Shown here: one piece after another, positions 1 to 64,000 of the stretch | How positions within the stretch are numbered: the stretch's first letter is position 1 | Layout: each line of letters starts with the position of its first letter | DNA from: Bacillota bacterium | GTDB taxonomy: Bacteria; Bacillota; SHA-98; UBA4971 | Length of the DNA stretch: 64,000 nucleotides | Direction of reading: 5' to 3' | Assembly (NCBI GenBank): GCA_050261335.1 | Contig: JBLNDE010000009.1 | Coordinates: forward strand, 30,010 to 94,009 | The notes under the pieces: generated by a model | The model's input: only the letters and a program-made list of their open reading frames with translations | The model's database searches: none | Told to the model about the DNA's origin: nothing | Position numbers and translations under genes: made by a program

Positions 1-27
1 GCATAGCCCGGAACCCCGGCGCGGGCC

Positions 28-588
28 GTGGTGGTTAGTGGTTCCAGTGGCCGGGAAGGCTATACTTGCGCATATTCATCCAGTTTCAGGGAAGGCAGGC
101 TGCAAGAGTTGGGACTCAAAGAACTCAGGCGCGAGATCGCCGGCCTCGCGAAGATAATGAATGCGCACGACATCGCCGAGATGGAGGTCTCCGTTGACGG
201 CGTTTCTGTCAGGCTGAGACGGGCGGGCGGCCCGGGCAGGTCTCAGGACGTCGCTGAGCCCGCGAGGCCCGGGAATTCGCTCCAGGCCGAGGTTGCGCCC
301 ATCGAGGCGGCGCCGCAGGCGAGGCCCGAGGTGACAGCCCGGGACAACCATATCACGATTCCCGCCCCAATGGTGGGCACATTCTACAGGGCGCCCGCGC
401 CCGACGCCGATCCCTATGTCGAGATCGGGGACGTGGTCTCCCCCGGGCAGGTGGTGTGTATCATCGAGGCCATGAAGATCATGAACGAGATACAGGCCGA
501 GGTGAGGGGCAAGGTCGTTGAGATCTTGGTAGACAACGCCGAGCCCGTGGAGTACGGCCAGCCCCTGTTCGTGCTCGAGGCGCTATAG
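28..588 (+). CDS. accB: Biotin carboxyl carrier protein of acetyl-CoA carboxylase. The start may be the in-frame TTG near 109.
   Basis: C-terminal biotinyl domain with EAMKIMNEI motif; immediately upstream of accC. Confidence 0.9.
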
Positions 589-643
589 GTTTTGGGCCCA
601 GGGTCGTCCCACTTCACGCTGGCTGCATCGCAGGAGGTACGGT

Positions 644-2011
644 GTGCAAGAACTCTCCATCAGGAAGGTCCTCGTGGCGAACAGGGGCGAGATCGCGGTC
701 CGCATCATAAGGGCGGCGAGGGAACTCGGGATCGAGACGGTCGCAGTGTATTCCGAAGCTGATCGGGATTCCCTTGCGGTCAGGATGGCCGACGAGGCTT
801 ATTGCATCGGCCCGGGGCCCAGCACCCAGAGCTATCTGAACGTGCCCAACATCATCAGCGCTGCTATGCTCTCAGGGGCGGATGCGATCCATCCGGGTTA
901 CGGGTTTCTGGCGGAGAACCCCTATTTCGCCGAGATATGTGAGTCTCACGACATCAAGTTCATAGGCCCGAGCGCGCGGGTCATGGGGGTCATGGGGGAC
1001 AAGGCCGAGGCCAAGCGGGCGATGGCGGCGGCCGGGCTTCCTGTCATACCCGGCACCCCCGGCGTGATACAGCACGAGAAAGAGGCGCTGGCGTTCGCCG
1101 AGGCGCACGGGTTTCCGGTGATGGTGAAGGCGGCCGCGGGCGGCGGCGGCAAAGGGATGCGCGCTGCGTCGAGCAGGCAGGAACTGGTGACCGCCATCAG
1201 GTTCGCGCAGGCCGAGGCGGAGGCCGCGTTCGGAGTGGCGGGAGTGTACCTCGAGAAGATCCTCGACCGCCCCAGGCACGTCGAGGTGCAGGTGCTCGCA
1301 GACGAGGACGGGCACGCGATTCATCTCGGCGAGCGCGACTGCTCGGTGCAGCGCAAGCACCAGAAGCTCGTCGAGGAGTCGCCTTCGCCCGCCGTGAACG
1401 AGCGTCTGCGACGATCCATCGGTGAGGCGGCGGTGCGGGGCGCCCTTGCCGTGGGTTACACCAACGCCGGCACGATGGAGTTCCTCGTCGATGCGTCCGG
1501 GGCGTTCTACTTCATGGAGATGAACACCAGGGTGCAGGTGGAACACCCGGTGACCGAGCTCGTCACGGGCATCGACATCGTGAAGGCGCAGTTCATGGTA
1601 GCGGCCGGCGAATCCATCGCCGTCACGCAACGCGACGTGGCGATCTCGGGCCATGCCATAGAGTGCAGGATCAACGCGGAGGATCCGTCCAGGAACTTCA
1701 TGCCTTCACCAGGTCGAGTCTCGTCGCTGGTGCTTCCGGGCGGCCCCGGGGTACGCGTTGATACCGCGCTTTTCCCGGGATGTGACGTGCCGCCGCACTA
1801 TGACTCGCTCATCGCGAAGGTCGTTGTGTGGGGCCGTGATCGCACCGAGGCCATCCGAAGGATGGCAAGGGCGCTTCAGGAGATCGAGATCGAGGGCGTT
1901 TGCAGCAACGTCGATTTCCAGCGTAAGCTCATAGGCAGTTCCCGGTTTCGCGACACGACGATCTATTGCAACGATGACGTTCTGGCTCTTGTCGCCGGGA
2001 GCGAGCCTTGA
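644..2011 (+). CDS. accC: Biotin carboxylase
   Basis: ATP-grasp biotin carboxylase sequence ([20 protein letters not shown]...); GTG start with AGGAGG RBS. Confidence 0.95.
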
Positions 2012-2012
2012 T

Positions 2013-2041
2013 TTGCCAAGGGTTACGCGGACTGGTATAAT
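2013..2041 (+). promoter_or_regulatory. sigma-A-type promoter, TTGCCA-17-TATAAT with TGn extended -10
   Basis: Exact hexamer spacing read directly; lies between accC stop and the asp23 gene. Confidence 0.5.
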
Positions 2042-2067
2042 ACAGCCGGAAGGAGGGCCAGGACGCC

Positions 2068-2484
2068 ATGCAGCCAGGAGATTTGGGCTATGATGACGCT
2101 CCTTCTCACGGGAACCACGAGAACATGGGCAACATCAAGATCGCCAGCGAGGTCGTGGGAGTGATCGCGGGCCTTGCTGCGACTGAAGTAGAGGGGATAG
2201 CCGGCATGAGCGGCGGCATCACCGGGGGCATCGCCGAGCTGCTCGGGCGCCGGAACCTGTCCAAGGGTGTCAAGGTCGAGGTCGGCGAGAAGGAGGCTGC
2301 CGTCGATCTGTTCGTGGTCGTGAACTACGGGGTGCGGATCCCTGACGTTGCCTGGAAGGTGCAGCAGAACGTGAAGAGGGCCATCGAGAGCATGACCGGG
2401 CGCGAGGTTGTGGAGGTCAACGTCCACGTACAGGGTGTGAGCTTCCCACACGAGGAGAAGCAGGAGGCCCCAAGGGTGCGTTGA
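2068..2484 (+). CDS. Asp23/Gls24 family alkaline-shock protein
   Basis: IASEVVGVIAGLAATEVEGIAGM... typical Asp23 fold; conserved position after accC. Confidence 0.85.
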   Translation: MQPGDLGYDDAPSHGNHENMGNIKIASEVVGVIAGLAATEVEGIAGMSGGITGGIAELLGRRNLSKGVKVEVGEKEAAVDLFVVVNYGVRIPDVAWKVQQNVKRAIESMTGREVVEVNVHVQGVSFPHEEKQEAPRVR

Positions 2485-2537
2485 CCGGCGACGTATTCCA
2501 GCCAGGAAGGTGGAAGGTGAAAGGAGCAACCTTCACG

Positions 2538-3083
2538 ATGAGAGTCTACGATCGGGTCGTCACGTTCATTTCCTCCCTTGCTCTGCTCGGGGCGGGCATG
2601 CTGTTCCTCGTGATGGCATTCGGCCCCAACCCCACCAGGCTCTTCACCGATGTCTTCCTGACCGGGCCTTTCGGGAGCCTGCGCCCGGCTACCATCGGCG
2701 GCGCCGCCGCGGCGGTGGCGATGGGGCTCTATCTCATGTGGCTCGCCACCCGCGGGCGCGGGCGGCGAAGGCCGATCGTCCGGGGGACAAGCCTCGGCGA
2801 GGTGAGGATCGCGCAGGCTGCGGTTGAGTCGCTGGTGCGCCGGGCGGCAAGGGAAGTCCCGGGCATCCAGGACGTTGACACAGTGGTGGATACCTCCGGC
2901 GAAGAGCTGGAGATATACGTGTCGGTGACGGTCAGCCCGGACATGTCCATTCCGTCGGTCGCCGAGCAGATCCAGACGAAACTTGCCCGTTATATCGGCG
3001 ACACCGTCGGGGTGGACGTGTCCAGAGTGTCCGTGAACGTCAGGAACATCGGCCACGAGCAGAAAACCCCCAGAGTGGTGTAG
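2538..3083 (+). CDS. Membrane-anchored Asp23-domain protein (AmaP-like). The ORF extends to 2481; the ATG at 2538 has a strong RBS.
   Basis: N-terminal TM helix then Asp23-like domain; AAAGGAG RBS. Confidence 0.6.
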   Translation: MRVYDRVVTFISSLALLGAGMLFLVMAFGPNPTRLFTDVFLTGPFGSLRPATIGGAAAAVAMGLYLMWLATRGRGRRRPIVRGTSLGEVRIAQAAVESLVRRAAREVPGIQDVDTVVDTSGEELEIYVSVTVSPDMSIPSVAEQIQTKLARYIGDTVGVDVSRVSVNVRNIGHEQKTPRVV

Positions 3084-3103
3084 CCGGAAAAGGGGGCAGG
3101 TCC

Positions 3104-3334
3104 ATGAGGCCCGAGGTGCGGGAGATACTTCGCATAGCCCTCGAACACCCGGGGAAGGTGTTCGGGTCGATATTCGGGTTCATCGTCGGATGGGTGATGA
3201 TCCTCTTCAGCCCGATTGCCGGGCTCTACCTTGCTGGTTGCGTTGCCGTGGGCTACCTCATCGGCCGCCACGTCGACAGCCACAGGAGCATCAGGGAGGT
3301 CCTGGAAGACTTCCTTCCTCCTCAAGAACGCTAA
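3104..3334 (+). CDS. Small integral membrane protein (DUF2273-like)
   Basis: 76 aa, two TM helices; usual partner of Asp23/AmaP genes. Confidence 0.5.
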   Translation: MRPEVREILRIALEHPGKVFGSIFGFIVGWVMILFSPIAGLYLAGCVAVGYLIGRHVDSHRSIREVLEDFLPPQER

Positions 3335-3343
3335 GGGCGGCGC

Positions 3344-3790
3344 GTGTCGCGCGAGGTGAGAGGTTTGACGAGAAGAGATGCGCGCGAAGCCGCGTTCGTG
3401 GCGCTCTTCCAGATCGATGTGGGCCGGGCCGCGATGGAGTCAGCGATTCAGACCGCCACCAGGGGCAGGCGGATCGACGAGCGGAGCCTCGAGTACCTCC
3501 GCAAGGCCGTGCTTGGGGTCACAGGACGTCGAGACGAGATCGACGGAACCATATCGAAGCTGGCGATCGGGTGGTCACTCGACCGGATGGGTGCGGTTGA
3601 CCGCAACCTCCTGCGCCTTGCCGTGTACGAGATCCTGCATTCCGGGGACATACCCGCAGGTGTCGCGATCAATGAGGCTGTGGCCCTGGCGAAGAAATTC
3701 GGCGACGAGGAGTCCGGCAAGTTCGTCAACGGCATACTCGGCAAGCTCGCGAGGGACATGGCAGTGGACGCTGACGGTGCCCGTGAGTAG
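3344..3790 (+). CDS. nusB: Transcription antitermination factor NusB
   Basis: NusB family sequence; conserved synteny; GTG start. Confidence 0.9.
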   Translation: MSREVRGLTRRDAREAAFVALFQIDVGRAAMESAIQTATRGRRIDERSLEYLRKAVLGVTGRRDEIDGTISKLAIGWSLDRMGAVDRNLLRLAVYEILHSGDIPAGVAINEAVALAKKFGDEESGKFVNGILGKLARDMAVDADGARE

Positions 3791-3861
3791 CCCGCCCCGG
3801 GTGGTGGCCCGCCTCAGGTATCCGGCCTTTGCCGGCACGACCCCTGTTTGAAGGTGCTGCA

Positions 3862-5100
3862 ATGCTTACCATCTACTCGGTCTCCGACGTCGCAAGGCGC
3901 ATAAAGCAGGTCATCGAGGGCGATGAGTCCCTCTCCGGGCTCTGGGTGCGCGGGGAGATCTCGAACTTCACTCTCCATACTTCAGGACACATGTACTTCA
4001 GTCTCAAGGATGCCTCCGCCAGGCTGAAATGCGTGATGTTTCGCGGGAATAACATGTATCTCAAGTTCAAGCCGGCGGACGGGATGCTCGTGTTCGCGTA
4101 CGGCGCGGTGGGTGTATACGAAAAGGGCGGGGACGTGCAGTTGTACGTGGAGGACTTGATGCCTGCCGGCACCGGATCGCTGTACCTCGCGTTTCTGCAA
4201 CTCCGCGACAGGCTGGCGACGGAGGGCCTGCTCGACGCTGCGAGGAAGAGATCCCTGCCGAGGTTCCCGTCGGTGGTGGGCGTTGTGACCTCGCCCACCG
4301 GGGCCGCAGTGCGCGACATCATCACGGTGATAAGCCGCAGGGCCCCCGGCACGACGATCCTTCTCATACCCGCGCAGGTCCAGGGGGACGATGCGCCCGA
4401 AAGCATCGTGAAGGCGCTTGACCTCGTGAACCGCGCCTCGGCCTTCATCGACGTGGTCATCGTCGGCAGGGGCGGCGGGTCAATAGAGGACCTCTGGGCG
4501 TTCAACGATGAGAGGGTCGCGCGGGCCATCGCCGGGTGCAAGGTCCCGGTGATATCCGCTGTGGGACACGAGACGGACTTCACCATCGCCGACTTCGTTG
4601 CCGACCGCAGGGCTCCGACCCCGTCAGCCGGTGCGGAGATGGCCGTGCCTGACATGGCGGAGACGAGGCGGGCCGTTCTTCAGCTTTCGCTCCGGCTCGA
4701 GGCGGCGGCGAGGACGGAGGTCCGCAGGCACAGGGAGCGCCTGGAGCGCGTCGCCCGGTCCCACGTGTTCAGGTTTCCCCAGGAGATAACGAGGGAGCAC
4801 CGTCAGAGGCTCGCCGACGCGCAGCAGAGGATGTCGGCGGCCATGACGCATAAGCTATCCGGGGAGCGCGGGGCGTTCGGGGCGCTCGCTGCCCGACTCG
4901 ATGTCTTGAGTCCGCTGGGGACCCTCGCGCGCGGCTATGGGATGGTCCGAGGGCTTCCCGGCAGGCGCGTGGTGCGCACCGTGCGGGCTGTTGCGCCTGG
5001 GGATGACATAGAGGTGGTCCTCGTTGACGGGAGGATCGAGTGCGCCGTGACGGCGGTCGAGGAGGGAGGCCCCGATGCAGGGAGAGGACGCGAAGATTGA
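3862..5100 (+). CDS. xseA: Exodeoxyribonuclease VII large subunit
   Basis: [10 protein letters not shown]...GEISNF OB-fold N-terminus; ATG at 3862 with GAAGGTG RBS (ORF extends to 3829). Confidence 0.9.
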
Positions 5101-5323
5101 CTTCGAGAAGGCCATGGAGGAGCTGGAGGAGACGGTCTCGCGGCTCGAGGCCGGCGAGCTTGGACTCGAGGAGTCGCTGGAGGCGTTTGAGAGGGGCATG
5201 GCGCTCGTAAGAGTGTGCCGCAACAAGCTGGACGAGGCGGAAACGAAAATCGCGAAGCTGGTGGAGACGAAAGGCGGAGATCTCGTCACCGAGCCGTTTC
5301 ACCTCGAGGAAGACGCCGGATGA
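5075..5323 (+). CDS. xseB: Exodeoxyribonuclease VII small subunit
   Basis: 82 aa coiled-coil protein overlapping xseA end. Confidence 0.85.
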   Translation: MQGEDAKIDFEKAMEELEETVSRLEAGELGLEESLEAFERGMALVRVCRNKLDEAETKIAKLVETKGGDLVTEPFHLEEDAG

Positions 5324-6339
5324 ACGATGACTGGGCGGGCAGGCTGAGAATCCTCGTGGATGGTGCCCTCGATGCTGCGCTTCCACCGGAGACCGCCACG
5401 CCCGAGGCGCTCCACAGGGCGATGAGGTACGCCGTCTTCCCTGGCGGGAAGCGCGTGCGACCGCTTCTCGCGCTGGCCGGTGCCCTCGCGACCGGGCGCA
5501 GGCGCCGCCGTGTGACCGGGGCCACGGGATGCGATAGCGACGACGAGACGCTCGTGCGGCGCGCGATGCCGTGTGCGGTCGCGGTGGAGCTTGTGCACTC
5601 GTACTCGCTCATCCACGACGACCTTCCCGCCATGGACGACGACGATTTCAGACGGGGCCGGCCCACCGTGCACAGGGCTTTCGGTGAGGCGCTCGCGATC
5701 CTTGCGGGCGACGCGTTGTTGCCGCTTGCCTTCGAGGTGCTTTCCGGCGAAGGAGCGTGCCGCCTCATGGGGTCCGAGGCGGCCTCGGCCGCCATGCGCG
5801 AGCTTGCACACGCTGCCGGAAGCCTCGGGATGGCGGGTGGGCAGGCCATGGACGTGGTAGGCGCTCAAGGCGTGGAAACGACTCATCCCGGGACCGCCGA
5901 TGGCGGCCGTCGTCGCGGCAGCCACCGCCGGGGCGAGGGCAACGGCGAGCGCAGCGGCAGGGCCGGCACCAGTGATGGCGGCGGGGGCGGCGGCGGGTGT
6001 CCTGGCGGGGTTGAACTCCTCGCCGACCTCAAGACCGGAGCGCTCATCCGGGCGTCAGCAAGGTGCGGCGCCATTGCGGCGGGGGCCGGGCCGCAGGAGA
6101 TCGGCGCCCTCACGCGCTACGCGGAACTCTTCGGCCGCGCCTTCCAGGTGTTCGACGATCTCAAGGACATGGCGGATGACGGGTCCCGGACGTTTCCACG
6201 AGCCATGGGAGCCACCGGCGCGCGGCGCTACGGCGAACGCCTCGTGGCCGAGGCTCTGGAGGCACTCTCTGCGTTTGCTCCGGACGAGGCCGCGGAGCTA
6301 TCGGATCTCGCCAGAGCGCTCGGCGCGCCCGTTGCTTGA
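5320..6339 (+). CDS. ispA: Polyprenyl (farnesyl/geranyl) diphosphate synthase carrying an unusual Gly/Arg-rich internal insertion
   Basis: Two DDxxD motifs (LIHDDLPAMDDDD; FQVFDDLKD); ATG overlaps xseB stop (ATGA); the upstream part of the ORF, 5215-5319, is discounted. Confidence 0.85.
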   Translation: MNDDWAGRLRILVDGALDAALPPETATPEALHRAMRYAVFPGGKRVRPLLALAGALATGRRRRRVTGATGCDSDDETLVRRAMPCAVAVELVHSYSLIHDDLPAMDDDDFRRGRPTVHRAFGEALAILAGDALLPLAFEVLSGEGACRLMGSEAASAAMRELAHAAGSLGMAGGQAMDVVGAQGVETTHPGTADGGRRRGSHRRGEGNGERSGRAGTSDGGGGGGGCPGGVELLADLKTGALIRASARCGAIAAGAGPQEIGALTRYAELFGRAFQVFDDLKDMADDGSRTFPRAMGATGARRYGERLVAEALEALSAFAPDEAAELSDLARALGAPVA

Positions 6340-6364
6340 TGGCAAGGGGTGCCTGTGTTATAAT
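6336..6364 (+). promoter_or_regulatory. Promoter TTGATG-17-TGTTATAAT (extended -10) driving the non-coding gene
   Basis: Read directly downstream of the ispA stop. Confidence 0.45.
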
Positions 6365-6370
6365 CATGTG

Positions 6371-6985
6371 TGCCAGGGCAGGTGGTGCAGTATTCTAGTC
6401 AGCACCACCATCTTTGAAGGCGGGCCTAAAAATCCGTCAAGGGCACATCGATGAAGTCCCTGGTGCTGGCCGCCGACGCCCAGTCGGGGGCTGGTGCTGG
6501 GGGTTAAGAGGCGAGGGCGATCTGCAATGGCATGCGGGCGTGGACCCTCTCCTCGCGGAGACCCGACCCCGTGGTGAGACGACACCGATCGGCTGCCACG
6601 GCCGGGGGGTAAACCTGCACCTAGGTGCGGGCAGGTGCGAGACACACCGCGCTTGGTGCAGTGTAGCCTGCCTTGAGTGGCGGGAGCGGGATTGCGGGTA
6701 CCAGGGCGCTCGTCTCCTGGCCGGGAGATGCGCTCGTTGCCGCATGAAACTCCAACTGCAAAAGAGGCTAGAAGATGGTGGGTGCTGCCGAGGAAAACTC
6801 CTAGACTGTCCGAATATGTGGGGCACTCCGGGGATTGCAGTGTGCGCTAAGTGGTAATCCGGCCGTCCGAAGGGGCAACCCCGGGAGGCGGTCGTAAACG
6901 GGAAACCGCCCGAGCGGCAACGCGAGGGAGCACCGCAGGGAAAACCAGCCGGACCTCAAGCCACAATATTTACCCGGGATGCCAC
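6371..6985 (+). ncRNA. ole: Candidate OLE (ornate, large, extremophilic) RNA
   Basis: ~600 nt GC-rich stretch with no coding potential. It has its own promoter and many local hairpins. It lies between ispA and a ~22 kDa membrane protein followed by dxs, which is the canonical ole-oapA locus. Confidence 0.5.
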
Positions 6986-7011
6986 CACCTGCCTGGGACG
7001 TTCTTGAGGTG

Positions 7012-7671
7012 ATGCCTTTCTTGGACCAACGTCTCGCAAGAGCTGTGTCCGTTGGTTTCACAACGTTCTTACTTGCAATACTGGTGAACTTCGTGTCCAA
7101 GATACTCCTGGGTCGCGTCGGGCTGGTTCTTGGACTTTTTGTTCTGTTGGGTATAGTCTTCATCGGGGTTGCGTTCGACGTCATCGGGACCGCTTCGACC
7201 GCCGCGAAAAGACAGCCGTTCCATGCGATGGCCGCGAAGAGGGTTTACGGCGCCCGGCAGGCCCTCCGGATCGTGCGATCCGCCGACCGCGTGGCGAACT
7301 TCTGCAACGACGTGGTGGGCGACATGGCGGGCACCGTGAGTGGAGCGATCGGAGCCAGCATAGTCATACGATTGATGATGGTCATGCCTCCTCGCGTCAG
7401 CGAGACTGTGGTGAGCACCATCGTCGTAGGGATCATCGCGGGCCTCACCGTCGGGGGCAAGGCCTGGAGCAAGAACATGGCCGTGAACGACGCCGAGCGG
7501 ATCGTGCTCGCTGCCGGCAAGATCATAGCCGGGATCGAGTCGGTCACAGGGGTGACGTTCCTTCGTCACAAGAGGTCGAACCACCGCAAGCGTGGCCGAC
7601 CGAGGGAGAGCCCGTGTAGACAAGACCGGAACCGGAAACGGAGCGATAACGAGAGTGGTACGACTCCTTGA
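7012..7671 (+). CDS. oapA: OLE-associated membrane protein OapA-like (ORF extends to 6979)
   Basis: 4-5 TM helices, ~219 aa, GAGGTG RBS; position between the non-coding gene and dxs. Confidence 0.5.
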   Translation: MPFLDQRLARAVSVGFTTFLLAILVNFVSKILLGRVGLVLGLFVLLGIVFIGVAFDVIGTASTAAKRQPFHAMAAKRVYGARQALRIVRSADRVANFCNDVVGDMAGTVSGAIGASIVIRLMMVMPPRVSETVVSTIVVGIIAGLTVGGKAWSKNMAVNDAERIVLAAGKIIAGIESVTGVTFLRHKRSNHRKRGRPRESPCRQDRNRKRSDNESGTTP

Positions 7672-9643
7672 CTCGCTGAACCTTCCCCAGGATTTGAAAC
7701 GGCTCTCGCTGAACGATCTGGCCCAGCTTGCGTCGGAGATTCGTGGTGAGATCATACAGACGGTGTCCAGGACCGGCGGCCACCTCGCACCGAGCCTCGG
7801 GGCGGTGGACCTCGCCATCGCCCTGCATACGGTGCTGGACAGCCCAAGGGACAAGATCATCTGGGATGTCGGGCACCAGGCTTACGCCCACAAGCTCCTT
7901 ACCGGGCGCAGGTCCGCCTTTAACACCCTCAGGCAGTTCGGAGGCATCAGCGGGTTTCCCCGGCGTGACGAAAGCCCCCATGATGCGTTCAACACGGGGC
8001 ACTCGAGCACGTCCATCTCGGCGGCGCTCGGCATGGCCAGGGCCAGGGACCTCAAGGCGGAGGACTTTGCAGTCGTCGCGGTCATCGGCGACGGCTCGCT
8101 CACCGGGGGCATGGCCTTCGAGGCCCTGAACCATGCAGGACACCTGAAGACGGACCTCATCGTGGTGCTCAACGACAATGAGATGTCCATATCCCCGAAC
8201 GTGGGTGCGCTCGCGTCGTACCTTGCCAGGTTACGGACGGAACCACGCCTCCTGAAACTGCGCCAGGACATAGAACGCGTCCTCGAGGGCATTCCGCGCA
8301 TCGGCAAGGACCTCGCGGAGAGTGTGAGGAGGCTCAAGGGAAGCCTCAAGTACCTGGTCGTGCCGGGGATGCTGTTCGAGAGCCTCGGATTCACGTACCT
8401 CGGGCCGCTCGACGGGCACGACATCCCTTCCATCATGCGGACGGTCGAGGACGCGCGGGCCAAGGGCGGGCCCGTGCTCATCCATGTCATCACGAAGAAA
8501 GGCCGCGGCTACGCTCCCGCGGAAGCCGACCCGCGCAAGTTCCATGGAGTGGGCAGGTTCGACGTGGCTTCGGGGGAGCTATCCAGGTCGCAGGGGCCTC
8601 CCACCTGCACGCAGGTGTTCGGGGAGACCATCGCCAGGCTAGCTGCGAGCGATCCGAGGATCGTCGCAATAACCGCGGCGATGCCCGACGGCACCGGCCT
8701 GGATCTCTTCGGACGGCTCTACCCTGAGCGATTCTTCGACGTTGGCATAGCCGAGCAGCATGCGGTGACCCTCGCGGCCGGGCTCGCAAGCCAGGGCCTT
8801 GTGCCGGTCGCGGCGATCTACTCCACTTTTCTCCAGAGAGCGTACGACCAGATCATCCATGACGTGGCCCTGCAGGGGCTTCACGTGGTATTCGCAGTGG
8901 ACAGGGCAGGGCTCGTGGGAGAGGACGGCCCCACCCACCATGGAGCGTTCGACCTCGCCTACCTGCGCAGCGTGCCTGGCATGACCGTGATGGCGCCGGC
9001 CGACGAGGAGGAACTCGTGGCGATGCTCTCTTCTGCCATTGCCATGGACGGGCCTGTCGCGGTGCGATACCCGAGGTCACAGGGATGGGGCCAGGCCGCC
9101 CTGCGACCGTGCAGTCCGATCGAGCGCGGCAGAGGGGTTCTTGTCCGCGACGGAGGCGACGTGGCCATCGTCGCCATCGGAAGCATGGTCCACCCATCCA
9201 TCGAGGCTGCGGGGCATCTCGAGCGGGAGGGGATACACGCCGCCGTGGTCAATGCGAGGTTCGCAAAACCCCTCGATGATGGCCTCATTTCACAGGTGGC
9301 GGAGGAATGCGGCCGGTTGGTGGTGGTGGAGGAGGGGACCTGCGTCGGCGGTCTCGGGAGCGCGGTGACCGAGGTGCTCGCCCGCCGGGGCGGTGCGTCC
9401 ATTCCGATTCGTCACCTTGCGCTGCAGGACAGGTTTGTGGAACACGGGTCCCGCGAGGTGCTTCTGGCCATGTGCGGGCTCACTGCGCACGACATCGCGA
9501 GGGCCGCGACAGATCTCTGCAGAGGCTCCGGGCGCGCGGCGCGGCGGCGCAGGGATTCCTCTCGAACGGGCCAGGATGACATGGCGGCGGCGGGCGCGGA
9601 GGCAACCAAGTATGGCGCCATGAGTCTTCGCCACTTTTCTTGA
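7655..9643 (+). CDS. dxs: 1-deoxy-D-xylulose-5-phosphate synthase. The C-terminal ~15 aa and the stop codon are encoded by a repeat element.
   Basis: Transketolase-like TPP enzyme (GDGSLTGGMAFEALNHAG...); GTG at 7655 in frame; ORF extends to 7592. Confidence 0.9.
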   Translation: MVRLLDSLNLPQDLKRLSLNDLAQLASEIRGEIIQTVSRTGGHLAPSLGAVDLAIALHTVLDSPRDKIIWDVGHQAYAHKLLTGRRSAFNTLRQFGGISGFPRRDESPHDAFNTGHSSTSISAALGMARARDLKAEDFAVVAVIGDGSLTGGMAFEALNHAGHLKTDLIVVLNDNEMSISPNVGALASYLARLRTEPRLLKLRQDIERVLEGIPRIGKDLAESVRRLKGSLKYLVVPGMLFESLGFTYLGPLDGHDIPSIMRTVEDARAKGGPVLIHVITKKGRGYAPAEADPRKFHGVGRFDVASGELSRSQGPPTCTQVFGETIARLAASDPRIVAITAAMPDGTGLDLFGRLYPERFFDVGIAEQHAVTLAAGLASQGLVPVAAIYSTFLQRAYDQIIHDVALQGLHVVFAVDRAGLVGEDGPTHHGAFDLAYLRSVPGMTVMAPADEEELVAMLSSAIAMDGPVAVRYPRSQGWGQAALRPCSPIERGRGVLVRDGGDVAIVAIGSMVHPSIEAAGHLEREGIHAAVVNARFAKPLDDGLISQVAEECGRLVVVEEGTCVGGLGSAVTEVLARRGGASIPIRHLALQDRFVEHGSREVLLAMCGLTAHDIARAATDLCRGSGRAARRRRDSSRTGQDDMAAAGAEATKYGAMSLRHFS

Positions 9644-9816
9644 GGGTGCTGGGGTCGCCGGTGCTTGCCAGGGCGGGGCGCCTGGGATTTGGCTGGCCCG
9701 TGCGCCGAATTCGAACGAGGCGCGCCGCGAGCGCGCCGTCCCCGGAGTGCAACACCGCCAACACTGGACAAGACCCGCCCGCTGAAAAGAGCGCGAACTT
9801 GTGGCGATCTACTTAG
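9606..9816 (+). repeat. MITE-like dispersed repeat, copy A (full length)
   Basis: CCAAGTATGGCGCCA...GTGGCGATCTACTTAG termini and GTTGCCGGTG...GCAACACCGGCAAC internal inverted repeat; >85% identical to the copies at 40954 and 52638. Confidence 0.8.
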
Positions 9817-10746
9817 GTGGCAGGGGTAGACGATGCTGTTGAGAAAGTAGGCGTCCCCGGGGGGTATGAAGCCCTGGACCGCGAGGAAACGGGCAAGGCC
9901 GCGGGGGCCCGTCCGGAGCGGCGCGCCGAGACGCGCGCTCGCCTGGACGTGCTGCTCGTGGAACGCGGCCTCTTCGAGACCAGAGAAAAGGCGCGCCGCG
10001 CCGTCATGGCCGGAGAGGTCCTGGTGGACGGAGTTCGGGAGGACAAGCCCGGCACCAGGGTCTCCCGTTCAGCCGCCATCGAGCTCAGACCGTCGCGGGA
10101 GCCATACGTCAGCAGAGGCGGCGAGAAGCTGGAGAAGGCCCTCGACGAATTCGGCGTGGACGTGTCAGGCAAGGCCGCCATCGACGTGGGTGCGTCAACA
10201 GGCGGGTTCACCGATTGCCTGCTCCGTCACGGGGCGAGGCGGGTCTACGCGGTGGATGTCGGCTACGGGCAGCTTGCGTGGGAACTGCGCAGCAACCCCA
10301 GGGTCGTGGTGCTCGAGCGCACGAACGTAAGGTACCTCGAGCCGGGGGCCGTGCCCGAACAGGCTGACATCTGCACCATAGACGTCTCGTTCATATCCAT
10401 AATGAAGTTTCTCGAGCACCTCCTGACGTTCCTCTCCCCCGGCGCCGCCGTCGTGGCGCTCGTCAAGCCCCAGTTCGAGGCGGGAAGGGAGAAGGTGGGG
10501 AAGGGCGGGGTCGTGCGGGATCCGGAGGTGCATGCTGAGACGCTCCTGCGGGTGATAGAGTTCATGCAAACGTGCGGCCTGGAGATCCGCGGCCTCACTT
10601 ACTCCCCGATAAAGGGCCCGGCAGGAAACATCGAGTTTCTGGTGTATGCAGTAAAGGGACAGCAGGGCGGGGCGGCAGCTGCTATCGAGGCCGTCGAGCG
10701 AAGGGTATGCGAGGTGGTGGGCGCGGCCCACCGCGCCCTCGACTGA
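9817..10746 (+). CDS. tlyA: TlyA family 16S/23S rRNA (cytidine-2'-O)-methyltransferase
   Basis: S4 domain + FtsJ-like MTase (RLDVLLVERGL...DVGASTGGFTD); N-terminal ~45 aa extension uncertain. Confidence 0.85.
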   Translation: MAGVDDAVEKVGVPGGYEALDREETGKAAGARPERRAETRARLDVLLVERGLFETREKARRAVMAGEVLVDGVREDKPGTRVSRSAAIELRPSREPYVSRGGEKLEKALDEFGVDVSGKAAIDVGASTGGFTDCLLRHGARRVYAVDVGYGQLAWELRSNPRVVVLERTNVRYLEPGAVPEQADICTIDVSFISIMKFLEHLLTFLSPGAAVVALVKPQFEAGREKVGKGGVVRDPEVHAETLLRVIEFMQTCGLEIRGLTYSPIKGPAGNIEFLVYAVKGQQGGAAAAIEAVERRVCEVVGAAHRALD

Positions 10747-10843
10747 GCGTGGGATCACAGGGTAGACATGGGCTGATCCAGCGACAGGGCTCGCGCCCGG
10801 CAGGCTGCGCGTGAGTTGTCGTACAGGCAGGGGATTACGGAAG

Positions 10844-11701
10844 ATGAGGATTGGCCTGATAACACATCTCGGGAAACACGCGGCGGTGGACGCGGCGAAG
10901 GAGCTCTTGAGATTCCTCCAGACGCGCGGTGTGGAGGTGCTGCTCGATCCCGAATCGGCCCGTGAGTTCGACCGTCCCGGCATGTCCTTCGGCGAGATCG
11001 CTATCGGGGAGAAGATCGACCTCGCTGTGGTCCTCGGCGGTGACGGCGCCCTTCTCAACGCAGCCCGCCGCCTTGCCGGCAGCGAAGTCCCCATCCTTGG
11101 CGTAAACGTCGGCCACCTCGGCTTTCTCACCGAGGTTGAGCTGCCCGACATCTACGAGGCGATCGACCGGGTTCTCGCGGGCCGATACGCCGTAGAGGGA
11201 AGGATGATGCTCCGCGCACAGGTGACGCGAGCGGCCAGAGGGATCGTGGGAGAGTTCGTCGGTCTCAACGATGTGGTCGTCACGAAGGGCGCATTCGCCA
11301 GGATGATAAGGCTCAAGACGTACATCGGACCGAACTTCATTGGAACGTATCCTGCTGACGGCGCGATAGTGGCGAGTCCCACGGGCTCCACAGGGTACTC
11401 GCTGTCTGCAGGGGGTCCCATCGTGGACCCGGTGATCGATACGCTGATAGTGACGTTCATCTGTCCTCACACCCTGGCGGCGAGATCCTTCGTGGCTTCC
11501 AAGAGTGACACGGTGAGAATAGTCGTATCCGCTCCGAGCGAGGAGGTCATGCTGACAGTCGACGGCCAGGTGGGCTTCCGGCTGGAAAACCGTGACGAAG
11601 TGCTGGTGGAGGCGGCCACGACCAGGACGCGCCTTGTGAAGCTCGGGCGTCGCAGCTTCTACGAGGTCCTCAGGACCCGCCTTGCGGAGGGGAACGTGTA
11701 G
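10844..11701 (+). CDS. nadK: NAD kinase
   Basis: GGDGALLNAARR motif; ORF extends to 10811. Confidence 0.85.
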   Translation: MRIGLITHLGKHAAVDAAKELLRFLQTRGVEVLLDPESAREFDRPGMSFGEIAIGEKIDLAVVLGGDGALLNAARRLAGSEVPILGVNVGHLGFLTEVELPDIYEAIDRVLAGRYAVEGRMMLRAQVTRAARGIVGEFVGLNDVVVTKGAFARMIRLKTYIGPNFIGTYPADGAIVASPTGSTGYSLSAGGPIVDPVIDTLIVTFICPHTLAARSFVASKSDTVRIVVSAPSEEVMLTVDGQVGFRLENRDEVLVEAATTRTRLVKLGRRSFYEVLRTRLAEGNV

Positions 11702-12191
11702 GAAGGTGAAAGCCTTGAAGGCAAAGCGCCATGCCAGGGTGCTCAAGATCATCAGGGACAGGGTGGTCGAGACCCAGGAGGATCTCGCCCGCGAACTTCG
11801 TAAGGAAGGCTTCAAAGTCACTCAGGCGACCGTATCTCGCGATATAAAGGAGCTTCGAATAACGAAGCTGCCGATGAGCGACGGGCGGTACCGCTACGGC
11901 CTTCCCCGCGAGCACTCGCGCGAAGAGGCCCACAGGCGGCTCGCGAGGCTCTTCGCCGATTCGGTCATCGCCGTCGACTGGAGCGAGAACCTCGTTGTCG
12001 TGAAGACCCTGACCGGCAACGCTCATGCGGTGGCCGCAGCCATCGACGAGGCGGATTTCAAGGAGGTCGTGGGCACCATCGCCGGCGACGACACGATTCT
12101 GGCGGTGGTCCGGCCGAAGTCCGCCGTGCCCGAGGTGCTCGCGAGGTTCAACAAGCTGCGAAAGCCTTCGCCGGAGGAACGGGATGTCTGA
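11682..12191 (+). CDS. argR: Arginine repressor ArgR/AhrC (true start probably GTG 11706 or TTG 11715)
   Basis: Winged-helix N-terminus + C-terminal Arg-binding domain (GDDTILAVVRP). Confidence 0.85.
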   Translation: MRRGTCRKVKALKAKRHARVLKIIRDRVVETQEDLARELRKEGFKVTQATVSRDIKELRITKLPMSDGRYRYGLPREHSREEAHRRLARLFADSVIAVDWSENLVVVKTLTGNAHAVAAAIDEADFKEVVGTIAGDDTILAVVRPKSAVPEVLARFNKLRKPSPEERDV

Positions 12192-12235
12192 GTGTGAATT
12201 CAGAAATCCATGTGGGTCTGGGACAAGCTTCCGGG

Positions 12236-12370
12236 TTGCCGGTGCTTGCTAGGGCGGGGCGCTCTCGATTCGGCAGGCCTGAATGCCTGATCTGACGAGG
12301 CGAGCCGCAAGCGCGCCGTCCCCGGAGCGCAACACCGGAAACCTATGGAAAAGTGGCGGTGATTTCTGAA
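12236..12370 (+). repeat. MITE-like repeat, copy B (5'-truncated, diverged)
   Basis: GGGTTGCCGGTGCTTGCTAGGGCGGGGCGC...GCGCCGTCCCCGGAGCGCAACACCGG shared with the other copies. Confidence 0.6.
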
Positions 12371-12398
12371 CCCGCGCTGGGCCGGGTGGTGAGCTGAC

Positions 12399-14162
12399 GT
12401 GCTTCTTGCGCTTCAAATCAGGGACTTCGCCATTGTCGACGAGGTCGAGCTGGAGTTCGAGGACGGGTTCAACGTCCTGTCAGGCGAGACCGGGGCCGGA
12501 AAGTCCATCATCATCGGCGCCGTGACGCTTCTCCTCGGCGGGCGGGCCTCGGTAGACCACATCCGCACAGGTGCGGACGAGGCGGTCATCCACGGGACGT
12601 TCGCAGTCCCGAAAGCGTCGCCAGCGCGCCGGGCCATCGAGGACCTGGGCATCGATGTCGGCGATGACGACCTCGTCGTCATATCACGCACCATCTCGAG
12701 ATCCGGGAGGAATCAGTGCAGGGTCAACGGGCGCCCTGTGACTCAGGCGATGCTTTCGGGCATCGGTGAGCGACTCGTGGACATCCACGGCCAGCACGAA
12801 CATCAATCACTGCTCCGGGTGGCCCGGCACATGGAGTTCCTGGACGAGTTCGGCGGCGCGCAGGCGCTGGGTCTGCGCGAGCAGGTACGGTTGCAGTACG
12901 AGCGCATGATCGAGCTGGAGGCGGCCCTTGCGGCCCTCCGTTCCGGCGAACGGGAGAGGGCTCAGCGAGTCGACCTTCTCGAGTTCCAGGCGCGCGAGAT
13001 CGACGCCGCGCGGCTTTCGCCCGGAGAGGACGTGCAGCTTGCGAAAGACCGGGCGGTGCTGGCGGCCGCGGACCAGCTCTACGCCCACGCCAGCGCGGCG
13101 TACGCGGCGCTGCGCGGAGACGATTCAGGCTCAAGTGGTGCCGCAGACGCTATCGCCGCGGCCGTGTCGGAGATCGAGGCAGTGCTGAAGGTGGACGATT
13201 CGGTTAAGGGCGCAAACGACCTTCTGCAGAGCGCCCTCGCGGCGTGCGAGGAGTCCGCAAGGGCGATCCGTGTGTATAGGGACGGAATCGAGGTGGACCC
13301 CGCGCGGCTCGCGCAGATCGAGGAGCGACTCGCGGCCATAGAGCGTCTGAAGAGGAAGTACGGCGACACGGTGGACGAGATCCTCGAGTATCGCCGCAGG
13401 ATCGGCGATGAGCTCGCGAGGGTCGCGTCCTCGGAGGAGGAGATCGCCGCCGCAGAGAACGAGCTTGCGAGGGTCAAGGCGTCGCTTGGCTCGCTCTCCG
13501 CATCCCTTCACGAGGTGCGCGCTCGGGCTGCCCGGGACCTCGAGGAGCGGGTGAAGGCGGAGCTTGCGGACCTCAACATGGGGTCATCCGTCTTGTGTGT
13601 GAGCTTTTCCGCGAAGGAGGACCCGCGAGGGGTGCCTGTGGGCGATAGACTGCTCGCTGTCGGCCCGGACGGCACGGACACCGTGGAGTTCCTCCTTTCG
13701 GCGAATGCCGGAGAGCCTCCAAAGCCTCTCGCCCGCATAGCGAGCGGTGGCGAGATCTCCAGGGTCATGCTGGCGCTCAAGTCGATCCTCGCTTCTGTGG
13801 ACGAGGTGGACACTCTCATCTTTGACGAGGTCGATGCCGGAATCGGCGGGCGCACCGCGACGGCGGTAGGGGAGAAGCTTGCGGCCACGAGTCGCATGCG
13901 GCAGGTGGTGTGCGTGACCCACCTTGCGCAGATTGCAAGCATGGCGTGCGTCCATTTCGCCATTAGCAAGGTCGAGAAAGAGGGACGCATCCGCACGGTT
14001 GTGGAAAGGCTCGACGGGGAGGCACGGATCGCGGAGATCGCACGGATGCTCGGCGGAGCCGACCTTACGCCTACCACCTTCAAGCACGCCAGGGAGATGC
14101 TACAGGCTGGAGCAGATGCAAGGCGGCGTGACACGCGCCGACGCCAGGCTCTCGCCACCTGA
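12399..14162 (+). CDS. recN: DNA repair protein RecN
   Basis: SMC-like N-terminal Walker A (LSGETGAGKSIIIGA) and C-terminal signature; conserved position after argR. Confidence 0.9.
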   Translation: MLLALQIRDFAIVDEVELEFEDGFNVLSGETGAGKSIIIGAVTLLLGGRASVDHIRTGADEAVIHGTFAVPKASPARRAIEDLGIDVGDDDLVVISRTISRSGRNQCRVNGRPVTQAMLSGIGERLVDIHGQHEHQSLLRVARHMEFLDEFGGAQALGLREQVRLQYERMIELEAALAALRSGERERAQRVDLLEFQAREIDAARLSPGEDVQLAKDRAVLAAADQLYAHASAAYAALRGDDSGSSGAADAIAAAVSEIEAVLKVDDSVKGANDLLQSALAACEESARAIRVYRDGIEVDPARLAQIEERLAAIERLKRKYGDTVDEILEYRRRIGDELARVASSEEEIAAAENELARVKASLGSLSASLHEVRARAARDLEERVKAELADLNMGSSVLCVSFSAKEDPRGVPVGDRLLAVGPDGTDTVEFLLSANAGEPPKPLARIASGGEISRVMLALKSILASVDEVDTLIFDEVDAGIGGRTATAVGEKLAATSRMRQVVCVTHLAQIASMACVHFAISKVEKEGRIRTVVERLDGEARIAEIARMLGGADLTPTTFKHAREMLQAGADARRRDTRRRQALAT

Positions 14163-14403
14163 CCCCGGCCATTTCCGCTGATCCAGCCGTTGCCGCTATT
14201 GCAGCCGCTGCGCCCGCCACGAGTGCTGTGTCCTATGTGACCGCTACGGCCGCCACGGCCGTCGCAACGGCCGAAGCGACTGCAAGAAGCCCTTCCCGGC
14301 CCGCCGAACCTCAGCACGTCAATGGAGGAAATCCAGCACGGACGGCGAATATACCTCATGGTACGTCCCGGCCCATCGAGGCACGAGTCTTTTCCGGGAG
14401 AGG

Positions 14404-14742
14404 ATGGCGGAAGCGGCGATGACTGGCGCCAGGATCACGGTCCACCCGATACTGGAGTTCAAGGAGGGCAGGAAAGTCAGGTTCACGTTCGACGGCCAGG
14501 TCCTCGAGGGATACGAGGGAGAGCCGATAGCGGCGGCACTTCACGCTGCTGGCGTGCGGGTGCTGGGAGAAAGCCCCAAGCTGAAGAGGCCCAGGGGCTT
14601 TTTCTGCGCCATAGGCAACTGCTCGTCGTGCCTCATGACGGTGGACGGCCGCCCAAACGTGAGGGTCTGCACGGAAAAGCTGCGCGAAGGCATGCGCGTG
14701 GAAACTCAAGCGGGGAAGGGTGTGCTCCTTGCGAACGACTGA
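14404..14742 (+). CDS. Small [2Fe-2S] subunit of a multi-subunit flavoprotein dehydrogenase (HcnA / sarcosine-oxidase-alpha N-terminal-like)
   Basis: 112 aa, CAIGNCSSC...C cluster motif. Confidence 0.7.
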   Translation: MAEAAMTGARITVHPILEFKEGRKVRFTFDGQVLEGYEGEPIAAALHAAGVRVLGESPKLKRPRGFFCAIGNCSSCLMTVDGRPNVRVCTEKLREGMRVETQAGKGVLLAND

Positions 14743-15832
14743 GATTTGCGTGATCGGTGCGGGGCCCGCGGGCCTGTGCGCTGCGATCGCCGCCCGCGAC
14801 ATGGGCGCCCGCGTGACGTGCGTGGATTCGGGAGACAGGCCGGGCGGGCAGCTTGTCAAGCAGACCCACAAGTTTTTCGGGTCGAGGGCCGAGTTTGCCG
14901 GGAAGAGAGGGATTGACATAGCCGGCATGCTCGCGGACCGGATCCGCGATGACCCCATGGTGGAGTTCATGCTGGACAGCACCGTCATAGGGTTCTACGA
15001 CGATGGGGCCATGGGCATCGAACACGACGATGCTCTCACTTTCCTCAAGGCCGAGCGCATTGTGTGCGCCACGGGGGCTTCCGAGAAGATGCTCGCGTTT
15101 CCGGGCAACGATCTTCCCGGTGTATACGGGGCAGGGGCGGTCCAGACTCTCATGAACGTGTACGGTGTGAGACCCGGCAGGGCAGTGCTCATGGTCGGCG
15201 CGGGCAACATCGGCCTCATCGTGAGCTACCAGTTGCTCCAGGCGGGGGTGGAGGTGGTGGCAGTCGTAGAGGCCATGCCACAGGTCGGGGGGTACGATGT
15301 CCACGCCCGCAAGATACAGCGTGCGGGCGTGCCGATCCTGACGTCCCACACGGTGAAGGCGGCCCACGGCACGAGGGTGGTCGAGGGGGCCACGGTGGCG
15401 GCGCTCGGGAGCGACTTTCGGCCGATCCCTGGCACAGAGGAGTATTTTCAGGTGGATACCGTGTGCCTCGCAGTGGGGCTGACTCCGCTTGCGGACCTCC
15501 TCTGGCAGGCAGGGTGCAGGATGGCGTACATCCCCGAGCTCGGGGGCCACGTCGCCCTGCGAGACGAGAACTATGAGACGTCGCGCCGGGGCTTTTACGT
15601 AGCGGGCGATCTCGCAGGAATAGAGGAGGCCTCATCCGCGATGATAGAGGGCTCCATCGCCGGCCTATCGGCGGCGCAGTCGCTGGGGCACGAGGCGCCG
15701 GATCTCGAGGAGAGGCTGGCGACGGCGAGAGCCGAACTTGCCGCCCTCCGCAGCGGTCCGAAAGGCCGGAAGGTGCGGATCGGAATCGAGCGACTCATGC
15801 TGCTCGCAAGGGAGGTCGGCGTCGTTGCGTGA
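14720..15832 (+). CDS. FAD/NAD(P)-binding oxidoreductase subunit (PdhA / HcnB / opine-oxidase A-like)
   Basis: Two Rossmann GxGxxG motifs (VIGAGPAG; VGAGNIG). Confidence 0.7.
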   Translation: MCSLRTTEICVIGAGPAGLCAAIAARDMGARVTCVDSGDRPGGQLVKQTHKFFGSRAEFAGKRGIDIAGMLADRIRDDPMVEFMLDSTVIGFYDDGAMGIEHDDALTFLKAERIVCATGASEKMLAFPGNDLPGVYGAGAVQTLMNVYGVRPGRAVLMVGAGNIGLIVSYQLLQAGVEVVAVVEAMPQVGGYDVHARKIQRAGVPILTSHTVKAAHGTRVVEGATVAALGSDFRPIPGTEEYFQVDTVCLAVGLTPLADLLWQAGCRMAYIPELGGHVALRDENYETSRRGFYVAGDLAGIEEASSAMIEGSIAGLSAAQSLGHEAPDLEERLATARAELAALRSGPKGRKVRIGIERLMLLAREVGVVA

Positions 15833-16331
15833 CAAGCCGTGCGTCGGGCCGGGGACGCAGGGGCGCATCCCTGACGCCGCGAGGCGGGCGCGTGGACCCT
15901 GCGCCGTCATCGAGTGTTTCGAGGAGATCCCGTGCGATCCATGCCATGACGCGTGCCACCGGGGGGCCATCCGGCCGTTCGACGACATCAACCACCTTCC
16001 CGAGGTGGACTTCGACAGGTGCAACGGCTGCGGCGCCTGCATCTCAGTGTGCCCCGGCCTGGCGATTTTCGTGGTGGACGAGACCTGGAAGGATGACCTG
16101 GCGGTCGTGAGGCTGCCGTACGAGTTCCTGCCGCTGCCGTCGCCCGGTGACACCGTGGCGGGGCTTGATAGGTCCGGCCGCGAGTGCTGCGCCGCCACGG
16201 TGGTCCGGGTCGAAAGGGCGAAGAGGCAAGACAGGACGGCTGTCGTGTGGATAGAGGTGCCGAAACCCCTCTCGATGGAGATAAGGCACGTCCGTGTGGG
16301 AGGGAGCGCTATTGGCTCGCGCGAAGGCTGA
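15825..16331 (+). CDS. Ferredoxin-like 4Fe-4S subunit
   Basis: CNGCGACISVCP motif; TTG start 10 nt after AGGGAGG RBS; ORF extends to 15738. Confidence 0.55.
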   Translation: MRDKPCVGPGTQGRIPDAARRARGPCAVIECFEEIPCDPCHDACHRGAIRPFDDINHLPEVDFDRCNGCGACISVCPGLAIFVVDETWKDDLAVVRLPYEFLPLPSPGDTVAGLDRSGRECCAATVVRVERAKRQDRTAVVWIEVPKPLSMEIRHVRVGGSAIGSREG

Positions 16332-16665
16332 GTGTGAGCCCGGCGAGGGCGACCGTGGAGACGCCGCCGGCGATCCGGTGGTGATGTGCCGCTGCGAGGA
16401 CGTCACGCTCGACGAGATTCGTGACCTCATCGCAAGGGGTTACACGACGATGGAGGAGATCAAGCGCATCACGAGATGCGGCATGGGACCGTGCCAGGGC
16501 AGGACGTGCAGGCAGCTCGTGCTGGCGGAGATCGCCAGGGCCACCGGGAAAGACATCGCGAGCGTCGCCCCGCCAAGGTTCAGGCCGCCCACGAAGCCCG
16601 TGCGCCTGGGCGCGGGCGTGAGACTCGCCGCCGAGGAAGGTGATGGCCGTGAAGAGGTGCGCTGA
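16294..16665 (+). CDS. BFD-like [2Fe-2S]-binding domain protein (start may be ATG 16384)
   Basis: CRCEDVT...CGMGPCQGRTC BFD motif. Confidence 0.55.
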   Translation: MWEGALLARAKAECEPGEGDRGDAAGDPVVMCRCEDVTLDEIRDLIARGYTTMEEIKRITRCGMGPCQGRTCRQLVLAEIARATGKDIASVAPPRFRPPTKPVRLGAGVRLAAEEGDGREEVR

Positions 16666-17794
16666 CGCCGTTGTCATCGGCGGGGGAGTCGTGGGCACGT
16701 CCATCGCCTATCACCTGGCGAGACGCGGTTTTGGCACAGTGGTCCTCGTAGAGCGGTCGTACCTTGCGAGCGGGTCCACGGGCCGCTGCGGGGCAGGAGT
16801 AAGACAGCAGTGGGGCACGAAGTTGAACTGCCTCCTCTCCCGGGAGAGTGTGCGGATGTTCGAGCGGATGGAGGAGGAACTCGCCTACGATCGGAGCATC
16901 GAGTTCAAGCAGGGCGGATACCTGCTCCTTGCCTACACCGATCGCGAGATGAACCAGTTCATGAAGAACGTCCAGCTCGAACAGAGCCTCGGGATCCCGG
17001 CGAGCCTGCTCACTCCCGCTGAAGCGAAGGCCATCGTGCCGATGCTGAACGCAAGCGACGTTCTCTGTGCGACATACTGCCCGACGGACGGGCACGCGAA
17101 CCCCTTTCACGCGACATATGCTTACGCCGGTGCAGCGCGCAGGCTCGGTGCAGAGATCATGACTTTCACAGAAGTGAAGGACGTCGTCGTGCAGGACGGC
17201 AGGGTCGCGCGGGTCGTCTGCGACGGGGAAACCATCGACACCAGGGTCGTGGTGAACGCCGCGGGGCCGTATTCGGGGCTTGTGGCGCGGATGGCAGGGC
17301 TCGAGATCCCCTTCTGGGCGGAGCGCCACCAGATCCTCGTTACGGAGCCGGTCGAGCCCGTGCTGCGGCCCATGGTCATGTCGTTCTCGCGGCGGATCTA
17401 TTGCCAGCAGACCCCGCACGGCAGTTTCATCATGGGGATGGGCGACCCGAGCGAGCCGCACGGATTCAGCACGGAGAGCAGTTGGAGATTCCTCGTGGAC
17501 ATGGCACGCGAGATAACGAGGGTTCTGCCTCCCGTGGGGAACCTCAAGGTCGTCAGGCAGTGGGCTGGGTTATACGACATGACGCCTGACGCCCATCCGA
17601 TACTTGGGGCGACGCCGGTCGAAGGCTTTTACCTCGCGTGCGGGTTCTCAGGGCACGGCTTCATGCTGGCTCCGGTGACGGGAAAGCTCATCTCCGAGAT
17701 CATCTGTGATGAGCAGCCGTCCATAGATATAACCGGCCTCGACCTCGGCCGGTTCGAGCGAGGGGAGCTCGTGGTCGAGCCATCGGTTGTATAG
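16643..17794 (+). CDS. FAD-dependent amino-acid dehydrogenase/oxidase beta subunit (sarcosine oxidase beta / L-proline dehydrogenase PdhB / HcnC-like)
   Basis: DAO family, N-terminal VIGGGVVGTSIAYHLARRG. Confidence 0.75.
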   Translation: MAVKRCADAVVIGGGVVGTSIAYHLARRGFGTVVLVERSYLASGSTGRCGAGVRQQWGTKLNCLLSRESVRMFERMEEELAYDRSIEFKQGGYLLLAYTDREMNQFMKNVQLEQSLGIPASLLTPAEAKAIVPMLNASDVLCATYCPTDGHANPFHATYAYAGAARRLGAEIMTFTEVKDVVVQDGRVARVVCDGETIDTRVVVNAAGPYSGLVARMAGLEIPFWAERHQILVTEPVEPVLRPMVMSFSRRIYCQQTPHGSFIMGMGDPSEPHGFSTESSWRFLVDMAREITRVLPPVGNLKVVRQWAGLYDMTPDAHPILGATPVEGFYLACGFSGHGFMLAPVTGKLISEIICDEQPSIDITGLDLGRFERGELVVEPSVV

Positions 17795-17833
17795 CGTTGT
17801 GCAGCGCAGCATCTGTCCCTGTGTGGCGGTGGT

Positions 17834-17974
17834 CGCCAAGTATGACGCCACAGGTTAGCACCGCTTTCCTTGACGGTGTTGGGGCTCACGAGCCGTCCCC
17901 GGAGGGCAACACCGGCAACCCTGGCGAGGACCTGCGCGCTGAAAAGCAGCGCGAATCTGCGGCGGTCTACTCAG
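17834..17974 (+). repeat. MITE-like repeat, copy C (internally deleted)
   Basis: Both termini and the GCAACACCGGCAAC arm are present; the central ~70 nt is missing. Confidence 0.65.
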
Positions 17975-18135
17975 GGCAGCGGTGGCCGCAAGGGCGCAGG
18001 GCGACCGCCATAGCAGCATGTCAGATCGCGGGCGCTCTCGAGTCACTTCGTGGATGGAAGCCCGGGGGTAACCGCAGACCGACTTGTGCGAGCTTCCGAA
18101 CTCACGCATGGAGATCACGTGGGAGGGGAGAGAGA

Positions 18136-18534
18136 ATGAAGCTTGACCTCGATCGATGCACGGGCTGCAGGCTCTGCCAGCTCGTATGCTCTGTTGTGAA
18201 CTTCTGCGAGAACAACCCGAAGAAGGCCGGGATCCGCGTGATCTCCAGGCTCTTCACCGATGCCTGGTACGATGTGGTCGTGTGCGACCAGTGCGGCGTA
18301 TGCATCGACGTCTGCCCCGTGGGGGCCATCAGCATGGGGGACGGTGTTGTGCGGATCGATCCCGACACGTGCACCAACTGCGGTGCGTGCGTGGAGACGT
18401 GCCCGAACGGTGCGCTGTTCTCCCACCCTGACGTCGACTACCCCATAAAGTGCATCGCGTGCGGGGAGTGCGCGAGGCTGTGCCCGAGAGGGGTCCTCGA
18501 CGCCCTGGTCGAAGTCGGAAAGGTGGCGAGCTAG
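18136..18534 (+). CDS. Polyferredoxin, four CxxCxxCxxxCP motifs
   Basis: Cys motifs read directly; GGGAGGGGAG RBS; ORF extends to 17797. Confidence 0.75.
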   Translation: MKLDLDRCTGCRLCQLVCSVVNFCENNPKKAGIRVISRLFTDAWYDVVVCDQCGVCIDVCPVGAISMGDGVVRIDPDTCTNCGACVETCPNGALFSHPDVDYPIKCIACGECARLCPRGVLDALVEVGKVAS

Positions 18535-20397
18535 ATGCGGGAGATGCACGGATATGCCGGCACCGTCTTGAGGATCAACCTGTCCACGAGGGCGGTGTCG
18601 CGAGAGCCGCTCACGGAGGATCTCGCGGCCGACTACATAGGCGGGCGGGGCTTCGGAGCCAGCTTCGTCTGCCGCGAACTCCCTGCAGGCACGGACCCGC
18701 TAGGCCCCGGGAACAAACTCGTGGTGGCCGCAGGGCCATTCTCCGGCGTCTTCCTGCCGAGCGGGGCCAAGACCAGTATTTCGGCGAAGAGCCCTGCAAC
18801 GGGCCTGTACGGCGACAGCAACATAGGGGGCCACCTCGCAAGCGAACTCAAGTATGCAGGGTATGATGCCATCGTCATCGAAGGGAAGGCTCCTCAGCTA
18901 TCCTACCTCTTCATCGAAGACGACCGGGTAGAGGTCCGCCCCTGTGAGTACCTCCGGGGGATGGGCGCGATAAAGGCGGAGAAGGTCTTCAAGGACGAGC
19001 TCGGCGACGAATTCCAGATCGCCACGATCGGGCCTGCAGGCGAGAACATGGTGGTATTCGCCTCCGTGAACCACGACATCGGGCGGCAGGCCGGAAGGTG
19101 CGGCATGGGCGCGGTCATGGGATCCAAGAACCTGAAGGCCATCGCAGTGCGGGGCACCGGCGGCGTGCCCGTGGCCGACATGGGGGCCCTCCGCAAGGTG
19201 GCCGACGAGATGTTCTCGGCCCTTGCCGCGAACCCTGCGCTCAAAGTATGGCAGGACCAGGGCCTCGCCCAGGTCACCACGTGGTCCAACTCCATCGGGG
19301 CGCTTCCCACCCGCAACTTCAGGCAGAACTTCTACGAAAACGCCGAAGCCCTGAGCGGCGAGCGCATGCGCAGCGACATCCACGTGCGCGACAAGGCCTG
19401 CTTCGCGTGCCCGATGGCGACGGGCAAGTACTGCCGCGCGCGCCACCGGGGTGAGACGGTGTTCGTCGAGGGCCCCGAGTACGAGACCACAGCCCTCATC
19501 GGAAGCAACTGCGCTCTCCAGTCCATCGAGGAGGTGGCCTTCGCCAACTACATGTGCGACGAGCTGGGCCTCGACACCATCTCCGGCGGCAGCGCGGTGG
19601 CCTTCACCATGGAGTGCTTCGAGCGGGGCGTAATCACGAAGGAGGACACCGGCGGCATCGAAGCACGCTTCGGAAGCCTGGACGCCTTCGTCGAGATCGT
19701 GAAGCTCATAGCAGCCCGCCAGGGGATAGGCGAACCCCTCTCGAGGGGCGTGAGGGCCGCGGCGGAGGCCTGGGGAGGCGGAAGCAAGGATTTCGCGATC
19801 CAGGTCAAGGGCCTCGAGTGGAGCGGGTACGAGTCGCGCGGGGCGCCGTCCATGATGCTCGCTTACATGACGTGCGACATCGGCGCGCACCACAACCGGG
19901 CATGGTCCATCACCCACGACATCGCCGTGGGGCGCAACGTGATCCAGGGCAAGGCTGCGAAGGTCATCGAGCTGCAGCACGTAAGGCCCCTCTTCGACTG
20001 TCTCGGGGTATGCCGGCTGCAGTGGGTCGAGCTGGGACTGCCGCTCGAATACTACGCCAGGCTCTACCCGGCGGTAACGGGGCGCGAGGATTCGTGGGAC
20101 GATCTCCTTCTCAAGTCCGAGCGTATCTGGAACCTCGTACGCGCCTTCGCCGTGCGCGAAAGGCCCGACTTCGGCAGAGCGGACGACCAGCCGCCGAGAA
20201 GGTTCTATACGGAGCCCGTCCCTGATGGACCCCTCGCGGGATCGCGAATCACCCGCGAGGACCTGGACACGCTTCTGGACGAGTATTACGACCTTCGAGG
20301 CTGGGACAGGGGCGGAAGGCCCACGGCGGCCACACTCGAAAGGCTTGGCCTTGGTGACGTCGCGTCCGAGCTTCAGGCGATGGGGCGGATCTCATGA
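18535..20397 (+). CDS. aor: Tungsten-containing aldehyde:ferredoxin oxidoreductase (AOR family)
   Basis: AOR N-terminal domain (GYAGTVLRINLSTRAV...) and C-terminal domains. Confidence 0.85.
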   Translation: MREMHGYAGTVLRINLSTRAVSREPLTEDLAADYIGGRGFGASFVCRELPAGTDPLGPGNKLVVAAGPFSGVFLPSGAKTSISAKSPATGLYGDSNIGGHLASELKYAGYDAIVIEGKAPQLSYLFIEDDRVEVRPCEYLRGMGAIKAEKVFKDELGDEFQIATIGPAGENMVVFASVNHDIGRQAGRCGMGAVMGSKNLKAIAVRGTGGVPVADMGALRKVADEMFSALAANPALKVWQDQGLAQVTTWSNSIGALPTRNFRQNFYENAEALSGERMRSDIHVRDKACFACPMATGKYCRARHRGETVFVEGPEYETTALIGSNCALQSIEEVAFANYMCDELGLDTISGGSAVAFTMECFERGVITKEDTGGIEARFGSLDAFVEIVKLIAARQGIGEPLSRGVRAAAEAWGGGSKDFAIQVKGLEWSGYESRGAPSMMLAYMTCDIGAHHNRAWSITHDIAVGRNVIQGKAAKVIELQHVRPLFDCLGVCRLQWVELGLPLEYYARLYPAVTGREDSWDDLLLKSERIWNLVRAFAVRERPDFGRADDQPPRRFYTEPVPDGPLAGSRITREDLDTLLDEYYDLRGWDRGGRPTAATLERLGLGDVASELQAMGRIS

Positions 20398-20627
20398 AAG
20401 TCGTAGTGGAGATCTCGAAGATCCTCCTGGCCGTGCGGCCTGGGCTTGCCGAGAGAGCGGAGCTCGATCTTCCTGAAGGGTCAACAGTGGCAGATGCTCT
20501 TGCTGCAGCAGGTCTTGCGCAGGGATTATGGGGTATCGTGCTTGTCGGAGACAGGGTGACGAACGTCTCGGCGAAGCTGGCGCCGGGCGACAGGATCACG
20601 GCCCTCCCACCGGTCTCGGGCGGCTGA
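20394..20627 (+). CDS. MoaD/ThiS-family sulfur-carrier protein
   Basis: 77 aa ending in Gly-Gly; overlaps aor stop. Confidence 0.65.
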   Translation: MKVVVEISKILLAVRPGLAERAELDLPEGSTVADALAAAGLAQGLWGIVLVGDRVTNVSAKLAPGDRITALPPVSGG

Positions 20628-20659
20628 GTAAGGATTCGGAGATGCTCCGGACGCTGGCA

Positions 20660-20698
20660 GGGGTTGCCGGTGACTCAAGGAGAGAGCGCAACACCGCG
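20660..20698 (+). repeat. Short fragment of the MITE-like repeat (inverted-repeat core only)
   Basis: GGTTGCCGGTG...GCGCAACACCGC. Confidence 0.35.
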
Positions 20699-21015
20699 AG
20701 CCCTGCAACCGCCGGAGAACGCGGAGGAACTGACGGGCCCTCACTCAGGCTGGTCGGACGGCAACACAAAAGAACACAGGAGACGGTGTGCGAGACAACC
20801 CCGTCCGCGCATAGCATGTAATGTGTCGCCCTCCGGGGAGGGCACGAGACTTGCGCCGGGCGGGGTTGGTGCATTTGGAGAAGCCCAGGATCACGAACGT
20901 GTGGGCCACAGAGCACGCGGACGCTGTGTGCCGTCGGATGCTTTCGCGCCTTGTCATCGAGGCGACGCTTCCGGTCCTCCATCGTATCCGCGCGGCATCC
21001 CCGGGCGAGGTGCGA

Positions 21016-22434
21016 ATGGATCTCCCGGGATCCGACCTCGCGATGGCTCCGGCAACGATAGTGGTGAACGACGGTCTCCTAGTCGACATTGCGGTGACAG
21101 GCGGCTCCCCACAGCCCTCGGTGGTGGCCAGGCTGGAGCACACGCCGTCGTGGGGCGTGACGCAGGCAGCAGGGGTCCCGGCGCGCCTGATCGTGGACTT
21201 CGACCGAAGCCCTGTACGAGCCATCTTCGAGGGCAGAGTGGTGGTAGTGGACCCGGGGCACGGTGGAAGCGACCCCGGAGAGCACGGTCCCGTCAACCTC
21301 CTCGAGAAGAACGTCGTCCTCGACATGGCACGCGTGCTGTCCACCCGCCTCGAGCTTGCCGGGGCGGCCGTGGTGATGACCCGGACCTCCGACGAAGGGG
21401 TCCCGGCGGCAAAGCGGTTCGCCCAGGCGAAGGATGCTGGGGCCGACGCCTTCGTGAGCATCCACACCTCCGGATCTTCCGACCGGACCGTCGCGGGATC
21501 CCGCACGCTTCACCTTCCTGACGCCGAGAGCGAGACGCTCGCCAGGTACATACAGTCGTCCCTCGCCGAGAGACTGCCTGTGATGACGAAGGGCGTGGCA
21601 AGGTATCCGGCCAGACTCCCCGCTAACCCGGGGATGCCCTGCGTGTTTGTGGAGGTGGCCACCATCACCAACTGGGTGGAGGAGGGGTGGTTTCGCAGCA
21701 GCACCTTCAAGGAGCGGGCTGCGTCCGCCATCATGACCGGCCTCAAGCGCTACTTCGCCGGACGGGCCGGGCACCGCCGGGAGGCGGGAGAGGTTCCCGT
21801 CAAGGTCGACGCGATCCCCATCAGGACTCACCTTGTGGGAGAGGACGAGAAGATCGCTGACGTGGTGCGCCGATACGTCCGGGGGATCGCGCACCCCGGG
21901 GACGTGGTCGCGGTGGCCGAGAGCGTCGTCGCGATCACGCAGGGCAGGGCCGTGCTGCCCGGGTCGGTGCGTCCCGGGCCTCTGGCGCGCGTGCTGTGCA
22001 AGCTGCCGGGCAAGGACGGCAGCCTCGCAACACCGCCTGCGATGCAGCTTGCCATAAACGAGGCGGGGGTCGCCAGGGTGCTGCTGGGTACCGCAGCGGC
22101 AGGGATCGGGCGGGTGCTCGGGCGAAGGGGGGATTTCTTCAGGGTGGCCGGGCCTTCGCTCGCCCAGATTGACGACATCGCGGGCACGATGCCTCCCTAT
22201 GACAAGCACGTCATCCTGGGGCCCGCAGACCCCGATGAGGTTGCGCGCGAGATCCGGGAGGCCGTCGGGGTTGACGTCGTGGTCGTCGACGTGAACGACA
22301 TCGGCTGCGTCGATATCCTGGGCTCGACCCTCGCTGGCAAGACCGATTGGGTGTCCCGGGCGCTGGCCCACAATCCCTTCGGCAACGATGACCAGCAAAC
22401 GCCCGTAGTTGTCCTCAAGCCGCACAGGACTTGA
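21016..22434 (+). CDS. Fusion protein: N-terminal AMIN-like segment + N-acetylmuramoyl-L-alanine amidase (Amidase_3, CwlD-like) + C-terminal CofE-like (F420-0:gamma-glutamyl ligase-like) domain
   Basis: VVVVDPGHGGSDPG...ADAFVSIHTSG amidase motifs; C-terminal IPIRTHLVGED...GDVVAVAESVVAITQGRAV and VVVVDVNDIG resemble CofE; no internal stop; ORF extends to 20821. Confidence 0.55.
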   Translation: MDLPGSDLAMAPATIVVNDGLLVDIAVTGGSPQPSVVARLEHTPSWGVTQAAGVPARLIVDFDRSPVRAIFEGRVVVVDPGHGGSDPGEHGPVNLLEKNVVLDMARVLSTRLELAGAAVVMTRTSDEGVPAAKRFAQAKDAGADAFVSIHTSGSSDRTVAGSRTLHLPDAESETLARYIQSSLAERLPVMTKGVARYPARLPANPGMPCVFVEVATITNWVEEGWFRSSTFKERAASAIMTGLKRYFAGRAGHRREAGEVPVKVDAIPIRTHLVGEDEKIADVVRRYVRGIAHPGDVVAVAESVVAITQGRAVLPGSVRPGPLARVLCKLPGKDGSLATPPAMQLAINEAGVARVLLGTAAAGIGRVLGRRGDFFRVAGPSLAQIDDIAGTMPPYDKHVILGPADPDEVAREIREAVGVDVVVVDVNDIGCVDILGSTLAGKTDWVSRALAHNPFGNDDQQTPVVVLKPHRT

Positions 22435-22492
22435 CCTTCCGAACCGAACTCGAGGCATGACGGCGGACCTACAGTCATAGTACGGTACCGCC

Positions 22493-24139
22493 ATGAAATC
22501 TCAGTCGTTCCTCAAAGGAACCGCGATTCTGGTAGCCGCGGGCATCGCCACGAAAGTGCTCGGGGCGCTCTTCACCATTCCCCTGGCCCGCCTCATAGGC
22601 GCGGAAGGCGTCGGCCTCCTCCACCTGGCGTCACCCGTGTTCTCAATGGCTCTCGTCCTCTGCGTCTCGGGGCTGCCGGTGGCCACGTCGAAGCTGGTTG
22701 CGGAACGCCTGGCCCGGGGCGACCCCTCCGGCGCAAGGCAGGTCCTGCTGGTGTGCCTTGGGCTCGTCATCCCCGTGGGGATGGTCCTCTCGGCGGCGCT
22801 GTATGCGGGGGCCGGCTTCATAAGCACGTTCGTCGTCAGAGACCCGAGAGCCTACTTCCCCATGAAGTACCTTTCTCCCGCTCTGGCGCTCGCCGCTGTC
22901 TCGAGCGCGCTTCGCGGTTATTTTCAGGGCCACCGGACCATGATTCCGACTGCCGCCTCACACGTGGTGGAGCAGGTCGTCAGGCTGGTGGTGGGCCTGA
23001 GCCTCGCATACGCCTTTCTTCCGAGGGGCGCGCAGTGGGCCGCGGCCGGTGCCGCCGCCGGAAGCTCCACAGGAGCTGCAGCGGGCCTTGTCATGCTCGG
23101 GGCGTTCTACCTTGCGGCGCCCGTGGATCGTCCGGCCCCATCGACGGCGCGACGACTGCCCTCCAGGAGATGGCCCGATACGCGGCGCCGGCCGCGGCGT
23201 ACTCTGCCGGGGAATGCGGCAGGTGAGACCCTCCGGCAACTTCTGTCCCTTGCCGGCCCCGCAACAGCTGCCGCGCTCACCCTTCCTCTGCTCGACGCCA
23301 TCAACGCCGTCGTAGTGCCGGCCAGGCTGCAGCAGGCGGGCTGGTCCGTGACTGACGCCACGCGCCTGTACGGGCACCTCTCCGTGATGGCTGTCGGCCT
23401 CGTGGCCCTGCCGGGCGTGGTGACCTCTGCGGTCGCCACGAACCTGGTGCCCCAGGTAGCCGCGGCGGACGCGGGGGGCGAGAGACGTCGTGCGAGAATG
23501 CTGGCCCGGCAAGCCATAAGGAGCGCTCTCGTGATAGGCCTTCCGGCCTCCGCCGGGCTCGCGGTGTTACCCACCCAGATATGCGCCTTGCTCTTCAAAG
23601 ATCCGGCAGGCGGAGTGCCTCTTTCATCCATGGCCTTCGCCTCCGTCTTCTTCTGCCTTCAACAGACCACGGCAGGGGTCCTGAACGGGTCGGGGAAAGT
23701 CATTGTGCCCGCAAGAAACGGGATCGTCGGCGCCATCGTCGCGGGCGCCGTAAACTACGTTCTGACCGCCATGCCGGAGGTCGGCGTCCGTGGGGCAGCC
23801 GTTGGCACAGGCCTTGCCTTCCTTGTGACGGCCGCTCTCAACACCGGCGCCGTGGGCAGGCTCACCGGCGAGGGTATCGGCCTCCTGGCCGCCGGGTGGA
23901 GGATCCTCGCAAGCTGCGCCTTGATGGTGCCGGTGGTCGGCATGGTGTCCCGCGTGCTCCTCGCACGTACGTTGAGTAACTCGCTCTCCACGTCCGCGGC
24001 GATCCTTGCGGGCATCCTCGCGTACAGCCTCGGCCTCGTCGTCCTCGGCGAGCTTGCCTACAGGGAAGTAGCCCTCATCCCCTTCATCGGCCCTCGCCTT
24101 GCCTGCGCGCTCCAGCGCGCAGGCGTCCTGCGAAGGTAG
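22493..24139 (+). CDS. spoVB: SpoVB-like MOP-superfamily polysaccharide/lipid-II flippase
   Basis: 548 aa, ~14 TM; N-terminus typical of SpoVB/MurJ-like proteins. Confidence 0.7.
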   Translation: MKSQSFLKGTAILVAAGIATKVLGALFTIPLARLIGAEGVGLLHLASPVFSMALVLCVSGLPVATSKLVAERLARGDPSGARQVLLVCLGLVIPVGMVLSAALYAGAGFISTFVVRDPRAYFPMKYLSPALALAAVSSALRGYFQGHRTMIPTAASHVVEQVVRLVVGLSLAYAFLPRGAQWAAAGAAAGSSTGAAAGLVMLGAFYLAAPVDRPAPSTARRLPSRRWPDTRRRPRRTLPGNAAGETLRQLLSLAGPATAAALTLPLLDAINAVVVPARLQQAGWSVTDATRLYGHLSVMAVGLVALPGVVTSAVATNLVPQVAAADAGGERRRARMLARQAIRSALVIGLPASAGLAVLPTQICALLFKDPAGGVPLSSMAFASVFFCLQQTTAGVLNGSGKVIVPARNGIVGAIVAGAVNYVLTAMPEVGVRGAAVGTGLAFLVTAALNTGAVGRLTGEGIGLLAAGWRILASCALMVPVVGMVSRVLLARTLSNSLSTSAAILAGILAYSLGLVVLGELAYREVALIPFIGPRLACALQRAGVLRR

Positions 24140-24369
24140 CTCATGGCCCGTATCACACCATCGCCGCGGCCGTCCCGGCCCACATCGCAGTTCTCCTCGC
24201 TGCGAATGTATGCTAGAATTGGATTGGCCCTTCTTACGAACTATACAGCCAGGTATGGGCTCGTCGATCCCAGTCGGCTCACGAGCCGGTTCCGGGTCGG
24301 TTACCGGGGCTTGCGCCACCGGGCCTCGGCATTCGGCCGCTTGCCTGCAGGGCTGGAGAGGACGGGGCG

Positions 24370-25692
24370 ATGCGGAAGTACTTCATTCAGACCTTCGGAT
24401 GTCAGATGAACGAGCATGACTCGGAAGTGATCGCGGGAATGCTCGAGGATCGAGGCTACGTCGCGGCCCACGCGATCGATGATGCGGACCTTGTGATCTT
24501 CAACACCTGCTGTGTGCGGGAGAACCCCGAGAGGAAGGTGTACGGGCGGGCTGCGGACCTCAAGCGGCTCAAGCTGGCAAAACCCGACCTCATCATAGGA
24601 ATCTGCGGGTGCATGGTTCAACAGGAAGGCGAGGCGCAGCGCATAGCTCGAAAGCTGCCCCACGTGGATCTCGTGCTCGGCACCATGAACCTTCACCGTC
24701 TCCCGGATCTCCTGGACAGGGTCGAGGCGGGACAGAAGGCTGTCGAGGTCTGGGACGAGGAGGGCGGCATAGTCGAGGGCCTTCCCGCCCGCCGGGCCGA
24801 GGCGGTGTCCGCGTGGGTGACCATCATGTACGGCTGCGACAACTTCTGCTCATACTGCATCGTGCCCTACGTGCGGGGCCGCGAGAGAAGCCGCAGGTTC
24901 GAGGACGTAGTGGAGGAGGTCAGAGACCTCGGGAGAGCAGGCTACCGCGAGGTCGTCCTGCTCGGCCAGAACGTGAACTCGTACGGGCACGACCTCGCGG
25001 ACGGCCGCGACTTCGCCGACCTCCTGCAGGCGCTCGACGGGACTCCGGGCATATACAGGATTCGCTATACCACGAGCCACCCGAGGGACTTCTCCCAGAA
25101 GCTCATCGACACCATCGCCGCATCGAAGACCATCTGCGAGCACTTCCACCTGCCCCTTCAGGCCGGATCCGACAGGGTGCTGGCGCGCATGAACCGCGGC
25201 TACACGCAAGGGCAATACGTCGACCTCGTGCGTCGCATCCGCGAGGCCGTCCCGGGATCGTCCATCACCACCGATCTGATCGTGGGCTTCCCAGGTGAGA
25301 CAGAGGAGGACTTCCTCGAGACCCTCAAGGTGGTCCGCGAGGTGCGGTTCGATTCGGCCTTCACGTTCGTGTTCTCGCCGCGCCGCGGCACAGCTGCCGC
25401 CCGCATGAAGGACCAGGTGCCCGAGGACGTCAAGAGCGAGCGGATACAGCGGCTCATCGAAGTGCAGGAGGACATCACCGTGGAGATCAACAAGGGCCTT
25501 GCGGGCAAGGTGGTCGAGGTCCTCGTGGAGGGAGAGAGCAAGACGAGCCCCGCCATGCTGGCAGGCCGCACGCGCACGAACAAGCTCGTGGTATTCCCCC
25601 GCGACGACCGCGCCCGGAGGGGAACCCTCGTCAAGGTCAGGATCACAAAACCCCAGGCCTGGACGCAGATGGGCGAGGTGGTGGGCGCTTGA
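24370..25692 (+). CDS. miaB: tRNA-i6A37 methylthiotransferase MiaB
   Basis: TRAM + radical-SAM domains (QTFGCQMNEHDSE; CDNFCSYC). Confidence 0.9.
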   Translation: MRKYFIQTFGCQMNEHDSEVIAGMLEDRGYVAAHAIDDADLVIFNTCCVRENPERKVYGRAADLKRLKLAKPDLIIGICGCMVQQEGEAQRIARKLPHVDLVLGTMNLHRLPDLLDRVEAGQKAVEVWDEEGGIVEGLPARRAEAVSAWVTIMYGCDNFCSYCIVPYVRGRERSRRFEDVVEEVRDLGRAGYREVVLLGQNVNSYGHDLADGRDFADLLQALDGTPGIYRIRYTTSHPRDFSQKLIDTIAASKTICEHFHLPLQAGSDRVLARMNRGYTQGQYVDLVRRIREAVPGSSITTDLIVGFPGETEEDFLETLKVVREVRFDSAFTFVFSPRRGTAAARMKDQVPEDVKSERIQRLIEVQEDITVEINKGLAGKVVEVLVEGESKTSPAMLAGRTRTNKLVVFPRDDRARRGTLVKVRITKPQAWTQMGEVVGA

Positions 25693-28448
25693 CGACCCCG
25701 ATGATTCAGCAGTACCAGGCGGTAAAGGCACGATACCCCGATGCCATACTCATGTTCAGGCTGGGCGACTTCTATGAGATGTTCAACGAGGACGCCGAGA
25801 TCGCCTCGCGGGTGCTCGAGATCACCCTGACCTCGCGGGAGACGGGCAAGGGCAACAGGATGCCCATGTGCGGCGTGCCTTACCATGCGGCGCAGGCCTA
25901 CATAGCACGGCTCGTGGATAGCGGCTACAAGGTCGCCGTGTGCGACCAGATGGAGGTGCCGGGGCCCGGAAGGCAGATCGTGAGGCGCGAGGTCACCCGG
26001 GTAGTGACGCCGGGGACCGTGACCGAGCCCGAGTTCCTGGACGCGAAGACCAACAACTACCTCGCAGCCCTCGCCATCCGCGGGCGCGCCATCGGTCTTG
26101 CGGTGGCCGACGTGTCCACGGGGGAGTTCGCCATGACCGAGGCGGCGGGGCAGCGGGCGCAGGATACCATCCTTGCGGAGGTGGCTCGGCTCGGTCCGAG
26201 GGAATGCCTCGTCCCGCCGGACGTGGCGAACGATTTCCGCCTGGCGGGGGCGCTGCGCGGGCTTGAGGGCCTCACGCTCACGCCGTGCAACGACCTGCGA
26301 GCATCCTCGTCCGCCGCGGTGCGCGCGGTCGAAGAGCAGTTCGGCTCTACCGCTCTGGAAGCCTCGGGCGCTCTTGAGTACCCGGCCGGCGTGCAGGCGG
26401 CCGGCATGGTCCTGCTCTACCTGCAAAGGACGCAGATGACCTCGCTGGCCCACATGAGCGTCCTCAGGGCTTACTCGTGTGGGGACGCCATGGGCCTCGA
26501 CCCGGAGACCAGGCGGAACCTGGAGATCTCTGACCCCATCCGCCGACGGTCGCGCGGCCGCACCTTGCTCGACGTGCTGGACCGCACCGTCACGTCAATG
26601 GGAGCGAGGCTGCTCCGTAGATGGCTGGACAGGCCCTCGCAGGACATCGCCGAGATCGGCCGGAGGCTCGACGCGGTCGAGGAGCTCGCGAAGGACGTCA
26701 TGGCCCGCTCCGACCTCAGGAGGGCGCTTGCGGCCGTGCGTGACATGGAGAGGCTGGCGACGCGGGTCTCAACGGGAGTCGCGGGGGCCCGGGACCTCGT
26801 GGCGCTTGCCGGCTCCTTTGCGGCTGCGCCGGAGGCGAGGGCAGTGCTCGGGCAGGCGAAGTGTGATGCCCTGCGCGAGCTTGCAACAAGGCTCGGCGAT
26901 CTTTCCGACGTGCGCGAGATCATCGTGGACGCCATCTCTGACGATCCGCCGCCCATCCTCACTGAAGGCGGCATAATCCGCGATGGCCACAGCGCGGAGC
27001 TTGACGAGCTGCGCCGGACGAGCGCGAAAAGCCGCGAGTTCCTGGCCTCGCTGGAGGCTGCTGAGAGGGAGCGCACGGGCATCAAGTCCCTCAAGGTCGG
27101 GTACAATCAGGTATTCGGGTATTACATCGAGGTCACCCGGGCGAACCTTCACCTCGTGCCGGAGGGCTGGATGAGGAGGCAGACGCTTTCGGGCGCGGAG
27201 CGGTTCATCACGCCCGAGCTCAAGGAGCACGAGGCCATCATCCTGAAGGCGAAGGACCGTGCGGCACGCCTGGAGTACGAGCTCTTCTCGGAGGTGCGGG
27301 CGCGCGTGGCCCGCGAGACCGCGCGAATCCAGGAAGCCGCGAGGGCGCTTGCGGAGGTCGACGTGTTTGCGAGCCTGGCGGACGTCGCGGCGTCCTATGG
27401 GTATGTGAGGCCGGTGATGTGCGAGGGCGGGGAGCTCGAGATCCTGGGCGCCAGGCACCCGGTAGTCGAGGCGTCCCTCCCGGCCGGGACATTCGTGCCC
27501 AATGACGTGCGGCTCGACACCGAAAACTGTCAGGTAATGGTCCTCACCGGGCCGAACATGGCTGGCAAGAGCACCCTAGGCAAGTCCGTGCTCCTCGTCG
27601 TGCTGATGGCTCACGTCGGCAGTTTCGTGCCGGCGACGTCGGCGCGCGTCCCGCTCACCGACAGGATCGCGGTGCGGGCGGGATCAAGCGAGGAGATCGC
27701 GCAGGGCAAGTCCACGTTCATGGTGGAGCTCTTGCAGACCGCGGCCATCCTGGGGCAGGCGACCGAGAGAACTCTCATCTTCATCGACGAGCTTGGCCGC
27801 GGGACGAGCACCTACGACGGAATGGCCATCGCCCAGGCGGTCATCGAGTACCTGCACAACAGGGTTGGCGCCAAGACCATATTCACGACGCACTTCCACG
27901 AACTTGCCGCGCTCGAGGAGCAGCTCCCTCGCGTCAGGAACTTCCGGGTGGAGGCGGAAGAACGGGGCGGGGAGGTCGTGTTCCTGTTCAGGCTGGTCCC
28001 CGGAGGGTGTGACAAGAGTTACGGGATAAATGTGGCACGGATGGCGGGAATGCCCGGCGAGGTCGTGAGGCGAGCCGGCGCCATCCTGCGCGAACTCGAG
28101 AGGCGGAGCCCCTCGCGGCCGCAGCAGACGAGCCTACTGGCGATGCTGATGGACCAGGATGGCGATGGCGGCGGCGCCAAGGTCCTGCCGCACCCACACG
28201 AACAGGGACGAGAACAGGGACAGGGGCAGGGGCAGGGACGAGGAGACGAACAGGAGCGGGGAGAAGCCGGCGTACCCGGCGGGCAGGGCACGGCGGGATG
28301 CTCAGTCTACCCGAACTGCGCCCATTCAGGGCTCGACGGGATGCTCGCCGAACTTCGTGCGCTCGACATAAACAGCATGACGCCTCTCGAGGCGCTCCAG
28401 AAACTCGCCGAGTTCAAGGCGAGGGCCGAGGGGAAGGGGGAAGTATGA
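25689..28448 (+). CDS. mutS: DNA mismatch repair protein MutS with a Gly/Gln-rich low-complexity C-terminal insertion
   Basis: MutS domains I-V, Walker A (GPNMAGKST). Confidence 0.9.
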   Translation: MTTPMIQQYQAVKARYPDAILMFRLGDFYEMFNEDAEIASRVLEITLTSRETGKGNRMPMCGVPYHAAQAYIARLVDSGYKVAVCDQMEVPGPGRQIVRREVTRVVTPGTVTEPEFLDAKTNNYLAALAIRGRAIGLAVADVSTGEFAMTEAAGQRAQDTILAEVARLGPRECLVPPDVANDFRLAGALRGLEGLTLTPCNDLRASSSAAVRAVEEQFGSTALEASGALEYPAGVQAAGMVLLYLQRTQMTSLAHMSVLRAYSCGDAMGLDPETRRNLEISDPIRRRSRGRTLLDVLDRTVTSMGARLLRRWLDRPSQDIAEIGRRLDAVEELAKDVMARSDLRRALAAVRDMERLATRVSTGVAGARDLVALAGSFAAAPEARAVLGQAKCDALRELATRLGDLSDVREIIVDAISDDPPPILTEGGIIRDGHSAELDELRRTSAKSREFLASLEAAERERTGIKSLKVGYNQVFGYYIEVTRANLHLVPEGWMRRQTLSGAERFITPELKEHEAIILKAKDRAARLEYELFSEVRARVARETARIQEAARALAEVDVFASLADVAASYGYVRPVMCEGGELEILGARHPVVEASLPAGTFVPNDVRLDTENCQVMVLTGPNMAGKSTLGKSVLLVVLMAHVGSFVPATSARVPLTDRIAVRAGSSEEIAQGKSTFMVELLQTAAILGQATERTLIFIDELGRGTSTYDGMAIAQAVIEYLHNRVGAKTIFTTHFHELAALEEQLPRVRNFRVEAEERGGEVVFLFRLVPGGCDKSYGINVARMAGMPGEVVRRAGAILRELERRSPSRPQQTSLLAMLMDQDGDGGGAKVLPHPHEQGREQGQGQGQGRGDEQERGEAGVPGGQGTAGCSVYPNCAHSGLDGMLAELRALDINSMTPLEALQKLAEFKARAEGKGEV

Positions 28449-30295
28449 GCGAGCGACACGATGAAAGCATCGTGGTGCTCGACGACGAGACCATCGACAA
28501 GATCGCTGCGGGCGAGGTGATCGAGCGTCCGGCGTCGGTCGTGAAGGAGCTTGTGGAGAACTCCCTCGACGCCGGGGCGTCCGGCATAACCGTGGAGCTT
28601 CACGGCGCGCCGGGCGACTTCATCAGGGTGAGCGACAACGGCTCCGGGATGAGCAGGCGCGACGCGAAGATGGCGTTCCGAAGGCACGCTACGAGCAAGA
28701 TCCGCACGGCCGCCGACCTCCACAGCGTCCTCACCATGGGGTTCAGAGGGGAAGCCCTTGCCAGCATTGCGGCGGTTGCCAAGGTTGAGCTCGTGACACG
28801 TCGCGCCGGGGACGTGGCGGGTACCCGCATCGTGCTGGAAGGGGGCGTAGCGGTGCTGGAAGAGGACGCGCCGTCACCCGTCGGCACCGCCGTGACGTGT
28901 CGAGACCTCTTCTTCAACACCCCTGCGAGGCGCAAGTTCCAGAGGCGCCCGGCAACGGAGTTCGACCACGTCCGCGACGTCGTGGCAAGGCTGGCCATGG
29001 CATGGCCGGATGTGAGGTTCCGGCTCGTCCGGGGCGGGCGGGATGTGCTCCCGGCCCAGGGAACACACGGTGGGGACAGGCGCGCGGCCATCGCCTCCAT
29101 CTACGGCGCGGACCTCGCGAAGACCCTGCTTCCCGTCGTGGCGGGCACGCCGCGAACGAGTATCGAGGGGTTCATATCGCCGCCCGACGTGACGAGGGCC
29201 AGCCGCGACACCCAGTGCGTCTTCGTGAACGGAAGGCCCGTGGCGGCACCCGCGGTCGTGCGGGTCATCGAGAACGCGTACGGCAGGAGGCTTCCGCCTG
29301 GAAGGTATCCCGCTGTGTTCCTGTGGATCTCGACTGACCCGGTGTCGATCGATGTGAACGTCCACCCGGCGAAGAGGGAGGTGAGGTTCTCAGGCGGACA
29401 CGACGTGTTCCAGCTTGCCGCTCAGGCGGCGGCCTCCGCCCTGCGCTCCGTTGGAGCGGCACCGGACCTCGCACGGAAGCTTGCTTATCCCGCGGGGGCG
29501 GGCGCCAGGCGCGCAGGGGCTGCCCGCGACGGCATGGGGGCATACGAGACCGGACCAGCCACGGGACCGCCGTTCACCGGTGCAGGCACGCCAGAGAACC
29601 TCGACAGCGTCGGTTCGCGCTCACCGCACGCGCAGGCACTCCGCCTCTCGTGCGCAGGCGGCCCGGCGCGCGAGCAGACCCGAGTTCACGACCAGGTCCA
29701 CGCTGGTTTCGCCCCTTTGGGCGTGTTCATGGGCACTTACATCCTCGCCGCCGACGGCGATGATCTCGTGATAATCGACCAGCATGCTGCGCATGAACGC
29801 ATCCTGTACGAGGCGGTGCTCGCCGGGCTCTCGACCGGCACCGCGCCCAGGGTGCAGTCACTCATTCCGACGACCATCGAGCTCGCGCCGCGGGCCGCGT
29901 CGCGCGTCCCGGCGGTCCTCGACGAGCTGGCGCGGATCGGGTTTGTGCTGGAGCCGTTCGGGCCGTCGGCGCTGCTGCTCAGAGGGGTCCCGGCCGCCCT
30001 CGGCGTCTTGCGCGGCACCGGCGACCTGGCCGGGGTCGTCCAGGGAGCGCTCGAGGCATGTTGTGATGACGCGGACGGCGGTGGACGTGATCCCGGGGAG
30101 GCGCTCGGGCGCGTCGCGGCCGAGGTCGCGTGCAGGGCGGCGGTGAAGGCCCACCGCGTTCTGGAGCCGCCGGAGATCGAGAGGCTCCTCGCGGACCTTG
30201 CGCGAGCAAGCGACCCATACTCCTGTCCGCATGGTCGGCCCACCGTGCTCAGGATCAGCCGCGCGGAACTCGAACGAGCCTTCCGAAGGACCTGA
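28445..30295 (+). CDS. mutL: DNA mismatch repair protein MutL
   Basis: GHKL ATPase N-terminus (IAAGEVIERPASVVKELVENSLDAGAS); ATG overlaps mutS stop. Confidence 0.9.
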   Translation: MSERHDESIVVLDDETIDKIAAGEVIERPASVVKELVENSLDAGASGITVELHGAPGDFIRVSDNGSGMSRRDAKMAFRRHATSKIRTAADLHSVLTMGFRGEALASIAAVAKVELVTRRAGDVAGTRIVLEGGVAVLEEDAPSPVGTAVTCRDLFFNTPARRKFQRRPATEFDHVRDVVARLAMAWPDVRFRLVRGGRDVLPAQGTHGGDRRAAIASIYGADLAKTLLPVVAGTPRTSIEGFISPPDVTRASRDTQCVFVNGRPVAAPAVVRVIENAYGRRLPPGRYPAVFLWISTDPVSIDVNVHPAKREVRFSGGHDVFQLAAQAAASALRSVGAAPDLARKLAYPAGAGARRAGAARDGMGAYETGPATGPPFTGAGTPENLDSVGSRSPHAQALRLSCAGGPAREQTRVHDQVHAGFAPLGVFMGTYILAADGDDLVIIDQHAAHERILYEAVLAGLSTGTAPRVQSLIPTTIELAPRAASRVPAVLDELARIGFVLEPFGPSALLLRGVPAALGVLRGTGDLAGVVQGALEACCDDADGGGRDPGEALGRVAAEVACRAAVKAHRVLEPPEIERLLADLARASDPYSCPHGRPTVLRISRAELERAFRRT

Positions 30296-30407
30296 CGCCA
30301 GCTCGAGGGTACGTTCGGACAGGCAGGCCCGGAACCCGGGATGCGCTGGTAGACTGGTCGAGACCTGCGGACCTGCGCCTACAGTCTCAAGCGAGAAGGA
30401 GTGGAAC

Positions 30408-31394
30408 ATGACGGGATCCTCGAGAGCACGTTCTGATAGACCTCCGATTCCGGACATCCTCGTGGCCATCGTCGGGCCCACGGCGGTCGGCAAGACCGAC
30501 GTGTCCCTCGAAGTTGCCTGCCGGCTGGGCGCCGAGATCGTCTCGTGCGACTCCATGCAGGTATACCGCTACATGGACATCGGCACGGCGAAGCCCAGTC
30601 CTTCTGAGCGCCTGCGAGTGCCCCACCATCTCATCGATGTGGTCGACCCTGACGAGACGTTCAACGTTGCCCGGTTCCAGGAACTTGCGCAGGCGGCTAT
30701 CGACGACATCAGCGCTCGCGGGCGTGTTCCCCTTCTCGTCGGAGGAACCGGCCTCTACGTGCGGGCCATCATCGACGGCTTCCTGTTCCCCTGGGAGGGC
30801 GCGTCGCCGGAGATCCGCCGGAAGCTAGAGGAGGAGGCCGACGCACATGGCGCCCCCGCGCTCCACGCGAGGCTCGAGGAGGCGGACCCGGCGGCGGCGC
30901 GGAGGATTCATCCCAACGACGCCCGTCGCATCATCCGCGCGCTCGAGGTGCATGAGACGACCGGCCGGCCAATCTCCGAGATGTGGCGCAGGGGCGGGGG
31001 CCGGAAGATGCGTGTGGACAGGCTGGTCATAATCGGGCTGGTGCGTGACAGGGCAGCCATTTATGAACGCATAGACCGGCGATGCGACGCCATGATCGAA
31101 CAGGGCCTCGTCGATGAGACGCGCGGCCTTCTCGAACGCGGATACGAGAGAGCGCTCACGGCAGGGCAGGCCCTGGGGTACAAGGAGATCGTGGAACACC
31201 TCCGGGGCAGGTGTGCGCTTGCAGACGCCGTCGAGGCCATCAAACGGAACACCAGGCGCTACGCCAAGCGGCAGCTCACCTGGTTCCGCGCCGACCCGCG
31301 TATCGAGTGGATCGACCTGGGGACGCCTTCGGCCGTGAGCGAGGCCGCTACCTGTGTGCTGGCGCTCATCAGAGGAAAACTCGCCGCGATGTAG
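30408..31394 (+). CDS. miaA: tRNA dimethylallyltransferase MiaA
   Basis: P-loop IVGPTAVGKT; GAAGGAG RBS. Confidence 0.9.
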   Translation: MTGSSRARSDRPPIPDILVAIVGPTAVGKTDVSLEVACRLGAEIVSCDSMQVYRYMDIGTAKPSPSERLRVPHHLIDVVDPDETFNVARFQELAQAAIDDISARGRVPLLVGGTGLYVRAIIDGFLFPWEGASPEIRRKLEEEADAHGAPALHARLEEADPAAARRIHPNDARRIIRALEVHETTGRPISEMWRRGGGRKMRVDRLVIIGLVRDRAAIYERIDRRCDAMIEQGLVDETRGLLERGYERALTAGQALGYKEIVEHLRGRCALADAVEAIKRNTRRYAKRQLTWFRADPRIEWIDLGTPSAVSEAATCVLALIRGKLAAM

Positions 31395-31457
31395 AACGTT
31401 ACATCGTGCGCGATCGCCGGGGGAATGCATGTCGCAATGGGGAGGACGAACGACGAG

Positions 31458-31709
31458 ATGAGCAAGCCTTCACCGAACCTTCAGGACATGTTCCTCAATG
31501 CCGTCAGGCGACAGGAGATCCCGGTCACCATATACCTCGTCAACGGCTACCAGATGAAGGGCCTCGTGAAAGGCTTCGACAGCTTCACCGTCATCCTCTC
31601 CGATGGCGCGCGGCAAGATCTCATTTACAAGCACGCCATCTCCACCATCACCCCCGCCCGCGCGATCCCACTCCTTTCCCACGCCGACCATGAAGATAGT
31701 CCCGTCTAG
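31458..31709 (+). CDS. hfq: RNA chaperone Hfq
   Basis: Sm motif ([23 protein letters not shown]). Confidence 0.9.
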
Positions 31710-31831
31710 TCCCGCTTGATGGTCCCCGCGCCGCGCTCCTCGGTCTGGCAGCGTGTAGCGTGCTCCGTCGGAATGACAGGTGTTCAACCGGCCGAGACGA
31801 CGATGGGTCCACGCGTTGCCGCGCCGGTGCC

Positions 31832-32209
31832 CTACAGTTCAAAGAGGCGCATGATGCCGGCCCGGATCCGGTTGAGCGTGTCTTGCCGAAGGGTTCCGAG
31901 ATACCCCTCGGTGTGACGGACGTCGATGCTGCGCAGCTGGTCAAGGAGCGCGACCGAACCGCGAGGTAAGCCTCCCTCTCCGGGGCTGAGGCTCGGATAC
32001 AGGGTCGGGTTCTCGCACGCCCATCGGCCAGCTTGCGTGGTAAGAGGGATAACGATGAGGGTTGGGTAGCGCAACGTGTCGGAGGGACACCCCACCACGA
32101 TCACCGGTCTCTTGCCTTCCTGTTCATGTCCCTTCGGAGTATCGAAGGGGAGAGCCATAAGAAGCACGTCGCCTGCGCCGACCGTTCGCTCACCGACCAT
32201 GACCCTCAT
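31832..32209 (-). CDS. Type II toxin, PemK/MazF family endoribonuclease
   Basis: ~125 aa with GDVLLMALPF...RPVIVV core; ORF extends to 32392. Confidence 0.7.
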   Translation of the reverse strand: MRVMVGERTVGAGDVLLMALPFDTPKGHEQEGKRPVIVVGCPSDTLRYPTLIVIPLTTQAGRWACENPTLYPSLSPGEGGLPRGSVALLDQLRSIDVRHTEGYLGTLRQDTLNRIRAGIMRLFEL

Positions 32210-32639
32210 CTCCTTCGATGACAAGGCCCCTACCCGGCACGTAGCGCACGGGTCTCGTCTTCGGAGGACCGCCAGGGCCCCAGTCGTATGGGGGAAGCGG
32301 GGCTTCGATCCTTGCTTCCAGCCACTGTCTGTCTTCTTCGGAAGGCTCCGTGGAACGCGGCTCCTCCGAAGCGTTCTCACGGTTACTGTCATCCAGATAC
32401 TTTCTCAGGGCCGTCTCGCGCACTGCGACAGGGGGCTGCGCGTCCTCCCGAGCGTCAAACCTGACAGCTCCGAACGCGTTTCGGGCGACGAAGTCCGCAA
32501 GGTCACTCTCCCGGATACGCCAGAGTTTGCCGGTCTTGACGCCTTTCAGCCTTCCCTGCCTCAGCCAGTCCCGAACGGTCTTCGGACTCACTACCATCCT
32601 CTGGGCGGCCTCCTCAGGGGTGAGCAGCCTCTCGAACAC
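32190..32639 (-). CDS. HTH (excisionase/MerR-like) DNA-binding protein, putative antitoxin
   Basis: N-terminal LTPEEAAQRMVVSPKTVRDWLRQGRL; GTG start with GGAGGGG RBS; overlaps toxin by ~20 nt. Confidence 0.6.
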   Translation of the reverse strand: MFERLLTPEEAAQRMVVSPKTVRDWLRQGRLKGVKTGKLWRIRESDLADFVARNAFGAVRFDAREDAQPPVAVRETALRKYLDDSNRENASEEPRSTEPSEEDRQWLEARIEAPLPPYDWGPGGPPKTRPVRYVPGRGLVIEGDEGHGR

Positions 32640-32740
32640 GTCGACCCCTCCATAACAGGGCTGTAGCCCCCAGCACCCCTCGCGGCCCCTGCGGGCCTGA
32701 CAGCCCTGTGGGGCGCTCCTGGGTCAGCCGTGCGGACTCA

Positions 32741-32815
32741 ACTATACGCTATCACCTGTTGCCGTCGCTATCAATACCGCATAGTACTGTATCATACTTT
32801 ACGGTATACGCTCTG
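32741..32815 (-). promoter_or_regulatory. AT-rich palindrome-containing putative promoter/operator of the toxin-antitoxin operon
   Basis: Only AT-rich block in the neighbourhood; AGTACT/GTATAC palindromes and GCTATCA direct repeats upstream of the antitoxin start. Confidence 0.35.
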
Positions 32816-33065
32816 ACACCATGCTCGGGGCACTGGTTGGCACGTGTGACGTGCGGGGAAGGGAAGACACTCCCACGACGTACCCACCTTCGCCTCGGCC
32901 CTTCCACCTCCTGGCTGGGAGAGGCCTCGAGCCCGCGCACATGCCCATTCTCTCCTGCATACCATATACGGTCAAGCGCTGTACCTGTGTCCGGTCCGCC
33001 CGGTTCTGCGGAGTCCCTCGTGGCACAGTCCGCGAGATGCGGTCTACGAGAGGTGGTGCAAAGTC

Positions 33066-34049
33066 ATGCTTGCCTTCGAGCCCAGAGACCCGAACCTGGT
33101 CCTTGCCGGCCTGGAGGAAGGGAGGCTGTCGCCTGTCGAGGCCCTCGAGGTTCTGAAGCACTCGGTAGAGCTCGGGCAGGCGGGGACGGCCGGAGGGCAG
33201 CGCTTCGAAGAGCCATCGTCTTCCAGCGCCTGGCGCCTGAAGGAAGCCCTCGCCGATCTCGATAGCCTCATCGGCCTCGACAAGGTGAAGGCCCTGGTGC
33301 GCGAGATCGTGGCTTACGTGAAGATCCAGCAGATCAGGGCGGCACGCCAGCTCACGTGCGAGCCCCTTGCCCTGCACATGATATTCAGCGGCAATCCCGG
33401 GACGGGCAAGACTACCTGTGCGCGCCTCTTCGGCAAGATATTCCGCGAGATGGGCGTGCTGGAGAAGGGGCATCTCGTCGAGCGGGAGCGGGCTGATCTG
33501 GTGGGCGAGTACATCGGCCATACGGCGCAGAAGACCCGCGAACAGATTAAGAAGGCCCTCGGCGGAATACTCTTTATCGACGAGGCATACTCGCTGGCAC
33601 GCGGTGGGGAGAAGGACTTCGGCAAGGAATCAATCGATACGCTCATAAGGGCGCTGGAGGACTATCGCGACAAGTTCATCGTGATACTGGCGGGCTATCG
33701 GGACGAGATGGAGACGTTCATCCACACAAACCCCGGCATCAGGTCACGGTTCCCCATCCACATCGAGTTTCCGGACTATACCACCGACGAGCTCCTGCGC
33801 ATCGCAGACCTCATGTTGAAGCAGCGGGATTACCGCCTCGACCTCGCAGCCCGCGCAAGGCTGGAGTTCATTCTGACGCGGAGGGCCGGTCCGGGCAACG
33901 ACCACTCCGGAAACGCCCGGCTCGTGCGCAACATCATCGAGCGGGCCATCAGGCGCCAGGCGCTGCGCCTGGTGGAGAAGCCGAACCTCTCCCGGGAGGA
34001 ACTCATGCTCATCCGGAGGGAAGACATCACCGACGACTTCTCCGCATAG
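33066..34049 (+). CDS. spoVK: Stage V sporulation protein K (AAA+ ATPase)
   Basis: SpoVK-type AAA+ (GNPGTGKTT; ILFIDEAYSL). Confidence 0.85.
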   Translation: MLAFEPRDPNLVLAGLEEGRLSPVEALEVLKHSVELGQAGTAGGQRFEEPSSSSAWRLKEALADLDSLIGLDKVKALVREIVAYVKIQQIRAARQLTCEPLALHMIFSGNPGTGKTTCARLFGKIFREMGVLEKGHLVERERADLVGEYIGHTAQKTREQIKKALGGILFIDEAYSLARGGEKDFGKESIDTLIRALEDYRDKFIVILAGYRDEMETFIHTNPGIRSRFPIHIEFPDYTTDELLRIADLMLKQRDYRLDLAARARLEFILTRRAGPGNDHSGNARLVRNIIERAIRRQALRLVEKPNLSREELMLIRREDITDDFSA

Positions 34050-34056
34050 GAGGCGC

Positions 34057-34704
34057 ATGGTGAGGGATCGGCAGCCTGGAGGGCGTCTTGCAGGAATGAA
34101 GCGTTGCATGGTCGTGGGCAGGCCCAACGTGGGCAAAACCCTTCTCGTCCTGAGCCTCGCCGAGCACCTCAAGGCCAGGACCGTGGATGTGACGTTCACG
34201 GATCCATCAGGGGCCAGGCAGGTAAGGACTTACACCGTCAACGCGGCGATCAGGGAGCTGGTCGGCCCACGCCCCCACCACACCAGGTGCCTTCAGTCGA
34301 TCGTGGTGGAGGTCCCGGCCGGAAAGGGCCGCAAAGTGGTGGAGATCGTGGACAGCACCGGCCTGGTCGACTACATCCACGAGGACCCCCAGGTCCGCAA
34401 GGCGATGGCCCAGACGCTTCAGGCCATCCGCCACGCCCAGGTCATCCTCCACGTGGTGGACGCGTCTACCGCAGGACTCGATGGCTCCGGCCCTCTCGCC
34501 GGCGCCGTCGATCGCCAGATCGCGGACTTTGCCGGGTCGAGAGGGGGCTACTTCATCGTGGCGAACAAGATGGACCTTCCTGATGCTGCGCGCGGCCTTA
34601 CCAGGCTCCGGAGGATGTTCTCGGGCTGCGCGGTGTTGCCCGTCTCCGCGGCCGAAAGGACCGGTCTTCGGGAGGTGAAGCGGCATGTTCTCCGCAGTCT
34701 CTAG
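34057..34704 (+). CDS. Small GTPase: HflX-like G-domain only, N-terminal HflX domain absent
   Basis: G1 GRPNVGKT, G3 DSTG, G4 NKMD; DSTGLVDYIHEDPQVRKAMAQTLQAIRHAQVILHVVDAS resembles HflX; occupies the hflX (ynbA) position. Confidence 0.6.
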   Translation: MVRDRQPGGRLAGMKRCMVVGRPNVGKTLLVLSLAEHLKARTVDVTFTDPSGARQVRTYTVNAAIRELVGPRPHHTRCLQSIVVEVPAGKGRKVVEIVDSTGLVDYIHEDPQVRKAMAQTLQAIRHAQVILHVVDASTAGLDGSGPLAGAVDRQIADFAGSRGGYFIVANKMDLPDAARGLTRLRRMFSGCAVLPVSAAERTGLREVKRHVLRSL

Positions 34705-35290
34705 GTTCCTTGCCGACCTCCTCGCCGTCGCCCTCGCAGGCGCGGTGGTCAAGCTGATGGATGATTACCTCGACTACGAGGCCGATACCGCCCAGGGCCG
34801 GTCGTCGCTCGTGCACGTCCTGGGCAGAGGCGCTGTGCTCTACGCCCTGGTCCTCGCCCTCATAGCCTCAGGGATCAACGCACGCCTCGCATCTCCGCTC
34901 GTCCTCGCAGCGTACGTGGTGGGGATGCTGAAGGACCCCCGCGAAATGCTGTCTCTCGGGTTTTCGGCGTGGATGGAATCGGCGATGGTGGCCGTCGTGA
35001 CGTGGCTGCTCTTCGGGTGGCGCGCCACGTGCGTCTCGGTGCTGCTGATGGCCGCAGTGCAGCTCGGCGACGATCTGCAGGATCTCGCATTCGACCGCGC
35101 CACCGGCGGCGCCAACCTCGCACGCCGCCTCGGCAAGGGCGAGGCGCTCCTCCTGTGTTTCATAGCGCTCCTCGCAGCGCTCATCGTGGACCGGCGCACG
35201 ACTCTTCTCGTATGCATGTGCGCTCCCGTCATCGAGTTGGCCAGCCGCCTTGCGGGAGACAGTGAGGGAGGGGAGACCCATGTCGGTTGA
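34685..35290 (+). CDS. Small membrane protein with UbiA-type Asp-rich motifs (mini prenyltransferase-like)
   Basis: LMDDYLDYEAD and GDDLQDLAFD motifs in ~5 TM, 201 aa; translationally coupled to the GTPase. Confidence 0.4.
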   Translation: MFSAVSRFLADLLAVALAGAVVKLMDDYLDYEADTAQGRSSLVHVLGRGAVLYALVLALIASGINARLASPLVLAAYVVGMLKDPREMLSLGFSAWMESAMVAVVTWLLFGWRATCVSVLLMAAVQLGDDLQDLAFDRATGGANLARRLGKGEALLLCFIALLAALIVDRRTTLLVCMCAPVIELASRLAGDSEGGETHVG

Positions 35291-35534
35291 CGGCTGGATT
35301 CTGCTCCTAGCAGTGGCCTTCCTCCTCGGATACATCGTCGGTCACAGGCATGGCAAGGTGGAAGGGTTCAGGGACGGCGCCGTGTTCGCTCCCATCGAGA
35401 TGCGCCGCGCATCCCTCGAGCGGGGAAGATGCACCATATGTGGGACGGGAACCAAGAAGACGCGGGACCTCGATGACGAATCGAGGAGTAACGACACTGA
35501 CCCAGGCAGGAGATCTCCTCCGGAACGCGAATAA
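35280..35534 (+). CDS. Small membrane protein, hypothetical
   Basis: GAGGGAGGGGAG RBS; one TM helix; overlaps preceding gene. Confidence 0.35.
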   Translation: MSVDGWILLLAVAFLLGYIVGHRHGKVEGFRDGAVFAPIEMRRASLERGRCTICGTGTKKTRDLDDESRSNDTDPGRRSPPERE

Positions 35535-35646
35535 CACGCGAGTAACATGCGGGCGGGCGGTAAAGCGGGCAGGCAGGCGGTCGGTTGAAAGGCCGGCCGG
35601 GTCCTCCGCGGGCAGCCCGACGACGCACGAAGGGGACGAGCATGTG

Positions 35647-36543
35647 ATGGCAAGAGCCGCCCGAAGAGCGCGGACTACTTTCGTGAAGATGCACGGTCTC
35701 GGAAACGACTTCATTCTCTTTGACTTCGCACGACAAGACCAGGTCCCCGACGACGAGGGGGCACAATGGGGGAGCGCGGCGCGCAGGCTTTGTGACAGGC
35801 ATACGGGCGTCGGGGCCGACGGCGTCGTGCTGATCCTGCCGTCCGCTTCGGCTGACATCCGCATGCGCATCTTCAACAGTGACGGGAGCGAGGCCGGGAT
35901 GTGCGGGAACGCCTCCCGTTGCGTGGCCCTGTACGCACGCGACGCAGGCCTTGTAGCAGCGGACGCCATGTCCATAGAGGCGAAGGGAGCGCGCGTCCGC
36001 GCGGAGATAATCGCCGATGGCGAGTTTGCAGGCGAGGTGCGGGTGGACATGGGCCCGCCCAGCTTTCGTCCGGAGGACATCCCCGTAGGGTCTGGTGACG
36101 GTGCCGCTGTCATCGGCGAAAGGCGCGCCCTGGCGGCCGGCGAGTTCGAGATCACGTGCGTGTCCATGGGGAATCCCCACTGCGTGATATTCGTGCCGGA
36201 CGTTGCAGCGGTGGACCTCGAGCGCATCGGCCCGGCCATCGAGCACGACCCCATCTTCCCCGACAGGACTAACGTGGAGTTCGTCCAGGTGAACGGCACA
36301 GGTGACCTCACGGTGCGGGTGTGGGAGAGGGGGGCAGGGCCCACGCTCGCCTGCGGGACTGGTGCATGCGCGTCGCTCGTGGCTGCCGCCGAGCGCGCCC
36401 TCACCAGCAGGTCCGCGAGGGTGCACCTCCCTGGCGGGACGCTTTTCATAGAGTGGAGCCGGCACGGTCGCGTGTTCATGACCGGCCCCGCAACGCGCGT
36501 ATTCACGGGAATCATCGATGACATCGAGGAGTGGTTGAGGTGA
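35647..36543 (+). CDS. dapF: Diaminopimelate epimerase
   Basis: [12 protein letters not shown]-terminus and catalytic Cys motifs; ORF extends to 35350. Confidence 0.9.
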
Positions 36544-37718
36544 GAGTCCAGCAAGCACGAAGGATCACGAATCTACCACCATACCTTTTCGCCGAGGTCG
36601 ACCGGCAGATCGCCCAGGCCCGCAAGCGGGGCGTGGACGTTATCAGCCTCGGCATCGGCGACCCGGATTTCCCCACACCTGCGCCAGTGGTAGCGCGGCT
36701 CAAGGAGGCTGCCGAAGACCCGGCGAACCATCGTTACCCAAGCTATGAGGGGTTGCGCGAGTACCGCGCCGCTGTGGCCGCCTGGTATGAGCGGCGGTTC
36801 GGTGTGCGACTCGACCCCGAGACCGAAGTGGTGTCGCTCATCGGCTCCAAGGAAGGCCTCGCCCACATCCCGTGGTGCTTCATCGATCCGGGAGACCTCG
36901 CGCTCGTGCCGGACCCCGGGTACCCGGTTTACTCTACGGCCGTGCTGCTTGCAGGAGGCGACCCCTTCCTGATGCGACTTCACCCGGAGACGGGATGGCT
37001 GCCGGACCTCGACGCGATCCCCGGGGACGTCAGGTCCGCGGCGAAACTCATGTTCATCAACTATCCGAACAACCCGACCGCCGCCACCGTGGACGGGCTC
37101 GGGTTCTTCGAGTCGGTAGTGGAGTTTGCGCGGAAGAACTCCATCATCGTATGCCACGACGCCGCGTACAGCGAGATCACATTTGACGGCTACGCTGCGC
37201 CTAGCTTCCTCCAGGTGCCCGGGGCCAAGGAGGTGGGAATCGAATTCCACTCGCTGTCGAAGACCTACAACATGACCGGCTGGCGTATCGGATGGGCCGC
37301 CGGGTGCCACGAGGTCGTGGAGGCGCTCGGGAGGCTCAAGACAAACCTCGACTCAGGCATCTTCCAGGCCGTCCAGTATGCTGCGATAACCGCGCTCGAG
37401 ACCCCGCCCGAGCACTTCGCCCAGGTGTTGCCAGCATACGCGAGACGCCGCAGGAAGGTGGCCGCCGCGCTGAACAGCCTCGGATGGAGCCTCGAACCCC
37501 CGAAGGGGACCTTCTACGTTTGGGCGCCGGTCCCGGAGGGATATTCATCGATAGAGTTCTCGCGATACGTCCTTGATAAGGCTGGTGTGTTCGTCACGCC
37601 GGGGATCGGCTACGGGCCCGGCGGCGAGGGCTATTTCAGGATATCCGTCACCATCGACGACGCCAGACTTGAAGAGGCGCTCTCGCGCCTCGAAGCGGCG
37701 GGAGTAAGGTTCTCATGA
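36531..37718 (+). CDS. dapL: LL-diaminopimelate aminotransferase (likely GTG start at 36540)
   Basis: Class I/II PLP aminotransferase with [11 protein letters not shown]-terminus typical of DapL. Confidence 0.8.
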
Positions 37719-39130
37719 CGGAGCGAGGAGCGACCGACGACATCACGGGAAGCGGCCCCGTCGCCGACATCGACATCGACATCCGCGACACTGACGTCGG
37801 CGTCGGCCGGGACACCGGCCGAGACATCGGCGTCGACATCGATCCGGGCCTGGCAGCGCTCATGCGGGAGGCTGCGAGAGCGTGCACGCCTGATATCGAG
37901 AGGCTCGACGCTCTTGCCGGGCGTAACCTCGCCAGGGTGCTCGAGGCGTTCAGAGACGTGGGCGTGACCGACCAGGATTTCGGCGGCACGACAGGGTACG
38001 GCTACGATGATCGCGGCAGAGAGGTGACGGAGGCGCTCTTCGCCCGGGTGTTCGGGGCCGAGGCGGCCATCGTGCGCCACCAGATCGTGTCCGGTACCCA
38101 TGCTCTCGCCCTGTGCCTCTTCGGCCTCCTTCTCCCCGGAGACGAGGTCCTGTTTGCCAGCGGCGAACCATACGACACCCTGCGCGATGTGGTGGGCATG
38201 GCAGGGCCGGTGCCAGGCTCCCTCGCCGAGCTCGGGGTGACGTGGCGGGTCGTTCCACGCGAAGGCGGAGGCCAGGCGCTCGACGTGGACCGGATACGCC
38301 GTGCCCTCCACGAGCGCACGAAGGTCGTTTTCATCCAGCGGTCCAGGGGATACTCATGGCAGTCTTCGGTGCCGGTACACGAGATCGAACGCGTCGCCCG
38401 GGCGATCAGGGCGGACAAGCCTGACGCCATCGTAGTCGTGGACAACTGTTACGGCGAGTTTACCGAGGACCGGGAACCCACTGCGGCCGCCGCCTCGGTC
38501 GTTTCAGGCTCGCTCATCAAGAATCCCGGCGGCGGGATCGCCCCCGCAGGAGGCTACATCGCGGGTAAGCGTCATCTCATCGAGCGCATCGCCGCACGCC
38601 TTACTGCCCCTGGGGTGGGCGCGGCCGTCGGCCCGAGCCTTGGGCAGTCGCGCCTCATCCTCCAGGGCCTTTTCCTGGCTCCCGTCATGGTGGCGGAGTC
38701 CATGGCAGGCACGCGCGTGGCGGCCCACGTTTTCCGGGCGCTCGGGTACCCTGTGCTGCCTGACGACCGGGAGCAGCCATCCGATACGGTGCTCGCCGTG
38801 AGGATGTTCTCCCGGGACCGCCTGGTTACGTTCTGCCGCGGCTTTCACCTGGCAAGTCCCGTGAACGCGCGTTACGCGCCCGAACCGTGCGCCCTCCCCG
38901 GGTACTCTGACAGCGTCATCATGGCCGGCGGGACGTTCGTGCAGGGGTCGTCGTCGGAACTCACAGTGGATGCGCCCCTGCGCCCGCCGTACACAGCATA
39001 TATCCAGGGCGGGCTTTCAAGGCACCACGTTCAGCTGGCGGTCCTCGCGGGACTCACCGCGCTGGCACGCAGGGGCATGCTGAGGCCTGCGGAGGCGGTG
39101 GAGGCAGGGGCGGCGGCGGATACGCGGTGA
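37715..39130 (+). CDS. ynbB: YnbB-like PLP-dependent protein (aluminium-resistance family). The N-terminal DIDIDI/DIGVDID repeat may be a leader, with the true start at 37862.
   Basis: [16 protein letters not shown] motif characteristic of the YnbB family. Confidence 0.75.
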
Positions 39131-39198
39131 GGACGGCCCGGGCGCGCTGCGAGCATGATCCGGTCCCTGTCGCGGCTGGACAAATTGCGGCGGTTCGC

Positions 39199-39226
39199 TT
39201 GACTTTGGGGGGCGATCTGCTAAAAT
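39199..39226 (+). promoter_or_regulatory. sigma-A promoter TTGACT-16-TAAAAT
   Basis: Read directly ~60 nt upstream of speH with a GAAGGGAGG RBS following. Confidence 0.5.
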
Positions 39227-39288
39227 TGCGTTGATCGGGCAAGTCACCGGTCGGAAGGGAGAGGTCTTGAAGGGAGGCGGGACTTTGG

Positions 39289-39672
39289 ATGACAAACACT
39301 TTGGGGCGTCATATCCTGTGCGAGGCGTACGAGTGTGACCCTGAGGTGCTTGACAAAATCGAAGCCGTTAGGGAGATCATGGTAGACGCTGCTTTGCGGG
39401 CCGGGGCCGAGATCCGCGAGGTGGCGTTTCATAAGTTCAGCCCTCAGGGGGTCAGCGGTGTGGTGGTCATATCCGAATCGCACCTCGCCGTCCACACCTG
39501 GCCGGAGCACAGGTATGCTGCAGTCGACGTGTTTACATGTGGGGACAGGGTGGACCCCCTGGTCGCGTGTGGTTATATCCGCGACCGGTTCAAGGCCCGC
39601 CGAATCGTGGCTTCCGAGGTGAAAAGGGGGATCTTCGACGAGCACGACGTGACGAAGATCTCCCCGGGGTAG
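39289..39672 (+). CDS. speH: S-adenosylmethionine decarboxylase proenzyme, class 1B
   Basis: ESH self-processing site (VVISESHLAVHTWPE). Confidence 0.9.
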   Translation: MTNTLGRHILCEAYECDPEVLDKIEAVREIMVDAALRAGAEIREVAFHKFSPQGVSGVVVISESHLAVHTWPEHRYAAVDVFTCGDRVDPLVACGYIRDRFKARRIVASEVKRGIFDEHDVTKISPG

Positions 39673-39716
39673 CTTCCTCTGGAGGCTTAGCCCCTGTGAA
39701 TGCACCAGATCGGATC

Positions 39717-39751
39717 GGGGAACAACAGGGACGTTCCCCGGTCCTTTTTTT
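39717..39751 (+). terminator. Rho-independent terminator
   Basis: GGGGAAC(N9)GTTCCCC followed by T7. Confidence 0.7.
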
Positions 39752-39877
39752 CATAGCCGGCGACGAAGCAGGATAGGAATGAGAGGTGGCGAAGTAAATG
39801 GATTGCGGCGGGCCGACCCATCACCTCTGGCGCGAGAGGTACCGGCCCGACCAGCTCGAGGAGGGTGATTTACGCCA

Positions 39878-40957
39878 ATGGATGCAACCGCGAAGATGCT
39901 GAAAGATCTCTCGGAAGCACCGGGGGTATCAGGCTATGAGAAGGAAGTCCGCAGGGTTATCCGGCGGTACGTGGAGCCGTATGCCGTGATCGAGCAGGAC
40001 CGGCTCGGGAGCCTCGTGGCGCGCCGCACAGGCGCGAGCGACCGGCCGAGGATAATGCTGGCTGCGCACATGGACGAGATCGGGTTCATGGTGAAGTCGG
40101 TGACCTCCGAGGGATACTTGAGATTCCTGCCACTCGGCGGCTGGTTCGACCAGGTGTTGCTGGCTCAAAGAGTCATCGTCAAGACCGCGTCCGGCGACGT
40201 GCCGGGGATCATTGGCTCGAAGCCGCCCCATCTCCTTACCGAGGAAGAGCGAAAGAAGGTCGTGGAGAAGAAGGATATGTTCATCGACATCGGGGCCACC
40301 AGCTTTGAACAGGCTACGAGCGAGTTCGGCATCCGGCCGGGAGACCCCGTGGTCCCGGCAAGCAGCTTCGAGGTCCTCAAGAACGATAAGGTGTACATGG
40401 GCAAGGCATGGGACGACAGGGTCGGGTGTGCCCTGTTCATCGACGTTCTCAGGAACCTTGCAGGCGGCAGCGGGAGCCATCCCAACACGGTGTACGGGGT
40501 AGCCACGGTTCAGGAGGAAGTGGGGCTTCGCGGCGCGGAGACCAGCGCAGACGTGGTCGATCCCGATGTGGCGTTCGCGCTCGAGGTCGGCATCGCCAAC
40601 GACGTGCCCGGCAGCGACAAGGACAAGGTGCAGGAGCGCATGGGCGAGGGCCCGGTCATCCTCATATACGACCGGTCTCTCATTCCCAACATCAAACTTC
40701 GCGACCTTGTCATCGATACGGCGAAGGCTCACGGCATACCGTACCAGACCGATTTCATGGAGGGCGGCGCGGCCGACACCGGGAGGATCCACCTCCACGG
40801 AAGCGGCGTACCGTCCATCGTGATCGGGGTGCCGTCGCGTTACATCCACAGTCATGCAGCGCTCATACACCGCGACGACTACGATCATGCGGTTGCGCTC
40901 ATAACGGAGGTTGTGAAGCGACTCGACGCGGTAACCGTAGCCGACCTCGTCAGCTAA
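39878..40957 (+). CDS. M42 family glutamyl aminopeptidase (FrvX/YsdC-like)
   Basis: M42 metal-binding motifs (HMDEIG; QEEVGLRGA). Confidence 0.85.
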   Translation: MDATAKMLKDLSEAPGVSGYEKEVRRVIRRYVEPYAVIEQDRLGSLVARRTGASDRPRIMLAAHMDEIGFMVKSVTSEGYLRFLPLGGWFDQVLLAQRVIVKTASGDVPGIIGSKPPHLLTEEERKKVVEKKDMFIDIGATSFEQATSEFGIRPGDPVVPASSFEVLKNDKVYMGKAWDDRVGCALFIDVLRNLAGGSGSHPNTVYGVATVQEEVGLRGAETSADVVDPDVAFALEVGIANDVPGSDKDKVQERMGEGPVILIYDRSLIPNIKLRDLVIDTAKAHGIPYQTDFMEGGAADTGRIHLHGSGVPSIVIGVPSRYIHSHAALIHRDDYDHAVALITEVVKRLDAVTVADLVS

Positions 40958-41166
40958 GTGGATCGCCACAAGTTCGCGCTCCTTTTCGGCGGGTGAGTCC
41001 TGTTCAGGGTTGCCGGTGTTGCCCTCCGGGGACGGCGGGCTTGCGGCGCGCCTCGTTCGAATGTGGCGCGCGGGCTAGCCAAATTCCAGGCGCCCCGCCC
41101 TAGCAAGCACCGGCAACCCCAACACCGTCAGAGAAGATGGCGCAAACTCATGGCGCCATACCTGGA
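40954..41166 (-). repeat. MITE-like repeat, copy D (full length, inverted orientation)
   Basis: Reverse complement aligns end-to-end with copies A and E; overlaps the peptidase stop codon. Confidence 0.8.
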
Positions 41167-41278
41167 CGGCGGTCCGGACACCACCGCCATTCGCTTTCAC
41201 GGGGGTGACCGACGTTGCACTCAAGAGACGGCGCCCCGGACGAGGCGCCTCGACAGATCCCGGAAGGAGGGAACCGAC

Positions 41279-42706
41279 ATGCTTGGTGGAAGGCGTGCCC
41301 TGCCTCTCCTGATGCTCGCGGTCCTGGTGGTCGCCGCGTCAGCCGCTGCGCTCGCGCAGGATGAGAGCATCGAGGTGGGGCCTGAGCAGCAAAGGAACGT
41401 GTCGCTCACTGTGTATAGCGACAACCTTGCGCTGGTCCGTGACGAGCGCCTCGTGTCGCTTGGCGAGGGTCTCAACGTGCTGCGCTTCTCCGATGTGGCG
41501 AGGAACATCGACCCGTCGTCGGTGCGCCTTGTGTCGCTCACGGCGCCGGGGGACGTCATGCTGCTCGAGCAGAACTTCGAATACGACCTTGTGAGCAGGC
41601 AGAAGCTCCTCGAGAAGTACATAGGCAGACAGATCGAGCTCAACCGCGACGGCGTCATCCGTCCGGCAAGGCTTCTCGCGGTGGATTCCCAGGGCAAGCT
41701 CACGGTGGAGATGGACGGGAAGATCCTCCTGGACCCGCCGGGGAACGTTGAGCTTCCCGCGCTCCCGTCCGGGCTCATCCTGCGCCCGACTCTCGTGTGG
41801 TACGTGCAGGCGAAGTCGGCCGCTGAGCACGTGGCCGAGGTGAACTACCTCACCGGGGGCGTGAGCTGGCGCGCCGACTACGTCTGCGTGCTCGACGAGA
41901 AGGATAGAGCGGTGGCGCTCAACGGCTGGGTGACCCTTGACAACAGGAGTGGCGCCACGTACCGCAACGCCTCGCTCAAGCTCGTCGCAGGTGAGGTGCG
42001 GACGATCGACGCGGACATGCAACTCAAGGCCGTGCCGATGGTCTCCGGGGCTGCGCCCTCTGCGGCGTTCGAGGAAAAGCCGCTCTTCGAGTATCATTCG
42101 TACACTCTGAAGCGCCGCACGACGGTGGCCGACAACCAGCTCAAACAAATAGAGCTTCTCTCCGCCCCGAACGTGCCGGTCAAGAAGATGTATGTGTTCG
42201 AGACCCCGGGGCGCCGGTACGGCTACCAGACGTACGCAGGGAAGAAGGAGACCGGCGACGTCAAGGTGGTCATAGAGTTCGAGAACAAGGCCGGTGCGGG
42301 TCTCGGCATCCCGCTTCCCGCAGGGAAGGTGCGGGTGTACAAGGCCTCGCCCGACAAGAGCCTCGACTTCGTGGGAGAGGATGCCATCGCCCACACCCCG
42401 CGCGATGAGACCGTGCGCCTTTACGTCGGAAACGCCTTCGACCTGGTAGGCGAGCGGACCGTCACCGACTACAAGAAGATCGGGGCGAACTCGTATGAGG
42501 AGGCGTGCTGCATCAAGCTGCGGAACCACAAGGACGAGGACGTGGAGATCATGGTCATCGAGAGGTTCTACGGGGAATGGACGATTCTGAGCTGCGTCCC
42601 GCAGTCGTACCAGAAGCTCGATGCGAACACCGCCGCGTTCAAGATAAAGGTGCCCAGGGGCAAGGAAGCTGAGATCCTCTACCGGGTCCGCGTCATCGCC
42701 GACTGA
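41279..42706 (+). CDS. Secreted hypothetical protein, DUF4139-like
   Basis: Signal peptide (ALPLLMLAVLVVAASAAALA); GGAAGGAGG RBS; ORF extends into the repeat to 41063. Confidence 0.45.
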   Translation: MLGGRRALPLLMLAVLVVAASAAALAQDESIEVGPEQQRNVSLTVYSDNLALVRDERLVSLGEGLNVLRFSDVARNIDPSSVRLVSLTAPGDVMLLEQNFEYDLVSRQKLLEKYIGRQIELNRDGVIRPARLLAVDSQGKLTVEMDGKILLDPPGNVELPALPSGLILRPTLVWYVQAKSAAEHVAEVNYLTGGVSWRADYVCVLDEKDRAVALNGWVTLDNRSGATYRNASLKLVAGEVRTIDADMQLKAVPMVSGAAPSAAFEEKPLFEYHSYTLKRRTTVADNQLKQIELLSAPNVPVKKMYVFETPGRRYGYQTYAGKKETGDVKVVIEFENKAGAGLGIPLPAGKVRVYKASPDKSLDFVGEDAIAHTPRDETVRLYVGNAFDLVGERTVTDYKKIGANSYEEACCIKLRNHKDEDVEIMVIERFYGEWTILSCVPQSYQKLDANTAAFKIKVPRGKEAEILYRVRVIAD

Positions 42707-42772
42707 CTCGGCAAATACCATAGTAGCGGACGTAACGGTGCAAGGCGTGAAAGTCAAGGCGCTGGCTTACAG

Positions 42773-43057
42773 ATGCCGGACGCTGGAAGTAAGCTCAATC
42801 AGGGAGGGATGGCTGTGGCCTGCTATCTGATTGACGACATCGAGGGGTTCCGGCAGAGTATCGTGGGCACCGTCATAGTAGACGTGGACATCCGCACCAG
42901 CGAGGCACGACCGCAGGACCCAGGATACTGGGAGGAGGTGCTCATCACCCTCGACTCCGGGTATGTCATCCAGTTCTTCGGCACGTTCTCGGAGGAGTTC
43001 AAGCAAAGGCACCAGATTGGGCAAACACCGCGCGGCGCTGACGGCGATTACCACTGA
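42773..43057 (+). CDS. Hypothetical small protein
   Basis: 94 aa ORF; alternative ATG at 42809. Confidence 0.3.
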   Translation: MPDAGSKLNQGGMAVACYLIDDIEGFRQSIVGTVIVDVDIRTSEARPQDPGYWEEVLITLDSGYVIQFFGTFSEEFKQRHQIGQTPRGADGDYH

Positions 43058-43390
43058 TTCCGCGGATTTCGCCGATTCTGCTGGTTACGCCGGTTACGAC
43101 GGTTACGACGGCCTCCCGGGTTCCACCGGTTCCACCGGCTGCGGGCAGGCTCACGTGTCAGGAAGCGCGTGCAGTGCAGCGCGTAAGCAAGGCTCAGACG
43201 GGGCTGGCCGCCGAGTGGCGGCCAGCCCCGACGCGCTGTCCAGGGGCTCGGCTCACCCACCGGCGCGTGTGCGTGCGCTGCGGGCCTGGACCACCAGTCC
43301 CGCAAGAAGGGTTGCAGCCGCGCATGGCGAATCCAGTCATGAGAGGTCCCGGTAGGGCCGCACGCACTGGAGGGAACGAGAGGGGGTGGC

Positions 43391-44257
43391 GTGATGGAAG
43401 CGAAGCCGAAACCAGCGGGCGATCTTCTCGGAGAAGGCGACTACTGCGTCATCGAACGCACATTCCCGGCCGTCTATGTGTCACCACCTGGCGGGCACGA
43501 GAGTCTCCGTCGTAGCCTGCGGCTTCTGCGCGGCATCGGCCCCAAGACCGAGGAGAAGCTTAAGGCCCAGGGGTACCACGATCTCGCCTGCCTGGTCAGG
43601 CACACCCGCTGGGGCCAGGCGGCGTGCACCGTGCTCGCGGCGATAGAGGGAGGCGACGCAGAACTTCTTGCCAGGTGCGGGGCGTCGGACCTCGACCTCC
43701 TCTGTTTCTATCCTGTGACTCGCATGGCATTCATCGACATAGAGACCACCGGGCTGTACAGCACCCAGCCGCTCTTCCTCGTGGGAATCATGGGATTTCG
43801 CGACGATGGAAACATGGTGCTTCGACAGTTCCTGGCCAGGTCCTACGAGGAGGAGGCCGCGGTGCTCGCCGCGGTGCGTGACGAATTCGACAGGTTCGAG
43901 GTGGTGACGACCTACAACGGCCGCAGGTTCGATCTGCCGTACATACGCGACCGCATGGCGTATTATGGCATCGAGTGCAGTTCGTGCACGTTCCACCTGG
44001 ACCTCCTGAGGACCGCGCGACGGCTCCTCCGGGGTGTCCTGCCTGATTGTCGGCTGGTGACGGTGGCAGAGCATCTCCTTGGCTACGAGCGCCGCGGGGA
44101 CATCCCCAGCGCGATGATTCCCGAGGTATACCACGAGTTCGTGAGAAGCCGCAACCCCGCTCTCATACGCCCGGTCCTCGAGCACAATGCGATGGACCTT
44201 CACGCGCTTGCGCTGATCCTCGAGAACATACTCGGCCGGGCGGCCGAGCAAGGCTGA
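43391..44257 (+). CDS. RNase H-fold 3'-5' exonuclease-like protein (YprB family) with N-terminal HhH
   Basis: [15 protein letters not shown] HhH; FIDIETTGL exonuclease motif I. Confidence 0.55.
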
Positions 44258-44331
44258 CAGGGCATCAGCGTGCTGCCGCATCTGCCAGATTCACAGCATG
44301 GAGGGACGAGCTGTTGGACGAGACAAGAATC

Positions 44332-44877
44332 ATGAACGCCGTCAGAGAGATTATCGAGGCCATCGGAGAGGATCCGGACCGTGAGGGACTTCGCGAGACG
44401 CCGCGCAGGATCGCGAGGATGTACGAGGAGATATTCTGCGGCATCGGCAAGGACCCCCGCGACCTCCTCGCTCCGGTCTTCAATGAGCACCATGAGGAAA
44501 TGGTCATCATCAAGGACATACCATTCTATTCCATGTGCGAGCATCATCTGCTGCCCTTCCACGGCAAGGCCCACGTGGCCTACCTGCCCAAGGGCGGCCG
44601 CGTCGTGGGTCTGAGCAAGCTCGCGCGGGTGGTCGAGACCGTCGCCAGGCGCCCACAGCTCCAAGAGAGGCTCACGAGCGAGGTCGCCGACATGATCGAT
44701 GAGGCGCTCAAGCCGCATGGAGTCGTGGTGGTCATCGAAGCCGAGCACATGTGCATGTCGATGCGCGGGGTGACCAAGCCGGGCAGCATCGCCGTGACCT
44801 CGGCCGTAAGGGGCCTGTTCCGCAAGGACGTTGCCGCCAGGGCCGAGGCGTTCTCCCTCATCAAGGGTCAGCCGTAG
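44332..44877 (+). CDS. folE: GTP cyclohydrolase I
   Basis: FolE core ([22 protein letters not shown]); ORF extends to 44047. Confidence 0.9.
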
Positions 44878-45027
44878 CTCCGGCGCGCGCAGGGTTCGTC
44901 CGGCAGGCCCCGCCCTGGGCGCTGACCTAGCTGCGGGCTTGCCAGGCGCAGGTGGGCGACAGGGTGCGCTGTGGGTACTCCCGACGTCCGCGCGCCAGTG
45001 TGTCCGTCCACGATTTTCGAAGCCTGG

Positions 45028-45058
45028 GTAATAATCGCTCCCTCCGCTCATATACATT
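45028..45058 (+). promoter_or_regulatory. Candidate sigma-E-type forespore-coat promoter for spoIVA
   Basis: ATAAT ... 13 nt ... CATATACA resembles the sigma-E -35 ATATT / -10 CATACA-T consensus. Confidence 0.3.
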
Positions 45059-45103
45059 ATTCTGAAAGCCGGGTGTGACCCGGTGCCGGGGGAGGGAGCC
45101 GGT

Positions 45104-46582
45104 ATGGAGACGTTCGACATCTTCCAGGACATCGCCACGAGGACCAACGGCGATATCTACATCGGAGTGGTCGGACCGGTCAGAACGGGAAAGTCCACGT
45201 TCATCAAGCGGTTCATGGACCTCCTGGTCCTCCCGAACATATCTGACATGTACGACAAGCAGCGCTCAGTGGATGAACTCCCGCAGAGCGGCGGCGGCAG
45301 GACCATCATGACCACCGAACCCAAGTTCGTGCCCAGCGAGGCCGTGCAAGTCGAGATCGAGGACAACGTCAAGGTCCGAGTGAGGCTCGTCGACTGTGTG
45401 GGCTACACGGTCAGGGGAGCGCTGGGCTACGAGGACGACGCGGGCCCGAGGATGGTCGTCACGCCGTGGTTCGATTACGAGATCCCGTTCGAGGACGCAG
45501 CGGAGTTCGGCACGCGGAAGGTGATAACGGACCACTCCACCATCGGCCTGGTGGTTCTGACCGATGGCTCGATTACGGAGATCCCGAGAGAGAACTACGT
45601 GCCGGCGGAAGAGCGGGTCATCGAGGAGCTTCGACAGCTTCACAAGCCGTTCGTGGCGGTCCTCAACTCGGTCGCGCCGTGGTCGAGGGAGGCCCAGGAC
45701 CTCGCGTCCCAGCTGGCCGCGAAGTACCAGGTGCCGGTCATCCCTCTCGATTGCATGCGGATGGGTGTCGAGGACGTCAAGGGCGTCCTGCGCGAGGTGC
45801 TCTACGAGTTCCCGGTCCGCGAAGTGAGCGTGAGGCTGCCGGTCTGGTTGAGCGAACTCGGCGGGGATCACTGGTTACGGCAGAGGTTCCATGAGGCCGT
45901 GGTCGGTACGGTCAAGGAGGTCAAGAGGATACGCGACATCCACGGAGTCGCCGACAGGCTCTCCGGAGAGGAGTTCGTATCCGGAGCCGACCTCACGACA
46001 ATGGAGCTTGGCACCGGGACAGTGGCAATCGATCTCGAGGCGCCGCGCAGCCTCTTCTTCCAGGTGGTCCAGGAGGTGAGCGGGCTCGAGGTGGAGGGCG
46101 ACCATCACCTGCTGCGACTCATGAAGGAGCTTTCCGTAGCGAAGAAAGAATACGACAAGATCGCCGACGGTCTGCAGGATGCACGCGAACTTGGATACGG
46201 GATTGTCATGCCGCTCCTGGATGAACTCACTTTCGAGGAGCCGGAGCTCATACGACAGGGCAGCCGGTTCGGCGTGAGGCTCAAGGCGTCGGCGCCGTCC
46301 ATCCACATGATCCGGGCGAACATCGAGACGGAGGTCACCACGAACGTAGGGACGGAGAGGCAGGGCGAGGAGCTCGTCAGGAGGCTGTCCGAGGAGTTCG
46401 AGAAGGACCCGGACCGCATCTGGAATACCGACTTCCTCGGGAAGTCCCTGCACGAGCTGGTGAAAGAGGGGATCGAGAGCAAGCTGTATCGAATGCCCGA
46501 GAACGCGCAACAGAAGCTTCAGGAGACCCTCCAGAAGATCGTCAACGAGGGAAGCGGCGGTCTCATCTGCATAATCCTGTGA
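45104..46582 (+). CDS. spoIVA: Stage IV sporulation protein A
   Basis: METFDIFQDIATRTNGDIYIGVVGPVRTGKSTFIKRFMDLLVLPNI. Confidence 0.9.
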   Translation: METFDIFQDIATRTNGDIYIGVVGPVRTGKSTFIKRFMDLLVLPNISDMYDKQRSVDELPQSGGGRTIMTTEPKFVPSEAVQVEIEDNVKVRVRLVDCVGYTVRGALGYEDDAGPRMVVTPWFDYEIPFEDAAEFGTRKVITDHSTIGLVVLTDGSITEIPRENYVPAEERVIEELRQLHKPFVAVLNSVAPWSREAQDLASQLAAKYQVPVIPLDCMRMGVEDVKGVLREVLYEFPVREVSVRLPVWLSELGGDHWLRQRFHEAVVGTVKEVKRIRDIHGVADRLSGEEFVSGADLTTMELGTGTVAIDLEAPRSLFFQVVQEVSGLEVEGDHHLLRLMKELSVAKKEYDKIADGLQDARELGYGIVMPLLDELTFEEPELIRQGSRFGVRLKASAPSIHMIRANIETEVTTNVGTERQGEELVRRLSEEFEKDPDRIWNTDFLGKSLHELVKEGIESKLYRMPENAQQKLQETLQKIVNEGSGGLICIIL

Positions 46583-46762
46583 GGACTGCGCGCCTCAATC
46601 CGGCAGCGAAGCGCATCCGCGGCAGGGCCCGGATGGATGAAGGCTCGGAGTCCGGAAGGTCGAAGACCGGAGAGGTCCGGAACCGCAAGCACTGGCAAGC
46701 ACTGGAGAGGAACCCGGAGGGCGGAGCTGGAAAGAGGTGGAGTGAGAGAGCAGAGATCGGGC

Positions 46763-46797
46763 GGCGGGCCGCGCAGTGCGGCCCGCCGTTTATAAAT
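46763..46797 (+). terminator. Rho-independent terminator after spoIVA
   Basis: GGCGGGCCGC-gcagt-GCGGCCCGCC then GTTTATAAAT. Confidence 0.55.
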
Positions 46798-46841
46798 CCT
46801 GCTTCAAGTGGGCAACATACCTGCGAAAGGAGGTTTCCGGA

Positions 46842-47117
46842 ATGACCAAGACGGAGCTGGTTGACAGAGTCGCAGCCAAGACCGCCTTTACCAAGAAGGA
46901 CTCGGCCAAGGTCGTTGACGCGGTGTTCGAAGCGGTCTCGGAAGCCCTTGCCGCAGGTGAAAAGGTGTCGCTCGTCGGTTTCGGCAGCTTCGAAACGCGC
47001 AAGAGGGCGGCCCGGGCAGGCAGGGACCCAAGGACGGGGAAGACCATCCGCATCGCCGCACGGACCGTGCCGGTTTTCAAGGCTGGGAAGACCTTGAAAG
47101 ACGCCGTGGCGAGGTGA
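46842..47117 (+). CDS. hbs: DNA-binding protein HU
   Basis: HU/IHF fold ([15 protein letters not shown]...RTGKTI); AAGGAGG RBS. Confidence 0.9.
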
Positions 47118-47156
47118 TGTTCTGTCCCTCTGGCGTCCTCTTGGCCAAACTCGGGG

Positions 47157-47185
47157 TTGCGACCACGCCGGCGATCTGTTATAAT
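47157..47185 (+). promoter_or_regulatory. Promoter TTGCGA-17-TGTTATAAT upstream of tRNA-Pro
   Basis: Read directly. Confidence 0.45.
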
Positions 47186-47226
47186 GCACATGGGCCGCAG
47201 GAGAAGCGGGCCAGCAAGTCTTGGGT

Positions 47227-47304
47227 CGGGGCGTGGCGCAGTTTGGCTAGCGCGCCTGAATGGGGTTCAGGAGGTCGCGAGTTCAAGTCTCGCCGCTCCG
47301 ACCA
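47227..47304 (+). tRNA. tRNA-Pro (anticodon GGG), CCA encoded
   Basis: Manual cloverleaf: acceptor CGGGGCG/CGCUCCG, anticodon stem CCUGA/UCAGG with loop AUGGGGU, T-arm GCGAG-UUCAAGU-CUCGC. Confidence 0.8.
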
Positions 47305-47681
47305 GTTTTTGTGCCTGATAGGGTCAGCGGTCAGCATATCGGGGATGGGCATGTCAAGAGCCGTCGTGGCAGCGACGCCAGGCGGCTCTGCTATCTCGTC
47401 CAGTTTAGGCGCCCATGGGCAGCCGCGCATCAAGGTCTCGGTCGTCGGCCCCCTAAAGCCAGAGCCGACGGTGACGATCGAGTTGAGGTGGGAGAGACAG
47501 GTTCACAACAAGTGAGAAACGGTGCTCTCCTTCAGAAGATGGCTGGTGCCATAATCCCCTCGCATCAACCGTGGGACCGTCGGCAGTTATAGTGATGTCC
47601 CGGGCAGGCAGGTTTTAACCGCATCTCCGTCGAATTTGCCCCCTAAACATGATGGAAACACTACCATGAAGAGGAAGACTT

Positions 47682-48005
47682 GTGTCTATGGGCGGGACGG
47701 AACGTGATCGACCGGGCGGCGATGCCGGAGACAATGCAAGAGCCGAGATAACGGTGACGGGCAGGGTCCAAGGGGTCGGCTTCCGGGGGTTCGCCCGAAG
47801 ACACGCGGCGGCGCTCGAGCTTCGCGGGTGGGTCAGGAACCGCTACGACGGTGTGGTCGAGCTCGTCGTCGAAGGTGAGCGCTACAGAATAGAGCGTTTC
47901 ATCGCCCTGCTCCGCGAGGGGCCGCCATGGGCATGCGTGGACCGGGTGAGCGTGCGGTGGAGCGCGTATGAGGGAGAGTTCGTGTCGTTCAGCGTCCGTG
48001 GATGA
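47682..48005 (+). CDS. acyP: Acylphosphatase
   Basis: VQGVGFRGFARRHAAALELRGWVRN motif. Confidence 0.8.
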   Translation: MSMGGTERDRPGGDAGDNARAEITVTGRVQGVGFRGFARRHAAALELRGWVRNRYDGVVELVVEGERYRIERFIALLREGPPWACVDRVSVRWSAYEGEFVSFSVRG

Positions 48006-48026
48006 TACTGAGACGCTCCTGAGGCG

Positions 48027-48075
48027 ATCCTGGGATGATCCGGAGATGATCCGGGGATGATCCCGGGATGAGAAG
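48027..48075 (+). repeat. Tandem ~11-bp direct repeat (GATGATCCGGG x4, imperfect)
   Basis: gatcctgg gatgatccgga gatgatccgggg atgatcccggg read directly. Confidence 0.6.
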
Positions 48076-48239
48076 GCGGCAGGCCTCCGAGGCTACGCAC
48101 GTACCGATGCGGCGCGACATAGATATGCATGGGACGCACGCACCAGCGCCGGGCAGGTCCACCACCAAAGCGCGGCTGCGTAAGGCACGCGTCAGGTGCC
48201 TTGCGTGCCGGGCATGCCAGGTCAGGGGGTGATGTCGGG

Positions 48240-49064
48240 ATGGCCGTCGGTGAGGATATCAGGTGCCTGCGTAAACGCGGGGTCGGGCTGGCCCTCGGCT
48301 CCGGTGCAGCGAGAGGGCTTGCACATATCGGCGTGCTAAAGGTCCTCGAACGCGAGGGAATCGAGATAGCCGCGATCTCGGGAGCGAGCATGGGCGCCCT
48401 CATCGGCGGGCTCTACGCGGCGGGAATGCCCCTGGCCGAGATGGAGAAATACGCGCTTGCGGTAACGAAGCGGTCTGTGCTGGCATGGATTGACCCCGCT
48501 CCTCCGAAGCAAGGCTTCATCGTTGGGAAGAAGATCCAGGAGCTCTTGCGATCGTTCATTGGCGACGTCCAGTTCTCGGAACTCAAGATCCCACTGGCCA
48601 TAGCAGCCACGGATGTTCTCACCGGCGAGGAGATCGTCCTCCGGGAAGGCGATGTGGTCGACGCTGTGAGAGCCAGCATATCCATCCCTGTGGTCTTCGT
48701 GCCGGTGCATCTCGGGGGAAGAATGCTCGTGGACGGCGGCGTGGTGAACCCGGTACCCGTTGATTACATTCGCTCGCTTGACAGGCGGGCGGTCCCCATC
48801 GCCGTGAGCGTGCTGCCGAAACTCGAACGCAAGCAGGTGGAGAAACCGGGCACCGTTGACATCATCCTGAACACCCTCGACATCATGCAGATGCGGTTGT
48901 TTGAGTTCAGGCGGGACGAGGCGAAGGTGGTTCTCGAGCCCGACGTATCGTTCGCCACCGGCGCCGAGTTCTGGGAAGCGCGCGAACTCATCGCCCGGGG
49001 CGAGCAGGCCGCGACTGACGCCCTGCCGAGCATCGGCAAGGCCATAAGCAGGCTCCCGTGGTAG
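48240..49064 (+). CDS. Patatin-like phospholipase
   Basis: GSGAARGLAHIGV and GASMGA (GxSxG) motifs; ORF extends to 48129. Confidence 0.8.
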   Translation: MAVGEDIRCLRKRGVGLALGSGAARGLAHIGVLKVLEREGIEIAAISGASMGALIGGLYAAGMPLAEMEKYALAVTKRSVLAWIDPAPPKQGFIVGKKIQELLRSFIGDVQFSELKIPLAIAATDVLTGEEIVLREGDVVDAVRASISIPVVFVPVHLGGRMLVDGGVVNPVPVDYIRSLDRRAVPIAVSVLPKLERKQVEKPGTVDIILNTLDIMQMRLFEFRRDEAKVVLEPDVSFATGAEFWEARELIARGEQAATDALPSIGKAISRLPW

Positions 49065-49279
49065 CCCGGAGGAATGCTCCCTGCCGCCGACAGGCTTTCC
49101 GTCGCGAACAGCGGACTCCGTTGCCTCGTGCTTCGTCAGGCGACGGTATTGACAATAGTGGCCCCTGGGGGCCATTGATCCAGCGCCGCGTATCTGGTAC
49201 AATCAGTTCGTGACCTGCCCGCTGCACGCGACCGAGACGCGTGGAGACGTTCGGTACCGCGTGTGTACAGATTTCAGGT

Positions 49280-49364
49280 GCGAGAGTGGCGGAACGGCAG
49301 ACGCGCCAGACTTAGGATCTGGTGGGTAACCCCCGTGAGGGTTCAAATCCCTCCTCTCGCACCA
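49280..49364 (+). tRNA. tRNA-Leu (anticodon UAG), CCA encoded, long variable arm
   Basis: Manual fold; close match to the bacterial tRNA-Leu scaffold (UGGCGGAA..GGCAGACGCGC D-arm, GAGGGUUCAAAUCCCUC T-arm); preceded by a TTGATC-16-TGGTACAAT promoter at 49176-49203. Confidence 0.8.
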
Positions 49365-49558
49365 ACCATTCATCAGGGGTTTCGTGGCTGGCAGGGGTTT
49401 CGCGGCGCCCCGGTCGGTGGGCCAGAGTGCCTGACCTGAGCGCCTGAAAAAGGGCCGGTGAGAATCCGGCGAAGCCGTAGCGCAGCAACGCAGCCCCGGT
49501 TACCATCCGAACCTCGCATAGAACCATCGTCTGACGACTTCCGCCATTGGCGCCACAC

Positions 49559-50356
49559 TTAGACGAGGTGCGCTATCACCCATGCCGCTGGGATGAGTAC
49601 CAGTTGAGCAAGGAGTGTCCCGGCGAACTTGCTTCCGATGAGATACGCCACGAGCGTGTCGGCCACCCCTACCTCGATCTCTCCCCTCATCGCCTGGTCC
49701 GTGATGACCGCGGCTCTCGGATCGACGAGGACCGTGAAGAGCACGGTCGCCACGCCGTTCACAAGGCCCGAGGAAAGGCTCGCTGCTATGGCTTTGGTGG
49801 GCGGCACGAGCGCCGCGGCGTACGCTGCGGAGAGAACGCCGGTAGTGTAGATGGCGGTGATCACGACGTTGAGAAGGATGAGTTGCATCGGGATGCCATC
49901 GGGCTTGATCCGGGTAATCAACCTCCTGTCGGGCAGTCTGACACTCCTCGGTATGCTCCGCAACTTCGCAGGAGCCATGCACTCGAACAGGAACGCGGGA
50001 ATCGACCCTCGTCTGGCAAGAGCCCGTATAGCTCTAACGAAGAGAGACAGAAAAGTGGGGGCAAGGATGATCCCGATGAGCGTGCCTGCGCTTGCGCTGG
50101 CGATGACGAGCCTGAGCGCGCCCGCAAGAACGCCTGGTCTTCCGAGATGCACGCCAACCAGCTTCCCGACGAGAGGGGCCTGAAGCGTATTGGCAGTCCT
50201 CGAGATCAGCGCTATGCTGTTGAAGAGGGATAGTGCAAGGGCCAGCTGCCTCGTTCTGATCCCGCCCAACCTCACCGAGTAGGACAGCGTGTCTATCATG
50301 TGGATGAGGGCGGTAAGCCCCAGAAGTATTGCGAGACTCAAGACCATCGCCTCCAT
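49559..50356 (-). CDS. Amj-like (DUF2837) alternative lipid II flippase
   Basis: ~265 aa polytopic membrane protein (MEAMVLSLAILLGLTALIHMIDTLSYSVRLGG...); ORF extends to 50494. Confidence 0.4.
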   Translation of the reverse strand: MEAMVLSLAILLGLTALIHMIDTLSYSVRLGGIRTRQLALALSLFNSIALISRTANTLQAPLVGKLVGVHLGRPGVLAGALRLVIASASAGTLIGIILAPTFLSLFVRAIRALARRGSIPAFLFECMAPAKLRSIPRSVRLPDRRLITRIKPDGIPMQLILLNVVITAIYTTGVLSAAYAAALVPPTKAIAASLSSGLVNGVATVLFTVLVDPRAAVITDQAMRGEIEVGVADTLVAYLIGSKFAGTLLAQLVLIPAAWVIAHLV

Positions 50357-50589
50357 CTGCTGTGACCGTCGATCTCGCCGGAAACGCGACCGGCGACCCG
50401 GCCCAGCCCGACCCGACCCGACCCAGGACTCTATGGCAGGAACCCAACTCGCCTCTCCGTTCGACACCCGAGGGACGCCTCCTCCTCCGTCCACGAGAAG
50501 GTCCCGCCACGTTCTGGTCCCATCATCCGGCTCGGACCTGCTTGTCCCCGGTTTCGAGAGCGCGAGCCCGGGTTGATCCCCAGTGTGAG

Positions 50590-51045
50590 GAGGACTTTGC
50601 AGGGTGGTGGCGAATTAACTCGCTTACAGTGTTCGCCGAGGTCGCATACCAGACCGGCGACCAGGACTTCACGGCCCAGCTCACCCAGGTCATATCCGCC
50701 AAGGCGGAGGCTCTATTCGTCCCCGGCTACTTCGGTGACGCAGCCCTCATGGCGAAGCAGCTTCGCCAGCTCGGCAGCAAGATCCCGATACTCGGTGGTG
50801 ACGCCCTCGACGCGCCTGAGCTGATGAGCATCGGCGGTGAGGCAGTCGAAGGTCTGATCATCAGCTCTTTTTACAGCGCTGAGGCTCCTGCCAACGATGT
50901 TGCGAAGAAGTTCGTCGCAGCCTACAAGAGCAAGTACGTCAAGACGCCGAACGCCAACGGGGCCCTCGGGTTCGATACATACAACATGGTCGTGGACGCC
51001 ATCCGCTGGGCCAGGGCAGGTACCCTGGGACGAGGTCTCGTCATG
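50590..51045 (+). pseudogene. Truncated branched-chain amino acid ABC substrate-binding protein (C-terminal ~150 aa of a LivK paralog only)
   Basis: YQTGDQDFTAQLTQV...ILGGDAL...IGGEAVEG aligns with the C-terminal lobe of the intact livK downstream; no N-terminal lobe or signal peptide. Confidence 0.6.
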
Positions 51046-51359
51046 GCGCCCCGCCCGGGGCGCCGTCGCTGGAGACAGGTACCGGCAACCGCGAGAAACC
51101 TAGTTTCTGACAAGGTGGCTGCAACTGGTGTCGTTCTACCTGGTCGCTGAAAAATCGTCCAGCAGAACCCCAGCGAGAAGGAGGACTGGCCCTGGATACA
51201 GCGAATTATCATGCATGATGTTGCCTCAGCGGGGGAGGCGCGCGTATCCGGAGGGGTACCCAGGCAAGAAGCTCGTCGGAGAAGCGGGAACCACTTGGGG
51301 CGGATGATCGCGCGCTGGACGCTTGCGAGAGGAAAGGATCGACAGGAGGTGCTTGAGAA

Positions 51360-52511
51360 GTGAGAGGTTGTCGGTCGAGTTGGTGTCCTGTTGTTCTGGT
51401 GTTGCTTCTAGGGCTGGGGCTGGGGACGGGCGCATTTGCCGCCGTAGAGCCGGTGCGCATAGGTCTTCAGGCCCCTATCACCGGGCAGTGGGCGTACGAA
51501 GGTGAGATGGCGCGAAACTGCGTCCAGATCGTGGCCGACCAGATCAACGCGAAAGGCGGCGTTCTCGGGCGGCCAATCGAGATCGTGCTCGGGGACGACC
51601 AGTGCAGCCCCAAGCAAAGCGCAGTGGTCGCACAGCGCATGTTGAGCGAGAAAGTGGTCGCTGTGATAGGCACCTACGGTTCGTCGGTGACCGAGCCGGC
51701 GGCGACCATCTACGAAAGGGCGAGGCTTCTCAATATCGCATATGGGTCCACTGCGGAGCAACTCACATCCCACGGATGGAAGTTCTTCTTCCGCACGTGC
51801 TTCCGGGATGACCGCCAGGGAGCGTTCTTTGCCGAATTCGTCAATGAGACCCTGAAACTGAAGCGCGTCGCCATCCTGCACGACAACACCACGTTCGGAA
51901 AGGGCCTTGCGGAGGCCGCCAGGCGCTCGCTGCAACAGGTAAAGAAGGCCGAGGTCGTGTTCTACGACGCAGTCACTCCAGGCGAGCGCGACTTCACGCC
52001 GGTAATCACCCGGATGCTGACCACGAAGCCGGAGGTGGTGTACTACACTGCGTACTACCCCGAGGCTGGCCTCATAATCCGGCAGATGAGGGATCTCGGT
52101 AGCAAGGCCTTCTTCGTCGGGGGCAACGCCGCCATCAACGACGAGTTCATCAGCATTGCAGGCCTGGAGATCGCGAAAGGATCCCTGATGACTCAGGAGC
52201 CTTTGCCGACCGACCTCCGATACCCCGAGTCCAAGCCTTTCCTCGATGAGTACATTCGCCGGCATAAGGAGGCGCCGAGCAGCCCCTGGCCGGTTTACGC
52301 TGCTGACGCGCTCAAAGTCATCGCCGCCGCCATCGATGCCACCGGGTCTACCGATTCAAAGGTGCTGGCGGACTACCTCCGTAACAAGATGCAGGACCTT
52401 CCAGGCATCACCGGGCCGATCTCGTTCGACGATGCAGGTGACCGCGAGGGAGCCATATATCTTGCGTACGAGGTGACCGCCGACGGGAAATTCAAGCCAT
52501 ACCAGCCGTAA
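51360..52511 (+). CDS. livK: Branched-chain amino acid ABC transporter substrate-binding protein
   Basis: Signal peptide + LivK/LivJ periplasmic-binding fold; GTG start after AGGAGG RBS. Confidence 0.85.
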   Translation: MRGCRSSWCPVVLVLLLGLGLGTGAFAAVEPVRIGLQAPITGQWAYEGEMARNCVQIVADQINAKGGVLGRPIEIVLGDDQCSPKQSAVVAQRMLSEKVVAVIGTYGSSVTEPAATIYERARLLNIAYGSTAEQLTSHGWKFFFRTCFRDDRQGAFFAEFVNETLKLKRVAILHDNTTFGKGLAEAARRSLQQVKKAEVVFYDAVTPGERDFTPVITRMLTTKPEVVYYTAYYPEAGLIIRQMRDLGSKAFFVGGNAAINDEFISIAGLEIAKGSLMTQEPLPTDLRYPESKPFLDEYIRRHKEAPSSPWPVYAADALKVIAAAIDATGSTDSKVLADYLRNKMQDLPGITGPISFDDAGDREGAIYLAYEVTADGKFKPYQP

Positions 52512-52637
52512 TGCCGTAGCGCCCGCCACGCCCGTCCGCCCGAAAGCCGGACCCGCTGGTGCGGCAGGGGCGCTCGCGGCGGGGAGCGGGGAGTGGGGCG
52601 TGGAGAGCAGAGGGCGGAGAGCGGGCCACCCCCAGCT

Positions 52638-52849
52638 CCAAGTATGGCGCCACGGGTTTGCGACACTTTTTCCGGCGGTGTTAGGGTTGCCGGTGCTTGT
52701 TAGGGCGGGGTGCCTGGAATTTGGCTGGCCTGTACGCCAAATTCGAACGAGGCTCACCGCACGTGCGCCGTCCCCGGAGCGCGACACCGGCAACCACGGA
52801 TGCGCCTTGCGCACTGGAAAGCAGCACAAACTCGTGGCGATCTACTCAG
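52638..52849 (+). repeat. MITE-like repeat, copy E (full length)
   Basis: End-to-end alignment with copies A and D. Confidence 0.8.
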
Positions 52850-52922
52850 AGATTGAGACGTGAATAAATGGAGGTGCCGGCGCGGAGGTCCTGCGCAAAG
52901 GCGGGGCTTCCGCGCCGAAGGT

Positions 52923-53828
52923 ATGGCTTTATTCATAGAGCAACTCGTCAACGGTCTTACCGTGGGCGCGGTGTACGCGCTGGTTGCACTCGGTTATACG
53001 ATGGTCTACGGCGTGATGAGGCTCATCAACTTCGCCCACGGCGATCTCTTCATGCTTGGCTCGTATTTCGGCTTCACTTTGCTGGTTGCAACGTTCGTGG
53101 GCAGCGCCCTGCCTCTGTGGGCGGCGCTGCTGGTGACCGTGCTCGCGTCAGCGGCTGGGGTTGCCATCCTCGGGGTGCTCGTGGAGCGCGCCGCTTATCG
53201 TCCTCTTCGTCGCTCGAACCGCCTGACCGCGGTCGTGTCCGCCATGGGCGTCTCGATATTCCTGCAAAACGCAGCCATGCTTGTCTGGGGCCCGCGTTAC
53301 CGGGCGTATCCTCCGTGGGCCGTCCCTGACGTGAGGTGGGAGATCGGGGCCGTCCACATAGGCTTCATGCAGGTGCTCATCCTGATGGTGTCCATCCTGC
53401 TCATGGCCGGCCTGTACCTGTTCGTCCAGCGCACGACGGTAGGCGCGGCCATCCGCGCCACGGCCATCGACCACGACACCGCGAGGCTCATGGGAATCAA
53501 CGTCGATCAGATCATCCGGCTGATTTTCGTCATCGGCCCTGGCCTCGGTGCTGTGGCGGGCGTGCTGCTGGGGCTGTATTATCGGCAGATCCACTTCACG
53601 GTCGGGTGGTCATATGGCCTGAAGGCCTTCACTGCCGCAATCCTCGGGGGGATCGGGAACATTCCAGGGGCCATGGTTGGGGGCCTGCTGCTCGGCATAC
53701 TGGAGATGCTCGGAGGCGGGTATATCTCTGCGGCGTGGAAAGACGTGTTCGTGTTCCTTATCCTGATTCTGCTGCTGATTTTCCGGCCCACCGGCCTATT
53801 GGGCGAACGCGTCGCCGAAAAGGTTTAG
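52923..53828 (+). CDS. livH: BCAA ABC transporter permease
   Basis: MALFIEQLVNGLTVGAVYALVALGYTMVYG typical LivH N-terminus. Confidence 0.85.
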   Translation: MALFIEQLVNGLTVGAVYALVALGYTMVYGVMRLINFAHGDLFMLGSYFGFTLLVATFVGSALPLWAALLVTVLASAAGVAILGVLVERAAYRPLRRSNRLTAVVSAMGVSIFLQNAAMLVWGPRYRAYPPWAVPDVRWEIGAVHIGFMQVLILMVSILLMAGLYLFVQRTTVGAAIRATAIDHDTARLMGINVDQIIRLIFVIGPGLGAVAGVLLGLYYRQIHFTVGWSYGLKAFTAAILGGIGNIPGAMVGGLLLGILEMLGGGYISAAWKDVFVFLILILLLIFRPTGLLGERVAEKV

Positions 53829-53976
53829 GGCGAGGTCGCGATTGCGAGCGCTGGGTGCGGCCCTGGTAGGTTCATCGGGACGGAGCAGGAAAGGGGCAGG
53901 AAGGGCAGGAGAAGGGTAAGAGGGAGGCAGCGGCCCTGGCGGTTTTCGCAGCTCGAGTAGGAGAGGAGTGTAGCAT

Positions 53977-54981
53977 GTGGCATCGCCGCGTCTCGGACCC
54001 GGGCTTGTACCGGGACGCCGTATATCCGGACTTGTCGACCGCTACTCGGCCTGGGCGGTCGCAGCCATTGGTGTAGCTGCGTTGGTCTTCCCGATGGTCA
54101 CAAGCGACTACTGGATCGACGTCGCCGTTTTCTGGGGCATTTACGTGCTCCTCGGCCTCAGCCTGAACATCATCGTGGGCGAAGTGGGCCTGTTCGACAT
54201 GGGGCACATGGCATTCTTCGCGATTGGGGCATACACGACCGCTATCCTCAGCGGGCAACTTGGGGTCTCGCTATGGCTACTCCTGCCGCTGAGCGGAGTT
54301 GCAGCCGGGCTTGCGGGCTACGCGCTCGCGCGTCCGATCATCCACCTTCGGGGCGACTACCTCCTCATCGTGACGATAGGCCTCAACGAAATGACCCGCA
54401 TCAGCCTCCTCAACAACCCGTGGGGCCTCACGGGCGGTCCGAACGGCGTCATCATGCTGGACCAGTTTCGCATCCTCGGCCTTACGATACAAAGGCCGAT
54501 ACACTTCTACTACCTCGTCTGGGTGTTCGTCGCGGCGAGCATGTTCGCCCTCGTGCGCCTGCAGCGCTCCCGGATCGGCCGTGCGTGGAACTATATCCGC
54601 GAGGACGAGGTGGCGGCCGAGGCCATGGGCATAGACGTACGCGCGGCCAAGCTCCTGGCGTTCACGCTGGGCGCGGGGCTTGCGGGCGCGACCGGAACCA
54701 TATTCGCCGCCAAGCTGGTGGTCATATCGCCCGAGAGCTTCACGTTCATGGAGTCGGTGATCCTGTTCTGCATCGTGGTGCTGGGAGGCATGGGATCGAT
54801 CCCCGGCGTGGTCCTGGGGTCCGCGGCCATGCTGGTGCTGCCCGAGATCCTGCGGAACTTCGCACAGTACCGGATGCTCTTCTTCGGCGCCGCCATGGTG
54901 CTCATGATGATCTTCCGCCCGCAGGGGCTGTGGCCCAGCAGGCGCTGGACGACCAAGCTGCAGGAAGGCGAGGGTGAGTGA
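53977..54981 (+). CDS. livM: BCAA ABC transporter permease
   Basis: LivM family TM protein; GTG start after GAGAGGAG RBS. Confidence 0.8.
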   Translation: MASPRLGPGLVPGRRISGLVDRYSAWAVAAIGVAALVFPMVTSDYWIDVAVFWGIYVLLGLSLNIIVGEVGLFDMGHMAFFAIGAYTTAILSGQLGVSLWLLLPLSGVAAGLAGYALARPIIHLRGDYLLIVTIGLNEMTRISLLNNPWGLTGGPNGVIMLDQFRILGLTIQRPIHFYYLVWVFVAASMFALVRLQRSRIGRAWNYIREDEVAAEAMGIDVRAAKLLAFTLGAGLAGATGTIFAAKLVVISPESFTFMESVILFCIVVLGGMGSIPGVVLGSAAMLVLPEILRNFAQYRMLFFGAAMVLMMIFRPQGLWPSRRWTTKLQEGEGE

Positions 54982-55961
54982 CGATGTGCGCGGGCAACGC
55001 GAGCAACGGGGTCCTCCTCGAGTTGAGGGGGGTAAGCAAGCGATTCGGCGGGCTCCGCGCTGTAGACGCCTTCGACCTCGATGTGTGCGAGGGCAGCATC
55101 ACGAGCCTCATCGGCCCGAACGGCGCCGGCAAGACGACCGTGTTCAACCTCATCACGGGCATCTACCGGCCGGACACAGGCAGCATCAGGTTCGCGGCGC
55201 GGGAGATCGTCGGCAAGCTGCCACACCAGGTCGCGGAGGCGGGCATCGCGCGCACCTTCCAGACGCTGCGACTTTTCGAAAACCTCACGTGCTTCGAGAA
55301 TGTGCTGGCAGGCCAGCACTGCAGGGGCCTGGCCGGGGTGGCGGCGTCCATTTTCAGGACAGCGGGCCAGCGCAGGGAGGAGGAGCGCATGAGAGGCGAG
55401 GCGGAGCGCTGCCTGCGGCAGATGGGCCTGTGGGCGTGCCGCGACGAGCTTGCGCGCAACCTTCCGTACGGCAACCGGAGGCGCCTCGAGATAGCGCGGG
55501 CCCTCGCCACGCGACCGCGTCTTCTGATCCTCGACGAGCCAGCCGGCGGCCTGAACGAGGAGGAAACGGCCGGCCTCATGGATCTCATCCAGGAGATCAG
55601 AGGGTCGGGGATCACTGTCTTCCTCATCGAGCACGATATGCAGGTGGTCATGGGAGTATCCGACCTCGTTGCCGTTATGGACAACGGGCAGAAGATCAGC
55701 GAGGGCACCCCTGATGAGGTCCAGCAGGATCCGCGCGTGATCGAGGCGTACCTGGGCACCGACGACGAATCCGACGAGCTGGGCGAATACGACGTAGCCC
55801 ATGGGATAAGCGATTCCTCTGCGACAGGTGAAGCCGGCGCGGCCGGCGGGTCCGGCGGCACCGGCAAGGCCAACGACACCGGCGAGGCCGACGGCGGCGC
55901 GTGTGCCGGGGGCACCGGCGATCCTGGGCGAGCAAGGATGGATTTGCATGAGCCTGCTTGA
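54978..55961 (+). CDS. livG: BCAA ABC transporter ATP-binding protein with a Gly-rich C-terminal tail
   Basis: Walker A GPNGAGKTT, LivG-specific insert. Confidence 0.85.
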   Translation: MTMCAGNASNGVLLELRGVSKRFGGLRAVDAFDLDVCEGSITSLIGPNGAGKTTVFNLITGIYRPDTGSIRFAAREIVGKLPHQVAEAGIARTFQTLRLFENLTCFENVLAGQHCRGLAGVAASIFRTAGQRREEERMRGEAERCLRQMGLWACRDELARNLPYGNRRRLEIARALATRPRLLILDEPAGGLNEEETAGLMDLIQEIRGSGITVFLIEHDMQVVMGVSDLVAVMDNGQKISEGTPDEVQQDPRVIEAYLGTDDESDELGEYDVAHGISDSSATGEAGAAGGSGGTGKANDTGEADGGACAGGTGDPGRARMDLHEPA

Positions 55962-56730
55962 GCTTGATGACGTTCACATCTCATACGGAAACGTCCGGGC
56001 CGTAGAAGGCGTCAGCGTCGCCGTGGAAGAGGGAGAGATCGTGACGCTCCTCGGCGCCAACGGCGCGGGCAAGACCACGACGCTACGGGCCGTCTCGGGC
56101 CTCCTGCGACCGCGCGCCGGGCGCATCCGCCTGGCGGGCCAGGAGATTCAGGCGGCGGCAGCGCACAGGATAGTGGAACTCGGGGTCGCACACGTGCCAG
56201 AGGGGCGCCGGGTTTTCGCAACACTTACGGTCGAGGAGAATCTCAACCTCGGGGCCTACAAATACCGGCGGGACGCGACGCGGGTGAGGGAGGGGCGCGG
56301 GCGCGCATACCGGCTTTTCCCGAGGCTCGCCGAGCGCCGCGGCCAGCTCGCCGGCACATTGTCCGGCGGCGAACAACAGATGCTCGCCATCGCCCGCGGG
56401 CTTATGGCCGACCCGAGAGTGCTGCTCCTGGATGAGCCCTCGCTCGGCCTTGCGCCCAAGCTGGTGCAGGAGATCTTCCACACGATCCGGGAGATCAACC
56501 GGGAGGGCGTGACCATCCTGCTGGTGGAGCAGAACGCCAGAATAGCCTTGCGCGTGGCGCACAGAGCGTATGTGCTGGAGACAGGGAGGATCGTGCTCGC
56601 CGGCCCTTCGCGCGAGCTGCGACAGGACCCCAGGATCCAGCAGGCGTATCTCGGGATGGGGCGCAAGCCCGGCGCAGGTCGCCGGTCCGCGCAGGCAGGG
56701 CAGGGAAGCGCCGCCGTGGCGTCATCGTAA
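55948..56730 (+). CDS. livF: BCAA ABC transporter ATP-binding protein
   Basis: Walker A GANGAGKTT, signature LSGGEQQML. Confidence 0.85.
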   Translation: MSLLELDDVHISYGNVRAVEGVSVAVEEGEIVTLLGANGAGKTTTLRAVSGLLRPRAGRIRLAGQEIQAAAAHRIVELGVAHVPEGRRVFATLTVEENLNLGAYKYRRDATRVREGRGRAYRLFPRLAERRGQLAGTLSGGEQQMLAIARGLMADPRVLLLDEPSLGLAPKLVQEIFHTIREINREGVTILLVEQNARIALRVAHRAYVLETGRIVLAGPSRELRQDPRIQQAYLGMGRKPGAGRRSAQAGQGSAAVASS

Positions 56731-56739
56731 GGAGCTGGT

Positions 56740-57954
56740 CTACTGTCGCTCGCGAAGCCAGTTCCGCTCAGCAAGTTGCTTGATGGCGATGAGGGCCCGC
56801 AGGCGCGGCAGGACCCTGAAGCCGCCTGACTGAGAGAGGAAATTGCCGACGACCGTGACAGGAGGAAGGTCCCCCAGCTCGACCACGCACATTGCGAGGC
56901 CTGAGAAGCGGCGTGCGGGGGTCTTCCCGCGCACAAGCGCCGCGACGTTGCCTGCGACGACCAGCGACTGTAGATGGGCGACGACGCCCGCCTTCGGGAC
57001 GGACCCGCCCCGCGGCATGGGGATGTCGGTGACGTCCCCGATGGCGAAGACCCGGCCGTCCCCGCCTACTGAAGTGTCGGCGACCGGAGCCGAAAGGTAA
57101 TTCGGGTCAACGGCTATGAACCCTTCGCTTCCCAAGGCAAGGCCCGCTCGCTTCACGAAGTCCGGGACCCGGATCGGCGGGATGAATACGAGGATATCGT
57201 ACGCCACGCGGCCCTCGGTGAATACGGCGACCCGGCGGCCCCGCTCGACGCCCTCGAGATGCCAGCTCCCTTGGTATGACACCCCGCGACGCATCGTCCC
57301 CCGTAGAATCGTCCTGCCCACGGCGGCGCCCGCGGCTTCGAACGGTAGAGCCTCGGGCGAGCACACGCTTATCGAGAAGCTCTTTCTCTTGCGTGCCCTT
57401 CGAAGCACACGATCCAGGATCATGGCAGCCTCTATGGGCACGGGGGGGCACTTGTGCGGGCCGGTAGGCACGACGACCAGGATATCCCCGCGTTCAGCCG
57501 TTTCCAGCGCGCCGCGCAGGCCGAGGACCCCCTCGATAGAGAAGAGGTTGAAGACCGGACCCGAGGTCCGGGCCGACCCAGACGCCATCGGATGCGAGGG
57601 CGCGTCCACGAGGCCCGGGATGCGTTCCGGGGCAAACTCCGCCCCGGGCGCCAGCACCAGGAAGTCATAGGGCACCTGCTCTCGCTCGCATTTCACGACG
57701 CGACGCGCCATGTCGATGTCCTGAACGGTGTCGTGGACAAGCGTGATACCTCGCCGCCTGACGGCGTCCACACTCCTCGTGATGTCCTTCGGTGTCCGCC
57801 GGCCCTCGAGTATCCACAGGAGCGACGGATAGAACCCCTGGACGATCTCGCGTTCCACGACGACCACTCGATGCTCTGGCACAAGCCCTTTGCGCAGGCT
57901 TATCGCGGCCGACAGCCCCCCGATGCCCGCGCCCACGACCACCACGGTTGCCAT
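56740..57954 (-). CDS. FAD-dependent pyridine nucleotide-disulfide oxidoreductase, sulfide:quinone oxidoreductase (SQR)/NDH-2-like
   Basis: N-terminal VVVVGAGIGG Rossmann, second FAD/NAD motif, ~405 aa. Confidence 0.6.
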   Translation of the reverse strand: MATVVVVGAGIGGLSAAISLRKGLVPEHRVVVVEREIVQGFYPSLLWILEGRRTPKDITRSVDAVRRRGITLVHDTVQDIDMARRVVKCEREQVPYDFLVLAPGAEFAPERIPGLVDAPSHPMASGSARTSGPVFNLFSIEGVLGLRGALETAERGDILVVVPTGPHKCPPVPIEAAMILDRVLRRARKRKSFSISVCSPEALPFEAAGAAVGRTILRGTMRRGVSYQGSWHLEGVERGRRVAVFTEGRVAYDILVFIPPIRVPDFVKRAGLALGSEGFIAVDPNYLSAPVADTSVGGDGRVFAIGDVTDIPMPRGGSVPKAGVVAHLQSLVVAGNVAALVRGKTPARRFSGLAMCVVELGDLPPVTVVGNFLSQSGGFRVLPRLRALIAIKQLAERNWLRERQ

Positions 57955-58177
57955 GCGTTCATCAGCTCCATTGCGTCGTCCAACTCGCAAGCGCTCTCAA
58001 TAGGCGCTCTCAAGGGGAGTATTCCCCCTTGGGGCCGCGATCCTGGGGCGAAAATCCTCGACCCGCGAAGAGGAATTTGATAGAAAATGTAGAATCATTT
58101 TGGGACACCGGTGGAGTACACTTACGGTGCCACAATCCGGTCGTTCCTGATTGTCTATGCCGGGAGGGGGGTGGACC

Positions 58178-59959
58178 ATGGGGGAGCGTCCACGGGTCCC
58201 TGGCGGTCAGAAGTCGCGACGCCCTGCGGAGTGGGACAAGCCGTGTCCTGGGGGACGTACACCCGACGCACGTGCTGAGAGGGGCGTTGCCTTCATCACC
58301 GTCCTCATCGCCGTCTCGTTCGTGTCCATCATTGTCATCGCATGCACAACCCTGGTCACCACAGCCGCGCGCACAGGTTCATGGTCCCTCGAGCGCACAA
58401 AGGCCCTCTACGCCGCGGAGGCCGGTATCAATCACTGGCTCTTCGAGGCGTCGATCGAGGAGAGCGGCGCTCCTCATCAGCACGGCCGAGGGCACGGCCA
58501 GGGCCAGCACAACGAAGGTGACGGATATGGCCATAGACATCGGCACGGTCAGGGTCAGGGTCAGGGTCAGGGTGGCGGGCACGGCACGTCTGAGATCGCA
58601 ACCATCGAGGTCAGCGGCGTGGTCAACGGTGTAGCATACATCGCGGGCGTCACTACGGGTGAGGGCGGCTCCAGCGGCACGTATCGCATCGTGTCTACCG
58701 CCGCGGCGCCTTCCCGTAGTACCGTAGTGTCACTGGAGGCAGGAACAGTGCCGGAGGCATGGCGGCATGTGGTGTACGCGTCAAGCACACCCGGGTCGCT
58801 CGACAGCCTCCTGCGCGGTCTTTTGAACTTGTTCGGAATTCCAGTGTATGACCTCTCAGGCACCACGCCGACAGTTGGCCAACTCTTCGGCCCAGTGTTG
58901 TTCCCGTGGGAAGGTAGAGACTCCTACGCCCCGAGTCTCGTCGACTCGGGCTGGGGAAGCTATCGTAGTACTGTCGCCCCTGAGATCGCCTACTGGAACC
59001 CGCCGTGTTTCGCGCAGGAAGTGACGGCAGACGTCCTCAACCCGGCAGGCGCTGGTCCCTTCTACTACAGAAACAGCGTTATAGGGACAATCGAGGGACC
59101 GGTCGACGGAGACCTGTACCTGGAAGACTGCGCGGTGGGGACTATCTCGGGACCGGTAAACGGTGGGATCTTCATCAGGAACACCAGGAAAAGCGCTGGA
59201 GTCGGGCGGATTGCCGGCGAGGTCAAAGGATCCATATGCATCGACTCGTCACAGAGAAGATTCGATAAGGAGGACATGTCATATCGTTCCACCCAGATCG
59301 GGGCTTCCGACTCCCGCTGCGTAGTAGGGGGTTCGGTCTATCTTAAAGGACGAGTCGAGACCCGGGGATTCCTGTGGTGGACATGGAAAACGAAGCCTGA
59401 CGTATTGGCGGTCTGCGGTCCAACAGCAACCGCAGGAGGCCCGACCGAGATCGCCGGGGGGGTGTTCGCAGAAGACGCGTCCATCTACGTCGGGGGAAAC
59501 GCGGAGATATCGCGCAGGCCAGGGACAGCGTTGCCAGCGGTTCTTTCAGACGGGTCGGTGGTATTGAACGGAGGCCCGGGCCCGATCCACCTGTCGGGGC
59601 CGGTATATTCCGCGGCTACGGTGTCCGGTTCCCTGAGCAACCTCGTTGCTTCGGCTCTGGTTGACGCCGGATTCCCCACAGGCTTCGCGGAACAGATAGG
59701 CGGCATAACCGTCGATGTGGCGAAATGGCTCGGATTCGATTTCGGTCTCATCGTGGCGGGCGATCCCGACGGAGGAAACTCCAACAGGGTCACGATTTCG
59801 GGGAACCTGGTGACTCCCGGGATGCCACTGCTGCTAGGCAGGCTTGCAGCCAACTACGATAGATCCCTTCTCGATCCCGCCAACCAGCCGCCCCACTTTA
59901 CGGGAGGCAGGCAGATCCTCGCGCCGATACGCGGCACCTGGGCTGTAGCTCGTAACTGA
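58178..59959 (+). CDS. Large PilX/GspK-like minor pilin with His/Gly/Gln-rich repeat tract and Gly-rich C-terminal region
   Basis: PilX_N-type hydrophobic N-terminus without Glu+5 (RGVAFITVLIAVSFV) followed by ALYAAEAGINHWL; GGGAGGGGGG RBS; ORF extends to 58151. Confidence 0.55.
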   Translation: MGERPRVPGGQKSRRPAEWDKPCPGGRTPDARAERGVAFITVLIAVSFVSIIVIACTTLVTTAARTGSWSLERTKALYAAEAGINHWLFEASIEESGAPHQHGRGHGQGQHNEGDGYGHRHRHGQGQGQGQGGGHGTSEIATIEVSGVVNGVAYIAGVTTGEGGSSGTYRIVSTAAAPSRSTVVSLEAGTVPEAWRHVVYASSTPGSLDSLLRGLLNLFGIPVYDLSGTTPTVGQLFGPVLFPWEGRDSYAPSLVDSGWGSYRSTVAPEIAYWNPPCFAQEVTADVLNPAGAGPFYYRNSVIGTIEGPVDGDLYLEDCAVGTISGPVNGGIFIRNTRKSAGVGRIAGEVKGSICIDSSQRRFDKEDMSYRSTQIGASDSRCVVGGSVYLKGRVETRGFLWWTWKTKPDVLAVCGPTATAGGPTEIAGGVFAEDASIYVGGNAEISRRPGTALPAVLSDGSVVLNGGPGPIHLSGPVYSAATVSGSLSNLVASALVDAGFPTGFAEQIGGITVDVAKWLGFDFGLIVAGDPDGGNSNRVTISGNLVTPGMPLLLGRLAANYDRSLLDPANQPPHFTGGRQILAPIRGTWAVARN

Positions 59960-59987
59960 CTTGCGAGAGGCAACGGGGGAATAGAGC

Positions 59988-60458
59988 TTGCTCAACCGCA
60001 GTTGTCTGGACAAGAGACAGGAGAGACGCGGGCCAGCACGGCACTTCTGTCGGCCAATCGGCAGCAGCAGGGGCTTCTCGCTCGTTGAGGTGCTCGTAGC
60101 GCTTCTTCTCGTAGCGATTCTTCTCGTGCCTGCCATGTCGAGCATTGCGTCTATGGTCACGACCGTAGCAAGAAGGAGCGCGGACGCACAGGCGCTTGAG
60201 CTTGCCCGCAGCACCCTTGAGGCAATCAAGGCCCTTGATGCTGGTTCCTTTTCGACGGATCCCGTCCCGCCGGTCACGGTGACCACGGCAGATGGGCGGA
60301 TGTCTTTCGACGTAGAGCGCGTGATGCGCGTGCGTGACGAGGATCCCAGTAACCCCGCCAGCAAGCTGTGGGAAGTGACCGTCTCTGTGTATGAACACCC
60401 GATGTCAGACGGCGCCACGCCGCTGTGTTCTCTGACGACGTTCGTGTGTCCACAATGA
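59988..60458 (+). CDS. Prepilin-type N-terminal cleavage/methylation domain protein (pseudopilin)
   Basis: G|FSLVEVLVALLLVAILL class-III signal motif; TTG start. Confidence 0.6.
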   Translation: MLNRSCLDKRQERRGPARHFCRPIGSSRGFSLVEVLVALLLVAILLVPAMSSIASMVTTVARRSADAQALELARSTLEAIKALDAGSFSTDPVPPVTVTTADGRMSFDVERVMRVRDEDPSNPASKLWEVTVSVYEHPMSDGATPLCSLTTFVCPQ

Positions 60459-60483
60459 CCTGCTGCGGAGGGACGCAAAGCCC

Positions 60484-61029
60484 GTGGAAACGCGCATGAA
60501 GCCATACCACCGAATGCCCGGCCAGAACGCTGGCTTCACACTGGTTGAAGTCCTCGTCGTCCTCGCGATAGTTCCTCTGGTACTCGCGATTACCTTCAGC
60601 GCCGTCTCCGTCGCTCTCCGAGGGTACAGGCTCGTTGAGGCGCGGTCCGCCCTGGCCTCCGGTGGGATGGTGGTAATAGAGACGCTCGGGCAGGATCTTC
60701 GAGGTGTGAGAGAGATCTACGACGACTCGTCTCAAACGCGCTTTCATGGACGCCAGCAAGATGGCGTCACGGATGTAGTCTACGAATTCGCGCCGCCGGG
60801 CGGGTCGGCGCCGGGCGCCCTCAGCCGGAACGGCGCGCAGCTCTTTGGGTCCGACACACACGTGACCTCATGCGAGTTCACCTATCTTGCGCCTGGCCCC
60901 GACCCGGAAGACCCCCTTCAAGAGGTGAACGATGTCAGAAGCGCGTCATCCATCAAGGTGCGCCTTGCGATAGAGCGCAAGTCCTCCTCCATGACCTTCG
61001 AATCGGTCTTCGATCTCAGAAACCTCTAA
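60484..61029 (+). CDS. Prepilin-type N-terminal cleavage/methylation domain protein (pseudopilin); start may be the ATG at 60514
   Basis: MPGQNAG|FTLVEVLVVLAIV motif. Confidence 0.6.
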   Translation: METRMKPYHRMPGQNAGFTLVEVLVVLAIVPLVLAITFSAVSVALRGYRLVEARSALASGGMVVIETLGQDLRGVREIYDDSSQTRFHGRQQDGVTDVVYEFAPPGGSAPGALSRNGAQLFGSDTHVTSCEFTYLAPGPDPEDPLQEVNDVRSASSIKVRLAIERKSSSMTFESVFDLRNL

Positions 61030-61060
61030 ACGTTAGAGAAATCTAATCGTGGTCTAACCG
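61030..61060 (+). promoter_or_regulatory. Conserved 31-bp motif, copy 1 (TTAGAG-N3-TCTAAT-N5-TCTAACCG)
   Basis: 22/31 identical to a second copy at 63881-63911; contains direct repeat TCTAAT/TCTAAC at 11-bp spacing and an inverted TTAGAG. Confidence 0.5.
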
Positions 61061-61166
61061 ACGCTTCACCTCCCCGGGCTAAACTCAGAATCGGCAGGAG
61101 GGGATGGCACCGCTGACGGGAGCCGTCCCGCCCGCCGGATTTGACCCGGAAGGAGGTGATACTCCA

Positions 61167-61508
61167 ATGTCACGCCATGCAAAGCTCCTCGCCGTGGTCT
61201 TCGCAATAAGCCTCGCGATTGCAACCTCCATCTACGCGTACGCGCAGTCCGCAGGCGGCGCAGACAACACGGTCGCAACTCCCCAAGAGACAACGCAGGT
61301 AACCGCCTGGGATGCGTCCGGCAGCGGCACCCAGGTTGGGGCCGATGACGAGGCTACCGGATCTCAGGAGACAGTCGAGTCCGAATCCGAGGCCGAGGTC
61401 GAGGCTGAAGAGTCGGAAGCTGCTGAGGCAGCAAATGACCCGGTGGAGGCGCCCGGGACTCCCGGCTATGAGGAAGGCAACTTCGACGGACAGCACGAGT
61501 TCAAGTAA
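61167..61508 (+). CDS. Secreted acidic low-complexity protein (Asp/Glu/Thr/Ser-rich)
   Basis: Signal peptide MSRHAKLLAVVFAISLAIATSIYAYA; AGGAGGTGA RBS; ORF extends to 61104. Confidence 0.55.
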   Translation: MSRHAKLLAVVFAISLAIATSIYAYAQSAGGADNTVATPQETTQVTAWDASGSGTQVGADDEATGSQETVESESEAEVEAEESEAAEAANDPVEAPGTPGYEEGNFDGQHEFK

Positions 61509-61692
61509 AGCCGACAGCGCATTGCGCCAAGACAACGAACGGGCAACCTAGCCCGGGTCGCGGCGGGTCTATTCTGGACAGGTTCGGGCGACGCGGTGCG
61601 GTGCTCCGGCGCCCCTTCGGGGCGCCCGGGGCACCTCGTCGTCTGAGTTGAGAGCCTGGAGTGCTGACACCCGGTTGCGACCCTCGCCAGAC

Positions 61693-61721
61693 TTGCATCG
61701 ACCTCCAAGTAGTGGGATAAT
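61693..61721 (+). promoter_or_regulatory. sigma-A promoter TTGCAT-17-TGGGATAAT upstream of the response regulator
   Basis: Read directly. Confidence 0.45.
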
Positions 61722-61761
61722 GGCTGAGGCCAGGGGTCTGGAGGAGGGGAGGGGATGAGGC

Positions 61762-62436
61762 TTGAGGATTCTCGTAGTCGAAGACGAGGACAAGATCGCG
61801 GCTTTCATCAAGAAGGGCCTGGAAGAGGAAGGGTACGCCGTGGACGCGGTGGGGGACGGCGAAACGGCCATCGACTATGCCCTGTCCGCTGACTACGACG
61901 TCATAGTCCTCGACGTCATGCTTCCCGGAAAGGACGGTTTCGCCGTGTGCCGCGAACTACGAATGCGCGGCCTTCGGGCGCCCATCCTCATGCTGACCGC
62001 GCGGGACGCCGTGGACGACCGCGTGAATGGTCTGGATGCAGGCGCCGACGATTACCTGGTCAAACCCTTCGCGTTCAGAGAGCTTGTGGCGCGGGTCCGC
62101 GCCCTCCTGAGACGCCCGCGGGACGTCGTCTCTTCGCGGCTTCAGGCGGGCGACCTCGTGCTGGACACGCGAACCCACGTGGCTGAGCGAGGTGGCCGCA
62201 AGATAGATCTCACCTCCCGCGAATACGCGCTGCTCGAGTTCCTGATGCGCAACAAGAACCAGGTCTTGACCCGCACGCAGATAGCCGAGCACGTCTGGGA
62301 CTACGACTTCCTCAGCGAGTCCAACATAGTGGACGTATACATCAGGTATCTTCGCGTCAAGATCGACGCGGACTTCGAGCCGAAGCTCATACAGACGGTG
62401 CGGGGCGCAGGTTACAGGATCTCGGATCAGGCGTAG
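61762..62436 (+). CDS. OmpR/PhoB-family response regulator
   Basis: REC (D-D-K) + winged-helix trans_reg_C; TTG start after GGAGGGGAGGGG. Confidence 0.85.
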   Translation: MRILVVEDEDKIAAFIKKGLEEEGYAVDAVGDGETAIDYALSADYDVIVLDVMLPGKDGFAVCRELRMRGLRAPILMLTARDAVDDRVNGLDAGADDYLVKPFAFRELVARVRALLRRPRDVVSSRLQAGDLVLDTRTHVAERGGRKIDLTSREYALLEFLMRNKNQVLTRTQIAEHVWDYDFLSESNIVDVYIRYLRVKIDADFEPKLIQTVRGAGYRISDQA

Positions 62437-62481
62437 GCACCCCGAGGCCACCGTGCCGGAAAGGGGTGGGAAGGCGCGAGG

Positions 62482-63876
62482 GTGGACGAGGAGGGACGGG
62501 AAAGGGTGTTCGAGAAGACGGTCCCGATACGAATACGTCTTACCGCGTGGTACATGGTCCTCGTGGCCATCACGCTGGCCGCGTTCGGGGGATTCGTCTA
62601 CCTCAACCTGGCTCGGAGCCTTTATGCCGAGGTGGACGGAGGTCTGCGCAGCCTCGCACAGGAGGCCGCCCGCGGGATCGACAATGAGGACGGCGCCCTG
62701 AGCTTCCAGAACGCCGATACCGCCCCCTCTGTCGCCGGCGGCGTCATCATGCGCCTTCTGGATGAGTCGGGTCACACGACAGACGGGATCGGAGACTACG
62801 CCGGGTTCCCGATGCCGAAACGCCTCCAGGCGGGGTTCTCGACCGCACGCATATCAGGCGAGCCATGGCGCGTATACACAGTGCTCATCAAGCTGCCGTC
62901 GGCGAGCGCAACCTGCGCCCTCCAGGTCGCGCGGCCACTTAGCGCGGTGGACGAAACCCTCGAGCGAGTGGCAGGCGTCCTCGCGCTGGGCATCCCCCTC
63001 GTGCTCCTTGTGGCGACACTGGGTGGCGTCTTCATCTCGGGACGGGCCCTCGGCCCCATCGATCGGGTAACGCGGCTTGCCCGGGACATCGGCGCAGAGG
63101 ACCTCTCCCGCAGGCTGAACCTTTCCCTTCCCGATGACGAGGTCGGACGGCTCGCAAGGACGTTCGACTGCATGCTGGCGCGCCTCCAGGCGGCGTTCGA
63201 GAGGGAGAGGCGGTTCACTCAGGACGCGGCCCATGAGCTTCGTACGCCGCTCACGATAATGAAGGGCACCGTTGACGTTGCGCTTTCACGGCCGAGGGAG
63301 GCTCCGGACTACAGGGCCGCACTCGCCGAAATCGAAACCCAGGCGAATCGCCTGATTCATCTCGCGGAGAGCCTTCTCGTGCTGGCCAGGGCGGAGTCCG
63401 CAAGGCCGGACCTCAACGTGGAATCTCTCGACCTCGCCGTTCTCATAAGCGGCATAGCGGAGCAGCTCCAGCCCCTCGCAGTGGCAAGAGGCGTCACCGT
63501 TCGCTACAGCGGACCCGGGACACTTTGGCTGCGCGGCGACCAGGATCGGCTCCTCCGCCTCTTCCTGAACCTCCTCGACAACGCGATCAAACACACGCCA
63601 GAGGGAGGGAACGTGGCCATAGAGGTGACGCGAGGCACCGGGGTGGTCGAAGTGGCCGTCAAGGACAGCGGCCCTGGCATCCCGCCAGAGCACCTTCCTC
63701 ACATCTTCGAACGCTTCTACCGCGTGGACAAAGCCCGCTCGCGCAGCGAGGGCGGCGTGGGCCTGGGGCTTGCCATCGCAAAGCACATCGCACAGCTTCA
63801 CGGCGGCGACATCCGCGTTGCGTCCACACCTGGTAAGGGCAGCGTCTTCACAGTGAGCCTCCCGACGGCAGCGTAG
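62482..63876 (+). CDS. Sensor histidine kinase
   Basis: Two TM, HAMP, H-box HELRTPLT, N/G1/G2 boxes. Confidence 0.85.
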   Translation: MDEEGRERVFEKTVPIRIRLTAWYMVLVAITLAAFGGFVYLNLARSLYAEVDGGLRSLAQEAARGIDNEDGALSFQNADTAPSVAGGVIMRLLDESGHTTDGIGDYAGFPMPKRLQAGFSTARISGEPWRVYTVLIKLPSASATCALQVARPLSAVDETLERVAGVLALGIPLVLLVATLGGVFISGRALGPIDRVTRLARDIGAEDLSRRLNLSLPDDEVGRLARTFDCMLARLQAAFERERRFTQDAAHELRTPLTIMKGTVDVALSRPREAPDYRAALAEIETQANRLIHLAESLLVLARAESARPDLNVESLDLAVLISGIAEQLQPLAVARGVTVRYSGPGTLWLRGDQDRLLRLFLNLLDNAIKHTPEGGNVAIEVTRGTGVVEVAVKDSGPGIPPEHLPHIFERFYRVDKARSRSEGGVGLGLAIAKHIAQLHGGDIRVASTPGKGSVFTVSLPTAA

Positions 63877-63880
63877 AGGC

Positions 63881-63911
63881 GGATTAGAGCTTTCTAATGC
63901 AGCTCTAACCG
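63881..63911 (+). promoter_or_regulatory. Conserved 31-bp motif, copy 2
   Basis: GGATTAGAGCTTTCTAATGCAGCTCTAACCG directly after the kinase stop. Confidence 0.5.
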
Positions 63912-64000
63912 CCCCTTCATCTGCACCTACGACACTTGACCTGATCCCGGTCACGTCCCGAGATACCAGTGTAGCCAGGCGCGCTGCAGACCACGGATGG

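Follow-up and report, generated by a model that had tools for sequence, protein, structure and literature searches.

Does the gap between ispA and dxs in an uncultured, GC-rich member of the Bacillota hold a gene for OLE RNA and, directly behind it, the gene for OapA, the membrane protein partner of this RNA? The initial annotation had proposed as much for a stretch of 64,000 nucleotides, referred to here as the window. We analysed the window and conclude that positions 6336-7671 are almost certainly an ole-oapA locus. All features described below lie on the + strand unless stated otherwise.

A full-length OLE RNA between ispA and dxs

The order of genes on the + strand is ispA, a 681-nt gap, a gene for a small membrane protein and dxs; the earlier reading of ispA, large non-coding RNA, small membrane protein and dxs was thus confirmed by annotation. 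The upstream neighbour, ispA (5320-6339; polyprenyl/farnesyl diphosphate synthase; Pfam PF00348, NCBIfam FPPsyn), was given an ATG start at 5320 by alignment with relatives, and dxs (7655-9643; TIGR00204, 818 bits) a GTG start at 7655 from gene calls in relatives. Pfam annotation placed accBC, an Asp23/yqhY-like gene, nusB, xseAB, ispA, dxs, a tlyA-like gene, nadK, argR and recN nearby, with hfq farther off. This gene set matches the published OLE gene cluster (PMC12265935): the host belongs to the Bacillota and the neighbourhood is of the ispA/dxs/xseAB/nusB/recN type by which OLE loci are recognised. The window also contains spoIVA.

Infernal with the Rfam OLE model (RF01071), the search that the initial annotation had suggested, matched 6366-7004 with 452.9 bits (E 9.8e-130, against a gathering score of 50 bits), covering model positions 1-616 of 616 without truncation. 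No other Rfam family matched the region. Roughly 25% of the positions of the OLE class are highly conserved nucleotides, and the window RNA keeps 235 of the 249 upper-case consensus positions (94%). Of the 159 base pairs of RF01071, 134 are canonical here, and in 33 pairs both sides differ from the consensus with pairing kept. The fit to the model is poor in distal stems at 6565-6568/6602-6604, 6577-6579/6591-6593 and 6704-6710/6731-6736. Across 13 GC-rich OLE RNAs, 84.1% of cells were paired, compared with about 43% when partners were slid, and 61 two-sided pair changes were seen, compared with 16-23 in the slid controls. None of 500 shuffles reached the observed values of pairing or covariation. 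The model match, the conserved nucleotides and the covariation together turn the earlier candidate into a genuine full-length OLE RNA. Family membership of both RNA and protein, a covarying structure, a conserved promoter and the gene arrangement are established for the locus.

Two shortened forms of OLE RNA are known, variant 1 (TANB77) and variant 2 (RF39). They share conserved core nucleotides with the window RNA, but in them P7-P9 is shortened or missing and the OapB site is often absent. By its sequence the window RNA is of the full-length type and neither variant, because the whole 616-position model is covered without a large deletion; the P7-P9 region and the P13 site are both present.

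Helices, loops and putative protein sites of the RNA

Two long-range helices, P1 and P3, are missing from the Rfam structure line and go unscored by its model, and both covary. Over P1 (6377-6386/6984-6993) and P3 (6405-6414/6772-6781) together, 96.9% of cells were paired and 13 of 20 pairs were changed on both sides. P1 has 10 contiguous pairs, five of them with two-sided changes, and 99% of its cells were paired. Its 5' strand extends over 6373-6386, with G6376 bulged, and its 3' strand over 6984-6996, so that P1 closes a structural core of about 6373-6996 and its 3' strand marks the 3' structural boundary of the RNA. Complementarity at the homologous place was found in most of 44 anchored OLE sequences, the only ones caught in the family-wide test by a 5' anchor pattern that was too strict. 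In P3, two-sided changes affected 8 of 10 pairs and 94% of cells were paired. With P3.1 it joins 6402-6414 to 6772-6785 (G6782 bulged); published P3 plus P3.1 is about 12 bp (PMC12265935), and the literature has proposed it as a membrane-spanning helix. In the folded RNA, P1 would close the whole and P3 would divide domain 1 (P4-P9) from domain 2 (P1, P2, P10-P15).

Several loops implicated in dimerisation of OLE RNA, namely an A-rich P4 loop, a kissing-loop pair and a symmetric P9 loop (PMC12265935), match the consensus here at the level of sequence: CUAAAAAU (6425-6432), GCCCA (6478-6482), AAUGGC (6527-6532) and UGGCCG (6718-6723). The first is the loop of the P4 hairpin (6419-6438), which has all six pairs canonical; the P4 loop is described as an RNA-RNA dimerisation contact (PMC12265935). 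GCCCA caps a 20-bp stem within 6441-6503, with 19 of its 20 pairs canonical, next to the joining segment GGGCACAUCGAUGAAG, which is identical to the consensus. By analogy, 6441-6503 would correspond to the published k-turn site for OapC/bS21, nucleotides 83-147 of the B. halodurans RNA (PMC9723947). The symmetrical loop UGGCCG belongs to a long arm equivalent to P9 (6677-6759), in whose distal stem 10 of 15 pairs agree with the model, a poor fit; the P9 loop is described as a kissing-loop dimer contact (PMC12265935).

In domain 2, the P13 hairpin (6865-6886) has a GNRA loop, GCAA (6875-6878), and a bulge of two nucleotides (A6870, A6871), compared with one in the consensus. P13 is described as the docking site of OapB, for which a GNRA loop and a single-nucleotide bulge are reported to be critical (PMC7936274). 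A hairpin of P14.1 type (6908-6929), again with a GCAA loop of the GNRA class, carries a tandem G.A/A.G (6912-6913 with 6924-6925) that is invariant across a 10-member clade.

Compared with the OLE RNA of H. halodurans (RF01071), the window RNA is alike in length, in conserved nucleotides, in all helices of the model and in P1 and P3. The likeness extends to the A-rich loop of P4, the GGCC of P9 and the GNRA loops on P13 and P14.1, as well as to a proximal promoter, a start predicted at the foot of P1, oapA directly downstream and an ispA/dxs neighbourhood. It differs from other full-length OLE RNAs in its GC content, 0.63 as against 0.43-0.60 in OLE genes retrieved outside the clade, in 18 nt inserted into the loop of the hairpin at 6615-6661, in the P13 bulge and the P14.1 tandem G.A, and in an extended P1 of 10-13 bp. 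The GC content of the window was 0.646 and that of OLE 0.634, so the figure of about 67% in the initial annotation was too high.

Promoter, predicted transcript and OapA

A sigma-70-type promoter lies at 6336-6364, with a -35 box TTGATG (6336-6341), a 17-nt spacer and an extended -10 element TGTTATAAT (6356-6364). It reads TTGATG-17-TATAAT with an upstream TG, which matches the consensus at 10 of 12 positions in addition to the TG, and it bears out the earlier observation of an extended -10 promoter belonging to the RNA. It was the sole sigma-70-like site between 5000 and 10000, where shuffled sequence averages 0.4. The ispA stop codon, TGA at 6337-6339, falls within the -35 box. Despite divergence of the adjoining 3' end of ispA, the -35 TTGA and the TGnTATAAT were unchanged across 10 clade relatives. 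The predicted transcription start is near 6371, at the foot of P1; in B. halodurans, too, OLE has an active proximal promoter and 5' ends close to the start of P1 (PMC3413148).

Initiation at this promoter, at about 6371, would yield the complete OLE RNA, about 625 nt long (6373-6996), and transcription would continue past it into oapA and then dxs. As no intrinsic terminator was found between OLE and oapA, nor any terminator-like site above chance level, mature OLE would have to be cut free by 3' processing, as happens in Halalkalibacterium halodurans. Terminator-like matches at 7050 and 7107, within oapA, were dismissed as chance (three found, 2.9 expected). The dxs gene overlaps oapA by 17 nt, and the two probably share one transcript.

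The gene behind the RNA, oapA (7021-7671), encodes a membrane protein of 216 residues that is 100% identical to a 216-aa database protein. It lies directly 3' of OLE on the same strand, with P1 ending at 6996 and oapA starting at 7021. The conserved start codon is TTG 7021, eight nucleotides after a Shine-Dalgarno sequence GAGGTGA (7006-7012) that is conserved in the clade as (G/A)AGGTG. On these grounds an ATG at 6979 was rejected as the start; another, at 7012, is probably wrong, the conserved start being TTG 7021.

Published work recognises OapA by its position, a DxxxD motif, about four transmembrane segments, a sub-threshold CNNM match and a CorB-like fold (PMC11332333), and sequence and structure prediction point to all of these here. 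Hydropathy suggests about four transmembrane segments (near residues 8-30, 33-51, 100-122 and 126-146). The motif is D97-V-V-G-D101 and was invariant in 59 homologues; DxxxD is distinctive of OapA, is absent from CNNM domains and is the site of the PM1 mutations (PMC11332333, PMC7936274). A basic C-terminal tail has 13 K/R among the last 36 residues. The match to PF01595 (CNNM) reached 17 bits (E 0.0048), below the Pfam cut-off of 28.4 bits, and Pfam reported no other domain in the protein, neither CBS nor CorC; NCBIfam matched no family. The AF2 model was all-helical (pLDDT 80.6), and its best fold matches were CorB (PDB 7M1U) and CorC. A sequence search of the PDB with a profile of the 59 OapA sequences detected no solved relative; matches to herpesvirus glycoprotein L (E 0.06-0.09) were set aside as chance.

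The protein thus resembles OapA of H. halodurans (BH2780) in position and strand relative to ole, in a size of about 200 residues with four predicted transmembrane helices, in DxxxD and the basic tail, in weak CNNM-like similarity and in CorB 7M1U as the best PDB match of the predicted fold. Unlike the Mg2+ transporters MpfA, CorB and CorC (CNNM, DUF21), it has neither the CBS pair nor the CorC/HlyC domain, and it has the DxxxD that is missing from true CNNM domains (PMC11332333). Proteins encoded next to OLE in many Bacillaceae (Oceanobacillus, Halobacillus, Virgibacillus and others) are homologous to it, and its identity to family members from the Bacillaceae is about 38-46%. An OLE RNA was found just upstream in 77 of 80 genomic loci of OapA homologues and in every clade relative; for two homologues (L021 and L043), nhmmer and Rfam searches detected no OLE within 3 kb.

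OapA, a CNNM-like protein with four transmembrane segments and DxxxD, would, as in H. halodurans, bind OLE and hold the RNA at the membrane, and the OLE-OapA ribonucleoprotein would aid tolerance of alcohol, cold, excess Mg2+ and poor carbon sources. For this locus, it is the literature that leads us to propose that the RNA is expressed and processed, that protein binds it, that it is located at the membrane and that it serves under stress. Genes for the accessory proteins OapB (YbzG, a KOW protein) and OapC (YbxF, an L7Ae protein) had no match among about 50 ORFs scanned within the 64-kb window; in OLE species, OapB occurs in about 60% and OapC in about 45% (PMC11332333).

The structured region might instead be no free-standing RNA but part of an oapA-dxs mRNA, working solely in cis, either as its long 5' leader or as a regulator akin to a riboswitch. 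One promoter appears to serve both RNA and gene with no intrinsic terminator between them, and the Rfam match ends just 17 nt from the oapA start. Yet the Shine-Dalgarno sequence lies beyond 6996, where the fold is closed by P1, with no sequestering helix apparent, and no Rfam family other than OLE matches the region. Members of the OLE family have also been shown to be stable, abundant, single-band RNAs in a membrane ribonucleoprotein (PMC3413148, PMC12265935). We therefore regard a leader acting only in cis as very improbable.

Still less credible is a decaying relic of OLE, or a protein-coding region, although the model fit of some distal stems is poor and long open frames do cross the RNA (152 codons on the + strand, 160 and 172 codons on the - strand). 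The initial annotation had seen no credible ORF here, a statement to be qualified by these frames. They are nevertheless not coding: they are interrupted in three relatives (L086, L089 and L090), which also carry indels of 1-2 nt, and spurious long ORFs are expected at 64% GC. A relic is further opposed by the 94% of conserved nucleotides kept and by compensatory changes throughout.

Place in the OLE class and an alternative pairing

OLE was described in the initial annotation as a rare class, which does not agree with a published count of 2,822 representatives, spread over about 16% of the Bacillota genomes surveyed (PMC11332333). The window OLE is an ordinary addition to a class of which thousands of examples are catalogued, and a near-identical copy exists in an older public assembly. 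The proximal promoter, the oapA linkage and the CNNM-like partner of OLE have already been published, and OLE biology is unchanged by this locus. Searching the supplement to the OLE survey for the clade's assembly accessions gave no match, and we found no literature on OLE RNA together with Symbiobacterium. What the locus contributes is a full-length, GC-rich OLE/oapA pair with well-defined limits; its lineage within the Bacillota is uncultured, appears to form spores and offers about 10 close relatives for comparison. Within this clade, clean compensatory changes are seen in P1 and P3, two helices left out of the Rfam structure line. An OLE RNA so rich in GC might also prove stable enough for structural studies of domain 2.

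It is possible, though we think it unlikely, that the OLE ribonucleoprotein of this clade departs in detail from the H. halodurans paradigm, at the OapB site and through an alternative pairing. Recognition by OapB may be altered or dispensable, given the 2-nt bulge of P13 and the invariant tandem G.A of P14.1. The pairing concerns a hairpin that the initial annotation had offered as an example of local structure. Its strands, GGUGGUG (6381-6387) and CACCACC (6403-6409), exist and can form a local hairpin; GGUGGUGCAG is followed by a spacer of 12 nt and not 10, and no compensatory change was seen. A local hairpin at 6381-6409 was rejected as a native helix, as it shows no covariation and its strands pair long-range in P1 and P3. 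The 5' strands of P1 and P3 can nevertheless pair with each other (93% pairable), their 3' strands are mutually complementary over 5 bp, and the two helices have invariant GG/CC cores in common. If real, such cross-pairing would allow domain 2 to adopt a second conformer in which strands are swapped.

Identity and conserved sites of the OLE RNA

Across the whole window, cmscan against Rfam 15 matched OLE RNA (RF01071) at 6366-7004 on the forward strand, covering the complete model (1-616 of 616) with 452.9 bits (E = 9.8e-130) against a gathering score of 50. It returned no other match except two tRNA genes (47227-47301 and 49280-49361, both forward), the second being 82 nt with a long variable arm. 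The OLE candidate of the initial annotation is therefore correct, and a near-identical OLE (452 bits) is present in an older public assembly, GCA_002452295. In the parsed RF01071 alignment, the RNA was identical to the consensus at 235 of its 249 highly conserved positions and 134 of 159 model pairs were canonical, with pairing kept in 33 pairs that were unlike the consensus on both sides. The alignment to the model contains no large deletion, so the RNA is of the 'full-length' type and not one of the shortened forms that Fernando and Breaker describe as variants 1 and 2 (PMC11332333).

Counterparts of the published dimerisation loops (PMC12265935) matched the consensus: the A-rich P4 loop (6425-6432), the GCCCA loop (6478-6482), the AAUGGC loop (6527-6532) and the symmetrical UGGCCG loop in the long arm (6718-6723). 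So did the k-turn region (GGGCACAUCGAUGAAG). P14.1 (6908-6929) is capped by GCAA and contains tandem G.A pairs that are invariant; the hairpin at 6615-6661 has 18 nt inserted in its loop. P13, the published OapB site (6865-6886), has a GNRA loop (GCAA). Its bulge measures 2 nt (A6870, A6871) here and in the majority of the nearest relatives, but 1 nt in the consensus and in three other close-relative loci (L086, L089 and L090). OapB binding reportedly depends critically on a single-nucleotide bulge (PMC7936274). Neither OapB (KOW) nor OapC (L7Ae) was found among the ORFs scanned within the 64-kb window.

The stretch had been described as holding no credible ORF. Open frames of 152, 160 and 172 codons do span the RNA, but a protein-coding reading was rejected, since these frames are broken in L086, L089 and L090, which carry 1- and 2-nt indels there.

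Gene order, promoter and OapA

The RNA lies in a 681-nt gap between ispA (5320-6339, forward, TGA stop at 6337-6339; PF00348) and the small membrane-protein gene oapA (TTG at 7021 to 7671, forward), which is directly followed, with a 17-nt overlap, by dxs (GTG at 7655, forward; TIGR00204, 818 bits); this gene order is the one given in the initial annotation. The oapA start is conserved and preceded by GAGGTGA (7006-7012); an in-frame ATG at 7012 is missing from L002, another OapA homologue locus. All close relatives share the order xseA, xseB, ispA, a gap of ~670 nt without a called gene, oapA, dxs, tlyA-like and nadK.

An extended -10 promoter belonging to the RNA had also been proposed. Scanning 5000-10000 gave a single sigma-70-like site (shuffled sequence, mean 0.4 sites), at 6336-6364, with TTGATG, a 17-nt spacer and TATAAT with TG upstream. 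The -35 TTGA and the TGnTATAAT show no variation across ten clade members, in contrast to the diverged 3' coding sequence of neighbouring ispA. The predicted transcription start, at ~6371, falls at the foot of P1. This matches B. halodurans, whose proximal promoter increases OLE expression by over 100-fold and where the mapped 5' ends are close to the beginning of P1 (PMC3413148). No terminator above chance was detected by scanning between OLE and oapA. We infer that ole-oapA-dxs is one transcript, with 3' processing of OLE.

The oapA product has over 1,300 homologues, including one 100% identical 216-aa protein ('MAG: Bacillota bacterium'). Published OapA proteins are encoded just downstream of ole, have four TM helices, a basic cluster and a distinctive DxxxD motif, show weak CNNM/DUF21 similarity without CBS/CorC domains, and have a predicted fold closest to CorB (7M1U) (PMC11332333, PMC12265935). 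The window protein has each of these features. Hydropathy indicates ~4 TM segments, 13 of the last 36 residues are K/R, and D97-x-x-x-D101 is invariant in 59 homologues. A Pfam scan gave nothing beyond PF01595 (17 bits, E = 0.0048), which is under the cut-off. With the AlphaFold2 model (mean pLDDT 80.6), the top four Foldseek matches in the PDB were MtCorB 7M1T and 7M1U (probability 0.97-1.0; next match E = 2.4). By nhmmer, 77 of 80 homologous loci had OLE immediately upstream in the same orientation, upholding the OapA-like partner. Of the three exceptions, one is truncated at a contig end. L021 (Firmicutes UBA5435 MAG) and L043 (Gracilibacteraceae MAG) had no OLE by nhmmer or at the Rfam gathering threshold within 3 kb on either side, and may have OLE elsewhere in the genome or carry OapA homologues that are paralogues or orphans.

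In the H. halodurans model (PMC3413148, PMC10898510, PMC12265935), OLE RNA would be transcribed from its own promoter and fold, dimeric OapA would bind it and keep it at the membrane, and the resulting RNP would protect against short-chain alcohols, cold, excess Mg2+ and poor carbon sources. At the window locus we observed the sequence-level parts of this mechanism; the remainder most likely applies by analogy.

Structural selection and the P1 and P3 helices

We collected 80 loci from species genomes with OapA alignment and ten more from contigs of close relatives. All close relatives carry full-length OLE (441-499 bits) except L088 (358 bits), which is cut at a contig end. When the Rfam structure was mapped onto 13 aligned GC-rich OLE genes, 84.1% of cells were paired, against 42-46% with partners slid, and 61 pairs had two-sided changes, against 16-23 in the slid controls; none of 500 shuffles reached these values. 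Because both measures exceed the controls, OLE structure is under selection in the window lineage.

In the RF01071 structure line, no pairing is assigned to the first 53 or the last 21 model positions. The sequence shows two evident long-range helices. P1 joins 6377-6386 to 6984-6993, extendable by 6373-6375/6994-6996 over bulged G6376, and P3 joins 6405-6414 to 6772-6781, followed by P3.1 (6402-6404/6783-6785) over bulged G6782. Both fit the published account, which places P1 in domain 2 together with P2 and P10-P15 and gives P3 plus P3.1 a length of ~12 bp (PMC12265935). Over the 20 pairs of P1 and P3 in the same alignment, 96.9% of cells were paired and 13 pairs changed on both sides (0-6 in slid controls; 0 of 500 shuffles reached 13). 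Family-wide, in most of the 44 OLE sequences matched by a strict 5' anchor, which differ greatly, the best complement of the P1 5' strand fell at the corresponding 3' position. P1 and P3 also set the RNA bounds at ~6373-6996, a delimitation that does not depend on the Rfam score.

The example hairpin of the initial annotation, GGUGGUG (6381-6387) with CACCACC (6403-6409), did not survive this comparison. It is formable in 93% of cells, but a +3 slide gives 92%, all 500 shuffles equal it, and it has no two-sided changes; its two halves belong to P1 and P3, as the 5' strand of each. The P1 and P3 cores share invariant GG/CC motifs (GGUGG/CCACC at 6381-6387, 6403-6409, 6777-6781 and 6985-6989), so a strand-swapped alternative, with the 5' hairpin and a 5-bp helix joining the two 3' strands, is sterically conceivable; no covariation was found for it. 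In practice the locus is useful mainly for the clean alignment that its clade offers for P1 and P3, and possibly also as an OLE of high thermodynamic stability in structural studies.

GC content and neighbouring genes

GC content was slightly lower than the ~67% first estimated, at 64.6% for the window and 63.4% for the RNA. OLE GC in the window clade (0.63-0.64) was the highest among ~77 OLE genes measured, a sample biased to relatives of the window OapA; Symbiobacteriaceae supply other GC-rich examples (0.60). OLE GC was buffered relative to the genome (0.43-0.64, surrounding loci 0.34-0.65, in the 80 species-genome loci), OLE exceeding its flanks in GC in AT-rich genomes and falling slightly below them in the window. 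The class is known and well populated rather than rare: a survey counted 2,822 representatives, and ~16% of the Bacillota genomes examined carry one (PMC11332333).

Several genes listed in the OLE literature as OLE-linked or OLE-correlated lie in the neighbourhood (1-3334, 11640-14162 and 30147-31709): two Asp23/yqhY-like genes (2041-3083), argR (11640-12191), recN and miaA-hfq (30147-31709). spoIVA (45035-46582) indicates an endospore-forming lineage. IspA contains a low-complexity Gly/Arg-rich insertion of ~45 residues (…GTADGGRRRGSHRRGEGNGERSGRAGTSDGGGGGGG…; 5860-6010) between conserved halves; this loop is hypervariable in length among relatives (~0-30 extra residues), the long form being shared only with L001. 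In two close-relative loci, L086 (444-1202) and L087 (444-1196), the gene calls split xseA in two (119 aa and 97-99 aa) in place of a single ~410-aa gene, which suggests a frameshift, pseudogene or assembly error. A 569-codon open frame at 40997-42706 (forward) has coding-like GC3 (0.83) and no Pfam match at E <= 0.001.

Follow-up and report, generated by a model that had tools for sequence, protein, structure and literature searches.

A split-subunit relative of archaeal dye-linked L-proline dehydrogenase in a Bacillota bacterium, and its putative link to a tungsten-type aldehyde oxidoreductase

Five closely packed genes of a Bacillota bacterium encode what looks like an iron-sulphur flavoprotein dehydrogenase, and raise the question of which amine it oxidizes and what becomes of the product. 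They lie at positions 14404-17794 of the window, i.e. the whole stretch of 64,000 nucleotides that was analysed. The first-pass annotation had described them as five genes, overlapping or tightly coupled, with a subunit set matching the α/β/γ/δ L-proline dehydrogenase (PDH) of the Thermococcales, and had put forward proline, sarcosine, an opine or glycine as candidate substrates. On balance, sequence comparison makes it probable that O1-O5 form a bacterial member of the dye-linked L-proline dehydrogenases, in the order α(split)-γ-δ-β, and that an aldehyde:ferredoxin oxidoreductase (AOR) module oxidizes the product to glutamate.

Five overlapping genes and their archaeal counterparts

All five open reading frames are present on the + strand, and successive genes overlap by 23, 8, 20 and 23-26 nt, which bears out the tight coupling claimed for them. 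O1 (14404..14742) encodes a small [2Fe-2S] subunit (Fer2_4, E 2e-31), O2 (14720..15832) an FAD- and NAD(H)-binding oxidoreductase (Pyr_redox_2, E 8e-33), O3 (15825..16331) a γ-like subunit with 8 cysteines (Fer4-type matches), O4 (16312..16665) a δ-like, BFD-type [2Fe-2S] subunit (SO_alpha_A3, E 2e-15; Fer2_BFD, E 5e-12) and O5 (16640..17794) the β subunit, by homology the catalytic FAD amine dehydrogenase (DAO, E 1.5e-80). The start of O3 is most likely the TTG at 15825, at a 9-nt spacer after GGGAGG, giving a protein of 168 aa, the length of Pyrococcus horikoshii γ. O4 probably starts at the TTG at 16312, preceded by GGGAGGGAG, the choice between it and 16294 or 16378-16384 being uncertain, and O5 probably starts at the ATG at 16643. 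No promoter or terminator delimiting the transcript was detected for the operon of the window.

A γ relative was found in at least 588 species; the 80 species loci drawn from them rank highest in similarity to the γ of the window and are not a random sample. The order O1-O2-O3-O4-O5 on one strand is kept in practically all 80, which come from several phyla, and is therefore not a chance arrangement. For the five genes the sequences establish homology and collinearity, the cofactor motifs and the conservation of synteny.

The earlier subunit reading overlooked that O1 and O2 together correspond to a single α, split into two genes in practically all bacterial loci. By alignment, O1 is the counterpart of the first ~100 residues of α in archaeal PDH (60% identity to residues 2-103 of the P. 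horikoshii and T. peptonophilus proteins) and O2 is the body of α (52-53% identity to archaeal residues 118-477). The translation of O1 contains C68-x4-C73-x2-C76-x12-C89, the [2Fe-2S] motif of the α N-terminus being defined as C-x4-C-x2-C-x11-12-C (PMC4575208). O2 carries an N-terminal GxGxxG (GAGPAG) and a second dinucleotide fold, GAGNIG...E (Pyr_redox, residues 156-220).

O3 is 40-41% identical to archaeal PDH γ. Alignment of its relatives reveals a conserved C-terminal domain and 8 invariant cysteines, C-x5-C-x2-C-x3-C plus C-x2-C-x2-C-x3-CP, which make up two 4Fe-4S-type motifs. O4 is 50-52% identical to archaeal PDH δ, with the conserved pattern C-x-C...C-x4-C among its relatives, and 34-40% identical to residues 404-485 (the C-terminal ~80) of the α4β4-type α, a resemblance recorded for δ in a note to the S2 Table of PMC4575208. 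Natural fusions of O2+O3, O3+O4 and O2+O3+O4 exist among the relatives; they tie the accessory subunits to one another and show them to act as a single module.

The least conserved subunit is β. O5 is 35-42% identical to archaeal PDH βs and 38-39% to the β of the α4β4 L-proline dehydrogenase; the figures are 25-32% for OdhB1/OdhB2 of the Ti plasmid and 26% for SoxB. In a neighbour-joining tree with bootstrap, which compared them with OdhB, SoxB and DadA, the bacterial five-gene βs form one clade (89%) and the archaeal PDH βs another (100%); the two group together, apart from OdhB, SoxB and DadA, at only 65%, and OdhB1/OdhB2 fall outside the PDH clade. The phylogeny of β had been proposed earlier as a check: O5 does not group with monomeric oxidases, and its best solved relative is P. 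horikoshii PDH β (1Y56_B, 305 bits, with 178 for SoxB and 115 for glycine oxidase). O5 also keeps His225 and Tyr251 (P. furiosus numbering) and, as RQW, the Arg-x-Trp FMN motif described in PMC4575208; the equivalent of His225 is missing from OdhB, SoxB and DadA. Homology alone cannot fix the substrate of O5, since BjOpnDH2, of an opine dehydrogenase subfamily close to archaeal L-ProDH, is inactive on proline (PMC4575208).

The genes that follow β

The extent of 14404-17794 first given to the cluster holds for five real genes and ends too early for the operon, which runs on through O6-O8; the polyferredoxin, AOR and MoaD-like genes had been overlooked. O6 (18136..18534, +) encodes a polyferredoxin with about four 4Fe-4S motifs (multiple Fer4 stretches), and a strong RBS precedes its ATG at 18136. 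O7 (18535..20397, +), which starts one base past the O6 stop, encodes a predicted tungsten-type AOR of the FOR-like clade (AOR_I), and O8 (20394..20627, +), whose start overlaps the O7 stop, a ThiS/MoaD-like small protein (Pfam ThiS, E 1.6e-6) with the C-terminus ...VSGG. The 341-nt gap separating O5 from O6 contains an incomplete copy of a repeat that is dispersed among intergenic regions (17872..17974, no strand assigned; families D2 and D3, by alignment). In two relatives (L003 and L004, 76-77% identical) the β and polyferredoxin genes overlap, without a gap. O6, O7 and O8 belong to one unit with O1-O5.

By its PDB matches (9mqx_E, 8c0z_C, 6x1o_B and 4z3w_E), O6 is a partner of the AorA/WOR5-β type for O7, and O8 presumably serves as sulphur carrier for the pterin cofactor. 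O7 has both AOR domains (AFOR_N, 1e-73; AFOR_C, 1e-121). Its closest solved relative is the formaldehyde:ferredoxin oxidoreductase (FOR) of P. furiosus (1B25, 466 bits; 406 bits for the AOR 1AOR), and the second-shell catalytic residues corresponding to E313, Y427 and H448 (Glu, Tyr and His) are kept. In its proximal 4Fe-4S motif, C-x2-C-x3-C...C, the lineage of the window has Thr at the position of the third Cys and a Cys four residues beyond it (CFACPMATGKYC); the canonical third Cys is retained in AOR_I members that are more distant.

The slot after β was defined as a gene starting 30-820 nt downstream on the same strand, and 64 species loci were informative. An AOR fills it in 30 (10 from the FOR-like clade and 20 from another one), a Δ1-pyrroline-5-carboxylate (P5C) dehydrogenase in 11, and neither in 23. 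In these 30 species, which belong to several phyla, the AORs are found 100-820 nt past β and on its strand; identity between the two clades is 27-29%, and either clade comes with a polyferredoxin of its own. The P5C dehydrogenases pass the NCBIfam equivalog cut-offs (TIGR01236, 824 versus 614 bits; TIGR01237, 769 versus 660 bits), and the slot aldehyde dehydrogenases reach 234-373 bits with the model for α-ketoglutarate semialdehyde dehydrogenase, whose cut-off is 770. Desulforamulus, whose partner is an AOR, clusters in the β tree with Desulfovirgula and Desulfofundulus, whose partner is a P5C dehydrogenase (97%): βs with different downstream partners interleave, so one and the same enzyme has had its partner exchanged. 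In one locus (L036) an equivalog-level PutP is directly downstream of β, and a PutP-like symporter adjoins archaeal PDH genes (L089). Also in the neighbourhood of the relatives' loci are glutamate dehydrogenase, 2-oxoacid:ferredoxin oxidoreductase, transporters of the Liv-type ABC and SNF kinds, and sigma-54 activators accompanied by -24/-12 promoters. One assembly (L002) has the same β with a different downstream region devoid of the AOR module.

Proposed pathway and competing readings

Because P5C dehydrogenase, AOR and PutP fill the slot after β, L-proline is the candidate substrate of O5 and glutamate semialdehyde that of the AOR. O5 would oxidize L-proline at its FAD to P5C, which opens spontaneously to L-glutamate-5-semialdehyde. 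Along the electron path that we infer for O1-O5, electrons would exit O5 via FMN at the β/α interface, pass through O4 and O1 by way of their [2Fe-2S] centres and arrive at the FAD of O2, whose second Rossmann fold is of the NAD(H) type; the two 4Fe-4S-type centres of O3 may be the port to ferredoxin-level carriers. O6 and O7, predicted to be co-transcribed, would convert glutamate semialdehyde to glutamate with reduction of ferredoxin, O8 supporting cofactor synthesis for O7, and would occupy the role held by NAD-dependent P5C dehydrogenase in other bacteria. The last step of an anaerobic breakdown of proline to glutamate is thus probably carried out by a tungsten-type AOR. We know of no AOR shown to oxidize glutamate semialdehyde, and the literature searched yielded no description of a proline dehydrogenase complex and a tungsten-type AOR in one operon. 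According to a review, P. furiosus FOR has its lowest Km for a C5 dialdehyde and was crystallized with glutarate bound (PMC12096430). As to the substrates first suggested, proline gains from the P5C dehydrogenase/PutP context, and sarcosine, opines and glycine now look unlikely.

Another cyclic or secondary amine giving a semialdehyde (L-pipecolate, yielding α-aminoadipate semialdehyde, or hydroxyproline) could be oxidized by the complex, with the AOR taking that aldehyde. The identity of O5 to archaeal βs is modest, the archaeal α4β4 enzyme is active on L-pipecolate besides proline according to work cited in PMC4141209, and for FOR-type enzymes a preference for C4-C6 di- or semialdehydes has been reported (PMC12096430). 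We nevertheless hold this unlikely: the slot dehydrogenases are L-glutamate γ-semialdehyde dehydrogenases at equivalog level and score far lower for α-ketoglutarate semialdehyde, PutP is adjacent to β in L036, and neither hydroxyproline epimerase nor Pyr4H2C deaminase is among the recurrent neighbours of the relatives' loci.

A similarly low probability attaches to the idea that the complex is a proline dehydrogenase and the AOR module a general aldehyde scavenger, or a co-located module for electron input or output. AORs are usually broad-spectrum (PMC12096430), 23 of the 64 loci lack an aldehyde-oxidizing gene after β, and L002 has the same β without the module. Against this, two distant AOR clades fill exactly the slot that P5C dehydrogenase has in other species, the strand and spacing are maintained across the 30 AOR-bearing species, and in L003 and L004 the β and polyferredoxin genes actually overlap.

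Demethylation of a sarcosine-type N-methyl amino acid, the free formaldehyde being detoxified to formate by the FOR-like AOR, is less likely still. O1, O2 and O4 do match the N-terminal half of SoxA, as O5 does the soxB model, the nearest solved relative of O7 bears the name of formaldehyde:ferredoxin oxidoreductase, and formaldehyde would be freed since the folate-binding half of SoxA is missing; however, O5 is closer to PDH βs than to SoxB (35-42% versus 26% identity), the scores fall far short of the cut-offs (soxB 215 versus 529 bits, soxA at most 151 versus 1164), P5C dehydrogenase and PutP in equivalent slots would make no sense for formaldehyde, and glycine, betaine or creatine genes are absent from the recurrent neighbours of the relatives' loci.

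By textbook potentials, the overall conversion of glutamate to proline is near equilibrium with NADH, which counts for the eight genes running backwards without ATP, from glutamate to the semialdehyde (AOR with reduced ferredoxin) and from P5C to proline (flavoprotein complex). AORs can reduce non-activated acids given low-potential donors (PMC12096430) and several carriers are halophiles (Halanaerobiales) that might need proline, but this direction is very improbable, as the NAD-dependent P5C dehydrogenase of the same slot works oxidatively and PutP, Liv and SNF uptake, glutamate dehydrogenase, 2-oxoacid oxidoreductase and sigma-54 activators point to catabolism.

Comparison with known systems

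The heterotetrameric L-proline dehydrogenase is known from the heat-loving archaea Thermococcus profundus and P. horikoshii (Kawakami et al. 2004, 2005, as cited in PMC4575208 and PMC8704557). This αβγδ enzyme, which holds FAD, FMN and Fe, oxidizes L-proline to P5C and passes the electrons to a dye or a natural acceptor. The match proposed at first sight is confirmed subunit by subunit and in order: the genes run α-γ-δ-β (P. horikoshii, L088, 4799-8134), every subunit of the window is 35-60% identical to those of P. horikoshii and T. peptonophilus, and the Cys motifs of the α N-terminus, γ and δ, the two dinucleotide folds of α, and the R-x-W motif and His/Tyr pair of β are shared. The archaeal γ is ferredoxin-like, ~19 kDa with Cys clusters, which O3 fits. 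That α is one gene there is the only structural difference from O1-O5. Unlike the archaeal case, the bacterial hosts are mesophilic to thermophilic anaerobes and the operons continue into AOR/polyferredoxin or P5C dehydrogenase, neither of which is present at the three archaeal PDH loci examined. The α4β4 L-proline dehydrogenase (PH1363/PH1364, PDB 1Y56; FAD, FMN and ATP, the last being named in the title of its structure paper) is similar in β but has no γ, has δ fused to α, and its α is only 26% identical to O2.

The likeness to HcnABC and opine oxidases seen earlier stands at superfamily level and no further. HcnABC, OdhABC and D-hydroxyproline dehydrogenase (α4β4γ4; PMC4575208) share a separate Fer2_4 subunit, an NAD/FAD subunit and a DAO-family β with R-x-W, but have three subunits, the BFD-type motif inside α and no 4Fe-4S γ, and OdhB is distant from O5 as given above; the Ti-plasmid opine locus (L091) reads B1-C-A-B2, without separate 4Fe-4S or BFD-like genes. 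As for SoxABDG, O1 aligns with positions 14-99 of the SoxA model, O2 with 169-486 and O4 with 522-594, and O5 matches the soxB subfamily model. The window was tried as SoxABDG and rejected (TIGR01372 and TIGR01373; soxA 58, 151 and 41 bits versus 1164, soxB 215 versus 529). SoxA is about 960-1000 aa long with a folate-binding C-terminal half; compared with a SoxABDG locus (L092), the window has no such folate/GcvT half, Sox γ or Sox δ.

For the downstream module, P. furiosus FOR (1B25) is the closest match of O7, with the catalytic Glu/Tyr/His kept, but is by description a homotetramer without polyferredoxin (PMC12096430). O6 resembles the polyferredoxin partners in AorAB of Aromatoleum and WOR5/ASOR (8c0z_C, 6x1o_B, 9mqx_E); unlike O6/O7, FOR and these pairs are not described beside an amine dehydrogenase. 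The canonical bacterial ProDH is a TIM-barrel enzyme, unrelated to the DAO-family multi-subunit Fe-S flavoprotein. With PutA, or ProDH plus P5C dehydrogenase, the window would share the chemistry, from proline through P5C/glutamate semialdehyde to glutamate, but its second enzyme is predicted to be ferredoxin-linked and of the tungsten type instead of an NAD-dependent dehydrogenase.

Genes, cofactor motifs and surroundings of the cluster

The window has a G+C content of 62-69% and codes mainly on the + strand. The genes of the flavoprotein dehydrogenase cluster, named O1 to O5, follow each other there, all on the + strand: O1 (14404-14742, 112 aa; Pfam Fer2_4, E 2e-31), O2 (14720-15832, 370 aa; Pyr_redox_2, E 8e-33, with a second dinucleotide fold at residues 156-220), O3 (15825-16331, 168 aa; 4Fe-4S families), O4 (about 16312-16665, about 117 aa; SO_alpha_A3 and Fer2_BFD) and O5, the beta subunit (16640-17794, 384 aa; DAO, E 1.5e-80). 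The first-pass annotation had described five overlapping or tightly coupled genes for a dehydrogenase complex with iron-sulfur and FAD subunits; this description is accurate, since adjacent genes overlap by 8-26 nt, and the ORFs and Pfam families agree with it as well. For O3, the ORF list gives a start at 15738. There is no start codon between 15831 and the Cys-rich region, and the TTG at 15825, which follows GGGAGG after a 9-nt spacer, yields the 168-aa protein, the N-terminus of which aligns with those of its relatives.

The Cys motif of O1 (C-x4-C-x2-C-x12-C) and the invariant pattern of O4 (C-x-C...C-x4-C) both figure in the superfamily motif list of PMC4575208. The eight Cys of O3 (C-x5-C-x2-C-x3-C and C-x2-C-x2-C-x3-CP) are shared without exception by the six distant relatives aligned with it. 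The second fold of O2 (GAGNIG...VVE) is of the NAD(H) type. O5 has an N-terminal FAD fold (GxGxxG...E) and an Arg-Gln-Trp motif; Arg-x-Trp is a putative FMN site between alpha and beta (PMC4575208).

Upstream of O1 are dxs, tlyA, nadK, argR and recN (7592-14162). A full-length OLE (Ornate Large Extremophilic) RNA (RF01071; 453 bits for a gathering score of 50) is found just before dxs, at 6366-7004 (+), and two tRNA genes (RF00005) lie at 47227-47301 and 49280-49361 (+). Downstream of O5, and directly coupled to each other on the + strand, are the genes for a polyferredoxin (O6, 18136-18534), an enzyme of the tungsten-type aldehyde:ferredoxin oxidoreductase (AOR) family (O7, 18535-20397) and a ThiS/MoaD-like protein with a Gly-Gly C-terminal end (O8, 20394-20627). 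The gene at 20821-22434 (+) is a fusion of Amidase_3 (N-acetylmuramoyl-L-alanine amidase) and an F420-ligase-like domain (PF01996), the domains being assigned via orthologues in the related loci L001, L003 and L004; it keeps this position in all close relatives. No sigma-70 promoter or terminator scored above shuffled background between 13900 and 21000, and an Rfam scan of 12000-23000 revealed no riboswitch or leader.

Between O5 and the polyferredoxin gene lie 341 nt that include part of a dispersed intergenic repeat, about 212 nt in length; the beta and polyferredoxin genes overlap in relatives with 76-77% identity. Full copies of the repeat are present at 9606-9817 and 52638-52849, and partial copies at 12233-12342 and 17872-17974. 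Its two ends pair together (RNA fold of -99 kcal/mol, z = -2.4), and it could be a MITE- or REP-like element or a structured RNA. Rfam gave no match, the partial copies being covered by a relaxed scan (12000-23000) and the full copies at the gathering threshold only. Among the relatives, the contigs L001 and L002, the latter from a metagenome, agree in their upstream genes and encode beta proteins without any difference, and diverge downstream of 11152: after beta, L002 has an unrelated region with an aldo-keto reductase/Fer4 gene on the opposite strand, which replaces the polyferredoxin-AOR module. This may be a real rearrangement or an assembly chimera or mis-assembly.

Relationship to archaeal L-proline dehydrogenase

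The best solved relative of O5 is 1Y56_B, the beta subunit of the P. horikoshii dye-linked L-proline dehydrogenase (PDH), with 305 bits (E 9e-90), against 178 for the SoxB structure, 126 for dimethylglycine dehydrogenase, 115 for glycine oxidase and 63 for D-arginine dehydrogenase. The 1Y56_B sequence, rebuilt from the printed alignment, was used as a query to find Thermococcales homologues, and their loci were then inspected. P. horikoshii (L088) has a further beta (P0210), which belongs to a four-gene operon, alpha-gamma-delta-beta, coding for proteins of 479 aa (alpha, Fer2_4 and Pyr_redox_2), 168 aa (gamma, Fer4), 88 aa (delta, BFD) and 377 aa (beta). This alpha-beta-gamma-delta type of PDH is named in PMC8704557 and PMC4575208, and the gene order of L088 is that of the window. 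By BLASTP, O1 is 60% identical to residues 2-103 of the archaeal alpha and O2 52-53% identical to residues 118-477, O3 is 40-41% identical to gamma and O4 50-52% identical to delta; for O5 the values are 42% with the T. peptonophilus beta and 35% with the P. horikoshii beta, both of the alpha-beta-gamma-delta type, and 38% with the beta of the alpha4beta4 type. Gene order and identities together indicate that O1-O5 are, as judged from sequence, the four archaeal PDH subunits with alpha cut in two. The match to the Thermococcales alpha/beta/gamma/delta enzyme proposed in the first-pass annotation thus extends to all the subunits, at 35-60% identity.

The beta subunits were compared in a neighbour-joining tree with bootstrap, where the reference betas OdhB1, OdhB2, SoxB and DadA came from a plasmid search and did not include HcnC. 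The bacterial five-gene betas formed one clade (89%), the archaeal PDH betas another (100%), and the two were joined, O5 with them, apart from the four references at 65%. One His and one Tyr are conserved in all the bacterial and archaeal PDH betas compared, and the His is absent from OdhB, SoxB and DadA. We take them to be H225 and Y251 of the P. furiosus enzyme, both reportedly mutated by Monaghan et al. in 2007.

A relative of the gamma subunit was detected in at least 588 species by a gamma-alignment scan with one genome per species, and 352 50%-identity clusters matched at E 1e-10 or better when 1.84 billion representatives were searched exhaustively with HMMER. From these at least 588 species, the best 80 loci were kept; they are the nearest to the window gamma and not a random sample. 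Among them are Desulfotomaculia (Desulfovirgula, Desulfofundulus, Desulfosporosinus, Desulforamulus), Clostridia, Thermosediminibacter, Halanaerobiales, Atribacterota, Calditrichales, Cloacimonas and others, and the gamma of the Bacillota MAG Yes71-24 (L008) is 96% identical to that of the window. The O1-O2-O3-O4-O5 order is kept in practically all the 80 loci examined. Natural fusions occur in other organisms, i.e. O2+O3, O3+O4, O2+O3+O4 and a permuted O2+O3+O1+O4 (proteins P0242, P0262, P0244, P0306 and P0271), which argues for the accessory subunits being one electron-transfer module. At one locus (L080, 2312-4814), a single accessory set is followed by tandem beta paralogues (62% and 50% identity with the beta of the window), an arrangement reminiscent of the 'subunit exchange' known from OdhB1 and OdhB2.

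Genes following the beta gene in related loci

ORFs around all loci were clustered, and the result was confirmed by tblastn. Enough downstream sequence was available for 64 of the 80 loci, and the slot after beta was defined as a same-strand gene starting 30-820 nt downstream of it. It was occupied by a window-like AOR (AOR_I) in 10 loci, by a second AOR clade (AOR_II, about 720 aa, 27-29% identical to AOR_I) in 20, by an aldehyde dehydrogenase in 11 and by something else, without an aldehyde-oxidising gene, in 23 (about a third). These aldehyde dehydrogenases are not of a generic kind: those of two loci scored above the cut-offs of equivalog models for L-glutamate gamma-semialdehyde (delta-1-pyrroline-5-carboxylate, P5C) dehydrogenase: TIGR01236 for L016 (824 bits, cut-off 614) and TIGR01237 for L024 (769 bits, cut-off 660). 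In the tree, betas that have different partners are intermingled, so that one conserved enzyme has swapped its downstream partner repeatedly, among four aldehyde-oxidising families, two of them specific for glutamate semialdehyde. For instance, the Desulforamulus beta (with AOR) groups with the Desulfovirgula and Desulfofundulus betas (with P5C dehydrogenase) at 97% bootstrap.

Other neighbours in the relatives point the same way as the P5C dehydrogenase slot. An equivalog-level sodium/proline symporter PutP (649 bits, cut-off 516) directly follows beta in L036, and a PutP-like symporter lies beside two PDH gene sets in T. peptonophilus. Glutamate dehydrogenase, 2-oxoacid:ferredoxin oxidoreductase subunits, Liv-type ABC and SNF transporters, GntR regulators and sigma-54 activators are recurrent. 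Of 82 loci, 17 have a sigma-54 -24/-12 motif (TGGCAY-N5-TTGCW) 20-75 nt ahead of O1, and 12 of these 17 are among the 19 with an adjacent activator; the motif was not found before O1 in the window. Within the 64-kb window, to which this search was confined, there was no P5C dehydrogenase, PutP, glutamate dehydrogenase or sigma-54 activator. A LivK-type binding protein is encoded at 51426-52505 (+), about 31 kb from the cluster, and is 57% identical to one whose gene, in Atribacteria (L007), comes immediately behind the five-gene cluster.

Around residue 290, the proximal 4Fe-4S motif of O7 is C-x2-C-x3-T-x3-C (CFACPMATGKYC), with Thr for the canonical third Cys and a Cys four residues on. It is shared by L001, L003, L004, L008, L010-L012 and L014; L019 has both Cys, and L023 and L048 the canonical Cys only. 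As judged from the sequences, a cluster ligand seems to have shifted within a single lineage. In the AOR_II clade, the catalytic residues Glu, Tyr and His are retained, the cluster motif is C-x3-C-x3-C, the fourth Cys is followed by 14 inserted residues, and the best solved relative reaches only 192 bits. AOR_II directly follows the five-gene cluster in 20 species, mostly with its own polyferredoxin ahead (none was detected in L071), and about 2.3-2.7 kb after the gamma start; L006, L020, L021, L026, L034, L038 and L040 are among these loci.

A predicted route from proline to glutamate and comparison with known systems

From homology and context, we infer L-proline and glutamate semialdehyde as the substrates, together with the following electron path. 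O5 would oxidise L-proline to P5C, and the electrons would pass through an interface FMN and the O4 and O1 [2Fe-2S] centres before reaching the FAD in O2; O3, with its two 4Fe-4S-type centres, would provide a link to ferredoxin-level carriers. P5C gives glutamate semialdehyde by spontaneous hydrolysis (PMC4364671), which the AOR and the polyferredoxin would then convert to glutamate. An archaeal-PDH orthologue and a FOR-like enzyme share one operon, and genuine P5C dehydrogenases occupy the same slot in sister species, hence the prediction of a glutamate semialdehyde:ferredoxin oxidoreductase activity. P. furiosus FOR comes nearest to O7, with 466 bits; AOR reaches 406. The lowest Km of FOR is for glutaric dialdehyde and its crystal has bound glutarate, from which the authors of PMC12096430 infer a C5 semialdehyde substrate, favouring a C5 semi- or dialdehyde; glutamate semialdehyde, being a C5 semialdehyde, fits this type. 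A D-hydroxyproline route, with an alpha-ketoglutarate semialdehyde dehydrogenase, was rejected on NCBIfam scores.

By textbook potentials, proline oxidation is an uphill reaction when NAD+ is the sole acceptor (about -120 mV versus -320 mV), and glutamate semialdehyde oxidation lies at about -580 mV; confurcation would make quinone-free proline oxidation feasible. A more ambitious reading, which we hold to be improbable, is that the eight gene products are one electron-confurcating machine for quinone-free anaerobes, merging low-potential electrons from the AOR with those of proline onto NAD+. The semialdehyde electrons would travel via the polyferredoxin and the 4Fe-4S gamma and meet the proline electrons at a flavin of the alpha/beta module, with the net reaction proline + 2 NAD+ + H2O -> glutamate + 2 NADH. 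This is compatible with the cofactor set. If true, it would define a new class of flavin-based electron confurcation and name both the long-sought natural electron acceptor logic of 'dye-linked' proline dehydrogenases and a physiological substrate for FOR-type tungsten enzymes.

As to the predicted proline-to-glutamate route, the locus would make three points testable: the natural electron acceptor of archaeal PDHs, which are assayed with artificial dyes; the still debated physiological substrate of FOR-type enzymes; and the conversion of proline to glutamate in strict anaerobes, possibly without a respiratory quinone pool. Public names of the relatives are only 'sarcosine oxidase subunit beta', 'FAD-binding oxidoreductase' or 'FAD-dependent oxidoreductase', so that re-annotation of this large family (at least 588 species) would alter how metabolism is modelled in many bacteria that ferment amino acids or reduce sulfate. 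No relevant paper was found in a literature search that paired AOR, FOR, tungsten or bifurcation with proline dehydrogenase, sarcosine oxidase, P5C or the semialdehyde, and the pairing in an operon with a tungsten-type AOR in place of a P5C dehydrogenase had no match; coverage was incomplete, and absence is therefore unproven.

Among known systems, one opine dehydrogenase subfamily is close to archaeal L-ProDH and inactive on proline (PMC4575208), a caveat for the substrate assignment, as is the identity of no more than 35-42% between O5 and the betas of the archaeal enzymes. Unlike the window cluster, the Ti-plasmid opine dehydrogenase locus L091 (B1, 2Fe-2S, A, B2) has no gamma, and its betas are 25-32% identical to O5. 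With sarcosine oxidase, the window scores are far below the model cut-offs. The known five-subunit WOR1 of Eubacterium/Acetomicrobium is a different assembly from the window operon and was rejected as the identity of the cluster, Wor1ABC being HydABC-like (PMC12096430). Within a known family of archaeal enzymes, the five-gene complex represents a new, bacterial member with a split alpha.

Follow-up and report, generated by a model that had tools for sequence, protein, structure and literature searches.

A probable MazEF-type toxin–antitoxin module with a BldC-like antitoxin head in the hfq–spoVK junction of a Bacillota genome

The window analysed here, a stretch of 64,000 nt from an uncultured Bacillota genome, very probably carries a chromosomal type II toxin–antitoxin (TA) module of the MazEF kind, which sits as accessory cargo at the hfq–spoVK junction and would act by the mechanism proposed below. 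Judged from its sequence, the module appears to be functional and ordinary in kind. The feature that defines its antitoxin is a conserved C-terminal tail and not the helix-turn-helix (HTH) domain at the N-terminus.

The minus strand holds two overlapping open reading frames, encoding first a 149-aa HTH_17 protein and then a MazF/PemK-family toxin. These are two small, co-oriented genes with the HTH_17 antitoxin in front, which is the layout of a type II TA system, and both were found where the earlier note had placed them. The antitoxin gene (32190..32639) starts with GTG at 32639, where relatives have ATG, and ends with TGA at 32192..32190. Its Shine-Dalgarno sequence, read as GGAGGGG (32645..32651, minus strand), stands 5 nt ahead of the GTG and is unchanged across four related sequences. 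The toxin gene (31832..32200, minus strand, stop codon 31834..31832) encodes 122 aa when read from the ATG at 32200. The length of about 125 aa given at first corresponds to the alternative ATG at 32209 (32209..31832, 125 aa), from which the two genes overlap by 20 nt, compared to 11 nt from ATG 32200. Since the toxin Shine-Dalgarno sequence, read as GAAGGAG (32210..32216, minus strand) within the 3' end of the antitoxin gene, is spaced 9 nt from ATG 32200 but 0 nt from ATG 32209, translation of the toxin probably begins at 32200. The L001 lineage has a GTG as the second toxin start and keeps the toxin Shine-Dalgarno sequence. The position of this sequence inside the antitoxin gene is consistent with translational coupling. 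The module is flanked by hfq (31425..31709; Pfam Hfq, 1.8e-31), which is convergent with the toxin gene, and by spoVK (33066..34049; TIGR02881, 400 bits vs a cutoff of 423), which is divergent from the antitoxin gene. No intrinsic terminators were found between the convergent toxin and hfq genes.

The toxin matches PF02452 (PemK_toxin) with 5.9e-17 and 62.3 bits (cutoff 23.1) over profile positions 3–109 of 109, and its sequence matches in the PDB include S. aureus, B. subtilis and E. coli MazF as well as Kid. It scores below the cutoffs of the NCBIfam equivalog models for E. coli MazF and ChpB (36 vs 120) and is therefore a member of the family and not an orthologue of those proteins. An AF2 model of the toxin was of moderate confidence (pLDDT 64, pTM 0.62), with pLDDT <50 at residues 23–31 and 60–84. 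When this model was used for a Foldseek search, the best 50 PDB matches were all MazF (E 6e-5 to 1.5e-3, TM 0.54–0.71), which supports a MazF fold, that is, a MazF/CcdB-type SH3-like barrel, as far as the model goes. The earlier note had proposed a PemK/MazF-fold toxin and named structure prediction as the point at which this could fail; among these matches the model found only MazF. BLASTP alignment with E. coli MazF yielded 32% identity and placed E29, R34 and T57 opposite E24, R29 and T52, of which we take R29 and T52 to be the catalytic Arg and Thr/Ser. All three residues of the toxin vary little or not at all within its subfamily; among 13 members, R34 never changes and conservation of T57/T58 is at least 90%. 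Compared to E. coli MazF, the toxin contains an insertion of ~9 residues around 60–84 that is specific to its subfamily, and W63, Y71, G77, G80 and L81 are invariant in this region. The toxin is a MazF-fold protein, predicted to be a sequence-specific endoribonuclease. The systems that match it best in sequence and fold, B. subtilis EndoA/EndoAI (MazEF-bs) and S. aureus MazEF, belong to the same phylum, although its identity to EndoA or S. aureus MazF is only ~25%. The antitoxins of these two systems, EndoAI and S. aureus MazE, are ribbon-helix-helix proteins with a helical toxin-binding C-terminus.

The antitoxin begins with a winged HTH of the HTH_17/excisionase/BldC-like type (residues 5–54; 32478..32627, minus strand), which is its predicted DNA-binding head and confirms the excisionase/MerR-like HTH that had been noticed in the 149-aa protein. 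These residues match Pfam HTH_17 (PF12728) with 9e-15 and 55.1 bits (cutoff 27), and the protein matches TIGR01764 "excise", which is a domain-level model only, with 1.3e-13 and 51.1 bits (cutoff 28.8). The nearest solved structure is BldC (PDB 6ama/6amk), which was found with 6ama both by sequence profile (E 1e-8) and by Foldseek (41% identity, rmsd 1.4 A); the AF2 pLDDT of the head is 79–88. Like BldC, the head has no dimerisation helix. However, the score against NF033787 (HTH_BldC) is 29 bits at a cutoff of 77, and the antitoxin is therefore not a BldC orthologue. BldC is a stand-alone developmental regulator of 68 residues and, unlike the antitoxin, has no toxin partner, linker or tail. 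A search of the antitoxin for the AbrB-type MazE domain (PF04014) gave no match at E <= 0.1. The head is followed by a linker (residues 57–99; 32343..32471, minus strand), which is predicted to be disordered, with AF2 pLDDT <50 at residues 57–74 and 78–84, and which varies in length from 0 to ~60 aa among antitoxin homologues.

The C-terminal tail (residues 100–149; 32193..32342, minus strand) is the predicted MazF-binding, neutralising module. Its last ~45 residues read WLEAxxxxPLPPYDWGxxGPPKxxPVRYVPGxGLVIEG, and the family-wide motif is WLxADL-x3-LPPYDWG-x2-GxPxGxPVxYxPGxGlVv, with W106, L107, D119, W120, G121, Y133, P135, G136 and G138 as invariants. AF2 models the tail as a short helix and a beta hairpin (pLDDT 76–79). 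It is carried by 267 representative clusters, almost always at the C-terminus, and gave no match in Pfam, NCBIfam or the PDB; tail proteins are currently labelled "hypothetical protein". A metagenomic comparison places the tail directly upstream of a MazF of the toxin's subfamily in 47 of 56 loci, compared to 3 of 22 for more distant MazFs. In these 47 loci, the end of the tail and the toxin HMM match are 2–53 nt apart, and ≤19 nt in 46 of them. An HTH_17 head is present in 17 of the 47 loci. Altogether, the N-terminal domains joined to the tail are of at least six unrelated kinds, with HTH_17, Xre, AF2212-like, DUF2281, AbrB, RHH, DUF433 and UPF0175 among the types found. Tail distances are correlated with toxin distances (Mantel r 0.83, p <= 5e-4). 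The order antitoxin–PemK is kept in 7/7 distant antitoxin homologues from unrelated contexts, and for a homologue with a different C-terminus (P0017) the next gene has no Pfam match. One protein combining AbrB with the tail (P0060) has no called toxin downstream, and another tail protein (P0047) lies at a contig end. Most likely, the tail winds around the MazF dimer and obstructs the RNA groove of the latter. A "DWG" common to the tail and the E. coli MazE tail was followed as a lead for homology between the two. This homology was rejected, as MazE did not appear in a PDB profile search up to E <= 10 and the hhalign probability was 0.5% over 6 columns only (YDWGP vs IDWGE); the tail shows no detectable similarity to any structurally characterised MazE.

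The module resembles E. coli MazE-MazF (ChpA) and Kis-Kid/PemI-PemK in having a MazF-fold toxin with residues matching E24, R29 and T52, an antitoxin gene that lies upstream of the toxin gene and overlaps it, and an antitoxin built of a DNA-binding head and a flexible C-terminal region. It differs in that the head is a monomer-type winged HTH, compared to the dimeric AbrB/SpoVT barrel of MazE, and in its tail. The pairing of MazF with an HTH_17-type antitoxin had been called uncommon, and this assessment agrees with the literature: Makarova et al. (2009, PMC2701414) list truncated-MerR antitoxins together with PIN toxins and not with MazF, and a full-text literature search found no description of an HTH_17-type antitoxin paired with MazF. 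The PIN (VapC)/truncated-MerR pairs use the same minimal MerR/excisionase-like HTH class as DNA-binding domain, but there the partner is a PIN protein and the putative toxin-binding extension is N-terminal (PMC2701414), whereas here the partner is MazF and the extension is C-terminal.

One could also regard the HTH_17 protein as an excisionase or as a stand-alone BldC-like regulator, e.g., of the divergent spoVK or of sporulation, whose adjacency to MazF is incidental. The TIGR01764 match, the likeness to BldC, the divergent orientation relative to spoVK and the location of related pairs between sigE and sigG (L083/L084) or near an M23/M50 peptidase pair (L088) would fit such a role, but the contexts of other homologues are unrelated to sporulation. 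Furthermore, the genes around the module (mutL, miaA, hfq, spoVK, a GTPase gene, a UbiA-like gene and dapF) include no integrase or recombinase, and no integrase lies within several kb. That the antitoxin gene overlaps the toxin gene, and that tail and toxin are linked in 47 of 56 loci with differing N-terminal domains, argues that the adjacency is not incidental, and we consider this explanation highly improbable.

Upstream of the antitoxin gene lies the AT-rich block (32741–32815) to which the earlier note had drawn attention as palindrome-rich and as the only one in the area. It has 44% GC compared to 64.6% for the window, which places it among the lowest 0.06% of 75-nt windows. The block does have the lowest GC within 30–35 kb but is one of five such blocks in the 64 kb. 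It holds an imperfect inverted repeat with 13-nt arms as well as short direct repeats, and it also accommodates a candidate operator of four head-to-tail units, GTATACCGTAAA, GTATGATACA, GTACTATGCG and GTATTGATAG (32768..32809, minus strand; AT-rich surroundings 32733..32818), with the consensus GTAYnnTRCR and a period of ~10 nt. The lag-10 self-identity of this array is 0.39, with p 0.01 against shuffles and p 0.09 once the whole set of tested lags is corrected for; the sister lineage reaches 0.50 (p 0.0005), and the phasing is kept in L001, L173 and L178. TRF did not report the 10-nt array in the window but detected 10-nt tandem repeats upstream of another HTH_17 subgroup. In addition, lag-10 periodicity is higher for HTH_17-type loci than for loci with other antitoxin types (p 0.0018 after collapsing related sequences). 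The block is thus probably better read as phased direct repeats of ~10 bp than as palindromes. The palindromic operator was kept as a secondary reading only, because the arms of the inverted repeat are just 85% complementary and the same bases fit the 10-nt array, which is stronger in the sister lineage. BldC of Streptomyces, which is without a dimerisation domain, binds AT-rich direct repeats head-to-tail (PMC5859096), and this matches the phased repeats in the block.

For the promoter, there are two candidates. An alignment of four sequences suggests a conserved sigma-A promoter (32746..32774, minus strand) with the -35 element TTGATA (32774..32769), which is overlapped by the last operator unit, a 17-nt spacer containing TG (32754..32753) and the -10 element TAGCGT (32751..32746), which is weak; in the sister lineage the -35 element is TTGACA. 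A consensus promoter scan missed this pair and reported GTGTCA-17-TATGAT at 32819..32791 instead, so that the assignment appears split between the two. In the leader of ~100 nt, a regulatory RNA or hairpin formed by the inverted repeat 32655–32664/32700–32709 was considered and rejected, as there was no Rfam match and the fold z-score of -1.9 obtained for the window stands against +1.0 in the L173 lineage, where the leader folds differently.

From these features we infer how the module would work. The antitoxin would be modular, with the BldC/excisionase-like winged HTH at the N-terminus, a disordered linker of ~45 residues and a conserved tail of ~45 residues, the tail being the part that is specific to the toxin's MazF subfamily and that would occupy the RNA groove of the MazF dimer. 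A promoter within the AT-rich block would drive transcription of both genes together, and their translation would be coupled through the 11-nt overlap and the Shine-Dalgarno sequence inside the antitoxin gene. The HTH head, which like BldC has no dimerisation domain, would repress the operon by head-to-tail binding to the four GTAYnnTRCR units across the -35 region, and MazF dimers may bridge antitoxin molecules and thereby act as co-repressor. When the antitoxin, which is presumed to be labile, is degraded or no longer replenished, as upon stress, phage infection or loss of the locus, free MazF would cleave RNA and cause growth arrest. Going further, we tentatively suggest, as a possibility that is somewhat less likely than not, that the tail is an undescribed portable MazF-neutralising module and constitutes an antitoxin family of its own on at least six unrelated heads. 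In the HTH_17 members, autoregulation would then rely on head-to-tail filaments of the BldC type, formed on ~10-bp direct repeats, in which MazF dimers cross-link the antitoxins. TA operators are classically palindromes bound by dimeric antitoxins, and to our knowledge a head-to-tail filament geometry of repression has not been documented for them.

The claim that the module is an accessory insertion between hfq and spoVK held up in a comparison of this interval. Among 80 Bacillota spoVK loci, hfq is located upstream of spoVK in 58, with a gap of ≤500 nt in 37 of these 58. Only the nearest relatives (L001 and L173–L178) carry the module. The next relative, L002, lacks it, and homology to L002 breaks off within hfq (31655) and starts again 20 nt ahead of spoVK (33046); in comparison with L002, no target duplication or repeat boundary was definable. 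At four-fold sites, the module diverges at 30/137 positions (22%) and the flanks at 307/765 (40%; p 3e-5), so that silent-site divergence of the module is about half that of the flanking genes. By this comparison the pair is an accessory insertion in a variable hfq–spoVK junction. An origin from a mobile element, a plasmid or a defence island was rejected, given that there is no nearby integrase, no GC anomaly and no PADLOC match to the toxin.

It might be that the module primarily serves as an abortive-infection or phage-defence device and not in stress response or addiction, in which case the molecular mechanism would be unchanged and the module would be triggered when a phage shuts off host transcription. 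The patchy distribution of an accessory module in a variable junction would agree with this, as would the reduced silent-site divergence, which fits recent exchange between lineages. Moreover, MazF-type modules have been linked to phage inhibition (e.g., PMC8927121). However, the toxin is matched by none of the PADLOC models and the antitoxin only via the generic HTH (mad1, 1.1e-10), no other defence genes are adjacent to the module, and a plasmid search yielded matches at the HTH level only. We therefore regard a primary role in defence as possible but rather doubtful.

Chromosomal TA loci often decay, and the module could likewise be an inactive remnant, with a toxin that has lost its toxicity or a pair that has ceased to be expressed. 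The weak -10 element of the conserved candidate promoter and the truncated tail of one family member (P0015 of L083) would be in line with such a decay. However, the window and at least three related lineages retain both open reading frames intact. Values of dN/dS lie at 0.23–0.39 (against L001, toxin 0.23 and antitoxin 0.33), which reflects purifying selection on both proteins. Catalytic residues and every tail invariant are kept, and Shine-Dalgarno sequences and start codons are conserved. Decay of the module is thus improbable, and we favour the reading as a functional TA pair.

By itself, the module changes little, as it extends the list of chromosomal MazF-type TA loci by one, from an uncultured member of the Bacillota. 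For a whole subfamily of MazF, which occurs in Clostridia, Cyanobacteria, Chloroflexi and others, the tail would in turn serve as a marker of the cognate antitoxin, and a profile of the tail would let annotation pipelines recognise such antitoxins whatever their DNA-binding head. The tail family would also offer a clean natural example of DNA-binding heads being exchanged around a fixed toxin-recognition module, and it raises the idea that phased direct repeats may be the sites at which minimal HTH domains of the BldC-like type regulate TA operons.

In the window, the interval between hfq (31425-31709, plus strand; Pfam Hfq, 1.8e-31) and spoVK (33066-34049, plus strand; TIGR02881, 400 bits, with AAA and AAA_lid_6 domains) holds two overlapping minus-strand ORFs, which an earlier note had read as an HTH-type protein followed by a PemK/MazF protein. 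HMM searches bear this reading out. The first ORF (149 aa, from a GTG at 32639 to 32190) matches HTH_17 (PF12728, 9e-15, residues 5-54) and the excisionase domain model TIGR01764 (1.3e-13), and the second (125 aa from an ATG at 32209 to 31832) matches PemK_toxin (PF02452, 5.9e-17; 62 bits at a cutoff of 23) over the whole profile length. PDB sequence matches of the toxin were S. aureus MazF, B. subtilis EndoA, B. anthracis MoxT, Kid, and E. coli MazF (E 1.5e-5 to 2e-3). The AF2 model, based on a shallow alignment, was of moderate confidence only (pLDDT 64, pTM 0.62, with poor loops 23-31 and 60-84); nevertheless, the best 50 Foldseek matches of this model in the PDB were all MazF toxins (TM 0.54-0.71), in agreement with the fold that had been proposed. 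E. coli MazF shares 32% identity with the toxin (BLASTP), whereby its residues E24, R29, and T52 pair with E29, R34, and T57, which vary little or not at all within the subfamily alignment. A further trait particular to the subfamily is an insertion of about nine residues with invariant W63, Y71, G77, G80, and L81. In its testable properties, the toxin is a PemK/MazF family protein and the pair a type II toxin-antitoxin module. The Shine-Dalgarno sequence GAAGGAG (32210-32216, minus strand) abuts the ATG at 32209 and lies 9 nt from a second ATG at 32200. Because of this spacing, the occurrence of GTG at the second position in relatives, and the start of homologues 8-10 residues ahead of a conserved GD, translation more likely begins at 32200, which would give 122 aa and an 11-nt overlap with the antitoxin gene.

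The nearest solved structure to the antitoxin head is BldC (6ama/6amk; 41% identity, rmsd 1.4 Å), followed by phage and ICE excisionases, RacA, and MerR N-terminal domains. Beyond the head, the remaining approximately 95 residues had no match in Pfam or NCBIfam, and a word-indexed search of 5.8 billion proteins yielded only 19 full-length relatives. In their alignment, the HTH_17 head is conserved, the linker spans 0-60 residues, and a C-terminal motif, WLEADxxxPLPPYDWGPxGPPKxxPVRYVPGxGLVIEG, is strongly conserved. In the AF2 model, the head reached a pLDDT of 79-88 and the C-terminal tail (residues 100-149), a short helix plus beta hairpin, 76-79; the linker (57-99) stayed below 50 and is predicted to be disordered.

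Among tail-bearing distant homologues placed on contigs, a PemK_toxin gene lies directly downstream in 7 of 7 cases, in unrelated neighborhoods (an ABC transporter, an AraC-family gene, the sigE-sigG interval, an SNase-domain gene, an M23/M50 peptidase pair, and others). P0017, a homologous protein (locus L085, 4001-4794), has an antitoxin-type HTH_17 head but another C-terminus, and overlaps a downstream 141-aa ORF that had no Pfam match. All seven tail homologues precede PemK genes while P0017, with its other C-terminus, precedes another gene; this comparison suggests that toxin specificity resides in the C-terminus rather than in the head. In P0017, this head may be combined with another toxin, encoded by the 141-aa ORF.

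When 1.84 billion representative proteins were searched with a profile built from only the tail, 267 clusters were recovered at E <= 1e-3 (89 at E <= 1e-10), nearly all of them small proteins that carry the motif at their very C-terminal end. Pfam assigned the N-terminal parts of the best 150 of these 267 clusters to HTH_17 (26), the Xre-type HTH_26 and HTH_3 (11 and 6), AF2212-like (8), DUF2281 (3), AbrB/MazE_antitoxin (2), as well as RHH/ParD, DUF433, and UPF0175, and many had no N-terminal match. The tail alone matched no Pfam family at E <= 10; matches in tail-bearing proteins are confined to their N-terminal parts, so that no Pfam model covers the tail, and nearly all of these proteins are named "hypothetical protein" in public sources. 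Judged by this distribution, the tail is a portable module. One tail protein with an AbrB (MazE_antitoxin) head, P0060 (locus L091, 1809-2174), has no toxin gene called downstream, where a 278-aa minus-strand ORF without Pfam match follows; P0060 could be an orphaned antitoxin, or a small ORF may have been missed.

From the toxin side, metagenome contigs were scanned with the toxin alignment, which gave 80 loci; 56 of these, which hold a close member of the subfamily and reach 200 nt or more upstream, were counted, and 22 more distant MazFs were treated separately. The tail motif was found upstream on the same strand in 47 of the 56 loci, ending 2-53 nt before the toxin match (within 19 nt in 46 of 47). 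As only 17 of these 47 loci have an HTH_17 head, and only 3 of the 22 more distant MazFs are preceded by the tail, the conserved unit is the tail plus this MazF subfamily, with the DNA-binding head exchanged around them. Pairwise distances of tail and toxin are correlated (Mantel r 0.83, p <= 5e-4), although some co-divergence is expected of linked genes. We infer that the toxin is bound and neutralized through the tail, for which no similarity to E. coli MazE or to any solved chain was detected.

Upstream of the antitoxin gene, the block 32741-32815 is AT-rich as suggested before (44% GC compared to 64.6% for the window); among 75-nt windows it falls in the lowest 0.06%, and none within 30-35 kb is lower. 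Its core GTACTnTGCGGTATTGAnAGnGACGGCAAnAGGTGnTAGnGTATAGTTGAGT is conserved in four related sequences, effectively two lineages, and contains a candidate minus-strand promoter with a -35 TTGATA (TTGACA in the sister lineage, which also bears the module), a 17-nt spacer with TG, and a weak -10 TAGCGT or TAGTGT; a consensus scan gave GTGTCA-17-TATGAT (32819-32791, minus strand) as an alternative. Of the palindromes claimed for this block, one imperfect inverted repeat was recovered. Alternatively, since BldC-family heads, which have no dimerization domain, occupy AT-rich direct repeats in head-to-tail order (PMC5859096), the block can be read as a candidate operator of four units of about 10 nt, GTATACCGTAAA, GTATGATACA, GTACTATGCG, and GTATTGATAG (32809-32768, minus strand), the last of which overlaps the -35. 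A lag of 10 gave the top self-identity in the block (0.39, p 0.01, or 0.09 corrected for all lags tested; 0.50 in the sister lineage, p 0.0005, corrected 0.001). In an unrelated HTH_17 subgroup, TRF counts 2.7-3.6 copies of an obvious 10-nt tandem repeat, AACGGATAWA, in the stretch from promoter to start codon. In a comparison of non-redundant loci, the sequences ahead of the antitoxin genes showed higher lag-10 periodicity for HTH_17-type than for other-headed tail antitoxins (Mann-Whitney p 6e-5; p 0.0018 with related sequences collapsed to 12 groups). These data support, without proving, a BldC-like direct-repeat operator.

The 5' leader (32655-32709, minus strand) contains a perfect 10-nt inverted repeat around a G-run-rich segment (GGGG N6 GGGG N4 GGGGG). 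A GC-rich hairpin was dismissed here, as the G-rich core but not the stem is conserved in relatives and the fold z-score is -1.9 in the window and +1.0 in L173, a module-bearing relative. The module region had no match to Rfam families. Upstream of spoVK, the close relative L001 shares with the window an AC-N17-CATACCATA motif (at about 32945-32975, plus strand) that resembles the consensus of sporulation promoters of the sigma-K/sigma-E type, as would befit spoVK; the insertion left this candidate intact. A consensus scan found a sigma-70-like site on the opposite strand (32975-32947).

With SpoVK as probe, 80 Bacillota loci were collected; hfq lies upstream on the same strand in 58 of them, with a gap of at most 500 nt in 37, compared to 1356 nt in the window. 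Within the immediate clade, the interval contains the module only in the window, L001, and L178, the module plus a DeoR/four-carbon acid-sugar kinase/PdxA/GntP cassette in L173-L177, the cassette only in the next relative L002 (SpoVK identity 79%), and neither in more distant genomes, which supports the accessory insertion that had been proposed. As other lineages carry unrelated cargo there (CheB, mannose-6-phosphate isomerase, ABC transporters, an MBL hydrolase, a WG-repeat protein), the junction is generally variable and not specific for toxin-antitoxin genes. Comparison defined no exact insertion boundaries, and no GC anomaly, integrase, plasmid relative, or PADLOC toxin match was found for the module. 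In other Bacillota, homologous HTH_17-MazF pairs are likewise found near sporulation genes, between spoIIGA-sigE and sigG-spoIIR (L083/L084, 4001-4699) and, in L088 (3974-4697), at a distance of about 0.8 kb from a PHP_C gene preceding an M23/M50 peptidase pair resembling spoIVFA/spoIVFB; this may be chance (p about 0.06 by a rough mental estimate).

Both module genes are under purifying selection (dN/dS 0.23-0.39 against L001 and L173; spoVK 0.08). Their silent divergence is about half that of their neighbors: NG86 dS is 0.20-0.30 compared to 0.56-0.88 for spoVK, mutL, and miaA, and four-fold sites differ from L001 at 30 of 137 positions (22%) in the module (31832-32639) and at 307 of 765 (40%) in mutL, miaA, hfq, spoVK, and the GTPase gene combined (Fisher p 3e-5); hfq, with few sites, is also low. 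This fits an exchange of the module between lineages after their split, but constraint on silent sites could also lower its dS.

The window also encodes a full-length OLE (ornate large extremophilic) RNA (6366-7004, plus strand; Rfam RF01071, 453 bits, model 1-616 of 616). From this RNA and the mutL-miaA-hfq...spoVK synteny, the source is recognizable as a member of the Bacillota of about 65% GC. The same synteny occurs on the P0001 contig (antitoxin identity 99%) and in L002 (JBLNCC010000075.1), MAG records of the nearest relatives that are labelled "Bacteroidota bacterium" and "Betaproteobacteria bacterium", for which mis-binning or mislabelling is likely.

Overall, the pair is real and its interpretation as a toxin-antitoxin module is supported. 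It is predicted to work like MazEF. By both its head and its tail, the antitoxin falls outside the MazE (AbrB) family. The published partners of minimal MerR/excisionase-type antitoxins are PIN toxins and not MazF (PMC2701414), in line with the view that the combination is less common. Neither an HTH_17-MazF pair nor the tail was found described in a full-text literature search of incomplete coverage, and an earlier description elsewhere is possible. The interest of the module lies mainly in its tail, portable and unannotated, and in the direct-repeat operator that it may possess.
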